Positions 1 to 32,000 of a stretch of 32,000 bases of DNA are shown in pieces (the first letter of the stretch is position 1; every line of letters begins with the position of its first letter). The stretch covers positions 1 through 32,000 of the forward strand of contig JAWCFL010000014.1 of assembly GCA_038858525.1 (NCBI GenBank). The letters are read 5' to 3'. Origin of the DNA: Candidatus Jordarchaeales archaeon. Its GTDB lineage: Archaea > Asgardarchaeota > Jordiarchaeia > Jordiarchaeales > Freyrarchaeaceae. A program made the position numbers and the translations under genes. The notes below the pieces were generated by a model. That model was given only the letters and a program-made list of their open reading frames with translations, did no database searches and was not told the origin of the DNA.

Positions 1-1
1 C

Positions 2-601
2 GTGAACAAGCTTTGGGAAGAAGTTAAGTCGCTCAGAGAAGGGCAGAACAGGCTGTGGGATGAGGTTAGGAGTCTCAGGGAGGGACAAGAGAAGTTGTGG
101 GAGGAGGTTAGGAGTCTCAGAGAAGGGCAGAACAAGTTGTGGGAGGAGGTTAGGAGTCTCAGAGAAGGGCAGAACAAGTTGTGGGAGGAGGTTAGGAGTC
201 TCAGGGAGGACTTTAGTGTTATGAATAGGAAGTTGGATGCTTTGGGTGCGAGATGGGGGATTATGGCTGAAGAGTGCTTCAGGGAGAGCTTGAGAGGGAT
301 ACTGGAGAAGGAGTTCGGCTTCAGGGTGGAGAGGTGGATTCGCACTGACCATGAAGGATACGTTTTCGGTTATAAGGAGCAAGTTGAAATAGACCTGGCG
401 ATTTCGGATGGAAAAGTTATACTTGTTGAGGTCACATCGCATGCTAAAATTTCGGATGTTTTTCTTGTGAAGAGGAAAGCCGAATTTTACAGTAAAGTCG
501 AGGGTAGGAAAGTCGACCGATTGATAATAGTTTCCCCTTATGCTGACGATAAGGCAAAAACGGCCTGCATAACACATGGGGTAGAACTATACACAGTGTA
601 A
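2..601 (+). CDS. Coiled-coil repeat protein with C-terminal PD-(D/E)XK-like domain (DUF3782-type), probably 5'-truncated by the window edge
   Basis: The N-terminus has tandem NKLWEEVRSLREGQ repeats, followed by LGARWG...E..FRE and EIDLAISDGKVILVEVTS (D...ExK-like, K replaced by T). The frame is open to the window edge. Confidence 0.75.
   Translation: MNKLWEEVKSLREGQNRLWDEVRSLREGQEKLWEEVRSLREGQNKLWEEVRSLREGQNKLWEEVRSLREDFSVMNRKLDALGARWGIMAEECFRESLRGILEKEFGFRVERWIRTDHEGYVFGYKEQVEIDLAISDGKVILVEVTSHAKISDVFLVKRKAEFYSKVEGRKVDRLIIVSPYADDKAKTACITHGVELYTV
5..211 (+). repeat. 42-bp intragenic tandem repeat, about 5 copies (14-aa unit)
   Basis: Units start at 5, 47, 89, 131 and 173 with consensus aacaagttgtgggaggaggttaggagtctcagagaagggcag. 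Units 3 and 4 differ at 2 nt; units 4 and 5 are identical for 32 nt. Confidence 0.95.
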
Positions 602-841
602 GCCCCTTTCACATGCTTCCCTTTACTTGTTTTCATGAATTTTTTCGTGAATATTGAGTACGTTTGAAAATCTATGTTGTAGATGATGAAGCGTTGTCCC
701 TCGTGTTTGATTTGTAATGGAGGGTGATGTTTCGATGGTCGCTGAGAAAGGTATATCTTGTTTCTCTAATGGTTCGTCCCTGTTTACCTTTGCTTTCTCC
801 TTTTGGTTGCTATTGTTAATTATGGTGTTGATTATTGGTCT

Positions 842-1510
842 TCATACATCTCTTGTTTGGTGGACTAATTGTTTGAGCTCGTATAGGCTTTCAATGTATG
901 CGTCCGGCTCGGTTTTCAACTTTACGTGCGGGCGTTTAACCACGAAGACCTTTGACCCGGCTCTTTTCCCTACTATGACATCCGCGTCACTGTCTCCGAC
1001 TATGAAGCCTTCTGGGGGGCGGCATCCGAGTGCTCTGAATGCTTCAAGCACGCCGGTCATTTCGGGCTTTGCCTCGCTCTGCCTCTCTGTTCCGAGCGCC
1101 ACTACGACGCTGAAAAACCTCTGAAGGTTGAAGGATTTAACCTCGAGAGAAGTAACTCTAGGGGAAGTATTGGTGACTATGCCTAAGGGAACTTTGAGGC
1201 TGAGCTCCTCGAGAAATGAAACATCCTCGTAAGGGCGTATAACGCCGCGCTCTATCATCTCCTTCCTAGTTCTGTAATCTAGCTCGTCAAATGTCCTCCA
1301 GAAGGTGTATGGGTCTTCCACACCCCAACTCCTCAAAAGCTCCCCATGTCCTTGCCCGCTGATCCATAGTTTCATGCGTTCATGAGCTGGAGGAACCGAA
1401 GCTCCAACCTTTTTTAGGACCATAACTAAGATGTTATCGAAAAAATTAGTTGAAGGAATCCTTACGAGGGTTCCATCTAAGTCAAAAATAATAGCCTTAA
1501 CTGTCCGCAT
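842..1510 (-). CDS. HAD-superfamily IA hydrolase (phosphoglycolate phosphatase-like)
   Basis: All four HAD motifs are present: FDLDGT, VTNT, KP and GDSDAD. The start is 5 bp after the upstream stop. Confidence 0.9.
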   Translation of the reverse strand: MRTVKAIIFDLDGTLVRIPSTNFFDNILVMVLKKVGASVPPAHERMKLWISGQGHGELLRSWGVEDPYTFWRTFDELDYRTRKEMIERGVIRPYEDVSFLEELSLKVPLGIVTNTSPRVTSLEVKSFNLQRFFSVVVALGTERQSEAKPEMTGVLEAFRALGCRPPEGFIVGDSDADVIVGKRAGSKVFVVKRPHVKLKTEPDAYIESLYELKQLVHQTRDV

Positions 1511-1515
1511 AGACG

Positions 1516-2652
1516 CTATGCCTCTCCTGTCACTCTAAGGCGGCTGGCTACAAGGTCAACTAGGTCACAAACCCTGAGTTGAGAATCAAGTCTCTTGGAT
1601 GCCAAATCAAGGTTCGTCCTGCACAATGGGCACACTGTAATCAGGTACTTTGATCCCGTGGCTTCAGCTTCCTTAACCCTCCTCTCGGCGATGCGCACTG
1701 CCAGCTCCGGGTTCAAAGTGAAAAGGCCGCCTCCGCCACCGCAACAATTCGCTTCAGACCTGTTTTTCTCCATCTCTACTAGCTCGACACCAGGAATAAG
1801 TTTGATCAGCTCCCTTGGTGGGTCATAGAAGTTGCAATGTCTCCCGAGGTGGCAAGGGTCATGATAAGTCACTTTAACCGCTTCCCCCTCTCTCAGCTCA
1901 ATTACTCCTTCTTTAGCTAAGTCCCTTATGACTTCCGAGATGTGTTTAACCTTGAATCCGAAGTTTCCGACGAGCTCCGGGTAGGCTTTAGTGAACGTCG
2001 AGTAGCATCCTGCGCAGGGGGTAATCACCGTTGATGCTTCAGTCTTGTCGAAGAGCAACGCGTTTTGCTCCGCTAGTTGCTTCGCCAGCTCTGTTTGGCC
2101 ATCCCAGTATGGGTGCATTCCGCAGCACACTTCATCCTTCAGCAGCGTGAAATCATATCCTGCAGCTTTGAGCATTGAGACTGCTTTCTTTACTGTTTCC
2201 TGATGCCTAAAGGCGTTAACGCATCCAACAAACAGCACGCCATCACTTTTCTCAGGCAGAGTAACGTCTAGCCATTGAAACCTTGCCTCCTGAGGGGAGG
2301 CATACGGATTTTTGTCTCTTGCTATCCTCATGTCCATCCTCTTGTTCGGTGGTGGAGGAGCAACGCCAGCCCTGGAGAAAGCCCTTCTGGCGCCGAGCAT
2401 GACTTCCAGCGGGGATATTCCAGCGTCGCAGTTAAAGTTACACATAGCGCACGAAGTGCACTCGTAAACCTTCTCGATGACTTTCTGTGTCGGCTCAAGC
2501 AATCCGTAAACAATCCCCCTAAGGAGGATCATCCTCCCCCTTGGCCCCTCAGACTCCCACTTTGTAACGCTGTAAACCGGGCACTTTATCCTGCACCAGG
2601 CGCAAATGTTGCACATCGCAATCTGCGTCTTGAACTTTTCCAGCTCCTCCAT
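1516..2652 (-). CDS. HdrD/GlcF-like Fe-S protein (two 4Fe-4S motifs plus two CCG domains)
   Basis: Ferredoxin motifs CNICAWCRIKCP and CTSCAMCNFNC; CCG modules GC..CCG..PCAGC and HDPCHLGR..CCGGG..VCPLC. Confidence 0.9.
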   Translation of the reverse strand: MEELEKFKTQIAMCNICAWCRIKCPVYSVTKWESEGPRGRMILLRGIVYGLLEPTQKVIEKVYECTSCAMCNFNCDAGISPLEVMLGARRAFSRAGVAPPPPNKRMDMRIARDKNPYASPQEARFQWLDVTLPEKSDGVLFVGCVNAFRHQETVKKAVSMLKAAGYDFTLLKDEVCCGMHPYWDGQTELAKQLAEQNALLFDKTEASTVITPCAGCYSTFTKAYPELVGNFGFKVKHISEVIRDLAKEGVIELREGEAVKVTYHDPCHLGRHCNFYDPPRELIKLIPGVELVEMEKNRSEANCCGGGGGLFTLNPELAVRIAERRVKEAEATGSKYLITVCPLCRTNLDLASKRLDSQLRVCDLVDLVASRLRVTGEA

Positions 2653-2653
2653 T

Positions 2654-4096
2654 TTAGGCCACCACCCTCGTCGGCATATAGACGAACTCGTCTCTCGGAA
2701 CCTCGATGAGCCCCATGACTCCGGGGTTCATTATGCCATGTGGGTCGAACACTTTCTTTATGGCTCGCATATATTTTATAGTGTCGCCATGTTCAAGCTC
2801 CACCAGGCTTGCCTTGGTCACACCGAGTCCGTGTTCAGCTGACAGCGTTCCGCCATACTTCTTGACCACGATCTCTGCGAGTCTTCTAGCGAACTCCGCT
2901 CCGGCTCTTCTATCCTCTTCCTTCCAGGGATTTATCGCTGTTCCAAGATGGATGTTCCCGTCACCTATGTGTCCGAATATCACCATTAGTCTACCTTGGC
3001 TTTGCGCCGTCGCCTTCAGCTCCCGGACGGCCTCGGGTATTCTCCCTATAGGGACTGCGAAGTCCTGTATGTTGTTTAGAGGTATGTTTTCCCCTCTCAG
3101 CTTGGCTAGCATGTTGGCGAGCGTATGGCGTAGCCTCATCAGCTCCTCAATTCTTTCAGCGTCTGTCGTGTATATAACCTTCTGGGCGCCCTTCTCCTCG
3201 CATATCTTCTTAACCATCCTGCTCTCTTCCTCAACGGTCCCCTCACTATAACCATCGTTCTCGATAAAGAGTAGTGCCTCTCCATTCGGTAGCTTCTCCT
3301 CAAGAACGTTGTTTATGATCATTATGCATATGTCGTCGAGAAGCTCCATAGCTGACGGAAGAATTCCTCTCCTCATGATCTCAACGGTTGCTTCAAGCGC
3401 CTGCTCTAGCTTCTGAAAAACGGGGATGGTTAACCCGTAATAGCGAGGTTTAGGCGTGATCTTTAGTATTACCTCGGTGAAGACGCCCAGCGCCCCCTCA
3501 GACCCAACGAATAGCTTAGTCAAGTTTAACCCTGAAGAAGACTTCCAAACTCTCCCTCCAGTCCTAATAATTCTTCCTCCCGGCAGGACAACTTCTAACC
3601 CAAGCACGTGGTCAACGGTCGCCCCGTACTTCAGGGCCCTAATCCCACTAGCGTTATTAGCAACCATCCCTCCAACCGTGCAGGCTATGGCTGAACCCGG
3701 GTCCGGCGGGAAAACATACCCGAGCTTTCCAAGCTCCCTGTTAAGCTCATCGTAAATCACGCCAGGCTCCACAACAGCAACCCTGTCCTCAAGGTCGATC
3801 TCCTTTATTTTATCCATCTTGCACATGTCTAAGACCACACCTCCCTTAACTGGTACCGCCTGCCCGCTTAAACTCGTCCCAGCCCCCCTAGGAACTATCG
3901 GAACCCTGTTCTCATTCGCCCATCTGAGTATTTCTGCGACCTCTTCTCTGCTTTCTGGTCTCGCGACGGCGGCCGGCATGCTCATCCTCATCGAGGCATC
4001 CATACTGTAAGCGTAAAGGTCTGCGATCTCAACGCTCACATCGTCCTCTCCTACGACGCCCGCCAGAAACCGGTAAATCTCCTCTCGACTTAACAT
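2654..4096 (-). CDS. FAD-linked 2-hydroxyacid oxidoreductase (GlcD / D-lactate dehydrogenase family)
   Basis: Motifs PRGAGTSLSG, PPDPGS, GGMVANNASG, GSEGALG, GHIGDGNIH and AEHGLG. Substrate cannot be determined from sequence. Confidence 0.92.
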   Translation of the reverse strand: MLSREEIYRFLAGVVGEDDVSVEIADLYAYSMDASMRMSMPAAVARPESREEVAEILRWANENRVPIVPRGAGTSLSGQAVPVKGGVVLDMCKMDKIKEIDLEDRVAVVEPGVIYDELNRELGKLGYVFPPDPGSAIACTVGGMVANNASGIRALKYGATVDHVLGLEVVLPGGRIIRTGGRVWKSSSGLNLTKLFVGSEGALGVFTEVILKITPKPRYYGLTIPVFQKLEQALEATVEIMRRGILPSAMELLDDICIMIINNVLEEKLPNGEALLFIENDGYSEGTVEEESRMVKKICEEKGAQKVIYTTDAERIEELMRLRHTLANMLAKLRGENIPLNNIQDFAVPIGRIPEAVRELKATAQSQGRLMVIFGHIGDGNIHLGTAINPWKEEDRRAGAEFARRLAEIVVKKYGGTLSAEHGLGVTKASLVELEHGDTIKYMRAIKKVFDPHGIMNPGVMGLIEVPRDEFVYMPTRVVA

Positions 4097-4211
4097 GCTT
4101 TGAAGCAGCCTCCTAACTCATTTAACGTTTAAACAATAAACGGCGCTTTAAGATATACTTTTCCGGAAATAGCGACCTGAGAAACAGCGCGGAACTCTCC
4201 GCCTTCCTCCG

Positions 4212-4224
4212 TTTATTATATATA
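4212..4224 (+). promoter_or_regulatory. TATA-box-like element upstream of hdrA
   Basis: TTTATTATATATA lies about 55 nt before the GTG start, in the divergent spacer. Confidence 0.5.
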
Positions 4225-4278
4225 CTACCTGGCTTTTCTGTTTGCTTGAGCTGGGAAGCTGAACACGGAGGCAGGTGC

Positions 4279-6237
4279 GTGAAGCCACGTATAGGTGTCT
4301 ATGTTTGCCACTGCGGCACTAACATTGCTGGTGTCGTGAACGTTGAAGAGGTAACTAATTATGCTGCCACCCTTCCGGACGTCGTCGTGGCAAGGGACAT
4401 GATGTATACGTGCTCTGACCCAGGTCAGAACACGATAAAGGAGGACATAGAGAAGCATGGCTTAAACCGTGTTGTCATAGCTGCATGTTCTCCAAAGATG
4501 CACGAGAACACTTTCAGGAAGACGCTCGCGTCAGCCGGACTTAACCCTTACCTCTTGGAGATAGCAAACATAAGGGAGCAGGTTTCATGGGCTCACTTCA
4601 GGGAAAGAGATAAAGCCACCGAGAAGGCGAAGGTGCTCGTTAAAGCCGCTGTAGCTAAAGCGAGACTCCTTGAGCCATTAGAGAAAAAGGAGATGCCGGT
4701 TGAAAGGTCCGTCCTTGTAATAGGCGGCGGAGTGGCAGGCATACAGGCTGCATTGGACTTGGCTGAGGCCGGCCTAAAGGTTTACCTCGTCGAGAAGTCC
4801 CCCAGCATAGGGGGGCACATGGCGCAGCTCAACAAAACCTTCCCAACCATAGATTGCTCCGCATGCATCTTGACCCCGAAAATGGTTGATGTTGCGAACC
4901 ACCCCAACATAACACTACTAGCCTACAGTGAAGTGGTGAAAGTTGAGGGATACGTTGGCAACTTCGAGGCGACAATACTCAGGAAGGCGCGCTACGTGGA
5001 TGAGGACCTTTGCGCTGGGTGCGGTGCCTGCGCGGACGCTTGCCCCAGAAAGGTTCCAAACGAGTTTGATGTTGGCCTCGGCAAGAGAAAAGCGATATAT
5101 GTGCCATTCCCCCAAGCGGTCCCCCTCAAATACACAATAGACCCTGCTAGCTGCCTCTACATGAAGTACGGGCGCTGCAAACTATGCGTTAAAGCGTGCC
5201 CGCGTGGAGCGATAAACTTCGATCAGAAAGACGAGGAAGTAAAAGTGAGGGTTGGCGCCATAATAGTCGCCGTTGGATTCAAAGTGTTTGATGCTAGGAA
5301 AATACCGTCCCTAGGATATGGCAAGTACAAGAACGTTATCACTGGGATAGAGCTTGAAAGGCTGTCGAACGCGTCGGGGCCAACGGGGGGAGTGGTTTTA
5401 ACGGCTTCAGGAGAGAGGCCCAAGAGCGTGGCATTCATACAGTGTGTCGGCTCAAGGGACCTGAATCATAACAGCTGGTGTTGCAGAATAGGGTGCATGG
5501 CCACTCTTAAGCAAGCCTTCCTCATAAAGGAAGAAGACCCGGATGCTGAAGTCTACGTATGCCATATAGACATGAGAACAGCTGGAAAGGGATACGAAGA
5601 GTTCTACAGGAGACTCAGGGAGATGGGTGTACGCTTCATACACGGCGTCCCATCTGAGATATTCGAAGACGCCGATGGGAAGCTCAGGTTCAACGTGTTC
5701 GATCAGACAACCGGACATATGATCGAGCTAAAAGTTGACATGGTCGTGCTCCAGACAGGACTAGAGCCTGCAGAGGACGTCGAGAAGCTTCAGAAGATGC
5801 TGAACGTCTCGTTGAGTCCTGAAGGTTTTTTCTTGGAAGCTCACCCGAAGCTTCAACCGGTTGAGGCAAGCACGCGGGGAATATTCTTTGCGGGATGCTG
5901 CCACAGCCCGAAAGACATAGCCGAAACAGTAGCACACGCGAGCGCCGCTGCGGCCAAAGCTATAACTCTTCTCTCCAAGGGGAAGGTGGACGTCGAACCA
6001 TTAACCGCCTCAGTAAACCCTGAAATCTGCTCGGGATGTGAAGTTTGCACCGGCATATGTCCCTACAGGGCGATACAGCTAATGGAGTACGAGGGGCGAA
6101 GAAGAGCCAAGGTGATCGATGTCCTCTGCCAAGGTTGCGGGGCGTGTGTCGCTGCTTGCCCAAGCAACGCCATCGAAATGAAGGGCTTCACGGAAAAGCA
6201 GATCCTAGCTCAAATAGACGCTCTAACAGGAGGGTGA
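4279..6237 (+). CDS. hdrA: Heterodisulfide reductase subunit A (FAD, Fe-S)
   Basis: Motifs VYVCHCGTNIAG, AACSP, GGGVAG, KTFPTIDCSACIL, four CxxCxxCxxxCP-type ferredoxin motifs and FAGCCHSPKDI. GTG at 4279 follows GGAGG; the track start is TTG 4246. Confidence 0.96.
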   Translation: MKPRIGVYVCHCGTNIAGVVNVEEVTNYAATLPDVVVARDMMYTCSDPGQNTIKEDIEKHGLNRVVIAACSPKMHENTFRKTLASAGLNPYLLEIANIREQVSWAHFRERDKATEKAKVLVKAAVAKARLLEPLEKKEMPVERSVLVIGGGVAGIQAALDLAEAGLKVYLVEKSPSIGGHMAQLNKTFPTIDCSACILTPKMVDVANHPNITLLAYSEVVKVEGYVGNFEATILRKARYVDEDLCAGCGACADACPRKVPNEFDVGLGKRKAIYVPFPQAVPLKYTIDPASCLYMKYGRCKLCVKACPRGAINFDQKDEEVKVRVGAIIVAVGFKVFDARKIPSLGYGKYKNVITGIELERLSNASGPTGGVVLTASGERPKSVAFIQCVGSRDLNHNSWCCRIGCMATLKQAFLIKEEDPDAEVYVCHIDMRTAGKGYEEFYRRLREMGVRFIHGVPSEIFEDADGKLRFNVFDQTTGHMIELKVDMVVLQTGLEPAEDVEKLQKMLNVSLSPEGFFLEAHPKLQPVEASTRGIFFAGCCHSPKDIAETVAHASAAAAKAITLLSKGKVDVEPLTASVNPEICSGCEVCTGICPYRAIQLMEYEGRRRAKVIDVLCQGCGACVAACPSNAIEMKGFTEKQILAQIDALTGG

Positions 6238-6241
6238 GCTG

Positions 6242-6664
6242 GTGGAGTACGAGCCACTCATAGTCGCTTTCCTCTGCAACTGGTGCAGCTACGCAGGAGC
6301 AGACCTTGCAGGGATGAGCAGAATGGAGTACCCCGCAAACATTAGGGTGATAAGGGTCATGTGTAGTAGTAGAGTCGACCCAGCACACGTTCTTTACGCC
6401 CTTAAAAGAGGGGCTGACGGCGTCCTCGTATCAGGCTGCCACCCGGGCGACTGCCATTACATAAACGGCAATCATAGAGCTAAGCGCAGGATTATCCTCC
6501 TGAAGGAGCTACTTAGGCAAATGGGTGTAGAGCCAGAAAGAGTGAAAATTGATTGGGTGTCGGCGTCTGAGGGAGAAAGGTTCACGCGGATAGTCAAAGA
6601 GTTCGTGGAGGAACTTAGAAAGCTGGGCCCAAACCCCCTCAAGGAGGACGCACGGGAGGTGTAA
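6242..6664 (+). CDS. mvhD: MvhD-type 2Fe-2S subunit
   Basis: Motifs FLCNWCSYAGADLAG, RVMCSSRVDP and GCHPGDCHY. All ligands are Cys codons. Confidence 0.95.
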   Translation: MEYEPLIVAFLCNWCSYAGADLAGMSRMEYPANIRVIRVMCSSRVDPAHVLYALKRGADGVLVSGCHPGDCHYINGNHRAKRRIILLKELLRQMGVEPERVKIDWVSASEGERFTRIVKEFVEELRKLGPNPLKEDAREV

Positions 6665-6666
6665 GG

Positions 6667-7173
6667 ATGCTAACGCTTAACGAGACAGACAGGCTCCTAG
6701 AAGAGCTAAGAGAATCCATCGCAACACTCACCCCCTCGGTGTGCTACAGCTGTGCCCGCTGCTCGTCGGGCTGCGTCATGGTCGAGGCGGGCTGCATCCC
6801 CCACAGCATAATCCAGCTATTTAGACTTGGCCTCCTGAAGGAGACCGAAAAAGGACTATGGCCCTGCTGTCAATGCCTTAAATGCGATGCCAGATGCCCA
6901 CAAGATGCTAGACCAGCAATGCTGATCCTCGCTCTGAGAAACCTGCTCGTAGCGCGCGGCCACGCTCCGCCGAAGGGCTACATAGTCATGCTCGAAAACA
7001 TTGTACGCCATGCCACCATACAGCCACCTCAAGAGGTGATGAACAAGGACTTCGACTTCGTCTCGAGAGCTACTCTCGGGCTCCCCGAGCTGGGGAAGCC
7101 GACGAACATGGATGCATTCAGACGGAACCTAAGAAAGATAGCATCGAACCTGTTGGAGGCCGAGGAGAAATGA
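6667..7173 (+). CDS. hdrC: Heterodisulfide reductase subunit C
   Basis: Motifs CYSCARCSSGC and CCQCLKCDARCP. The stop overlaps the hdrB ATG (ATGA at 7170-7173). Confidence 0.85.
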   Translation: MLTLNETDRLLEELRESIATLTPSVCYSCARCSSGCVMVEAGCIPHSIIQLFRLGLLKETEKGLWPCCQCLKCDARCPQDARPAMLILALRNLLVARGHAPPKGYIVMLENIVRHATIQPPQEVMNKDFDFVSRATLGLPELGKPTNMDAFRRNLRKIASNLLEAEEK

Positions 7174-8039
7174 AGTACACCGTGTTTTGGGGATGCATGA
7201 TCGCAACGGTCGAGTATGGATATGAAATTTCAGTGCGCGAGGTTTTCCCCCGTCTAGGCGTGGAGCTCACCGATCTCGGGTGGAACGCTTGCTGCGGCTA
7301 CCCCATAATGCAGGTTAACAATAAAGCTTGGCTCTACCTTGCAAGCCGCATTCTAGCTGAAGCTCAAAGGCTTGGCATCCCTCTCTTCGTTCCATGTAAC
7401 GGATGCCACATCTCCTTGTGTGAAGCACAGCACATTTTAATAAAGCGAGACGAGCTGGCAGCGTGGGTTAACGAGTTACTCAAAGAAGAAGAACTGCGCT
7501 TCAACCCAAGCAAACCCATCAAGGTCCTACACACTATCGAGGTGCTGCATGACGAGATAGGACTGGAAAACCTCAAAAAGGCAGTGGTGAAGCCTCTAAG
7601 CTTCAAGGTAGCATGCCACTACGGTTGCCACATCCTTAGGCCTAGTGACTTTCCCCGCGTCGACGACGCTGAGAATCCGAGCAAGATGGAAGCAATACTT
7701 GAAGCCATAGGAGCCAAGACTAGTGATTATCCTGAACGGCTTGAATGCTGCGGAGCGGGGGCAAACGTTGTTGAGCCAGAGCTCGTCGCTCGCCTCTGCG
7801 GCTGGAAACTTAAAGTGGTGAAGGCTAGAGGTTTCGACGCAATGGTTACATCATGCCCCGCCTGCCAGGCTAACTATGACGCCAAACAAGACGCCATAAG
7901 GCAAATAATGAATGACCCAGATGTTTCGCTTCCCGTCTTCTACCTGACTCAGCTGGTAGGCCTCGCCATGGGAATCGAACCACGCAAGCTCGGCCTAGAC
8001 CTTAACAAGAGCCCTGTCGAATCCCTCATTAACCTCTAA
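7170..8039 (+). CDS. hdrB: Heterodisulfide reductase subunit B
   Basis: Two intact CCG motifs: WGC..ACCG..PCNGC and HYGCHILRP..ECCGAG..SCPACQ. Confidence 0.92.
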   Translation: MKYTVFWGCMIATVEYGYEISVREVFPRLGVELTDLGWNACCGYPIMQVNNKAWLYLASRILAEAQRLGIPLFVPCNGCHISLCEAQHILIKRDELAAWVNELLKEEELRFNPSKPIKVLHTIEVLHDEIGLENLKKAVVKPLSFKVACHYGCHILRPSDFPRVDDAENPSKMEAILEAIGAKTSDYPERLECCGAGANVVEPELVARLCGWKLKVVKARGFDAMVTSCPACQANYDAKQDAIRQIMNDPDVSLPVFYLTQLVGLAMGIEPRKLGLDLNKSPVESLINL

Positions 8040-8078
8040 CCCTAAAAATCTCCACGCTTCCCCTCTTTATTGTAATGC

Positions 8079-8666
8079 TTATCTTTCCTTTTTCAGTGTT
8101 GCCTCCGATACCAGTCCGCTTCTCAAGATGCTTCTTGAGAGTATGCGGGCCACTCTGAGGGGCTCCGGAACTGCGCCTTGAAGCGTGAAGCGGTTTAGGA
8201 GAAGGCGCGCCTTCCTTACAGTCATATTTATGCAGCGTATCAGTATCTGATGCCCTGTGTGAAGTGTGACCCTTTGCCTTTCACCAAGCCGCCTGTAAAC
8301 AGCCAGCCTCTCCTCCCAATCATCAAAGTACTTTCTGAGATAATTCTCTAGTCCCTCTGATTCCTCGTAAGTGACGGCAATCAGCGGCTTAGCGGTCGCG
8401 GCATGGATAACTTCTAAGTCTACTATGTTGAACCAGCTTATGACGCAGCCATTCAGCATTATGACGTTGATGTCTTTTCTCTTCAAGTTCTCGTAAAGCC
8501 TGAGTATACTTTGCGTCGCGTCCATCCCTCCGACGGTGGCTGTGGCGAAGGAGAAGCCATCGATCTGCAGGTCTCCTCTCATAACTACGCCAGAAATTAC
8601 GGAGCACTTGGCACCTTTAATGAAACTCTCCGCAACCCCCAAAACCCTCACGCCACGCTTAATCAA
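8079..8666 (-). CDS. DUF99 / UPF0215 protein (endonuclease V-like fold)
   Basis: Motifs RVLGVAESF, GVVMRGDLQIDG, VGGMDAT, GCVISWFNIVD and VPEPLRVA. TTG start follows GGAGG. Confidence 0.85.
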   Translation of the reverse strand: MIKRGVRVLGVAESFIKGAKCSVISGVVMRGDLQIDGFSFATATVGGMDATQSILRLYENLKRKDINVIMLNGCVISWFNIVDLEVIHAATAKPLIAVTYEESEGLENYLRKYFDDWEERLAVYRRLGERQRVTLHTGHQILIRCINMTVRKARLLLNRFTLQGAVPEPLRVARILSRSILRSGLVSEATLKKER

Positions 8667-8688
8667 GCATCTGCCTCCAAGCTAGAAG

Positions 8689-9015
8689 CTAGAGCAACTT
8701 GGTTAGCGCCTCACGGACACGCCACCCCGCTCTGAAAGCCTCCTCAAACTTCCCCGACCGGTAAGCCTCAGCTGTAAAATTTAACTCCTCTATAATTTTC
8801 TCTATGAACTCAGGGCTCAGGTCAACTTTATCCTTAACCCTTGGGGTGGCGATCTCTTCCAATCCGTGTTTAAGCGAAAGCTTAGCTAAGAAAACCTCCA
8901 ACTTAGCGCGGGCAAACCAGAGTTCCACTTCCCCACTTCCTCCGTTTTCAAGCGCCTCTTTAGCTCTGAGAAGTTGCTGAAGAGCATCTTCAAGCTCGTC
9001 CAACGCAACCACCAA
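8689..9015 (-). CDS. Small all-helical hypothetical protein
   Basis: 108-aa amphipathic-helix sequence ending 22 bp upstream of the DUF99 start, with no competing long ORF. Confidence 0.7.
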   Translation of the reverse strand: MVVALDELEDALQQLLRAKEALENGGSGEVELWFARAKLEVFLAKLSLKHGLEEIATPRVKDKVDLSPEFIEKIIEELNFTAEAYRSGKFEEAFRAGWRVREALTKLL

Positions 9016-9177
9016 TCAACAGTGACCGTTAGAGACCCTAGAAAACGTCGTAATAAATGTTTTCAGATTTAAGAACCCATCTATGTCCTTTTTAGGCCAT
9101 TTCATGTTTTAGGCGCTCCAAAAACTTTTAATAGAATGCACTTAGTTAAAAGTTGTAGTTGCTTAGGGGTGGGTTCC

Positions 9178-11574
9178 TTGGGTGGAGCGTGGAGGTCTAT
9201 TGGTGAAATTGAAGAATACGATCTGCGTGGTAATATCTTAGTGTTAAATTGCGGTGAACTCGGAGCCGAAGTGAAGGTTGTGGGCTCCAACGTTTTTAGA
9301 GTTCGCCTTATGACTCCAGACAAAGTCCATAGTCCTCCCTGGATTGTCAGGGAATGCGAAGCCGCACCAAGCTTCGCGTTTAAGGATGAAGACGAGCATC
9401 TTACAGTTTCAACTGAAAACTTATTACTGAAGGTTCGTAGGAACCCGTGTAGGCTGGAATTTTATGCTCGTGACGGCTGGTTGATCAACCGTGATGATTC
9501 GGGTAAGGGGATGGGGTGGGACGGGGAGCAGGTTCGGTGCTGGAAAGAGATGCCTGAGAACGAGCACTACTTCGGTTTCGGGGAAAAGGCTGGCCCCCTT
9601 GACAAACGCGACCAAGCACTAACAATGTGGAATACTGATAACGTATACCATTACACGCCTACAGACCCTCTATACGGCTCTATCCCCTTTTTCATGGCTC
9701 TAAGAGACGGGAGGAGTTACGGCATCTTCCTTAACAACACTTACCGTTCCTCCTTCGACATGGGGAAGGAATCCTCAAGCTACTACTCCTTTGGAGCCGA
9801 GAGAGGGCCTCTTGAGTACTACTTTATTTATGGCCCGGAACCCAAAAAAGTACTTTTTCATTACACTGAGCTGACTGGTAGACCCTTCCTTCCCCCACTC
9901 TGGAGCTTAGGCTATCATCAATGCAGGTGGAGCTATTACCCCGAGAGCAGGGTTAAAGAGGTTGCATCTGAACTCAGAAAGCGGAGAATACCATGTGATG
10001 CCGTTTGGCTCGACATAGACTACATGAATGGCTTCCGCGTTTTCACGTGGGATCAGGAAAAGTTCGCTGACCCGAAAAGAATGATGGAAGAGCTCAGTAG
10101 AAGCGGCTTCAAAACAGTGGTCATAGTTGATCCAGGAGTCAAGGTGGAGAGGGGGTATTATGTGTACGAGGATGGCTTATCGCGGGGCTACTTCGTTCGT
10201 CTCCCAAGCGGTGAGTTGTTTACAGGAGACGTATGGCCTGGAGCATGCCACTTCCCGGACTTCTCTAACTCAAAAGTTAGAGAGTGGTGGGGCTCACTCT
10301 TTAAAGAACTCTTAGAAATTGGAGTGGCAGGGATATGGCTCGACATGAACGAGCCGGCAGTCTTCCCTAACAAGACGATACGGCTCGACGCGGTGCATGA
10401 CGCCGACGGTAGACTTACAGACCACCGGGAAATACACAACGTCTACGGCTTCCTCATGGCCAAGGCCACATATGAAGGTTTACTTAAGCACCAGCCGGAT
10501 AAGCGCCCATTTATACTAACCCGCTCCTTCTTCGCTGGCATTCAGCGCTACGCAGCCGTCTGGACAGGGGACAACGAAAGCAGCTGGGAACACCTGAGAC
10601 TAAGCATACCCATGTGCCTCAACATGGGGATTTCAGGCGTACCGTTCGTCGGGGTGGACATAGGAGGCTTCAGGAGGAGTCCGTCGTCAGAGTTATTCGC
10701 GCGATGGATTCAGCTTGGCGTCTTCTACCCCTTCTGCAGAAACCATACAATGACGGGAACCCCCGACCAGGAACCGTGGGCTTTCGGGGATGAAGTGGAA
10801 TCGATCAGCCGCAGGTATATTGAGCTCAGATACAAGCTTCTCCCCTACATTTACAACTGTTTTTACCAAGCTTTCCGGACAGGGGTTCCAGTCATGCGTG
10901 CGATGTTCATCGATTTTCCAGACGACCCAAACATTTTCTCCGGCACAATGGATGGATACATCACGGAAAGGCAGTTCATGGTTGGAGACTGGCTGCTAGT
11001 CGCCCCAATAGTCTACGAGGGGGCAAGGTCACGCATCGTCTACCTGCCTAAGGGAGAGTGGTTCAACTTCTGGACGAACGAAAAATACAGCGGAGAACTT
11101 CCAATCGTAGTTGAGGCACCGCTAGACGTTTGCCCTATCTTTGTTAGGGGAGGAGCAATAATCCCTATGCGTGACGTAGTCCAGTACTCTAACGAAAAAC
11201 CAATAGACCCTCTTGTGCTCAACGTATACCCGTCTGGGTCTTCAAGGGTAGAGTACTATGAGGATGATGGAGTAAGTTTTAACTACGCTGAAGGCGAATA
11301 CCTCATAGTTGAGTTTACCTGCAAGAATAACGAGAACGCTATAACTTTCGAGATTAGTGAAAGAAAAGGAAGTTATAACCCTGGAGCAAGAACATACGAA
11401 ATAAGGTTTAATGGCATAGAAGCAAAACCGCTAAAAGTCCTAAGGAACGGAGAAGAATTAAAGCAAAAACACGTAGGCACACCGTCATGGACATACATTG
11501 AGAGAGAAAGAGTAGTAGTCGTCAGGATACCGGACGAAGGAAGACGGGAGTTGCTCGAAATAAAAATGCGGTAA
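9178..11574 (+). CDS. Glycoside hydrolase family 31 (alpha-glucosidase-like), cytoplasmic
   Basis: Nucleophile motif WLDMNEP, acid/base motif WTGDN, plus YHQCRWSY, WLDIDY, DIGGF, RWIQLG and YEDDG. TTG 9178 follows GGGGTGG; the track start is ATG 9136. No signal peptide is visible. Confidence 0.95.
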   Translation: MGGAWRSIGEIEEYDLRGNILVLNCGELGAEVKVVGSNVFRVRLMTPDKVHSPPWIVRECEAAPSFAFKDEDEHLTVSTENLLLKVRRNPCRLEFYARDGWLINRDDSGKGMGWDGEQVRCWKEMPENEHYFGFGEKAGPLDKRDQALTMWNTDNVYHYTPTDPLYGSIPFFMALRDGRSYGIFLNNTYRSSFDMGKESSSYYSFGAERGPLEYYFIYGPEPKKVLFHYTELTGRPFLPPLWSLGYHQCRWSYYPESRVKEVASELRKRRIPCDAVWLDIDYMNGFRVFTWDQEKFADPKRMMEELSRSGFKTVVIVDPGVKVERGYYVYEDGLSRGYFVRLPSGELFTGDVWPGACHFPDFSNSKVREWWGSLFKELLEIGVAGIWLDMNEPAVFPNKTIRLDAVHDADGRLTDHREIHNVYGFLMAKATYEGLLKHQPDKRPFILTRSFFAGIQRYAAVWTGDNESSWEHLRLSIPMCLNMGISGVPFVGVDIGGFRRSPSSELFARWIQLGVFYPFCRNHTMTGTPDQEPWAFGDEVESISRRYIELRYKLLPYIYNCFYQAFRTGVPVMRAMFIDFPDDPNIFSGTMDGYITERQFMVGDWLLVAPIVYEGARSRIVYLPKGEWFNFWTNEKYSGELPIVVEAPLDVCPIFVRGGAIIPMRDVVQYSNEKPIDPLVLNVYPSGSSRVEYYEDDGVSFNYAEGEYLIVEFTCKNNENAITFEISERKGSYNPGARTYEIRFNGIEAKPLKVLRNGEELKQKHVGTPSWTYIERERVVVVRIPDEGRRELLEIKMR

Positions 11575-11780
11575 TACTCGACGTCAAGATAACTACCTTG
11601 TTGCTTTGCGTTCTCCTCTCAGGAACCTTAGAGTGGTATATTGCTTTCGTCCCGGGGAATTCAACAAACATACACCCTGTCCAAGCTTCCAGCACTCTCA
11701 TTAATCATATATAAACACAAGCAAAAATATTGAATAGCCAATTTGACTGCCAGAAACACTGACAGACCTCACTAGGAGAG

Positions 11781-11812
11781 GCTACTGGGACGAACAAGCT
11801 CGTCCCAGTAGC
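11781..11812. other. Perfect 13-bp inverted repeat (hairpin) between convergent genes
   Basis: GCTACTGGGACGA-ACAAGC-TCGTCCCAGTAGC, followed on + by a C/T tract to 11835. Confidence 0.85.
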
Positions 11813-11836
11813 GTCCCCTTCCCCCTTCCCCTTTTA

Positions 11837-12265
11837 TTAAGGGGAGCCATGCAGTATCCTTTTTAGAGTATTCTCCAAGTCTTCTCGAACCGTACTTTTT
11901 CTCCCAAGTATTCGCGCTATCTTTTCGCGGAACTCCTTGAATGTACTGACTTCACCGTTCCAGTCCTCCAAATTTTTACCGTATTTCTCTAGAAATTCTG
12001 TGCCGACCCTTTCTGCAACTGCTTCCACCTCTCTATCATTATCACCCACAACTACTACTAACAATGGTGAGACCTCTTTCAGGTAAATATATGATGACCC
12101 CATTTTTATCGTGCTTATCCCTTTCTTAAGCTCATTTTTAGCTATCTGGAAGACAGCGTTGAGGAAACCTGAAGATAGTAATGGGTCCTTTAATTTACTT
12201 TCCGATACCTCATAGCAGAAGAGAGGCACTCCGTCTTTCAGTACTAAGATTTCCTGTATCAACAT
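11837..12265 (-). CDS. Stand-alone longin-like domain protein (Asgard type)
   Basis: Pattern ILVLKDGVPLF...DPLLSSGFLNAVFQIAKNEL...F..KY....W.G....F..F, matching longin-fold proteins as I recall them. Confidence 0.8.
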   Translation of the reverse strand: MLIQEILVLKDGVPLFCYEVSESKLKDPLLSSGFLNAVFQIAKNELKKGISTIKMGSSYIYLKEVSPLLVVVVGDNDREVEAVAERVGTEFLEKYGKNLEDWNGEVSTFKEFREKIARILGRKSTVREDLENTLKRILHGSP

Positions 12266-12908
12266 TGTCCCTCTTCTTCATTCACGTAAAATGATTTCTA
12301 CCCTGATAACAGGGCATAAATTTAGTTAAAAATTTTTCGTGAATTTATTTTTACAAAAAATTAATTTTACATCCGCTGAAAATAATAAATCCACTAAAAA
12401 GCAACAAGAGAAAAAATGAAAATAACCCTTCCGATAATCTTATTTCGCATGTCACATACCCGTAAAATGAAAACTCTGCAATACACTTATCTCGATTAAA
12501 CTTAACCGGCCTCTGATAATTTGGATCCGAAAATCTAGATTCGCCCGCAATCACTCTAGTAGCAATTAAATTGATATTTTAACCTTCTCCTCCACCTTAA
12601 ACGCTTAAACCTCAAAAAATAGAAATTTTTAATTGTAGTCCTACTTGCTGCTAATTGTTCGTAAAAAATTAGAGTTTATGTTTCTGTTCATTATCTTCTT
12701 TCGGTTTTAAGGGCGATAAACCTTTCTCGTTGTTTTTTGTCAACATCAATCAACTTTATGTTTTTCTCAGCATCTCCCGTATGAACTCCAATTTAAACCC
12801 CTTTAGAAATTACTGGCAAAATTTCCAGGGTAGATTTCGAGGAAGGTAACCTTTAAAGCTCCTTCAGAGCTGTTTTTACTGCTAAGGTTGTTTTTGGGAG
12901 GCATCCTC

Positions 12909-13664
12909 TTGGAGGCCATTAAGACTTTTTCTCTAACAAAGATTTACGGGTCAAATGTAGGCGTGGAGAATCTTAACTTGGAGGTTTTCAGTGGGGAGAC
13001 TTTTGGTTTTCTTGGGCCCAATGGTTCAGGAAAGACTACGACAGTCAGGCTGTTGAATTGCATTATTCGTCCGACGAGCGGAGGTGCGAAAGTCGGCGGG
13101 TACGATATACTGAGCGAGAGCGAGAAAGTTAAGAAGATAACTGGGCTTCTTCCAGAGGTTCCAGGGGTCTATGAGAAGCTTACAGCACGCGAGTTTCTGG
13201 AGTTCATAGGCAGCCTTTACGATGTTCCATCAGCAGTTTTAAAGCGAAGGATTAACGACCTTCTAGACTTTTTTGAGCTCAGCAACAGGGGGGATGAGCT
13301 CCTCGAAGGCTTTAGCAAGGGAATGAAGCAGAAGGTTCTGCTTGCCTCCGCCCTCATACATGACCCTGAAATAATATTCTTGGACGAGCCGACTAGTGGC
13401 TTAGACCCGATTTCATCCCGCATGGTTAAGGACCTCATAAAAATGCTTGCCTCTGAAACAAACAAAACATTCTTTATATGCACTCACATACTGCCTCTCG
13501 CCGAGGAAGTGTGCGAAAGAATCGGAATAATAGACCGCGGGCATCTCAAGGAGGTTGGCTCCCCCGAGGAGCTAAAGGAAAAATATGGAGCAAAAAACCT
13601 AGAAGAGGTCTTCCTTCAGGTTACTGGTAGAAAAGTTACAAGGGACATGATAGAGTGGGTGTGA
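12909..13664 (+). CDS. ABC exporter ATP-binding subunit
   Basis: Walker A GPNGSGKT, signature FSKGMKQK, Walker B IIFLDEPT and H-loop CTH. TTG 12909 follows GGGAGG; the track start is 12888. Confidence 0.95.
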   Translation: MEAIKTFSLTKIYGSNVGVENLNLEVFSGETFGFLGPNGSGKTTTVRLLNCIIRPTSGGAKVGGYDILSESEKVKKITGLLPEVPGVYEKLTAREFLEFIGSLYDVPSAVLKRRINDLLDFFELSNRGDELLEGFSKGMKQKVLLASALIHDPEIIFLDEPTSGLDPISSRMVKDLIKMLASETNKTFFICTHILPLAEEVCERIGIIDRGHLKEVGSPEELKEKYGAKNLEEVFLQVTGRKVTRDMIEWV

Positions 13665-13665
13665 A

Positions 13666-15450
13666 ATGCCTTCCTGGCTAGCCGTTGCAAAAAACGAATA
13701 CCGACTAATGCTGTCCGGAAAAGTGACGAGGCGCCTCAGAAAGCCTCTACCAATACTGCTCGTCTCCGCCGTAATAACGATGGCTGCAGTTCTGATAACT
13801 GCATCGCACTCCCTCTCCTTGGAACTCAGACTTAAAGAGAGTCTAGAGAGCATGTTGGCGCTCCCCCTGAAACTTGACCCGTTTATCCTCCTCCTTATTA
13901 CTGACACTTCCTTTGTTTGGAGGATGGGTTCGCTTGCAGGAGTTTTCGCCTTCCTCATCCCCATCTTCGCCGCGATTGGACGCCAGCTGGAGGAGGCGGA
14001 GGTAGTTAGCAAAGATGTGGTGCTTTCATCCCCTCTTAAGCCCGTACACGTTCTCATAGGCGAATTTATGGTTAACCTTCTTATGCTTCCCGTCATTCTC
14101 CTACTATCCACGCTATTTTTCATTCCTCTCGCGCTTATCTTCTACCTGTCACTTCAGACAATCGTCCTGATCTTCGCAACATTAATCTTGGCCAGCCTTA
14201 CTGGTATCTGGATTGCGGTAATAGTTTCGACATACCTTTTTACGCGTGAATATAGAAGTAAAGCTAAGTCGGCTTTGAAGGCTTTGCTGGGAGTTCTCGG
14301 CGTAGCCATGGGTATCGGCATTCTCGTCTTATCAATGTCCACTACACCTTCAAGCTTCTGGTTCTTGCCTCCTGTATGGGTCGCTAACACGATCCATTTC
14401 GCTGTCACTCAAAGCAACGTAGCCGTAGTCAAAATCAACTTCGCATACTTCTTTATTCCGCTTCAACCTGATGGATGGACAAGCTTCACGCTCCTAGCCG
14501 TTTTATTCACTCTTTCATTCTTATTAGGAGCAGCCTGCTCGAGCAAAATAAAATTCACAAGCGTATTTGAGGGAAGAGAAGAAACTTCCATCATAAAAGG
14601 AGAAAACCTTTTTTATAAAGCGTTCAGGAAGGCGCTTCCGTATCCATTAAACATCATGGTGGTGTCTCAGCTCAAGGAGTTCACGAGGAGAACCGATAAC
14701 ATCGCTAGGTTCGTATCGGTCATCATGTTACCCCTTGTCATCCTTCTTATGAGCCGGATGATGCGGTCCGACGTCACGAGTGGAGGGGATTCCCTGCTTG
14801 TCCTCTCCTCTCTCTCAAGCTTTTACTTTGTGCTAGTAGGCGTCATGCTCCCCATGATGGTAATCCCATACGTCTTCATAGATAGCAAAGACCTCTTATG
14901 GACTATAAAAAAGACCCCTAAAGGGATCAGGCTTATGATCTACTCAATGGTCATTGAAACGTTATTTTTGAGTGTACCGCTGTCCGCTGTCTTAGCTTTA
15001 CTGTTCCACCTATCTATTGGGAGCATCGGAGGAAACCCCGCACTACTCCTAGCGGTAATGTTTTTCATGGTGCTCGTCAGCACAGCTATCACCACGGGCG
15101 TTTACGCGTCAAGACCAGTCTTTAAGGAAAAGGGGTTCGGTCACTTTGTGAACTTCGTCATAACACTCATCGTGACCGGAATAATAGTATCCGCAATGCT
15201 CATCCTGCTTGTAACACCATGGGTTCTCAACCTAATAGTAGCTGCGCCTTTACTTCAAGCGGCATCATGGCTTCCTCAACCCACCTCGATAGTAATCAGC
15301 CAAACCCTGACATACTTGATAACTAATGTTTCGCCGTCAAACATTACTCTTCAAATGGCGGGAGCTGCAGTCTCCATCATACTTGGGACAATAAGCATTC
15401 GTGTATCAATAAGAAGAGGCATTCGGAAACTGGAGTCATATGAAGGATGA
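13666..15450 (+). CDS. Large polytopic membrane protein, ABC exporter permease
   Basis: More than 10 hydrophobic segments; starts 1 bp after the ATPase stop. Confidence 0.85.
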   Translation: MPSWLAVAKNEYRLMLSGKVTRRLRKPLPILLVSAVITMAAVLITASHSLSLELRLKESLESMLALPLKLDPFILLLITDTSFVWRMGSLAGVFAFLIPIFAAIGRQLEEAEVVSKDVVLSSPLKPVHVLIGEFMVNLLMLPVILLLSTLFFIPLALIFYLSLQTIVLIFATLILASLTGIWIAVIVSTYLFTREYRSKAKSALKALLGVLGVAMGIGILVLSMSTTPSSFWFLPPVWVANTIHFAVTQSNVAVVKINFAYFFIPLQPDGWTSFTLLAVLFTLSFLLGAACSSKIKFTSVFEGREETSIIKGENLFYKAFRKALPYPLNIMVVSQLKEFTRRTDNIARFVSVIMLPLVILLMSRMMRSDVTSGGDSLLVLSSLSSFYFVLVGVMLPMMVIPYVFIDSKDLLWTIKKTPKGIRLMIYSMVIETLFLSVPLSAVLALLFHLSIGSIGGNPALLLAVMFFMVLVSTAITTGVYASRPVFKEKGFGHFVNFVITLIVTGIIVSAMLILLVTPWVLNLIVAAPLLQAASWLPQPTSIVISQTLTYLITNVSPSNITLQMAGAAVSIILGTISIRVSIRRGIRKLESYEG

Positions 15451-15509
15451 GGAGAGAAAGAAAAGAAATAATCCTTTTCATTTACAATTCATAAATTTGG
15501 GGGCTGCGA

Positions 15510-16721
15510 TTGACATTATACCTAAAGTATGTTAAAACCGGAAGGTGTGTTGGTTGCGGCTTCTGCGAGACCGTTGTGAGCTGTCCGAGCCCTGAGAGGT
15601 GTGTTGGTTGCGGCTCATGCTACCTTGCATGCCCCTTTATGGCTCGCGAACCCATCCCGGATAATCAGCCGAGAAGAAAAATTACGGTTACCGTTGATGG
15701 AGTGAAGTGCGAAGTTACCGGAGACGTTACTGTTAAGAGGGCGCTCGAATCTCTGGGGTATAAATTCTCGAGGTTTCCGGGTAAGGGCGCCCTGTTCTCG
15801 CCATGTCTCACCGGAGGATGCTACAGTTGCTCCGTATTAGTTAATGGCGAGCTCAAGGCTGCATGCCACACTAAGATCAGGGAAGGCGATGTTGTAGAGA
15901 CAAGGGTTGAGGGAAAAAACCAACTCAGAATAGTGGAGGGCTTCACCCCACATCAAGTAGGCGGAGTTGGAACTCCTTACTGGCTCAAGAAGAGAGGTGG
16001 ATACATAGAAGTTGCAGCATTCACAGCGGGATGCAATCTCAGATGTGCCTCCTGCCAGAACTACCACGTAACATACAACAGTTCCCTGCCACCAATGACT
16101 TCGCATGAAGCAGCTAGTAGGTTAAGCCTTATGAGGCGACGCTACGGCGTTGACAGGATGGCTGTAAGCGGGGGAGAACCAACTCTTAATCACCAGTGGC
16201 TTGTCGAATTCTTCAGAGAACTACGCCGACTCAACCCTGACGAGAAAGCCAGACTCCATCTCGACACTAACGCAACCATCCTAACTAAGGAAAGGATCGA
16301 TGACCTGATTGAAGCCGGCGTAACAGACATAGGGCCCGACCTTAAGTCTCTCCGCTTGGAGACCTTTCAGCTGATCACCGGAGTCAAGGAGAGGGAGCTG
16401 GCGAGGCTATACCTTGACACGTCGTGGAACGCAGTAAAGTACATTGCAGACGAGTACTACCCTGAAAAGGTGTTCATGGGAATAGGGATCCCATACAACA
16501 AGTTCTTTCACCCAAACTTGGATGAGCTGTTGAAAATGGGTGAAAAGATCGCTCGCATCGACCCCGATATACAGGTTTGTGTTCTTGACTATCGACCGGA
16601 GTTCAGGTCAAACATAACACAACCCACTCTTGAAGAAATGAAGGCTGTGAGGGAAGCCCTCATAGGGGTGGGATTAAGGAAAGTTATCGCTCAAACCTCC
16701 CTAGGACATATCGGCCCATAA
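15510..16721 (+). CDS. Radical SAM protein (PflA/activase-like) with N-terminal 2x[4Fe-4S] and [2Fe-2S]-like domains
   Basis: Ferredoxin motifs CVGCGFC..CP and CVGCGSCYLACP; 2Fe-2S-like CLTGGCYSC..AC; radical SAM CNLRCASC and SGGEP. Confidence 0.9.
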   Translation: MTLYLKYVKTGRCVGCGFCETVVSCPSPERCVGCGSCYLACPFMAREPIPDNQPRRKITVTVDGVKCEVTGDVTVKRALESLGYKFSRFPGKGALFSPCLTGGCYSCSVLVNGELKAACHTKIREGDVVETRVEGKNQLRIVEGFTPHQVGGVGTPYWLKKRGGYIEVAAFTAGCNLRCASCQNYHVTYNSSLPPMTSHEAASRLSLMRRRYGVDRMAVSGGEPTLNHQWLVEFFRELRRLNPDEKARLHLDTNATILTKERIDDLIEAGVTDIGPDLKSLRLETFQLITGVKERELARLYLDTSWNAVKYIADEYYPEKVFMGIGIPYNKFFHPNLDELLKMGEKIARIDPDIQVCVLDYRPEFRSNITQPTLEEMKAVREALIGVGLRKVIAQTSLGHIGP

Positions 16722-16911
16722 ACTGGTGAGACTACTAATGTGAGGTTGCCTTTTATTTTTCCTTTCACCATGTCGCAGCGTTTTTGCTTTCAATCATTTG
16801 TCGCATGGTTAGGAGGAAGGGAGAAAAGTTAAATTTTGTTGGTTTTTATTTAGATCGGTAATTGCAGTTGCTTCATCTTTTTAAGTGTCCTTTAAAAAGG
16901 AGGTTTAGCCT

Positions 16912-17883
16912 TTGCCTGTTATTCTTTTCTGCGGTTCTGAAGTTAACCCGCTCGTTAGGAACCTAATTAAAGGCTATAATGCTGAAGAGTTAGTTATTGT
17001 TTCTGGGACTGTCCATGATTTTATGCTTTCTGGGCTAAGGGTTTTTTACGAGTCTGACAGTGTTATCCTTGCGGCGTCAAACATCGGGGGGAGCCTTTCG
17101 AGCGATGCTAGGTACGCATGCTGGAGGCTTATGGGGCGGCTGGGCGTAAGCGCGTCGCCCCCTGTACCCGAAGAAATGGTTGCTTTCAGCCTATTCAGGA
17201 TGGGGGTGACGAGTAAAGGAGCAGATACGATTTCATCATTTATATCGCTGTGTGATGCGCTCAAATTAGATTTCACTGTTATTCCCTTGACAGATGATAT
17301 ACCGAGCATTCATGTGAAAAGTGACGGGCGGGAAATGAGGCTGCTAGAGTTTCTCATTTCTTCTAAGGAGGTGAAGAAGGTCGACGGGGTCAAGGTCGAT
17401 GGGGATTTTAAACCGTTAAAGCAGTCTCTCAGTTACATTAAGAATAGTGAAAGCATTTTAATCGCTCCAAACGACCCTGTAAGCATATTGCCTATCGAAA
17501 GAAACGCCGAGGTATGCGGTGCATTAAAGGCATGTGAAGGCGAAGTAACGCTTGTGCTTCTTCCAGTCACGCCGAAGGTTGAGGCTGTTCTATCATGCTT
17601 GGGAATAGATTCGTCACCGCTAGGTTTGGCGAGGCTTTTTGAAGGGTTAACTGATAGAATTATTCTTGATCAGTCCTTATCGAAGGCAAGAAAAGACATA
17701 GCGTCCTCGATAGGCGTGGAGGTGCTTCTCGCCGACCTATCTCCTTCGGCTTTGCAAAGTTGCGTTCCAAAAGTCATATTAGAATCGTTCCCTCTCCGGA
17801 GGAAAAAATCTACTGCCGTAAAGGATGTTGTTAAAGGAATAACGAAAATGATGAAGCTAGAGAAAGGAGAGAAGGAGAACTAA
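16912..17883 (+). CDS. CofD (2-phospho-L-lactate transferase)-fold protein, catalytically degenerate
   Basis: Scaffold matches EEL.IV..T..D, VIP.TDD, IKNS..I.I.P..P.SI.PI and G.D.S..G, but the Gly-rich and Asp motifs are missing. Confidence 0.65.
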   Translation: MPVILFCGSEVNPLVRNLIKGYNAEELVIVSGTVHDFMLSGLRVFYESDSVILAASNIGGSLSSDARYACWRLMGRLGVSASPPVPEEMVAFSLFRMGVTSKGADTISSFISLCDALKLDFTVIPLTDDIPSIHVKSDGREMRLLEFLISSKEVKKVDGVKVDGDFKPLKQSLSYIKNSESILIAPNDPVSILPIERNAEVCGALKACEGEVTLVLLPVTPKVEAVLSCLGIDSSPLGLARLFEGLTDRIILDQSLSKARKDIASSIGVEVLLADLSPSALQSCVPKVILESFPLRRKKSTAVKDVVKGITKMMKLEKGEKEN

Positions 17884-17909
17884 CTAAATAAATTTTGAGA
17901 GGTAGTATC

Positions 17910-19145
17910 ATGGTTTTGAGGGCTCTTCACGTAATAGTTCCTCGAGAGAGAGCTGATGAGATCTTGAACATGCTAGGGGAAGAAGGATGGGTGCACTCGT
18001 ATGTTTCAGGCGTGGACAACACGTTCATCATAATTGAAGCAGGCGTTAGAGAAATAGAGGAAGTAATGGAGCATCTGAAAGCAATAGGGGTCGGAAGAGA
18101 ATATGGTTCAATATATCTGATGTCACCCCTCACCTCCTTACCTCAGCCTCGGAAACGTAAAGAGCTCCTGCTGGAGAGAGCCTCTAAGGACGAAATACTT
18201 TCTGTAATTGAAAGATCTGGAAAGCTGAGCGGAAACTACCTTGTCCTCATACTTCTATCAGCGATCCTCGCCGCTCTCGGGCTTCTAGCAAATAACGTTA
18301 TAGTAGTAATAGGGTCCACGTTAGTCTCCCCCCTCATGGGACCCATAACTACTACAGCGATAGGAACGGTAATGAGCGATAGGCAATTATTCAAAGACGG
18401 GGTTAAAGCGGAGCTGGTAGGGATCGGACTTTCAGTACTTATAGGGTTTCTCCTGACAAAGATGTTTCCAGGCGCTTCCCCGACAACTGAAATCCTGTCT
18501 GTAGCTCAGCTAACGCTAGCTGAGTTCGTCCTAGCAATAATTTCTGGTCTTGCCGCTGCTGTTTGCCTAACTGGCGGAATAGAAGCGGCCCTAGTCGGCG
18601 TCGCCATAGCAGCTTCCCTTCTGCCTCCAGCCGCAAACGTAGGAATAGGTTTAGGGCTTGGAAATCCAGCGATACTCTTCGGCTCAGTCTTCCTGCTTCT
18701 AATAAACATTTTTAGTATAAACTTGGCTTGCACCTTAATGTTTTGGGTTCAAGGGATAAGGCCGCTTGTGACGCGCAGACGAATGGTTGCAGTTAGAGTT
18801 ATAAGAAGACGAGCAATAGCGGTCTTTTTAGCTCTCCTCGCGCTCTCCATACCCGTCATAATCACGACGCAAGGAATATATGCCCAAACACAAGTCACCC
18901 CCGCAGCGACTCTGGCAACATACTCGCAAGCATGGTCTGCTAAAGCAGTCGTTTCATCTCTCAACGTAATCTATGAGAGAAACAGCAACATCGCTATAGT
19001 GCAGGCAACTATTTATTCTGATGAACCAATAAGCTCCGACATCGCTTTGAAGATTAGTGCCATAACAACCTTTGCCTCCAGAATACCAACGATAACGATA
19101 ATACACGTGATTCAAGTAAACTCGATTATTTTGCTCTTAGGATAA
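17910..19145 (+). CDS. TIGR00341 / DUF389 membrane protein
   Basis: Motifs LSAILAALGLLANN..VVIGSTLVSPLMGP, LAIISGLAAA, LVGVAIAASLLPPA and LLLINIFSINL, with a soluble N-terminal domain. ATG 17910; the track start is 17895. Confidence 0.9.
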   Translation: MVLRALHVIVPRERADEILNMLGEEGWVHSYVSGVDNTFIIIEAGVREIEEVMEHLKAIGVGREYGSIYLMSPLTSLPQPRKRKELLLERASKDEILSVIERSGKLSGNYLVLILLSAILAALGLLANNVIVVIGSTLVSPLMGPITTTAIGTVMSDRQLFKDGVKAELVGIGLSVLIGFLLTKMFPGASPTTEILSVAQLTLAEFVLAIISGLAAAVCLTGGIEAALVGVAIAASLLPPAANVGIGLGLGNPAILFGSVFLLLINIFSINLACTLMFWVQGIRPLVTRRRMVAVRVIRRRAIAVFLALLALSIPVIITTQGIYAQTQVTPAATLATYSQAWSAKAVVSSLNVIYERNSNIAIVQATIYSDEPISSDIALKISAITTFASRIPTITIIHVIQVNSIILLLG

Positions 19146-19153
19146 CTGTGAAA

Positions 19154-20971
19154 TTAAGGGCTTTCTTCACCTTCATCATGCCTTTCCTCAATGTAGTAGT
19201 ACATCGATTTCGCTTTTTGCATCTTGTCTAAGCGTGACCCCTCCTTATTCACGCGTGGCCGTCCTGTTCTATAATCTCTTCTGAAGGTAATGTTCATCCG
19301 TTCAAGGAACCTATTCATTCCTGTTTTCAAATCGACGGGCCTGTGAGCTATCCCTTGCACTCCCGGCTTCCCTGTGAACACCATCAGCGAGTCTGATATG
19401 ACGTCGACGAGTACTATGTCGTGTTCGACTACGAAGGCGGCTGCCTCAGACTTCTCAATGACCCGCCTAACTACGCGTGCCATGTTAAGCCTTTGCTCTG
19501 ACGACAGGAATGCGCTTGGCTCATCGATGAGGTAAACATCTGCTTCCCTTGCTAGGCATGCTGCTATCGCTACACGCTGAAGTTCACCGCCACTGAGATT
19601 TTTGATCTCCCTGTCTAAGAGAGGCGTTACTTCTAATGGCTCTAAAACTGCTGTTTTGAAGTCGCTTGAGAAAACCTTCTTTCCTTCAGTCTCCTGTAAG
19701 AAAGCTTGAACCGTTCCGTCATAAGTTGCCTTCAAGTACTGAGGTTTATAGCTAACTTTAAGTGTCTGTGGAGGCATGCTTCCAGCGTCCGGCTTTAGTA
19801 TTCCCGCGATAAGCTTGACAAACGTGGTCTTTCCAATGCCGTTTGGCCCTATTATGCCAATAACCTCCCCCTTGTGTGCAGCTCCTCCTTCCACTCTGAG
19901 AGTGAACCCGTCGAGCCGCTTCTCCATCTCACCAAAGGAAACTATTACTTTTTCGCTAACCCACTTCTCGGCGGGAACGGGATTTACGTGGAACCTTATA
20001 GCTTCGCTCCTAAACCTTAAGTTCTCGTCGGGCAAATACCCGTCTAAGTAAATGTTTATTCCCTCCCTGACACTATGAGGATGAGTAACTACGCCGTAGA
20101 CTCCGGGCTCACCGTAAAACATGCATACGACGTCACTCAAGTAGTCAGCTAGGGCTAAGTCATGCTCGACGCATATGACTGTTTTGCCATGATCGAGAAG
20201 CCGCCTTATGACGCGGGCTGCATTAAGCCGCTGGTAAATGTCAAGATAGCTCGACGGCTCATCAAACAGATAAACGTCAGCTTCACGGGAAACTGCAGCC
20301 GCTATAGCGACCCGTTGGAGCTCGCCCCCACTGAGGACTTCAAGTTCTCGTTCAAGAACAGCTTCGAGCTCAAGCTCCTTCACCAGTTCGCGCATAGTCC
20401 CTCTCTCATCGGCTCTCTCGAGAAGGTCTGCCACCACTCCCTTAACAACCTTTGGCAGTAGCGTAATGTTCTGAGGTTTATGGACGACTTTTAAGTCGCC
20501 GTTAGCCATCTTCTCAAAATAACCCTGAAGCTCGCTCCCCCTATAATACCTTATAATTTCATCCCAGTCTGGCGGGTTATCAAAGCGGCCGAAGTTCGGC
20601 TTGATCTCTCCGCTAAGAATCCGCATAGCTGTTGTTTTTCCCACGCCATTTGGACCAATGAGTCCGGTAACCCTGCCACTTTTAGGGATCGGTAAGCGGT
20701 AAAGCTTGAAGGAGTTGGGACCATACCTAAACGTCAGGTCCTCCTCGAGCTCCTCTGGAAGGTTAACTATGCGTATCGCTTTGAAGGGGCACTTCTTAAC
20801 GCAGATGCCCTCTCCTTCACATAGAGACTCAGCTATCCTCGCTTTCCCCGTCTCCTCATCAAAGGTCACCGTCTCCTGTCTCATCCTCACTCCAGGACAA
20901 AACCTGTAGCATTCCTTTGAGCAATCGTTAGGCTTACATCTGCTCTTATCGATAACCGCCACTCTTACCAT
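19154..20971 (-). CDS. rli: ABCE1/RLI ribosome-recycling ATPase
   Basis: N-terminal Fe-S domain (CKPNDC..EC..FCP) and two NBDs (GPNGVGKT/LSGGELQ/DEPS and GPNGIGKT/LSGGELQ/DEPS), plus ITFRRD..TGRPRVNK. Confidence 0.97.
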   Translation of the reverse strand: MVRVAVIDKSRCKPNDCSKECYRFCPGVRMRQETVTFDEETGKARIAESLCEGEGICVKKCPFKAIRIVNLPEELEEDLTFRYGPNSFKLYRLPIPKSGRVTGLIGPNGVGKTTAMRILSGEIKPNFGRFDNPPDWDEIIRYYRGSELQGYFEKMANGDLKVVHKPQNITLLPKVVKGVVADLLERADERGTMRELVKELELEAVLERELEVLSGGELQRVAIAAAVSREADVYLFDEPSSYLDIYQRLNAARVIRRLLDHGKTVICVEHDLALADYLSDVVCMFYGEPGVYGVVTHPHSVREGINIYLDGYLPDENLRFRSEAIRFHVNPVPAEKWVSEKVIVSFGEMEKRLDGFTLRVEGGAAHKGEVIGIIGPNGIGKTTFVKLIAGILKPDAGSMPPQTLKVSYKPQYLKATYDGTVQAFLQETEGKKVFSSDFKTAVLEPLEVTPLLDREIKNLSGGELQRVAIAACLAREADVYLIDEPSAFLSSEQRLNMARVVRRVIEKSEAAAFVVEHDIVLVDVISDSLMVFTGKPGVQGIAHRPVDLKTGMNRFLERMNITFRRDYRTGRPRVNKEGSRLDKMQKAKSMYYYIEERHDEGEESP

Positions 20972-21043
20972 GAGTACCCCTCAAGAGGCCTTCTCGAAAA
21001 GAGAGAAGTGAATACAGCTTAAAAGTTATTTTGATGGCTCACG

Positions 21044-22051
21044 TTACTGTGTCGCTTTGAACGAGAACCAGACTGGATCGAATTCAAGCTTCATTTTGTT
21101 CTCGTCAAACCATCTTTTAAGTTCGCTAAAGGTCGGGAAACCCTTCGCCCCATGTATCCTTATAAAGAGGTCTACGGGGTATATTCTCTTCGAAATAGTA
21201 CTTTCAACACCGAATATGAATCCGTCCGGCTTAAGGTAACTTTTAAGCTCGCCGACCGCTCTAACAGGGTCGTCAGTCCAGTGGAGGACGTGAGACACGA
21301 ACACAGCGTCGTACTGTCCTTCTAATGGTTTTTCCTTTTTCAAGCTGAAGAAGTGTATGGGAAGCCCGACAGCCACGTCCTCTTTCGCCACCTCGAGCAA
21401 TCCCTCTGAGACGTCGCATCCGTCAACTTCAAAATCATCAACTACCCCAGAAAGACTGTTATAAAGCTGAACCGTACCTGCTCCGCCACCGCATCCATAA
21501 TCTAAAATCCTGAAAGTACCTCGACGTTTTCTAGCTTCATCCACGAGCTTCGCGAACCTTATCGCCTTCTCCCTCTGAACCCTGTAAAATTCTCCCTCAA
21601 GAGCTATGCTCCAATGCGCCCTTAAATCGCCTGTGTCGAATTCTCCAGCCGACTTGCCTGAAAGCCTTTCCCTAATAACTCTTATGGTCGGCTCTATGAA
21701 TGTCCCAAAGGCCTCCCTAAGAACAGGATGCATTTCACTTATAGCGTCCGGGAAAGGGCTTTTTGGAGGTTGCTTTAAAAGTGTGAGTTTTCCCTCCTCA
21801 AGCTTAACAACGCCTTCTTCATCCATGATGTTTAATAACTCCACGAGAAGCTGGTGGTCAACGTATCCCTCCGCCTTCATAAAAGCGCCGAGATCTACGT
21901 TTTCTCCAATCTGAAGCTTGCTTAAGGCGGGAGCCAGAGAATCCACCACTATGAACCTCATATACTTGTTTACCTCATTAAGAATCTTCAATTGTCTGAG
22001 AAAGAGGTGAGGAGACTTCAACACCTCATAGAGGAAAGCAACCTTACTCAT
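21044..22051 (-). CDS. Class I SAM-dependent methyltransferase with N-terminal helical/wHTH-like region
   Basis: Motifs ILDYGCGGG, DGCDVS, YDAVFVSHVLHW and YLKPDG. Confidence 0.88.
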   Translation of the reverse strand: MSKVAFLYEVLKSPHLFLRQLKILNEVNKYMRFIVVDSLAPALSKLQIGENVDLGAFMKAEGYVDHQLLVELLNIMDEEGVVKLEEGKLTLLKQPPKSPFPDAISEMHPVLREAFGTFIEPTIRVIRERLSGKSAGEFDTGDLRAHWSIALEGEFYRVQREKAIRFAKLVDEARKRRGTFRILDYGCGGGAGTVQLYNSLSGVVDDFEVDGCDVSEGLLEVAKEDVAVGLPIHFFSLKKEKPLEGQYDAVFVSHVLHWTDDPVRAVGELKSYLKPDGFIFGVESTISKRIYPVDLFIRIHGAKGFPTFSELKRWFDENKMKLEFDPVWFSFKATQ

Positions 22052-22066
22052 TTTCTTCCATCCCGA

Positions 22067-22942
22067 TTACTTTATTGAGGCTACGCCTCGGATACTCATC
22101 CTCCGGACGAGGTCTAGAAAAGCAAGTGGGTCCTCGTGGAAACTTAGAACTTCCAGTAGCATTCTCTCCTCATATTTTTTCACTTCCTCTACTGCTTCCC
22201 TGCCGAAGAGTGACTCCGCCGCCCTCAGTGTCTCTTTCATTAAGGAGAACGTCTTATCGGCGTTTTCAGTTATAAATACGAACAGCTTCTTGTAGCGCTC
22301 AACGTCTCTCTCTGGAAGGGACTTATAAAGGATGCCTATGACGCCAAAGGGAGTATGCTTCGACTTAGTGGAAATATAGATCAGTATTTCGTCGCTTGCC
22401 TCAACTACCTCTCCCAATGTTGTCTCCCACGAGTTAATGAGCCCAATAACGTTCACGTTTATGTTCACGTTTGACCAGAAGCGGCGGTTAACCCTATCGT
22501 ACACTATGTAGCCCGCGACCCCCTCCGGTAGCTTCCTGGCTTCTCCGGGCATCTCTTTCCAAGTCATTTTTTCTAGAATCGAGATAACCTGCTCCCTGAA
22601 CTTTGAGAAACGCTCCACACTACCATCCCATTCTTCTAGATGATAGGCCGTCTCGAAAGCCCACGCTATTTCAACTGCAAAGCGCTTGTAATAGTCAACA
22701 TCGTCCCCATGATCTAACAGCAAAACAACGAGAACATGTCTAAGTGAGGCGACAAGAAAAATAGCATCTGTCGTCTTAAATGAGCTGAATTCTCCTATTT
22801 TTAGCTCCTCAGCAAGTCCTTCTAACGCCCTCAACATACCGCTAAGAAGAACGTCGTCAGAGATTACCTTTGAACGTTCAAGATCAACAACCAAGAGGGG
22901 AACACCAGAAATCCTATGAATCACCAAGACCTTTCTTATCAT
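22067..22942 (-). CDS. Longin-like domain fused to a second roadblock/profilin-like domain
   Basis: The N-terminal part ISGVPLL...DDVLLSGMLRALEGLAEEL...F..AY....W.G.V..F..F is longin-like. The second domain opens with LPEGVAGYIVYD. ATG 22942; the track start is 22954. Confidence 0.72.
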   Translation of the reverse strand: MIRKVLVIHRISGVPLLVVDLERSKVISDDVLLSGMLRALEGLAEELKIGEFSSFKTTDAIFLVASLRHVLVVLLLDHGDDVDYYKRFAVEIAWAFETAYHLEEWDGSVERFSKFREQVISILEKMTWKEMPGEARKLPEGVAGYIVYDRVNRRFWSNVNINVNVIGLINSWETTLGEVVEASDEILIYISTKSKHTPFGVIGILYKSLPERDVERYKKLFVFITENADKTFSLMKETLRAAESLFGREAVEEVKKYEERMLLEVLSFHEDPLAFLDLVRRMSIRGVASIK

Positions 22943-23058
22943 ACCGAGGACCAACCAACGACGTTAGATACTTAATAAAAATAGTTAAAATAGTTAAAGG
23001 ATATATTTTTTGTCATTAATCTATTACGTGTAGCCTTTCAAGTTGTTTCGAATCTTAG

Positions 23059-23676
23059 CTAGAAAAATATGAATGGCTCTAATTTTCCTTTAAAATAACG
23101 TTTCATAACCTTCTTTATCCTTTTCTCGTCGATCATCTTTCTGTATCCTAGCTTTCTTAACTTTTCCTCCCATTTCACTTGTTCCGGTGGCACCTCGCTT
23201 GGCGCCACTTTTTTAGGGTAAGCGAAAAAGTAATGTCGCTTTCTGGGGTCATAGTTAAAGTAAAAGAACCCTCCATCTTTGAAGAACACCGCTACAGAAG
23301 TGACAAGGTATTTTCCATGATAACCTGGATTGTTCACCAGCTTAAGTTCTTCCGCCATCTTCTTAAGGCGTTTATTCTCCTCCCATATTGTCTTCATCAG
23401 ATCTGCTGTTTCATAAAGATCTTTAAGATAGAAGCGTAAAGTCTCTCCTTTATATTCTGTCACAGTGAATTTGGGAACCCATCTATCCGTGACCGCCCCC
23501 TTGAAGTGAGGCTGCATAGGGGACTTAACAACGATCTCTATATGGTCTATATCTATCGCCTTGCGCCCTATATCTTCGTCTACGGGAATCCTGAACAAGT
23601 ATTCCAGAATCTGAGCGAGTGACTGAGCCTCTTCCTCCTTAACTTCTCTTTCTGCCTCAATAGACAATTCATTCAC
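23059..23676 (-). CDS. Hypothetical protein (205 aa)
   Basis: Long ORF with host-like E/K-rich composition and GAGG before the GTG start. No family recognised. Confidence 0.75.
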   Translation of the reverse strand: MNELSIEAEREVKEEEAQSLAQILEYLFRIPVDEDIGRKAIDIDHIEIVVKSPMQPHFKGAVTDRWVPKFTVTEYKGETLRFYLKDLYETADLMKTIWEENKRLKKMAEELKLVNNPGYHGKYLVTSVAVFFKDGGFFYFNYDPRKRHYFFAYPKKVAPSEVPPEQVKWEEKLRKLGYRKMIDEKRIKKVMKRYFKGKLEPFIFF

Positions 23677-23852
23677 CTCAAAAAGTAAAACTTAATAGAC
23701 TCTATAGTTCACCGAGAAACTGTTCTAGGGAAATGATTGAAAGTTGGAATACATAAATTTAACCATAAGGTGTCTCTCAGCTTGGCAAAGTGGCAGACGA
23801 TGTTTTCAAATATTTGCGTAGCTTTTGTTAAAGAAGCTTTAGAAACGATGCT

Positions 23853-24194
23853 TCAGTCTTTCTTTTTTGCCTGCTTATAGTATATTCTCATTTGACGTTT
23901 GCAGTTGAGGCATGTGATCGTGAGGTGTGCTTCCCTATTTACTCTTAGTCGCACTCTGCAATTGACTCCGGGCCAAAGATAGGTTCCACAGTGGCGGCAT
24001 ATCCTGCGCCGGAGAGCCCTTGGCAATCTAACTTTTGCCCTAGCACTTATTGCCCTAGCAAGGTTAACGTATCTCTGGGCAAGGCCTTGATCTTCCGGGA
24101 AGACTTCTTCTGCAAGCTTCATTAGTATTCTTATTCTGCTGATGGCGATTCCTTTAACTTCCTCTATGCTAGGTCTCCGTTTAAGCCGAACCAT
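23853..24194 (-). CDS. rnp4: Ribonuclease P protein component 4 (Rpp21)
   Basis: Motifs A..RI.IL...A, LAQRYV.LA..IS, RICRHC...L.PG.NCRVR and TCLNC. Likely ATG 24194; the track start is GTG 24242. Confidence 0.93.
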   Translation of the reverse strand: MVRLKRRPSIEEVKGIAISRIRILMKLAEEVFPEDQGLAQRYVNLARAISARAKVRLPRALRRRICRHCGTYLWPGVNCRVRLRVNREAHLTITCLNCKRQMRIYYKQAKKKD

Positions 24195-24291
24195 CGCTAC
24201 GCCCCCGAATGACGAAAGTTTTTTCGCCAGTTTTTCACTCACTCTTCCTGTTGCAATCAGATTTCTCCTTCATACAAAAGGAACAGGAGGA

Positions 24292-24981
24292 TTGAAATTG
24301 CTTTTTCTAATTCTCGCTGAGTCGGCTCTGGAGACTATGCCTGCTAGCCTTCAGAACGAGCCCGCTGTTCGTAGCTTGGCGAAAAGGAGAAAGAAAGCTC
24401 CTTCAAGACTCATTCTTGATTCCTCACTTTTCCCCAGTTTAGTGAGGAAACTCCCGATGGGGGAGAAAAGAGGGCGCCCTGACATAATTCACATCTCTCT
24501 TCTCTGCGCTTTGAGGACCCCCCTCAGCATGGAAGGGCACTTAAAAGTTTATGTTCACACTCTGGATGATAAAATTATTGATATTGACCCCACAGTGAGG
24601 TTACCGAGGAACTATAACCGCTTCATAGGACTAATAGAGCAACTTTACGAACACAGTCAGGTTCCTCCGAACTCAAAACCCCTCTTAGCGCTCAAAAACA
24701 TGTCGCTCCCCGCTCTTCTGAGGGAAATAAACCCTGAAAAAACAATCCTTTTCTGCGAGGAAGGTGTGAGAGTGGATCTTAACGATTACATGAGAAACTT
24801 GTCATCACTAAGCAGAGTAGTAGCTATGGTTGGCGGCTTTCCTCACGGCTCGTTCTCGAGTCAGACCGAATCCCTGGCGGACGATAAAATATCCATCTAC
24901 GATAGGCCTCTCGAAGCCTGGACGGTCGTTTCAAGGGTAATATACTCTTATGAGCTGGCAATATTCAGGAAAACCGAGTGA
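24292..24981 (+). CDS. nep1: Nep1/Emg1 SPOUT rRNA pseudouridine N1-methyltransferase
   Basis: Motifs LAESALE, EKRGRPDIIH, RLPRNYNRFIGL.EQL and GGFPHG. TTG 24292 follows GGAGG; the track start 24142 overlaps rnp4 and is too long. Confidence 0.93.
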   Translation: MKLLFLILAESALETMPASLQNEPAVRSLAKRRKKAPSRLILDSSLFPSLVRKLPMGEKRGRPDIIHISLLCALRTPLSMEGHLKVYVHTLDDKIIDIDPTVRLPRNYNRFIGLIEQLYEHSQVPPNSKPLLALKNMSLPALLREINPEKTILFCEEGVRVDLNDYMRNLSSLSRVVAMVGGFPHGSFSSQTESLADDKISIYDRPLEAWTVVSRVIYSYELAIFRKTE

Positions 24982-25050
24982 AAAATAAACATAGAACAGC
25001 TGGTACGATACGAAGAAGTCATGTTCATTGGGAGCCGCATCACTCCCCCC

Positions 25051-25788
25051 TTATCGTGAGAGGGCTGCGATAGCTGCTGAGAAAGTTTCCTTTGCTTCTT
25101 CGATCGATGCGATGCCAACAGCTACTGAAGAAATGTTTCTAAGAGAAAATAAATATTCCATTGCTTCTCTCGGATTTATACTTCCTGCGGCAAGGGGCTT
25201 CATCGCTATTATTTTAACACCGCTTTCTTTCACCATCTCCATGAACTCCTCACCCCTCACACCCCCCATCATGTAGCCAGCTTTGTTCAGCGGCATCATT
25301 AACACGTCTACTTCGAGCTCCTCGATAATGAGCGGAATCGTTCTAGCTGGGTTATGCGTGACGACCCCCGCAAGGTACCCCTCATTCTCTATTCGCTTAA
25401 TCCAAGCTCTATTCTCCTCCATGTTCAGTTTGTCTGTTTGCTCCCCGTGCAAAAGCACAGCAACCGTGTCGAACTCTGAAAGGTGTTTCAGGGCTTGGCT
25501 CGGCATGTCGAAGGGCAAACTACCGACGACTTTGAGGCGGACCCCCGTCATCTCTTCAGCTTCCCTCACCGCTCTCCCTATTTGAGGGTAAGCAACGAGC
25601 TGGACTCCATTAACACCAATTTCTATGCAACCTGCCACCAGCTCGGTTATCTTTGAAGGATTCCTAAAAAAGCGCTCGTAGTACTTGTATGCCCTTACGC
25701 CGAACTGTCCCGCTCCCAAGAAAGGCGACGTGCCGAGCAGCACTCGTGGCAGCTCTCTTCCCTTAACATTTATTGATGGTATCCTCAT
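25051..25788 (-). CDS. Aldo/keto reductase-like TIM-barrel protein
   Basis: Motifs LPRVLLGT, LLHG, G.LAGV.TH, MMP.N..G and IIAMKPLAAG. The usual AKR catalytic Asp and Lys are not evident. ATG 25788; the track start is TTG 25794. Confidence 0.7.
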   Translation of the reverse strand: MRIPSINVKGRELPRVLLGTSPFLGAGQFGVRAYKYYERFFRNPSKITELVAGCIEIGVNGVQLVAYPQIGRAVREAEEMTGVRLKVVGSLPFDMPSQALKHLSEFDTVAVLLHGEQTDKLNMEENRAWIKRIENEGYLAGVVTHNPARTIPLIIEELEVDVLMMPLNKAGYMMGGVRGEEFMEMVKESGVKIIAMKPLAAGSINPREAMEYLFSLRNISSVAVGIASIEEAKETFSAAIAALSR

Positions 25789-25790
25789 TT

Positions 25791-26402
25791 TCAATACTCT
25801 TTCTTCCCTGCCCTTTTGAGTTCTTCCCTCATCAGGTTCCTAATAATCCTGTACATCTCCCCTTTGAAAACCGGAGGAACTATTTTTAGCCTGTCAACTA
25901 GCCTCTCGACCAGCTCTTCAACTATGTTTTCCTCACTCATAACTTCTATGCCAAGGACTACGCGGACGCCCACCTCTTCCACAGTAGACTTAACAACAGA
26001 CCTTATCACTGCGCCTATCACGCTTTCAGGGTCTATGTAATAGGGGAAGCGGTTGTAATCGTATATCTTTATGATACTTAAGGTCTCAGATATACTCTCG
26101 CTGTACCATTCAAGGCTACTTGCCTTAAGCCCGAACTTCTCGGCGAACTCCTCCTTCGAGACAGGGTTAGGGAACGAGAAAGGATGTCTACTCGCTAGGT
26201 ATATAGCTGCAACGTACGCCGCCTCTCTCTCCTTCGGAAGACCGGCCGCCTCGACATACCTTTTAAGGAGCGCTGAAGCATAAACGGAGAGCGCCTCCTC
26301 GACGTTGTTTTTGATGAAAAACTTGTATGCTTCCTTGACGAGCTTCGCCTCCTCCTCACCTAAAAGAAAAATGTTCTTTTCCGGAAATGAGTTGTAAAAC
26401 AT
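25791..26402 (-). CDS. Protein with a single cyclin-box / TFIIB-repeat-like domain
   Basis: ASALLKRY...GLP...AYVAAIYLASR....P.SKEEFAEKFGLKASSL resembles the TFIIB repeat pattern A..IL......G..P...AAA.LY.A......T..EVA...GV...T. Confidence 0.55.
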   Translation of the reverse strand: MFYNSFPEKNIFLLGEEEAKLVKEAYKFFIKNNVEEALSVYASALLKRYVEAAGLPKEREAAYVAAIYLASRHPFSFPNPVSKEEFAEKFGLKASSLEWYSESISETLSIIKIYDYNRFPYYIDPESVIGAVIRSVVKSTVEEVGVRVVLGIEVMSEENIVEELVERLVDRLKIVPPVFKGEMYRIIRNLMREELKRAGKKEY

Positions 26403-26417
26403 TTTCCTTCCTCCCGG

Positions 26418-26957
26418 CTACTTTTGAGTTGCTTGTTCGTATGCTTTCTGGAAGGACCATCTTGCCGCCTCCCTTACCCTGTTTAACCTGTGTTGGTCCC
26501 TGTAATTCAAAATGACAATCTCTCTTATCACGTCACCTGAAACATTGACCTCGTATTTCATCCGTTCATCCTCAGATATTTTTCCTTCATCAACAAGTCG
26601 ATTGTCCTCCTCCACCATGCTAGCTAAAACCTTCCCGATAAGAAACGAAGCTATTGGAGGAGAACCGTGATAAACCTTCAAATCAGCTGAGGGCACTATT
26701 CTGATCCTGTCCTTTTCAACATGTAACTCGGCGAGCGTCGTTTTCCCGTCCTTAGACAGTAAAGGTATGACTCTCCTCTCCTCCGCTTTTTTCTCCATGA
26801 CTTCAGCTGCTGATTTGAAGCTTGCCTCCTTCAACTCTCTCTCGACAAGCTCTCTGATCTTCTTCAAAACTTCAAGCTCGTAGCTTCTTCTATCTATCTC
26901 CTCATCAAGGTATGCCTTAAGCTCGGCGAGAACCTCTGCATCCACTACTAACACCAC
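26418..26957 (-). CDS. Hypothetical protein, N-terminal coiled coil plus alpha/beta domain
   Basis: GTG start follows GGAAGG; first gene of a tight 3-gene run (15-bp gap to the next gene). Confidence 0.8.
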   Translation of the reverse strand: MVLVVDAEVLAELKAYLDEEIDRRSYELEVLKKIRELVERELKEASFKSAAEVMEKKAEERRVIPLLSKDGKTTLAELHVEKDRIRIVPSADLKVYHGSPPIASFLIGKVLASMVEEDNRLVDEGKISEDERMKYEVNVSGDVIREIVILNYRDQHRLNRVREAARWSFQKAYEQATQK

Positions 26958-27046
26958 CTTCCTAAAGGCATCAAAAGCACAGACCTCCTACTTTAATAAG
27001 AGGTCTTCCCCTAAAAATAAATCGGTTGAAAAGGAGGGAAGACTGC

Positions 27047-27727
27047 TTGAAGGAAGGCGAATACGCAGTCTTCAAGTGTCCTAACTGTGGCTGTTACACG
27101 TTTGCTCCAACATCTCAGAAAAGCAGGTTCTGCTCCATGTGCGGAAAAATAGTTAAAGTAGACTTGCTTCATGCCGAAATAACAAATGATGCCAGAAGGG
27201 CGAGTGAGCTGGTTAGATCCCGCAACGCTAAAAAAGCCCCTCCAGAACTGAAAAAAGCTCTCAGAGAGAGTTTCACCGAAGCTGAGAAGAAAACACCGAA
27301 AAAAGGAGCTAGAACCTCATCCCTACTTATGAAAATCCTTATGGAACACTGTTCCGAGGAGGTAACTCTAGATGAGCTGGAAAAACTGTGCACAGACTAC
27401 GGATTAGACTGTGAATGGGTTAAGGAGAAACTGCCACAACTGGCACTAAAAGGTGTAGTGTTCTTCCCTTCACCTTGGACCGTTAAATGCACAGCTCCCT
27501 CGCTCCACAGGCCAGAGAACCAATCCGAAGAAGTGTCAAGTCAAACCACTAACTTAAACAAGTTAGTGATAGACGCTTTCTCGGTGCCGACTTCCAGAGT
27601 GAAAGTTGTTGAGTGGTTCGCCGAGAAAGGATACTCTCCAGAGAAAGTGGATGAAATCATCGACAAACTGCACAGAAGCGGTCTCATAATAGAAGAGAAG
27701 CCCGGGATATTTAAAAAAGTCGAATAG
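27047..27727 (+). CDS. DUF1922-like Zn ribbon followed by two winged-helix-like repeats
   Basis: Zn ribbon FKCPNCG..SRFCSMCG; wHTH-like segments ending EKLPQLALKGVVFFP and DKLHRSGLIIEEKPG. TTG 27047 follows GGAGGG; the track start is 27026. Confidence 0.7.
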   Translation: MKEGEYAVFKCPNCGCYTFAPTSQKSRFCSMCGKIVKVDLLHAEITNDARRASELVRSRNAKKAPPELKKALRESFTEAEKKTPKKGARTSSLLMKILMEHCSEEVTLDELEKLCTDYGLDCEWVKEKLPQLALKGVVFFPSPWTVKCTAPSLHRPENQSEEVSSQTTNLNKLVIDAFSVPTSRVKVVEWFAEKGYSPEKVDEIIDKLHRSGLIIEEKPGIFKKVE

Positions 27728-27733
27728 CCCTTT

Positions 27734-28408
27734 TTACTCCCTAAGGAACCTAGGCTTCGGCTTAACGGGCTTAAAGTGTTCCCCAAACTTCTCAGCTAGC
27801 CTTAAAGCGGCGACAAGCTTATTCTCAGTTGGTGTAAAGGAGTAAATAAGATGCGGCTTTTCACCCCTCAGCGAAACCCTAATTATCACATCGTTTAATC
27901 TCTCAACCTCATCTTGAATATCACCCTCAAGAAGTGATGATGCCGCCTCACTGTCTGACGCCCACACTTCTAGTCTGCCGATTACTGCAACTTTCTTCAT
28001 CTTCTCATTTAAGCCATCTTTCTCTGGTCTGATTATCTCCATCGAGAAACGCGGTCTCGCTTTGAAGTTCGCTTCGCAAAGGAAAACATCATCGTGAGGC
28101 TTGAACTTAGATACTATGTGGTGTAACAAGTTCTCTCTGTTCACAAGGTAGAGAGTGATATCCAAGCTCTCCAGAGGAGCATCATTAGACTTGCACCTTA
28201 CTTTAAACCCGCTGAGCCTATACCTCCTCTTCTCAATCACCCTGAACCTCTCTCTAACCCACTCATTAACCAGAGTATAGTATTTTTCCAGAAGAACCTT
28301 ATTCTTCCTCAATCCTAACGAGTAAGACACGATAAATGCTAACATAAAGGCGAAAAGCAAAATCGCCCCCAAAGTTCCTATGAAATCGATAGTCCCCGAC
28401 GTGGACAA
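27734..28408 (-). CDS. Single-pass membrane protein resembling CCDC47/DUF1682
   Basis: A TM helix followed by LAFIVSYSLGLRKNKVL, then ITLYLVNRENLL...KPHDD. Similarity is to the human sequence as recalled. Confidence 0.6.
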   Translation of the reverse strand: MSTSGTIDFIGTLGAILLFAFMLAFIVSYSLGLRKNKVLLEKYYTLVNEWVRERFRVIEKRRYRLSGFKVRCKSNDAPLESLDITLYLVNRENLLHHIVSKFKPHDDVFLCEANFKARPRFSMEIIRPEKDGLNEKMKKVAVIGRLEVWASDSEAASSLLEGDIQDEVERLNDVIIRVSLRGEKPHLIYSFTPTENKLVAALRLAEKFGEHFKPVKPKPRFLRE

Positions 28409-28423
28409 CGCGACACCCCAAAT

Positions 28424-29170
28424 TTAATCTATAACCTTCCCAGTAAATGGATTCATTTTTTTCTTACAGACAGGGCAAGCAAGCATTCCCGGCTTCCACT
28501 TTATCCACTCACCGCAGGCAGGACACATTAATTCGAGTTCCCCCTCCACATCTAATTCTGGCGGAATTTTCAGAAGCTCTTCTTCCTCTTTTTTTATCTT
28601 TTCCTCCTTTTTCTTCCTAACGGATTCAGACACACCGAAGCTTACCTGCCTAGCACCCCGCTTGCCCCCCGTCTTCCCCCTTCCCTCATCTGGATTTATC
28701 ACTTCAAGTATCCTACCGAACACCCCCTGATGCCTTCTCTCCTCTCTTTTTTCCTGTGGGATTTCGGGGGACTGAGCACTCCTCTTAAATTCCTCCACTA
28801 GAAGGATTATACGACCAATCTGTGACTCTGCAAGTCCCTTAATGATCACCTTGTTGCAACTCAGGCTCGAGAAGCGGCTGTCTACGTGATACTCCAACTC
28901 AAGCTCCTTAGAGTCCCTCTGAGCCCTAACATCACCCACATTCTCCAAGAAGAAACTCAGAGCGGCGACCTCTCTTCCGCCCCTTTTAAGGTTCTTCGCG
29001 AAGGATGCAGGCTTACCGTGGAATATCAAGCGAATGTTAGTCACGTAAAGACTACCCTCCTCCGTTTCCCGTCCTTCTCCATCCCCAATTTTAACTCCCT
29101 CGGAACTCAACAAAACTTTTTCCCCACGCATGAGGTGAGGAAACTCGCTTCCCTCTATCAACAAAGCCAC
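28424..29170 (-). CDS. PH/GRAM(GLUE)-like N-terminal domain, charged linker and C-terminal C4 Zn finger
   Basis: N-terminal L..GE.V......GV.I.DG......G.LYVTN.RLIF; C-terminal CPAC-x12-CPVC. Confidence 0.65.
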   Translation of the reverse strand: MALLIEGSEFPHLMRGEKVLLSSEGVKIGDGEGRETEEGSLYVTNIRLIFHGKPASFAKNLKRGGREVAALSFFLENVGDVRAQRDSKELELEYHVDSRFSSLSCNKVIIKGLAESQIGRIILLVEEFKRSAQSPEIPQEKREERRHQGVFGRILEVINPDEGRGKTGGKRGARQVSFGVSESVRKKKEEKIKKEEEELLKIPPELDVEGELELMCPACGEWIKWKPGMLACPVCKKKMNPFTGKVID

Positions 29171-29350
29171 CCGTTCATGTTCTCAAGTCTAAATGCCAAG
29201 AAACAAAATATAAAGTTAGAGTTTCAAACATTAAATTCTGCTAGCCTTTACACGCAAAATCTAATCTAACGCAACAGTAAACTACAGTTAACAAAGCAAT
29301 TAAAGTCGCTCTTCCCCTTACTAGAATGGGCTTCCCTCTGAAACTTTCCC

Positions 29351-30130
29351 CTATTGTGTAACGCTTAACATTTTGCCTGGCCACTTTGTCTTTAGAATCT
29401 TAATTTTTAACGGCTCTTCCACGTACAAGGTTACGCTGTGGTTTTCCATTATAAATCGCCTGTTTATCTCGTTGATCGTGCTTCCGTTATACATGCAGAC
29501 ACAAACCGTCTTCTTAAGCTTAGTTTTATCAATTTGCTCCTCGAAAAAGAATGGTTTTGTTGCGCGTCTTCGTGACCTCAAATACGAAGCATTGTCAAAG
29601 GTAATCAGTAACCCTTGAAATCCTCGTTCAAGCGAGTTCCTTTCAAGCCTCGCAACCTCTTCCACCTGATAGTGAACGCTTGGATGAGCGTCATAAAAGG
29701 AGCCTAGGTCTCCAAGCAGAACCCCTTGGCCTTCAACGTTAACTCTAGGCTCCCCAAGAACCATCTGAACACACATATACCCTTTCTCAAGAGCATCAAT
29801 GATAAGGTGCCTAAGAAGCAACTCCACTCCCCTAGACTCCCCTAGAAGAGCCACGTGACTGGGAGGAATCAAACCCCCCTTCAACATTAAGTCAACATCA
29901 TCTAGCCTTGTCTGAACCGTATATGGGAGACTTCTCGCGATCTCCTTCAACTTCTCACATATAACCACATAAAGGCCTGAACCAAGTTCATCACACCAGT
30001 AACCACAACATATAGGGACAGAGCCATCAAGCATGCATCTTGACGCTTTCCCCTCAGCCTGAACCCAGAACCTACAAGGCTTATTAGGCGAAAACCTGAG
30101 ATACCTCACTAGGAAATCCCAGTTACTCAA
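29351..30130 (-). CDS. KaiC/RecA-like domain with degenerate Walker A and a Cys-rich N-terminus
   Basis: TRLDDVDLMLKGGLIPPSHVALLG matches the T.I..LD..L.GG.P.....L.G entry of KaiC/RadA, but GxxGxGKT is absent. TTG start follows GGGGAGG. Confidence 0.6.
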   Translation of the reverse strand: MSNWDFLVRYLRFSPNKPCRFWVQAEGKASRCMLDGSVPICCGYWCDELGSGLYVVICEKLKEIARSLPYTVQTRLDDVDLMLKGGLIPPSHVALLGESRGVELLLRHLIIDALEKGYMCVQMVLGEPRVNVEGQGVLLGDLGSFYDAHPSVHYQVEEVARLERNSLERGFQGLLITFDNASYLRSRRRATKPFFFEEQIDKTKLKKTVCVCMYNGSTINEINRRFIMENHSVTLYVEEPLKIKILKTKWPGKMLSVTQ

Positions 30131-30417
30131 AGTCCTCCCCTGCCTTACCCCATCAGAAAAAACACAATAATCATTTTTAAATTTTTTTTAGTAAAAATAT
30201 CTCACGTTCTTCCATTATTTAACTTCTTTTTTTTATAAAAAGAATCTCATTTGCATATTTTTTTAAAATATCATTCAATACAACGGTTAAGCCATTTTAA
30301 AGCATGCTCAGTTTAACATACTGCCACCACTTTAATCTTTAAAAGTCTTTAATAACTTTATTTTTTCTCCATGACTTGAAACATTTAGAGTAGGTCTGCT
30401 GTTGAGAGGAGGATATT

Positions 30418-30822
30418 TTGGGCTTCCTGTCCAGAGAGAAAAAGCGGCTTTCTACAGTTAAAATTAGGAGGGCGCTTGTTGATGGTTTACTTGAAGTTTC
30501 AAGGGAAGTCCATCCTAGAGAATTTATCGGTTTACTGAGAGCAGAGAGGGGAGTTATATCCGAGGTAATTATACCCCCATTCAGCATTTATGGTCTGGGT
30601 GAATCGTCGTTTTCGCCATATGATCTCCCGATAGACCCCTCATTGGTTGGCAGCGTCCACAGCCATCCATCAGGAGACCCGCGCCCATCAAAACAAGACG
30701 TGAACGTAGCATTCAGTTTTGGATTCGTACACCTTATAATCACATATCCCTACTCCTGCCATGAGAACATATACGCCTATGACAAAGAGGGAAAACCACT
30801 AAAACTCATAATAATCGAATAA
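30418..30822 (+). CDS. JAMM/MPN+ (JAB domain) metalloprotease
   Basis: Upstream Glu in HPREFIG and intact HSH-x7-S-x2-D (HSHPSGDPRPSKQD). TTG start follows GAGGAGG. Confidence 0.92.
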   Translation: MGFLSREKKRLSTVKIRRALVDGLLEVSREVHPREFIGLLRAERGVISEVIIPPFSIYGLGESSFSPYDLPIDPSLVGSVHSHPSGDPRPSKQDVNVAFSFGFVHLIITYPYSCHENIYAYDKEGKPLKLIIIE

Positions 30823-31415
30823 GTCACCAAAGCCTAAAAATCGGATCCAACCAGTTTTGTATGCTGCTTTATGGATGTTCATGGAACTTTGTTCCTACGA
30901 GAAATTAAAAGCATCATTTAGGTAGCCTATATGCGGAGGACTTAACAGGCCAACAGCACATGTTTAAAGAAAAAACTTTTTCTAAATAGAAGCCGTCTGG
31001 TGGCTACTTTTAGCACTGATGGGGCATCGATGCGCTGCCTTTAACTATCGGCGGCAAAAGCCTCAAAAACAAAATGGAAGGGAATGGATGAACTATGAAT
31101 TCACAGCTAAAAGTCGTTAAGTGATTAAAAAAGCATGTGGGCAAATCAAAGGAGAAGAGAAAATAAAATAAAAATAAAATGTAGCTGTTCGTTTCTTGAA
31201 TTTCATTAGCGCTTTAATGATTTTCGCCGTTCGCTTTAACTAATTTTAAATTCCAAGTTTTTCGTTGTTAGTCTTCGGAAAGGAATAATTTTTAGTCTAA
31301 ATTGTGTCGCGTTTTTGGGTGTGCTTCATTTTTTGAAACTGTTTCTGTTTTTAATAGTGGAAAAAATTAAAATTGACTAGGTGAATTGTAGGTAACGATG
31401 TTCGTTGCTGAAAGG

Positions 31416-31431
31416 CGGTAAGCTTTATATT
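31416..31431 (+). promoter_or_regulatory. BRE/TATA-like promoter of rps19e
   Basis: cggtaag followed by cTTTATATt, about 50 nt upstream of the start; SD GGAGG lies just before the start. Confidence 0.55.
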
Positions 31432-31479
31432 TGTCTTAGGTTTGTCTCTTAGCAAAGGGCTAAAGGAGGACGAAGCCGT

Positions 31480-31938
31480 TTGGTGACGGTTTACGATGTT
31501 CCAGCATGGGACTTGATAAAGGAGACCGCAAGCATTCTCAAGGAGGAGTACCCCTCCATCTCGCCTCCTCCGGGGTCTCGCTTCTGGAAAACGGGTGTGC
31601 ACAAGGAACACCAGCCGACGCAGGAAGACTGGTGGTACATAAGATGCGCTGCTATTCTCAGGAAGCTTTACATTTATGGCCCCGTAGGCGTCTCTCGTCT
31701 CAGAAGTGCCTACGGCGGAAGGAAGAGGAGAGGCGTTAAGCCAGAGCACTTTACTAAGGGAAGCGGCGCCATTATCCGCAGGGCTCTTCAGCAGTTAGAG
31801 GCTGCGGGACTAGTGGAGAAGACTGAGAATAGGGGCAGACGTATAACTAGTGAAGGCCGCTCTCTGCTCGACAGGATCGCTTACAAGGTGAGTTTAAGGT
31901 TAAAGAAGGAAATGCCCGAAATCAAAAGTTACCTTTAA
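31480..31938 (+). CDS. rps19e: 30S ribosomal protein S19e
   Basis: Motifs TVYDVP, KTGVHKE, DWWYIRCAAILRK, GPVGV.RL..AYGG and GSG.IIR.ALQQLE.AG.V. Confidence 0.98.
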   Translation: MVTVYDVPAWDLIKETASILKEEYPSISPPPGSRFWKTGVHKEHQPTQEDWWYIRCAAILRKLYIYGPVGVSRLRSAYGGRKRRGVKPEHFTKGSGAIIRRALQQLEAAGLVEKTENRGRRITSEGRSLLDRIAYKVSLRLKKEMPEIKSYL

Positions 31939-32000
31939 TATAATCTCTTTCATCTAATTTCATTAGCTGTCTCCTTGTAAAGCCGGGGTGGTTAAGGATG

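Follow-up and report, generated by a model that had tools for sequence, protein, structure and literature searches.

The hdrA-mvhD-hdrC-hdrB operon described here and the 2-hydroxyacid dehydrogenase operon lying head-to-head with it probably encode two separate soluble enzymes, whose contact, if any, would be through a thiol/disulfide carrier pool used by both rather than within one complex; we put the probability of this reading at roughly 0.55. The source genome is a hot-spring Jordarchaeia (= Freyarchaeia) MAG, that is, an Asgard archaeon, as a first-pass annotation made from the DNA alone had supposed. The window, by which we mean the whole stretch of 32,000 nt that was analysed, was annotated by a Pfam scan covering every ORF of 100 aa or more and the majority of those of 80-100 aa. 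ORFs and domains agree with the gene calls made earlier: a minus-strand operon (HAD gene, HdrD-like gene and glcD; 842-4096) diverges from the plus-strand hdrA-mvhD-hdrC-hdrB operon (4279-8039). Within either operon the intergenic distances range from -4 to +5 bp, and each operon is therefore tight.

The divergent promoter spacer (4097-4278) measures 182 bp, in line with the 'about 180 bp' of the first-pass annotation, when hdrA is started at GTG 4279, and 149 bp when it is started at TTG 4246, the first TTG from which the ORF is open. The GTG, residue 12 of the ORF opened at TTG 4246, is the likelier start because the plus-strand ribosome-binding site GGAGG is located at 4267-4271 and because query residue 13 is the first to align with solved HdrA. 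Inspection of the spacer also revealed a minus-strand GGAGG (4109-4113) and two TATA-like boxes, TTTATTATATATA for hdrA (4212-4224, plus strand) and AAAAGTATATCTT for glcD (4150-4162, minus strand). In an alignment of four spacers from the same genus (A1), the half nearer glcD is the conserved part, and the palindromic AACGTTTAAAC (4124-4134) is conserved.

The glcD gene (2654-4096, minus strand) encodes a GlcD/Dld-type FAD-dependent D-2-hydroxyacid dehydrogenase (FAD_binding_4, 165 bits; FAD-oxidase_C, 192.5 bits). Among solved structures it comes closest to mouse D-lactate dehydrogenase (8JDC, 258 bits), followed by glycolate oxidase (9QGZ, 238 bits) and LctD (7QH2_C, 236 bits); all three scores, of which the first two are nearly equal, lie too near one another to separate these activities. 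The adjoining gene (1516-2652, minus strand) encodes a soluble HdrD/TfrB-like Fe-S subunit with Pfam CCG in two stretches (126.6 bits) plus Fer4_8, CxxCxxCxxxC motifs at residues 14 and 65, and complete CCG motifs starting at residues 144 and 267; among NCBIfam families it matches TfrB best (204 bits, cut-off 385). The pair thus has the make-up of the genome-inferred Dld/GlcD-HdrD class, i.e. a FAD_binding_4 plus FAD-oxidase_C flavoprotein adjoining a protein with two 4Fe-4S and two CCG motifs. Such GlcD-HdrD pairs reportedly occur in Bathyarchaeota, Verstraetearchaeota and Korarchaeia. Glycolate oxidase GlcDEF likewise combines a GlcD-type flavoprotein with a CCG Fe-S subunit, and its structure is nearly as close as that of D-lactate dehydrogenase; unlike GlcDEF, the operon contains no GlcE gene, and the scores remain below the respective cut-offs (GlcF, 84.5 vs 333 bits; TIGR00387 glcD, 389 vs 568 bits). 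The last gene of the operon (842-1510, minus strand) encodes a HAD-IA family phosphatase (Pfam HAD_2, 75.8 bits), whose best NCBIfam score, for PpaX (71.6 bits, cut-off 218), and that for phosphoglycolate phosphatase (53.6 bits, cut-off 225) are both far under the cut-offs.

On the plus strand, all four Hdr/MvhD subunits can be aligned over their full length to solved Mvh-Hdr complexes, with cluster-ligand and flavin-site residues intact. The flavin-based electron-bifurcating subunit HdrA (4279-6237) scores 810 bits against 5ODC_A, residues 13-660 aligning with 3-649, and contains 30 Cys and three CxxCxxCxxxC motifs. The Glu and Lys that had been noticed at the bifurcating-flavin site are indeed the equivalents of Glu356 and Lys409, the latter being the residue at flavin N5 (PMC6405883). 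HdrA reaches 935 bits against NCBIfam HdrA2 and falls short of the cut-off (1100) because MvhD forms a protein of its own at this locus. MvhD (6242-6664), the [2Fe-2S] electron-entry/exit adaptor of HdrA, matches Pfam FlpD (196.4 bits) and 5ODC_D (183 bits over residues 2-136), keeping five of five Cys. HdrC (6667-7173) is a divergent two-[4Fe-4S] ferredoxin subunit, with no Pfam match, 52 bits against HdrC 7BKB_C, 42.4 bits against TIGR03290 (cut-off 160), and CxxCxxCxxxC motifs at residues 26 and 67. The disulfide-reducing subunit HdrB (7170-8039) matches HdrB 9SFI_C (211 bits) and 5ODC_B (198 bits) over its full length, scores 227.9 bits against TIGR03288 (cut-off 345), and has two complete CCG motifs for non-cubane [4Fe-4S] clusters (C9..C41C42..C78xxC81 and C153..C193C194..C231xxC234). 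Two complete CCG motifs, as in HdrB and the HdrD-like protein, constitute the disulfide-handling site of the superfamily.

In comparison with the MvhAGD-HdrABC complex of Methanothermococcus thermolithotrophicus (5ODC; related 8RVU, 9SFI and 7BKB), to which HdrC aligns at 35-52 bits, the window's operon shares the features of a methanogen-type bifurcating Hdr, namely Lys409, Glu356 and the cluster motifs of HdrA, both CCG motifs of HdrB, the two 4Fe-4S motifs of HdrC and the [2Fe-2S] Cys of MvhD. It differs in that HdrA, HdrB and HdrC each fall under the NCBIfam equivalog cut-offs, mvhA and mvhG are missing from the operon, the organism lacks Mcr, the genome encodes six HdrA/MvhD sets in all, and the likely direction is the reverse one (confurcation).

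Whole-genome family searches gave no match to NiFe large or small subunits, molybdopterin (PF00384) or FrhB/FdhB (PF04432) proteins on contig C14, and a search of the rest of the window (Pfam, ORFs of at least 100 aa) detected no redox partner and no Flx, Etf, lipoate-binding or DsrC-like gene. The absence of mvhA/mvhG, fdh and flx near the Hdr operon, as given by the first-pass annotation, thus holds. Hydrogenase-free HdrABC-MvhD modules exist in bacteria (Desulfovibrio FlxABCD-HdrABC, Moorella MetFV-HdrCBA-MvhD), where the partner genes, flxABC and metFV, are in the same cluster as Hdr. The likeness consists in an HdrA-MvhD-HdrCB core using a non-hydrogenase partner; unlike these modules or the Fdh-MvhD-Hdr types, the scanned window ORFs include no flxABC, metFV or fdhAB/FrhB-like genes.

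The neighbours of the six hdrA/mvhD sets in the genome differ: mvhG on contig C39, FrhB-like genes on C1 and C4, and polyferredoxin on C22. Contig C39 carries a separate mvhDG(A)<>hdrACB set but starts inside mvhG, and mvhA was lost at the contig break. In a same-genus genome (G003) the order is intact (comB-comA-mvhA-mvhG-mvhD<>hdrA-hdrC-hdrB), and the presence of mvhA, missing from the 92.7% complete assembly, is inferred from this congener. The Mvh hydrogenase is encoded once, adjoining an hdrACB set other than the window's; a second NiFe-like match is NuoD/FpoD-like, and both molybdopterin matches are FwdB, not FdhA. No mcrA was found in the genome, consistent with the non-methanogen predicted earlier. 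ComA (292 bits, cut-off 280), ComD (170, cut-off 148) and ComE (248, cut-off 221.5) pass their NCBIfam equivalog cut-offs and ComB is encoded too, while ComC was not found in the genome. The disulfide, first described as an unknown one, is in this respect not wholly so.

The redox potentials are about -190 mV for lactate, about -500 mV for ferredoxin and about -140 mV for a CoM-S-S-CoB-like disulfide. Since the two acceptors average about -320 mV, lactate is unable to drive bifurcation to ferredoxin and disulfide. On these established values, electron transfer from lactate to the disulfide is slightly downhill and lactate-driven bifurcation onto ferredoxin is uphill, and only pool-mediated or confurcating routes are feasible. 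This weakens the earlier proposal that 2-hydroxyacid oxidation could be coupled to bifurcation or confurcation.

In the pool-mediated route that we favour, the dehydrogenase would oxidise a D-2-hydroxyacid, probably D-lactate and possibly glycolate, and the electrons would pass through the two [4Fe-4S] clusters of the HdrD/TfrB-like subunit to its CCG site, where a disulfide would be reduced. The shared disulfide pool probably contains coenzyme M, since ComA, ComB, ComD and ComE are encoded. HdrA-MvhD-HdrC-HdrB would form a full flavin-bifurcation core that, having no donor/acceptor module of its own, must borrow one via MvhD; the most likely partner would be the single MvhAG hydrogenase encoded beside the second hdrACB set. 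Operating in reverse at low H2 pressure, that is, from thiols and reduced ferredoxin to H2, the Hdr core would re-oxidise the thiols coming from the dehydrogenase. The HdrD-like protein being nearer to the thiol:fumarate reductase TfrB than to GlcF (204 vs 84.5 bits) speaks for this route; on the other side, it is not evident why one hydrogenase should require two MvhD proteins. The confurcating LctBCD of Acetobacterium woodii (Ldh-EtfAB, 7QH2) has a homologous GlcD-type subunit (LctD) and shares with our scheme the idea that lactate oxidation needs the help of reduced ferredoxin; unlike LctBCD, the window encodes no EtfA/EtfB, an Fe-S/CCG subunit and an Hdr core stand in place of Etf, and the acceptor would not be NAD+.

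The two operons could also be incidental neighbours, to which we assign a clearly smaller though appreciable probability: a GlcDF-type oxidoreductase for glycolate or a D-2-hydroxyacid with a non-Hdr acceptor (quinone, ferredoxin or another carrier) would lie beside an isoenzyme of the Mvh-linked Hdr, with no specific metabolic link. Some CCG proteins, among them GlcF, GlpC and SdhE, are able to use non-disulfide acceptors. The head-to-head glcD/hdrA linkage is conserved only in one Jordarchaeia family (f1, two genera), in whose loci unrelated neighbours (an endonuclease dU gene and two small ORFs) are as syntenic as the glcD/hdrA pair, and synteny is therefore no argument for coupling. The sister family f2 has kept the glcD-hdrD orthologue (64% identity) without the window's Hdr paralogue, so the dehydrogenase has no need of the latter, which also agrees with the favoured reading of two separate enzymes. 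In f2 and in metagenome orthologues with 62-65% identity, the neighbours of glcD-hdrD are ALS-like and IlvD genes, and hdrA is absent from the surroundings. The HAD gene, present in the orthologous f1 loci and missing from f2, suggests a role in phospho-hydroxyacid salvage and, together with the ALS-like TPP enzyme in f2, hints at other hydroxyacids. Moreover, GlcD paralogues in the genome number at least five and HdrD-like genes about eight, against six hdrA sets, so that one chance adjacency would be unsurprising. The spacer palindrome, occurring genome-wide at chance frequency, defines no regulon. On the other hand, the divergent promoters are only about 60-90 bp apart, making co-regulation easy, no gene for a membrane anchor or quinone-site subunit lies beside the HdrD-like gene, and the closeness of the HdrD-like protein to a thiol-using enzyme also speaks against an incidental arrangement. 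The coupling had been said to fail if a dedicated MvhAG elsewhere were co-regulated with hdrABC and neither linkage nor co-expression with the glc module were conserved; a dedicated mvhD-mvhG-mvhA cluster does exist in the lineage, but it adjoins a different hdrA-hdrC-hdrB, and the case against the coupling is therefore made only by half.

A direct supercomplex, the idea behind the first-pass annotation, in which GlcD/HdrD-like would replace MvhAG on MvhD and wire 2-hydroxyacid oxidation to the HdrA flavin so as to bifurcate or confurcate electrons, is the least probable arrangement. Phylogeny identifies the window's HdrA as a distinct paralogue, and its nearest relatives belong to another Asgard family, in which the operon reads hdrA-mvhD-mvhG-mvhA-hdrC-hdrB. 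In favour of the supercomplex, the window's gene order is theirs with mvhG-mvhA taken out. This Hdr set also has its own MvhD, the GlcD/HdrD-like pair is the sole nearby redox module, and MvhD elsewhere joins HdrA to non-hydrogenase donors (e.g. formate dehydrogenase in 7BKB). However, apart from the energetic barrier to bifurcation, running the reaction in reverse would squander reduced ferredoxin, the HdrD-like subunit retains a complete disulfide site of its own that would be redundant if wired, the orthologous pairs of f2 and metagenomes manage without the window's Hdr, and there is no FrhB/FdhB-like docking subunit as in other MvhD-linked donor modules. It is nearly as improbable that the Hdr acts on another substrate in a different pathway of this non-methanogen, e.g. 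a protein-bound dithiol (on a lipoate-binding or DsrC-like protein, cf. bacterial sHdr and DsrK). The sub-cut-off scores of HdrA, HdrB and HdrC, the strong divergence of HdrC and the missing mcrA would agree with this, and the Asgard literature names the substrate 'an unidentified heterodisulfide' (PMC11291895). Against it, coenzyme M biosynthesis genes are encoded, comAB being neighbours of the congener's mvh/hdr genes, the match of HdrB to its methanogen counterpart runs from end to end and includes both CCG motifs, and the scanned ORFs of the window include no lipoate-binding or DsrC-like gene.

The idea of leading lactate electrons to Hdr is not new for Jordarchaeia. Sun et al. 2021 (PMC9723677) described Dld-HdrD clusters, i.e. 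the same gene pair in the same lineage, in Jordarchaeia and Sifarchaeia, and proposed that electrons flow from D-lactate via HdrD to a heterodisulfide, followed by Hdr-Mvh re-oxidation, a lactate-to-H2 scheme that the route favoured here follows. A Dld-HdrD copy head-to-head with a hydrogenase-less hdrA-mvhD-hdrCB paralogue is not discussed in the text of that paper. What the present analysis adds to the scheme is the phylogeny of this Hdr paralogue, the narrow distribution of its linkage to glcD, and the thermodynamic limit on how lactate oxidation may be coupled to it.

The two divergent operons described in the first-pass annotation are borne out by the ORFs, their domains and the gene spacings. 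They lie on contig C14, the first 32 kb of which make up the window, in a genome of 2.09 Mb (63 contigs, 92.7% complete) whose nearest public records are Candidatus Jordarchaeia/Jordarchaeum MAGs (GlcD identity 90-93%); the Jordarchaeia lineage has also been named Freyarchaeia (PMC11291895). On the minus strand, glcD (2654-4096; FAD_binding_4 and FAD-oxidase_C domains) is followed by a gene (1516-2652) for an HdrD/TfrB-like Fe-S protein, which carries two CCG domains and two ferredoxin-type motifs, and, as the third gene of this tight operon, by a HAD-IA hydrolase gene (842-1510). On the plus strand, hdrA, mvhD (6242-6664), hdrC (6667-7173) and hdrB (7170-8039) are separated by 4, 2 and -4 bp. 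The hdrA ORF runs from TTG 4246, and GTG 4279 is the likely start, since it has a GGAGG 8 nt ahead of it and the solved HdrA aligns from the next residue on; counted from this codon the spacer measures 182 bp, in agreement with the earlier estimate of about 180 bp. The spacer contains one TATA-like box per direction, and between the glcD box and the glcD start codon are two overlapping palindromes, AACGTT and GTTTAAAC (4124-4134), which are unchanged in all four same-genus glcD-hdrA spacers and could represent a candidate operator. A regulatory motif shared with other loci was rejected, the spacer sequence AACGTTTAAAC having two copies in the genome versus ~1.3 expected, and none at other hdr/glcD loci. 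Elsewhere in the window, a plus-strand trio (15510-19145) that may be cofactor-related begins with a radical SAM protein bearing 4Fe-4S and 2Fe-2S domains at its N-terminus; next come a protein distantly like CofD (52 bits against a cut-off of 257) and a DUF389 membrane protein. Six consecutive minus-strand ORFs of 179-259 aa (25051-30130) match no Pfam family at E <= 1e-4, and their run is broken by a plus-strand DUF1922 ORF (27026-27727).

Residues 13-660 of HdrA align with the corresponding subunit in the M. thermolithotrophicus MvhAGD-HdrABC structure (5ODC_A, 810 bits), and the Glu (GIELERL) and Lys (ATLKQ) that had been assigned to the bifurcating-FAD sites do fall on Glu356 and Lys409 of that structure. 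Lys409, the residue at flavin N5, is described as conserved across HdrA homologues (PMC6405883), so that its presence marks HdrA as intact and points to no particular electron donor. MvhD matches 5ODC_D over its full length (183 bits) with five of five Cys kept, HdrB has two complete CCG motifs, and HdrC has two CxxCxxCxxxC motifs in an otherwise divergent sequence. The HdrD-like protein of the left operon likewise carries two complete CCG motifs and scores higher against the thiol:fumarate reductase TfrB than against GlcF (204 and 84.5 bits). Its GlcD-like partner matches mouse D-lactate dehydrogenase, glycolate oxidase and the confurcating LctD with nearly equal scores (258, 238 and 236 bits), which therefore do not separate lactate from glycolate as substrate. 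The NCBIfam equivalog cut-offs were reached by no subunit of either operon. With a HAD protein, GlcD and a GlcF-like subunit, phosphoglycolate salvage is a candidate function of the left operon; however, this HAD protein is of the generic HAD-IA kind, falls far short of every cut-off and is missing from the orthologous cluster of the sister family f2.

The genome contains six hdrA/mvhD pairs, including that of the window. One set, on C39, has mvhG-mvhD divergent from hdrA-hdrC...hdrB; the C34 set consists of hdrC, hdrB and a fused hdrA/mvhD, and those on C1 and C4 are selenocysteine-containing, each followed by FrhB-like genes. The C22 set (2653-9400; L016), made up of a fused hdrA/mvhD, a 443-aa polyferredoxin, hdrC and hdrB, diverges from a luciferase-like (F420-type) oxidoreductase, an arrangement like that of HdrA2B2C2. 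The left end of C39 falls inside mvhG. In the same-genus genome G003 (8 contigs) the order is carB, a glcD paralogue, comB, comA, mvhA (440 aa, NiFeSe_Hases), mvhG and mvhD, divergent from hdrA-hdrC-hdrB, which implies that contigs C35 (opening with comA-comB) and C39 abut, with mvhA in the assembly gap. Nothing else was found in the window's genome by tblastn with the G003 MvhA as query, and the remaining NiFe-like match (C2) is NuoD/FpoD-like. The lack of a hydrogenase, as claimed earlier, holds for the window operon but not for the lineage, in which one Mvh exists and belongs with another hdr set. An alternative donor, Fdh, was discarded, the two molybdopterin matches being FwdB (510 and 640 bits), not FdhA. 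In the Mvh-linked set a clostripain-family peptidase with bacterial TSP3 repeats lies between hdrC and hdrB (C39:4857-7263; L015); in the G003 counterpart hdrB directly follows hdrC.

In a tree of 41 Asgard HdrA sequences (support given as SH-aLRT), the window HdrA groups with those of the other genomes of its own family, f1 (five genomes, support 100), in a clade that has no f2 member and lies apart from the Mvh-linked clade of Jordarchaeia, which rules out a recent duplication of the Mvh-linked set. The sister clade (support 90) comes from the Asgard family f28, whose operon reads frhB-like, hdrA, mvhD, mvhG, mvhA, hdrC, hdrB, that is, the window gene order once mvhGA is removed; the next branch outward, family f33, has hdrA-mvhD-hdrC-hdrB. 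The second f1 genus shows ~700-bp non-coding expansions in both the glcD-hdrA spacer (730 bp) and the mvhD-hdrC gap (G004:C19, L066; local 7940-8670 and 11067-11762), and a tblastn search of these two regions for mvhG/mvhA remnants came up empty, the best E being 0.28.

The head-to-head arrangement of glcD and hdrA recurs in every f1 genome whose contig permits it (two genera, HdrA identity down to 77%) and on two f1-like contigs among 27 metagenome GlcD loci. It was found neither in the other 25 of these loci, nor in f2, nor at other Asgard loci among the best 30 HdrA matches from 400 genomes searched. Within f1 it is accompanied by an endonuclease dU and two small ORFs, unrelated but equally conserved, so that this is general synteny and no evidence of selection for the pairing; the weight first given to the linkage was thus too great, and there is no independent comparative-genomic support for a special coupling of the two operons. 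In f2 the orthologues (GlcD 64%, HdrD-like 55%) belong to a cluster of an ALS-like TPP enzyme gene, two tandem, 64%-identical glcD copies, hdrD and ilvD (dihydroxy-acid dehydratase) (G007:C109, L067; local 773-8592), and an unrelated set with a fused hdrA lies 8-15 kb away; the gene content of the cluster hints at something other than plain lactate as substrate. No hdrA occurs near five metagenome orthologues (62-65% identity) within the sequenced flanks of up to 10 kb.

No mcrA was found in the genome. ComA (292 bits; cut-off 280), ComD (170; 148) and ComE (248; 221.5) exceed their equivalog cut-offs and ComB is present by Pfam, while the search for classical ComC (Ldh_2) gave no match; the same com genes have been listed for Jordarchaeia (Sun et al. 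2021, PMC9723677). A CoM-containing disulfide is therefore plausible, with CoB or another thiol as the second half, and the "unknown disulfide" proposed earlier has gene support for a CoM half. comD-comE lie on C13 (L063; local 918-1980). comA-comB directly follow mvhA at the mvhDGA<>hdrACB locus of a non-methanogenic Asgard archaeon (G003:C3:418000-437000, L064; local 8806-17098; C35:240-1717 and C39:1-1117 in the window's own assembly), and a GlcD paralogue lies ~2-3 kb from comB.

The textbook midpoint potentials of pyruvate/lactate and glyoxylate/glycolate are ~-190 and ~-90 mV, compared with ~-140 mV for CoM-S-S-CoB, ~-500 mV for ferredoxin and -414 mV for H+/H2. Since the mean acceptor potential for bifurcation to ferredoxin and disulfide is ~-320 mV, a 2-hydroxyacid cannot drive it, and this part of the original proposal was an overreach. 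Together with a published scheme, these potentials favour two separate enzymes connected by a pool, to which we give a probability of roughly 0.55. The 2-hydroxyacid would reduce the disulfide directly, a job that a flavoprotein with an HdrD-like subunit would fit, and Hdr running in reverse would re-oxidise the thiols, for which it needs reduced ferredoxin together with an acceptor at about -320 to -414 mV; H2 formation via Mvh at low H2 pressure would be one possible acceptor. Exactly such a lactate-HdrD-Hdr/Mvh scheme was proposed for Sif- and Jordarchaeia, with up to 13 Dld copies, mostly beside HdrD (Sun et al. 2021, PMC9723677).

Incidental adjacency, with the left enzyme using a non-disulfide acceptor, is a distinctly weaker contender, albeit the first among the alternatives; the equally conserved unrelated neighbours sit well with it, and the CCG motifs and TfrB affinity of the HdrD-like protein sit better with the pool-linked enzymes. 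That Hdr acts on another substrate is improbable, with the divergent HdrC and the lack of mcrA speaking for it and the CoM genes against it. A direct supercomplex of GlcD/HdrD-like, MvhD and Hdr is rated slightly lower still, with the set's own MvhD in its favour and the f2 glcD-hdrD orthologues, which lack this Hdr, against it. Just as doubtful is its fuller version, in which an f1 hdrA-mvhD-mvhGA-hdrCB operon would have shed the genes for its hydrogenase and been co-opted beside GlcD/HdrD-like, whose docking on MvhD would give a non-methanogen a confurcating or bifurcating supercomplex built on HdrA and dependent on a 2-hydroxyacid; the f28 gene order is in line with the loss. If true, such docking would constitute a previously unknown type of supercomplex.

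Overall, the initial observation stands, and its interpretation survives in part. For the same lineage the lactate-HdrD-Hdr/Mvh concept has been published before, and the locus adds no new principle. What is added here is that the window paralogue is a distinct HdrA lineage with hydrogenase-linked nearest relatives, that the pairing is limited to one family, and that the single mvh cluster adjoins comAB. The CoM pathway and the many dehydrogenase/HdrD pairs in the genome fit a heterodisulfide pool that carries electrons in soluble form. As an Hdr core stripped of hydrogenase genes, the locus is clean and intact, and it bears on the role of Hdr and of the disulfide in non-methanogenic Asgard archaea, which matters when syntrophy in Asgard archaea and eukaryogenesis are modelled.

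Follow-up and report, generated by a model that had tools for sequence, protein, structure and literature searches.

A stand-alone CstY-family membrane protein from a Jordarchaeial genome with a core like that of the eukaryotic translocon subunit CCDC47

The window, by which we mean the whole stretch of 32,000 nucleotides of Jordarchaeial DNA that was analysed, carries on its minus strand a reading frame for a protein with one membrane helix followed by a globular domain, together with a small set of upstream genes (Table 1). The initial annotation had described the product as an archaeal membrane protein similar to CCDC47, and this description holds: the frame is a real ORF, its product matches the Pfam family of CCDC47, with a score below the curated cutoff, and has the corresponding topology, and the best solved match of its structure model is CCDC47. 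We read translation as starting at the TTG codon, because close homologues open with a Met at the same position, because a GGGGTG motif resembling a Shine-Dalgarno sequence precedes the codon, and because the spacer between the stop of the upstream gene and this start is 15 nt long, with the motif inside it. The recorded shorter form of 208 residues was rejected, as its start would cut into the sole hydrophobic segment of the protein.

Only one hydrophobic segment was found, which bears out the single-helix topology proposed initially. The net charge around it (−1 before and +3 after, hydropathy and charge scan) therefore predicts an N-out/C-in orientation with the globular domain in the cytoplasm. 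Eight residues precede the membrane helix, and an acidic lumenal or extracytoplasmic N-terminal domain is absent. At the other end, the chain runs on for only 11 residues once the final domain helix has ended, with a pLDDT below 50 for the last 9, and the long C-terminal coiled coil is indeed missing, the protein ending instead in the basic tail. In an alignment of 61 family members, G32 and N36 of the juxtamembrane motif are invariant or nearly so, as are R91 and D107 of the globular domain, which also contains a conserved P185-H186 pair. Contigs of one sediment metatranscriptome span 599 of the 675 bases of the ORF at 98 to 99.6% identity, with carry-over of DNA a possible source, and none of these contigs spans the junction between the focal gene and the upstream gene. 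Three metatranscriptome runs searched as raw reads gave 0 reads on the stretch, a result with no bearing on expression either way.

Table 1. Features of the focal gene and its upstream neighbours, in window coordinates
Feature	Position	Strand	Basis or remark
ORF, 224-aa CCDC47-core-like (CstY-type) membrane protein	27734..28408	minus	224 codons + stop
TTG start codon of the focal ORF	28408..28406	minus	
Stop codon of the focal ORF	27736..27734	minus	
GGGGTG, Shine-Dalgarno-like motif	28414..28419	minus	6 nt before TTG, read from the sequence
Single predicted transmembrane helix, residues ~9-31	28316..28384	minus	Hydropathy scan, flanking charges, AlphaFold2 helix 3-54
Juxtamembrane G-x3-N motif (G32, N36)	28301..28315	minus	Family conservation; HMMER alignment to CCDC47
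Predicted cytoplasmic alpha/beta globular domain, residues ~52-213, CCDC47/TtfA-type fold	27770..28255	minus	Model and conservation
Short basic C-terminal tail, last 17 residues	27737..27787	minus	Low model confidence
Gene for protein with PH/GLUE-like N-terminal domain, Lys/Glu-rich linker and C-terminal CPxC...CPxC zinc ribbon	28424..29170	minus	Upstream of the focal gene
Gene for 259-aa protein	29351..30130	minus	Next gene upstream; weak MEDS-domain match only
Prok-JAB gene	30418..30822		Pfam match

The focal gene and the GLUE/zinc-ribbon gene upstream of it form a probable operon. The match of the upstream protein to Vps36-GLUE/GRAM-type domains is weak and lies below the Pfam cutoff. Gene order at the locus (the MEDS-like 259-aa protein, the GLUE/PH-like zinc-ribbon protein, the focal gene, then a convergent gene for a DUF1922 protein) is kept in a genome of the same genus (L071), the 259-aa gene included. 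The other genome of family f1 (L072) also keeps the cluster, with no counterpart of the 259-aa gene seen, and in family f2 (L073) the cluster is recognisable, again including that gene, with one gene standing between the GLUE/zinc-ribbon gene and the focal orthologue. The product of the upstream gene is 27 to 59% identical across the two families (27 to 41% protein identity in f2). A complex prediction pairing it with the focal cytoplasmic domain (score 0.00, mark 0.32) speaks neither for nor against binding.

The sole Pfam match of the focal protein is PF07946 (CCDC47, formerly DUF1682), at 16.6 bits (E = 0.0047), a score below the curated gathering cutoff of 27.7 bits; it covers only an N-terminal stretch of 88 residues, placing residues 16 to 103 on model positions 6 to 101. 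Two of the three blocks that had been aligned to human CCDC47 in the initial annotation (residues 23 to 39 and 84 to 107) lie inside this match. Among the relatives, PF07946 is the top match for 8 of 8 close homologues (best E = 3e-06, Freyarchaeota/Jordarchaeales metagenome genomes), and one orthologue from the same family reaches 26.5 bits, or 27.9 bits with the neighbouring stretches of its frame. Orthologues from a sister family of the same order score 29 to 36.4 bits over model positions 7 to 206, that is, over the membrane helix and the whole globular domain. Matches above the curated cutoff occur in 13 of the 400 genomes of the phylum, and a search of 14 control genomes gave no match.

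Sequence searches of the PDB gave weak matches at most. Broader family profiles return only the CCDC47 of Chaetomium thermophilum (9I78 chain 4, so named by its depositors), with E-values of 0.44 and 1.1, and the HMMER alignment to it takes in the membrane helix and the G-x3-N-R/K motif. An L-x2-R block and the third of the proposed blocks are collinear with this protein as well; neither piece is significant by itself. Nothing was found in the PDB by phmmer with the focal protein or by hmmsearch with the close-family profile, and a profile of the long form gave only a chance match to a GPCR. Longer relatives were sought and not found, and a profile of the 300-aa Heimdall form, run up to an E-value of 10, returned archaeal proteins alone and no eukaryotic sequence.

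The focal protein was modelled with AlphaFold2 without templates, at moderate confidence (pLDDT 74.6). Significant Foldseek matches of this model include 7tm3 chain 4 (E = 2.5e-7), 9i78 chain 4 and 6w6l chain 7. VIA-align, which is independent of Foldseek, gives 7tut chain 4 as the best match (Z 14.7 over 190 residues at 3.1 A, chain residues 135 to 396) and 9i78 chain 4 at Z 12.9. We take chain 4 of 7TM3 and 7TUT and chain 7 of 6W6L to be CCDC47, with which the residue numbering agrees; the structural alignments with CCDC47 show 11 to 15% identity. Mycobacterial TtfA (6t84) is matched by VIA-align at Z 14.0 (151 residues, 3.5 A), and at 14.0 versus 14.7 the fold by itself is not specific to CCDC47; unrelated folds score Z 8.5 or less. 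A shape search of the ESM Atlas likewise gives a eukaryotic CCDC47 cluster at TM 0.68 and TtfA at TM 0.61. Of the comparisons that had been suggested for this protein, the one with the DUF1682 profile puts the focal protein below the Pfam cutoff and orthologues above it, and the one with solved structures gives CCDC47 as the best match. Sequence profile, topology and template-free model agree, and together they give good support to homology between the focal protein and the core of CCDC47, made up of membrane helix and globular domain.

Heimdallarchaeal members of the family are longer, at around 300 residues (e.g., P0066 and P0094), and some are already labelled "DUF1682 domain-containing protein" by NCBI. 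They carry a Lys/Glu-rich C-terminal helix of around 47 residues and match PF07946 above the curated cutoff over positions 8 to 320 of 326. The model of a Heimdall form (pLDDT 94.1) aligns to residues 135 to 475 of rabbit CCDC47 at Z 18.9 and to fungal CCDC47 at Z 17.8, with TtfA at Z 11.3. The overall rmsd between this model and CCDC47 is 19.5 A, indicating that the helices are placed differently and that the match is not a rigid-body fit. In CCDC47, the corresponding C-terminal region makes up the connector and latch helices, which run between the ribosome exit and Sec61 (PMC12572126). The focal protein has neither these nor the charged C-terminal helix, and its basic tail stands in that place.

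A profile search over 1.84 billion representatives returned 57 relatives of the focal protein, all of 152 to 255 residues. The family profile matches 112 of the 400 genomes of the phylum, spread over 32 of 85 genera, and 38 of the 301 sampled genomes of the phylum to which a "Thermoprotei archaeon" belongs, where per-genome E-values range from 1e-70 to 1e-4 with the members of alignment A2 among the strongest. Members are found in Ignicoccus hospitalis, I. islandicus, Fervidicoccus fontis, Pyrodictium delaneyi, Staphylothermus marinus and Desulfurococcus mucosus, as well as in Aigarchaeota/Nitrososphaerota genomes; the proteins of cultured species match the family profile at 1e-9 to 1e-25, and the named Thermoproteota and Aigarchaeota members are annotated only as hypothetical or membrane proteins. 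With members in cultured Thermoproteota, the reading as an Asgard-specific eukaryotic signature protein was rejected. The family is probably also present in bacteria: feature and shape look-alikes in the ESM Atlas, which serve as leads, comprise bacterial clusters (Chloroflexota, Acidobacteriota, DUF3137 proteins) and TtfA next to eukaryotic CCDC47. Nesting in a bacterial family unrelated to CCDC47, a possibility raised with the initial annotation, is not what we observe, as the prokaryotic family at large appears to share ancestry with CCDC47.

The neighbours of the family in Thermoproteota are an ArsA/Get3-family ATPase (PF02374, E = 7e-61), a protein of around 90 residues and a CstA transporter (PF02554). 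In five Thermoproteota genomes, small protein, ATPase and family member follow each other on one strand with overlapping or abutting frames, and cstA adjoins them. This is in line with the work of Castillo and Saier (2010), who described cstA-cstX-arsA operons in I. hospitalis and S. marinus (cluster 14), with CstX as a single-TMS protein of around 90 aa and CstY as a single-TMS protein of around 210 aa (PMC2963123). They proposed CstY as a non-essential auxiliary subunit that appeared to co-evolve with CstA and ArsA, and placed members of its family in Thermococci as well; no link to CCDC47 is drawn and no experiment on CstY is reported there (PMC2963123). Our family profile picks out the cstY genes of the Ignicoccus and Staphylothermus operons, organism and ArsA length both agreeing: the ArsA protein of the I. 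hospitalis locus has 309 aa and that of the S. marinus locus 329 aa, the lengths given in PMC2963123. Judged by sequence, the focal protein is a member of the CstY family of Castillo and Saier (2010).

Neither CstA nor CstX was found in the 92.7%-complete focal genome (2.09 Mb), and none of cstA, cstX and arsA lies within positions 22000..32000 of the window around the focal gene. The focal gene therefore works outside a CstA module, and for the same reason we rejected its description as an accessory subunit of CstA. CstA is uncommon in the phylum as a whole, with 16 of 400 genomes carrying it; the counts are 0 of 4 genomes for family f1, 0 of 6 for f2 and 0 of 31 for the Heimdallarchaeaceae (f8), three families that keep the CstY family without any CstA. 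Where CstA and a family member were both located, they lie within around 2 kb of each other, and some genomes have two copies, of which only one is next to cstA. In the focal genome, the ArsA family is represented by one full-length ATPase, a protein of 316 aa with a CPFC motif encoded on another contig, which scores 330 bits on PF02374 versus 188 to 206 bits for the ATPases of the modules. Asterix (PF03669), the substrate-binding PAT subunit in eukaryotes, was absent from the window in the initial annotation, and we find it neither there nor elsewhere in the 92.7%-complete genome, where a very divergent small partner is possible; the best match (E = 0.1) contains an internal stop and is the same noise as is seen in bacterial control genomes. 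The genome does keep one insertase of the EMC3/TMCO1 family.

A quick maximum-likelihood tree of 65 members (near-duplicate rows L006, L009, L011, L012, L014 and L017 were left out) contains a clade of 33 rows, all stand-alone Asgard genes (SH-aLRT 84), among them the Heimdall forms and, for genomes with two copies, the second one. The focal protein belongs to a Jordarchaeial clade of five rows (support 99) that falls outside this stand-alone clade and groups weakly (68) with operon-linked sequences; joining the Jordarchaeial and stand-alone clades is not rejected by the AU test (P = 0.45). Scores on PF07946 run from 14.6 to 36 bits within the Jordarchaeial clade, while 7 of 10 operon-linked sequences have no match and the best of them reaches 20 bits.

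Taken together, we favour, at a probability of roughly 0.6, the reading that the focal protein is a stand-alone, tail-less member of the CstY family and a homologue of the CCDC47 core that acts as a membrane-tethered adaptor for multi-pass membrane proteins. Its short N-terminus would lie outside the cell and its alpha/beta domain of around 190 residues in the cytoplasm, and membrane helix, G-x3-N motif and cytoplasmic domain might together hold a multi-pass membrane protein or its assembly machinery. The adaptor role is suggested by analogy, because the relatives work in this way or are proposed to do so: CCDC47 with Asterix, SND3 and Sec61, TtfA with MmpL3, and CstY with CstA and ArsA. In the Jordarchaeial lineage, the adaptor would have been released from the CstA module. 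The initial annotation had gone further and proposed a minimal ancestral PAT subunit. The homology to the CCDC47 core on which that proposal was built stands. "PAT subunit" is not supported, given that no Asterix was found and that latch and connector helices are absent: lacking these helices, the protein would have no CCDC47-style docking at the ribosome exit and thus would not form a PAT complex in the eukaryotic sense. "Ancestral" is likewise not sustained, as the family is not Asgard-specific and the focal clade lies outside the Heimdall-type clade in the best tree, even if a placement with it is not rejected.

The reading that survives best after this one, which we consider unlikely, is that of a proto-PAT or translocon factor that works beside SecYE-beta or a DUF106 (Oxa1-family) insertase and shields or chaperones nascent transmembrane helices of multi-pass proteins, an early form of what CCDC47 does. 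Such a factor would fit the homology to the CCDC47 core, the EMC3/TMCO1-family insertase retained in the genome and the CCDC47-like charged C-terminal helix of the Heimdallarchaeal relatives; the gene also persists in lineages without a CstA module and so has an independent role. It is harder to reconcile with the failure to find Asterix in the genome, with the missing latch and connector helices that position CCDC47 between ribosome exit and Sec61 (PMC12572126), and with a best tree that does not put the focal clade with the Heimdall-type clade. Furthermore, the oldest recognisable context of the family is a transporter/ATPase operon and not a set of translocon genes.

Somewhat less probable again is a membrane tether or receptor for an ArsA/Get3-type ATPase, whose dimer would be bound at the membrane by the cytoplasmic domain, the partner being the single Get3-like ArsA encoded on the other contig. 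The overlapping or abutting arsA and cstY frames of the five Thermoproteota genomes would suit this role, as would the apparent co-evolution of CstY with CstA and ArsA (PMC2963123) and the presence in the focal genome of a full-length ATPase with a CPFC motif. The focal gene is, however, unlinked to that ATPase, whose much higher score on PF02374 suggests that it may belong to a different, housekeeping Get3-type clade, and the other parts of the module, CstA and CstX, are absent.

At slightly poorer odds, the protein could be the membrane anchor of the GLUE/PH-like zinc-ribbon protein with which it is probably co-transcribed, in a membrane-associated module specific to Jordarchaeales that possibly includes the MEDS-like 259-aa protein and a JAB/JAMM peptidase. 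The short spacer with its Shine-Dalgarno-like motif, the gene order conserved across two families with 27 to 59% identity of the upstream product, the weak Vps36-GLUE/GRAM-type match and the nearby Prok-JAB gene agree with this, but synteny inside one order is weak evidence, a gene intervenes in family f2, the GLUE match lies below the Pfam cutoff, and the pairing is absent from the inspected loci of other lineages carrying the CstY family. Least probable is that there is no homology to CCDC47 and that a common alpha/beta fold like that of secretion chaperones arose or was recruited independently on a membrane anchor, with Pfam matches due to a hydrophobic helix and biased composition: the low identity in structural alignments, a focal Pfam match confined to the membrane region and the first third of the domain, and matches at Z 6 to 8 to small alpha/beta proteins, type III secretion chaperones among them, are outweighed by above-cutoff matches of orthologues (model positions 7 to 206) and Heimdall forms (8 to 320) with none in the 14 control genomes, by two independent structure methods that both rank CCDC47 chains first, well ahead of the next fold, and by the constant order of membrane helix, G-x3-N motif and domain, joined in Heimdall forms by the long charged helix.

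The focal gene by itself is mainly one data point, namely a lineage that keeps a CstY protein after losing, or never having had, the CstA module. The graded forms of the family, from operon-linked CstY through stand-alone tail-less proteins to Heimdall proteins with a C-terminal helix, offer a testable route along which a translocon scaffold may have evolved. A wider proposal, which we regard as doubtful, is that the stand-alone Asgard copies, the focal one included, act at the insertion site (SecYE-beta or a DUF106 insertase) as a scaffold for multi-pass biogenesis. If this were true, the accessory protein of a prokaryotic transporter and ATPase, CstY, would have been recruited to become CCDC47 before the origin of eukaryotes, and the Heimdall lineage would have added the helix that docks on the ribosome. 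The comparison also provides CstY, and possibly TtfA and DUF3137 proteins, with a structural relative that has a studied role at the ER translocon. The structural papers on CCDC47 consulted here treat it as conserved throughout eukaryotes, mention no relative in prokaryotes and trace only the Oxa1-type insertase back to archaea. Our literature searches found no paper that links CCDC47 (DUF1682) with Asgard or other archaeal proteins, with CstY or with TtfA, and none that names PF07946 or IPR012879.

Among the known systems, CCDC47 (calumin), a subunit of the PAT complex and the multipass translocon, has one membrane helix in N-out/C-in orientation, a G-x3-N-R/K motif and a cytoplasmic alpha/beta domain, all of which the focal protein shares. 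It differs by its acidic lumenal N-terminal domain and by its connector and latch helices, whereas nothing in the focal protein points to a means of docking on ribosome or Sec61. TtfA (trehalose monomycolate transport factor A) is a factor of the actinobacterial cell envelope; it has an N-terminal membrane anchor and works with the multi-pass transporter MmpL3. Its likeness to the focal protein (PDB 6T84, PF28092) is one of globular fold only, with no match in sequence seen, and it fits the Heimdall long form far less well than CCDC47 does. The CstY proteins of the operons resemble the focal protein in length (around 200 to 230 aa) and in their single N-terminal membrane helix, but they are encoded with cstA, cstX and arsA, whereas the focal gene stands outside any operon of this kind, and the focal clade scores higher on PF07946 than they do. 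The Heimdall forms share with the focal protein the membrane helix, the motif, the globular domain, stand-alone genes and genomes without CstA, and differ from it in their extra C-terminal helix and in forming a separate, all-Asgard clade in the best tree.

Mycobacterial TtfA (PDB 6T84), an accessory factor of MmpL3, matches both the model of the focal protein (m106d4fc47891, Z 14.0) and that of the Heimdallarchaeal long form (m671c82e90688, Z 11.3), and has the CCDC47-core fold in common with both modelled archaeal proteins. Our literature search returned no searchable paper in which TtfA and CCDC47 occur together. With respect to the bacterial DUF3137 (PF11335), we observe that a cstA-adjacent family member (L022:1468-2154) scores above the Pfam cutoff with 27.6 bits, which suggests that, in bacteria, DUF3137 corresponds to the C-terminal portion of the domain found in the CstY/CCDC47-like family. 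DUF3137 clusters are also found among the matches of the Atlas shape search.

Across the order, the focal gene is accompanied by a conserved upstream zinc-ribbon gene, the N-terminus of whose 248-aa product shows a weak PH-like match of the Vps36-GLUE/GRAM/BBS5 type (E 3.9e-4, under the cutoff). The DUF1922/winged-helix gene keeps its position in families f1 and f2, and the positions of the MEDS-like and Prok-JAB/JAMM genes are both retained in the same-genus genome L071 (see table). Three loci of the Heimdallarchaeaceae (L008, L010 and L013) have a gene for a Ras/Rab-like small GTPase immediately upstream of the one for the long CCDC47-like form, and two of them (L008 and L010) also have a DegV-family gene downstream of the latter.

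Features in the window and at related loci
Feature	Position	Strand	Remark
DUF1922 zinc ribbon and C-terminal winged-helix protein	27026..27727	+	convergent with focal gene
248-aa protein	28424..29170	-	N-terminal PH-like match, Lys/Glu-rich linker, C-terminal double CPxC zinc ribbon
259-aa protein	29351..30130	-	weak MEDS-domain match (E 0.021)
Prok-JAB/JAMM peptidase (E 1.1e-8)	30418..30822	+	adjoins 259-aa gene
Heimdallarchaeaceae loci, GTPase observation	L008:786-1355; L010:2463-3023; L013:787-1353		
107-aa very hydrophobic ORF	L034:2537-2860	-	own genome, contig 10

Genome searches across the window's phylum gave no match to the family profile, PF07946 or CstA in its largest family (f20, 135 genomes), which could reflect either real loss or divergence past the profile's reach.

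In the genome of the focal gene, the 107-aa hydrophobic ORF, apparently with three membrane segments and not assigned to any family, is located directly upstream of the only full-length ArsA/Get3-type ATPase gene. In a Thermoprotei genome (L016), cstX is followed by a tandem pair of ArsA-family ATPase genes (2524-3531 and 3536-4567), an arrangement that resembles the paired ArsA homologues of cluster 15 described by Castillo & Saier (PMC2963123).

Follow-up and report, generated by a model that had tools for sequence, protein, structure and literature searches.

Eukaryotic CCDC47 (calumin), a protein of ~480 aa, is a subunit of the PAT complex and of the multipass/SND3 translocon. CCDC47 and mycobacterial TtfA (trehalose monomycolate transport factor A) are both accessory subunits that are tethered to the membrane and dock on the cytosolic face of a multipass membrane machine, which is Sec61/PAT for CCDC47 and MmpL3 for TtfA. 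The GLUE domain of Vps36/EAP45 heads an ESCRT-II subunit with EAP30 winged helices, and the JAMM family typified by AF2198 of Archaeoglobus is also present in archaea without ubiquitin. Among Asgard archaea, Znr_PH_CC_SB has been proposed as an ESCRT-I-like component (Makarova et al. 2024, PMC10936438).

We analyzed a window of 32,000 nt from contig JAWCFL010000014.1 of a Candidatus Jordarchaeales archaeon, in which the first-pass annotation had tentatively assigned four neighboring genes (CCDC47-like, GLUE-Zn, KaiC-like and JAMM) to an undescribed pre-eukaryotic system for inserting or sorting membrane proteins. Comparison with a set of 400 Asgard genomes shows that these four genes do not make up a conserved quality-control system.

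Arrangement of the four genes

All four genes are real and placed as described: the ORF coordinates (Table 1) confirmed the 15-bp spacer before a Shine-Dalgarno-led TTG, the 180-bp gap to the KaiC-like gene and the divergent JAMM gene. The GLUE-Zn stop codon TAA is at 28424-28426 and the CCDC47-like TTG is at 28408, 15 nt beyond; the two ORFs share a reading frame with a single TAA between them. Read-through of this in-frame stop, yielding a fusion, was considered and rejected, because it would place a 245-aa domain on the outer side of an N-out helix. The shared frame is kept in three lineages, for which the chance probability is ~1 in 9; longer GLUE-Zn proteins with a fusion were sought and none turned up, which is weak evidence. 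Reading the sequence upstream, the KaiC-like stop lies 180 nt before the GLUE-Zn GTG, and the TATA-like element TTTATATT is found ~35-45 nt before the GLUE-Zn start; this element is probably the own promoter of the GLUE-Zn/CCDC47-like pair. The surrounding genes (ABCE1, Rpr2, EMG1 and S19e) are unrelated housekeeping genes, and searches of the 26-32 kb interval for tRNAs and Rfam families were negative.

Table 1. Coordinates of the genes and intergenic regions at the locus
Feature	Positions	Strand	Description
CCDC47/TtfA-fold membrane protein gene (P0001)	27734..28408	-	224 aa, TTG start
Spacer GLUE-Zn/CCDC47-like, 15 nt	28409..28423	-	GGGGTG Shine-Dalgarno-like motif inside
GLUE-Zn gene (P0002)	28424..29170	-	248-aa ORF, GTG start
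Intergenic region KaiC-like/GLUE-Zn, 180 nt	29171..29350	-	TTTATATT TATA-like element
KaiC-like gene (P0003)	29351..30130	-	259 aa, order-specific protein
Divergent intergenic region KaiC-like/JAMM, 287 nt	30131..30417	.	AT-rich
JAMM gene (P0004)	30418..30822	+	134 aa, stand-alone, AF2198/AfJAMM type

Folds and motifs of the encoded proteins

P0001 starts with 8 residues, followed by one transmembrane helix (9-31) and an alpha/beta domain, and ends in a conserved basic, proline-rich tail. The database gene call (P0005, 208 aa) begins within the transmembrane helix; the homologues support the 224-aa start instead. The CCDC47 fold is strong for P0001, in which the single helix is followed by a globular domain of this fold, and the predicted topology is N-out, C-in, with the alpha/beta domain in the cytosol. 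Compared to eukaryotic CCDC47 (PF07946; PDB 7TM3 chain 4, 6W6L chain 7, 9I78 chain 4), P0001 is half-size: the luminal acidic N-terminal domain is missing, with just 8 residues preceding the helix, and there is no room for the C-terminal coiled coil/latch, the protein ending 14 residues past the last predicted helix. The match of P0001 to Pfam PF07946 (16.6 bits, E=0.0047) is under the gathering cut-off of 27.7 bits, and relatives score up to 27.1 bits (P0012). Among 60 members of the CCDC47-like family, 21 match PF07946 at E<=0.01 (best E=3.3e-8), none match TtfA and one matches DUF3137. Compared to TtfA (PDB 6T84; PF28092) and bacterial DUF3137, the sequence signal favors CCDC47; also, TtfA has an MmpL3/mycolate setting, whereas the CCDC47-like gene has no such context. 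It should be noted that the profile of the family has a single match among PDB sequences, 9i78_4 (CCDC47), at E=0.36; thus, homology to the solved chains is not established by sequence alone. The CCDC47/TtfA fold is present in bacterial clusters, too (TtfA, DUF3137, and unnamed clusters of Chloroflexota and Acidobacteriota), so that the fold by itself does not imply a role at the translocon. No homologue of the PAT partner Asterix (PF03669) was detected in this genome, which is 92.7% complete; the best match has E=0.1 and an internal stop, and control genomes match similarly.

P0002 consists of a PH-fold domain of the GRAM/GLUE type, spanning approximately residues 10-132, a charged linker that is disordered (133-205; 18 K/R and 15 D/E) and a C-terminal zinc ribbon CPxCG...CPxC (C216, C219, C232, C235). 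Translation of P0002 probably begins at the TTG at 29161 rather than at the GTG at 29170, because the homologues begin with MIEGSEF; the resulting 245 aa is also the length of the 99% identical database record P0013. The PH fold and the strand motif LYVTNxRLIF are common to P0002, the GLUE domain of Vps36/EAP45 (PDB 2CAY, 2HTH, 2DX5; PF11605) and GRAM domains (Lam6, MTMR2). In both Foldseek and VIA, GLUE domains rank first, with GRAM domains tied within 1 Z unit, and GLUE is inseparable from GRAM by fold for this protein; the scores against PF11605, 21.0 bits for P0002 and 22.7 bits for a homologue from a sister family, are both under the cut-off of 24.1. Unlike Vps36, P0002 is stand-alone, with no EAP30 domain, and instead of an NZF insertion it carries the C-terminal Cys4 ribbon, which matched no ubiquitin-binding zinc-finger family. 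GLUE-Zn was also considered as a candidate for the missing N-terminus of ESCRT-II; this was rejected, as its gene is not linked to those for EAP30, Vps28 and Vps23, which are located on contig C3. Similarly to Znr_PH_CC_SB, GLUE-Zn combines a PH domain, a charged/coiled region and zinc ribbons, but the domain order (PH, linker, zinc ribbon) is reversed and the steadiness box is absent. The PH strand motif of GLUE-Zn aligns weakly (hhalign E=6.4e-5, probability 64%) to Znr_PH_CC_SB-type proteins encoded in other Asgard families, and one of these proteins bears bPH_3 plus Vps23_core; the genome's own 507-aa steadiness-box protein, encoded beside Snf7, has no significant similarity to GLUE-Zn (hhalign probability 0.5%).

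The N-terminal module of P0003 contains four cysteines that are invariant (C19, C32, C41, C46; C58 is also invariant in the alignment) and precedes a putative RadA/KaiC-like domain. The best PDB profile match is SSO2452 (2W0M; E=0.0038, 20 bits), in an alignment that spans the LD..L.GG...G motif block and an hhhhD Walker-B-like strand. The Walker A motif GxxxxGK[ST] is absent from P0003: GESRGVE is found in its place (GEPRTMT in the homologues of the sister family), and GEPGTGKT of SSO2452 is opposite GEprt.vt in the profile alignment. Thus, compared to RadA/KaiC-like paralogues, P0003 is devoid of the Walker A lysine and threonine and has an extra Cys4 module. The sole Pfam match is MEDS at 0.021, and Atlas gave KaiC clusters at 0.88-0.89, below 0.9, which are leads only.

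P0004 retains the complete motif E...HxHx7Sx2D, with HSHPSGDPRPSKQD at residues 81-94, and matches Pfam Prok-JAB (1.1e-8, 35.4 bits) above the cut-off of 25. The full-length match to AfJAMM (AF2198; PDB 1OI0, 1R5X) is ortholog-grade (E=3e-20), the two proteins being of equal size and having an identical JAMM motif, with no notable structural differences; the score against the NCBIfam desampylase model, 27.4 bits, is far under the cut-off of 130. The domain assignments of the first-pass annotation were therefore borne out for the CCDC47 fold, the intact JAMM and the absence of Walker A from the RadA/KaiC-like protein, and for GLUE-Zn as far as a PH domain of the GRAM/GLUE type, GLUE itself being tied with GRAM.

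Gene order and distribution in Asgard genomes

The tight GLUE-Zn/CCDC47-like adjacency was found in one family only (f1), in all five of its genomes and in two genera, and is thus not unique to the present genome. In four of these genomes, the spacers are 15, 15, 12 and 18 nt long; spacer sequence and length vary while the Shine-Dalgarno-like motif is kept across the two genera. In f2, the sister family of the same order, GLUE-Zn precedes the CCDC47-like gene in unchanged order and strand, but at a distance of 1.1-5 kb. Unrelated Fe-S (HdrD-like) and nitrilase genes, some of these on the opposite strand, intervene and would break co-transcription of the f2 pair. The KaiC-like family was detected in 11 of 11 genomes of f1 and f2, including this one, and in none of the 389 others. 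The KaiC-like gene adjoins GLUE-Zn in genera g1 and g3, and is inverted and 6 kb off in g2; in G115, an f1 genome of g2, GLUE-Zn is still joined to the CCDC47-like gene. In all assessable f2 genomes, the KaiC-like gene is directly upstream of GLUE-Zn, with the frames ~3-90 nt apart, stop to stop. The JAMM gene adjoins the locus only in f1; in G116, the complete f2 genome, the distance is 1.9 Mb. All four genes are grouped only in g1; conservation of the neighborhood across Asgard classes was not observed.

Beyond this order, GLUE-Zn recurs in families f15-f17, which include a genome named Helarchaeota; the GLUE-Zn-bearing genomes of these families yielded neither a CCDC47-like nor a KaiC-like gene. 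A RING-finger gene is directly upstream of the GLUE-Zn homologue in one Helarchaeota-type genome. The CCDC47-like family is present in 112 of the 400 genomes, in more than 20 families and about a quarter of the Asgard species, with other neighbors; no GLUE-Zn was found within 6 kb of most CCDC47-like genes, even at relaxed thresholds. The Pfam DAD/OST2 model had no match above its cut-off in any of the 400 genomes and so says nothing about a proximity of OST genes to the CCDC47-like family. These discordant phyletic patterns exclude an obligate partnership.

Competing explanations of the locus

We tentatively favor the explanation that the locus contains a lineage-specific two-gene operon of f1, encoding a tethered CCDC47-like adaptor and its GLUE-Zn partner, beside syntenic bystanders. 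Because CCDC47 and TtfA are both tethered accessory subunits, P0001 may, by analogy, be a tail-less, single-pass tethered adaptor or chaperone that works either on a multipass client or at the archaeal site of insertion. GLUE-Zn would be a soluble protein, with its PH domain of the GRAM/GLUE type and zinc ribbon joined by a floppy charged linker. In Jordarchaeaceae, we infer that GLUE-Zn shares a transcript with the CCDC47-like adaptor and that the translation of the two is coupled; there GLUE-Zn would most likely serve as a peripheral partner or regulator, specific to the lineage and recruited to the membrane. The Cys4-RadA/KaiC-like gene would be an order-specific neighbor, tracking GLUE-Zn more closely than it does the CCDC47-like gene, and the JAMM gene is most likely an ordinary AF2198-type archaeal gene that is merely a neighbor, as had been suspected. 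A complex prediction for GLUE-Zn and residues 33-224 of P0001 gave ipSAE 0.00 in two runs without controls and weighs neither way.

It is also possible, although somewhat doubtful, that inherited synteny alone accounts for the locus, i.e., that four functionally unrelated genes, housekeeping or lineage-specific, reside in a slowly rearranging Jordarchaeales block and the short spacer reflects compact archaeal packing. Seven consecutive genes of the window (25054-30187) are collinear with G116, so that proximity at the locus may be due to nothing else; every pairing is broken at least once inside the order, and both the discordant phyletic patterns and the housekeeping neighbors fit this explanation. 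Against it, the 12-18 nt spacer with its Shine-Dalgarno-like motif is kept in two genera despite the changing spacer, and f2 preserves the order and strand of GLUE-Zn and the CCDC47-like gene even with insertions between them. Another pairing, of the Cys4-KaiC-like pseudo-ATPase with GLUE-Zn (e.g., a metal/redox-sensing scaffold with a PH/zinc adaptor), the CCDC47-like gene being a bystander, appears unlikely. In g1, and in every f2 genome that could be assessed, those two genes are directly adjacent; in f2 the CCDC47-like gene has drifted away and the KaiC-like gene has not, and within the order the KaiC-like gene exists only where GLUE-Zn does. Conversely, G115 separates them while GLUE-Zn stays with the CCDC47-like gene, the f15-f17 homologues have no detectable KaiC-like partner, and the presence of a TATA-like element between the two genes points to separate transcription in this genome.

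The original proposal, a pre-eukaryotic, ubiquitin-linked insert-or-sort system for membrane-protein quality control comprising all four genes, is highly improbable and the least probable of the explanations considered. The four domain calls survive, the genome has ubiquitin and ESCRT-I/II/III, which would offer a potential ligand for a ubiquitin-binding GLUE-like domain, and the RING-finger gene of the Helarchaeota-type genome is in line with such a role. However, tight linkage is limited to one family, the four-gene grouping to g1, the pair is interrupted in f2 on a background of general synteny, and phylum-wide co-occurrence is absent. Nor are the ubiquitin-ESCRT loci linked to these genes: the ubiquitin gene is on contig C53, and UEV-Vps23, Vps28, EAP30 and Snf7 are also on contigs other than that of the locus. 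The JAMM is of the AF2198 type, GLUE is not separable from GRAM by fold, and the zinc ribbon matched no ubiquitin-binding zinc-finger family. A quality-control system of four genes, if true, would be of far greater importance, but the comparative evidence is insufficient. Very unlikely, too, is a related reading, in which the Asgard protein would be the true tail-less ancestor of CCDC47, translationally coupled in Jordarchaeaceae to a GLUE-like adaptor that reads a ubiquitin or lipid mark on clients, forming a pre-ER insert-or-sort module with the Cys4 pseudo-ATPase as regulator.

Under the favored two-gene explanation, GLUE-Zn and the CCDC47-like protein are a lineage-specific pair, and GLUE-Zn is a candidate partner for an uncharacterized Asgard protein family. 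In the literature that could be searched, CCDC47 is nowhere mentioned together with Asgard archaea. If the CCDC47-like family is the archaeal forerunner of the multipass-translocon subunit, another piece of ER membrane-protein biogenesis would predate eukaryotes; the named members of this family come from Jordarchaeaceae, Borrarchaeum and Heimdallarchaeota.

The CCDC47-like protein

In the CCDC47-like protein P0001 (224 aa), a single segment, at residues 9-27, is strongly hydrophobic (Kyte-Doolittle 2.63); because 8 residues precede this segment and a K/R-rich stretch follows it, an N-out, C-in topology is predicted. Its AlphaFold model (pLDDT 74.6, with an 8-sequence alignment as input) gave four significant Foldseek matches, namely 7tm3_4, 6t84 (TtfA), 9i78_4 and 6w6l_7. 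Chain 9i78_4 is named CCDC47 in a sequence search, and we take 7tm3_4 and 6w6l_7 to be CCDC47 as well, judging by the complexes they are named for and by their residue ranges. P0001 itself scores below the Pfam CCDC47 cut-off. An exhaustive profile search yielded 57 family representatives of 152-255 aa; PF07946 is matched by 21 of 60 family members (best E=3.3e-8) over profile positions 7-227, i.e., the helix plus the globular domain, DUF3137 is matched by one of the 60, and the TtfA family by none. In a shape search of the ESM Atlas, this architecture recurred in eukaryotic CCDC47, TtfA and DUF3137, in one Heimdallarchaeota cluster, and in unnamed clusters from Chloroflexota and Acidobacteriota. 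Therefore, P0001 is a genuine member of the CCDC47/TtfA/DUF3137 superfamily, with sequence affinity to CCDC47. Two parts of CCDC47 are missing from it, the luminal domain and the C-terminal coiled coil, and a search of the source genome for Asterix found no homologue. A literature search returned no paper naming CCDC47 together with Asgard; one paper examined mentions CCDC47 and archaea in another context.

Gene layout and neighbouring products

The first-pass annotation had described four ORFs, and their coordinates, the 15-nt spacer and the 180-nt gap all agree with our analysis. Close homologues carry names that assign the source genome to Jordarchaeia/"Freyarchaeota", an Asgard lineage. 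The spacer between GLUE-Zn and the CCDC47-like gene, TAA-ATTTGGGGTGTCGCG-TTG, contains a Shine-Dalgarno-like GGGGTG. Inside the gap upstream of GLUE-Zn, a TTTATATT element some 35-45 nt before the start is a probable archaeal TATA box. Since homologues begin with MIEGSEF, the true GLUE-Zn start is probably the TTG at 29161. The database record of the CCDC47-like gene (P0005, 208 aa) starts 16 codons late, within the transmembrane helix (window 28361-28408). Translation and ribosome-biogenesis genes surround the locus (window 19154-24981 and 31480-31938); the interval between JAMM and S19e (30823-31479, ~650 nt) yielded neither a convincing ORF nor a tRNA or Rfam match. The DUF1922 gene is convergent with the CCDC47-like gene, their ends lying 6 nt apart, and this position is kept in the family of the source genome (Jordarchaeaceae, f1).

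Features of the window and of other contigs (C3, C53, C54) of the source genome
Feature	Position	Strand	Remark
ABCE1/RLI	19154-20971		translation/ribosome biogenesis
RNase P Rpr2	23853-24242		translation/ribosome biogenesis
EMG1/Nep1	24142-24981		translation/ribosome biogenesis
DUF1922 zinc-ribbon protein	27026-27727	+	C-terminal winged-helix-like region
CCDC47-like gene	27734-28408	-	ORF
GLUE-Zn	28424-29170	-	ORF
KaiC-like gene	29351-30130	-	ORF
JAMM gene	30418-30822	+	ORF
Ribosomal protein S19e	31480-31938		translation/ribosome biogenesis
UEV/E2-Vps23, Vps28, EAP30 operon	C3 (L076)		
Ubiquitin gene	C53		
507-aa protein	C54:6699-8222 (L075:1200-2723)		weak Vps23-core match; adjoins Snf7 and proteasome alpha subunit
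Snf7	C54		

The GLUE-Zn protein P0002 is modelled with a confident PH fold (~residues 10-132), then a linker that is charged and disordered, and finally a small beta zinc ribbon (C216, C219, C232, C235). The GLUE assignment stands in part: the evidence establishes a PH domain of the GRAM/GLUE type but not a functional GLUE domain, and Pfam Vps36_ESCRT-II scores just under the cut-off for P0002, as for its homologue in the sister family (f2). There is a weak alignment between its PH motif and the PH domain of ~510-530-aa Asgard zinc-ribbon proteins of the Znr_PH_CC_SB type, one of which carries a Vps23-core steadiness box; Znr_PH_CC_SB has been proposed as an ESCRT-I component (PMC10936438). 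The similarity of P0002 to the source genome's own 507-aa steadiness-box candidate is not significant. A 509-aa protein of G178 (family f20; L072:1120-2649, + strand) combines an actin domain (E=2e-67) with C-terminal zinc ribbons, and similar ORFs of ~505-520 aa recur across f20.

The KaiC-like protein P0003 and five aligned relatives share invariant N-terminal cysteines C19, C32, C41 and C46, an equally invariant C58, and the RadA/KaiC block LD..L.GG...G. At the position of GEPGTGKT in SSO2452, P0003 has GESRGVE and the f2 homologues GEPRTMT; the pseudo-ATPase label is fair, even if the RadA/KaiC fold match is weak (E=0.0038). The JAMM gene was correctly called intact, as its product P0004 matches AfJAMM/AF2198 over the full length (E=3e-20) with a complete motif.

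Distribution, gene order and coupling

Of 400 Asgard species genomes searched, 112, from more than 20 families, carry a CCDC47-like gene. Full-length GLUE-Zn is restricted to f1, f2 and families f15-f17 outside the order (one f17 genome bearing it carries the name Helarchaeota), and the KaiC-like family to f1 and f2, where it occurs in 11/11 genomes, the source included, versus 0/389 elsewhere. An obligate GLUE-Zn/CCDC47-like partnership across Asgard is contradicted by these data: neither CCDC47-like nor KaiC-like genes were detected in f15-f17 genomes, and at 20 CCDC47-like loci sampled in other families even a relaxed search (E<=10) found no GLUE-Zn-like ORF closer than 6 kb.

The four-gene neighbourhood is likewise not conserved. 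In genus g1 of f1, S19e, JAMM, KaiC-like, GLUE-Zn and CCDC47-like genes stay together; in genus g2 (G115), GLUE-Zn and the CCDC47-like gene remain joined, with the divergent KaiC-like/JAMM pair 6 kb off and inverted. In f2, the KaiC-like gene lies immediately upstream of GLUE-Zn, and the CCDC47-like gene 1.1-5 kb downstream, beyond genes that include HdrD-like CCG/Fe-S genes and an opposite-strand carbon-nitrogen hydrolase; JAMM is elsewhere, 1.9 Mb distant in the complete genome G116. The full ubiquitin-linked, four-gene insert-or-sort system is very improbable: none of the ubiquitin, UEV-Vps23, Vps28, EAP30 and Snf7 genes shares a contig with the locus.

The window shares a collinear run of seven consecutive genes with G116; thus, the proximity within the locus is no more than background synteny of the order. 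For the GLUE-Zn/CCDC47-like pair, we give pure synteny about a third of the likelihood, with this collinearity in its favor. The spacers at four sequenced f1 junctions argue against it: they measure 15, 15, 12 and 18 nt, each length being divisible by three, and each has a purine-rich motif before a variable start codon (TTG or GTG), so that co-transcription and translational coupling in f1 are very likely. The GLUE-Zn to CCDC47-like order and strand are retained in f2, which also speaks against pure synteny and favors some coupling. A functional coupling of the two genes is a serious possibility, if at somewhat under even chances.

In all four f1 genomes examined (window 28409-28426; L032, L033, L034), the two ORFs lie in one frame with a single stop (TAA or TAG) between them, probably by chance (~1 in 9). 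A read-through fusion was considered and rejected as topologically implausible.

Possible role of the CCDC47-like family

Two relatives are characterised, CCDC47 and TtfA; each is an accessory subunit of a multipass membrane machine, tethered to the membrane and facing the cytosol. TtfA works with MmpL3. The site of action of CCDC47 is Sec61/PAT (PMC7505659, PMC9630114). The most economical guess is that the Asgard proteins would also be tethered, cytosol-facing accessory subunits at a multipass membrane machine. In several other Asgard families, cstA, encoding a multipass transporter, and two ArsA/Get3-type ATPase genes lie beside the CCDC47-like gene, which is compatible with, but no proof of, a membrane-protein-related role.

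The closest CCDC47-like genes outside Jordarchaeales lie in a recurring cluster (L046, L047, L048, L049, L052, L064; families f4, f32, f31, f11) with an uncharacterised 195-240-aa protein (cluster c9; also at f28 locus L051), the carbon-starvation transporter CstA, one to three small uncharacterised proteins (94-136 aa, motif PPYYSLRL...WKR..LKERD) and two tandem ArsA/Get3-type ATPases. In G126 only, the GLUE-Zn homologue is directly preceded, on the same strand, by a gene for a zinc-ribbon and RING-finger protein (zf-RING_2, E=7e-9; L043:6413-6994, - strand), with an Arf-like GTPase gene downstream. Ras/Arf-family small GTPase genes adjoin CCDC47-like genes in f8 (L054, L055, L061) and f11 (L056, L062), and GLUE-Zn homologues in f16 and f17 (L043, L044); since Asgard genomes are rich in small GTPases, this adjacency may be due to chance.
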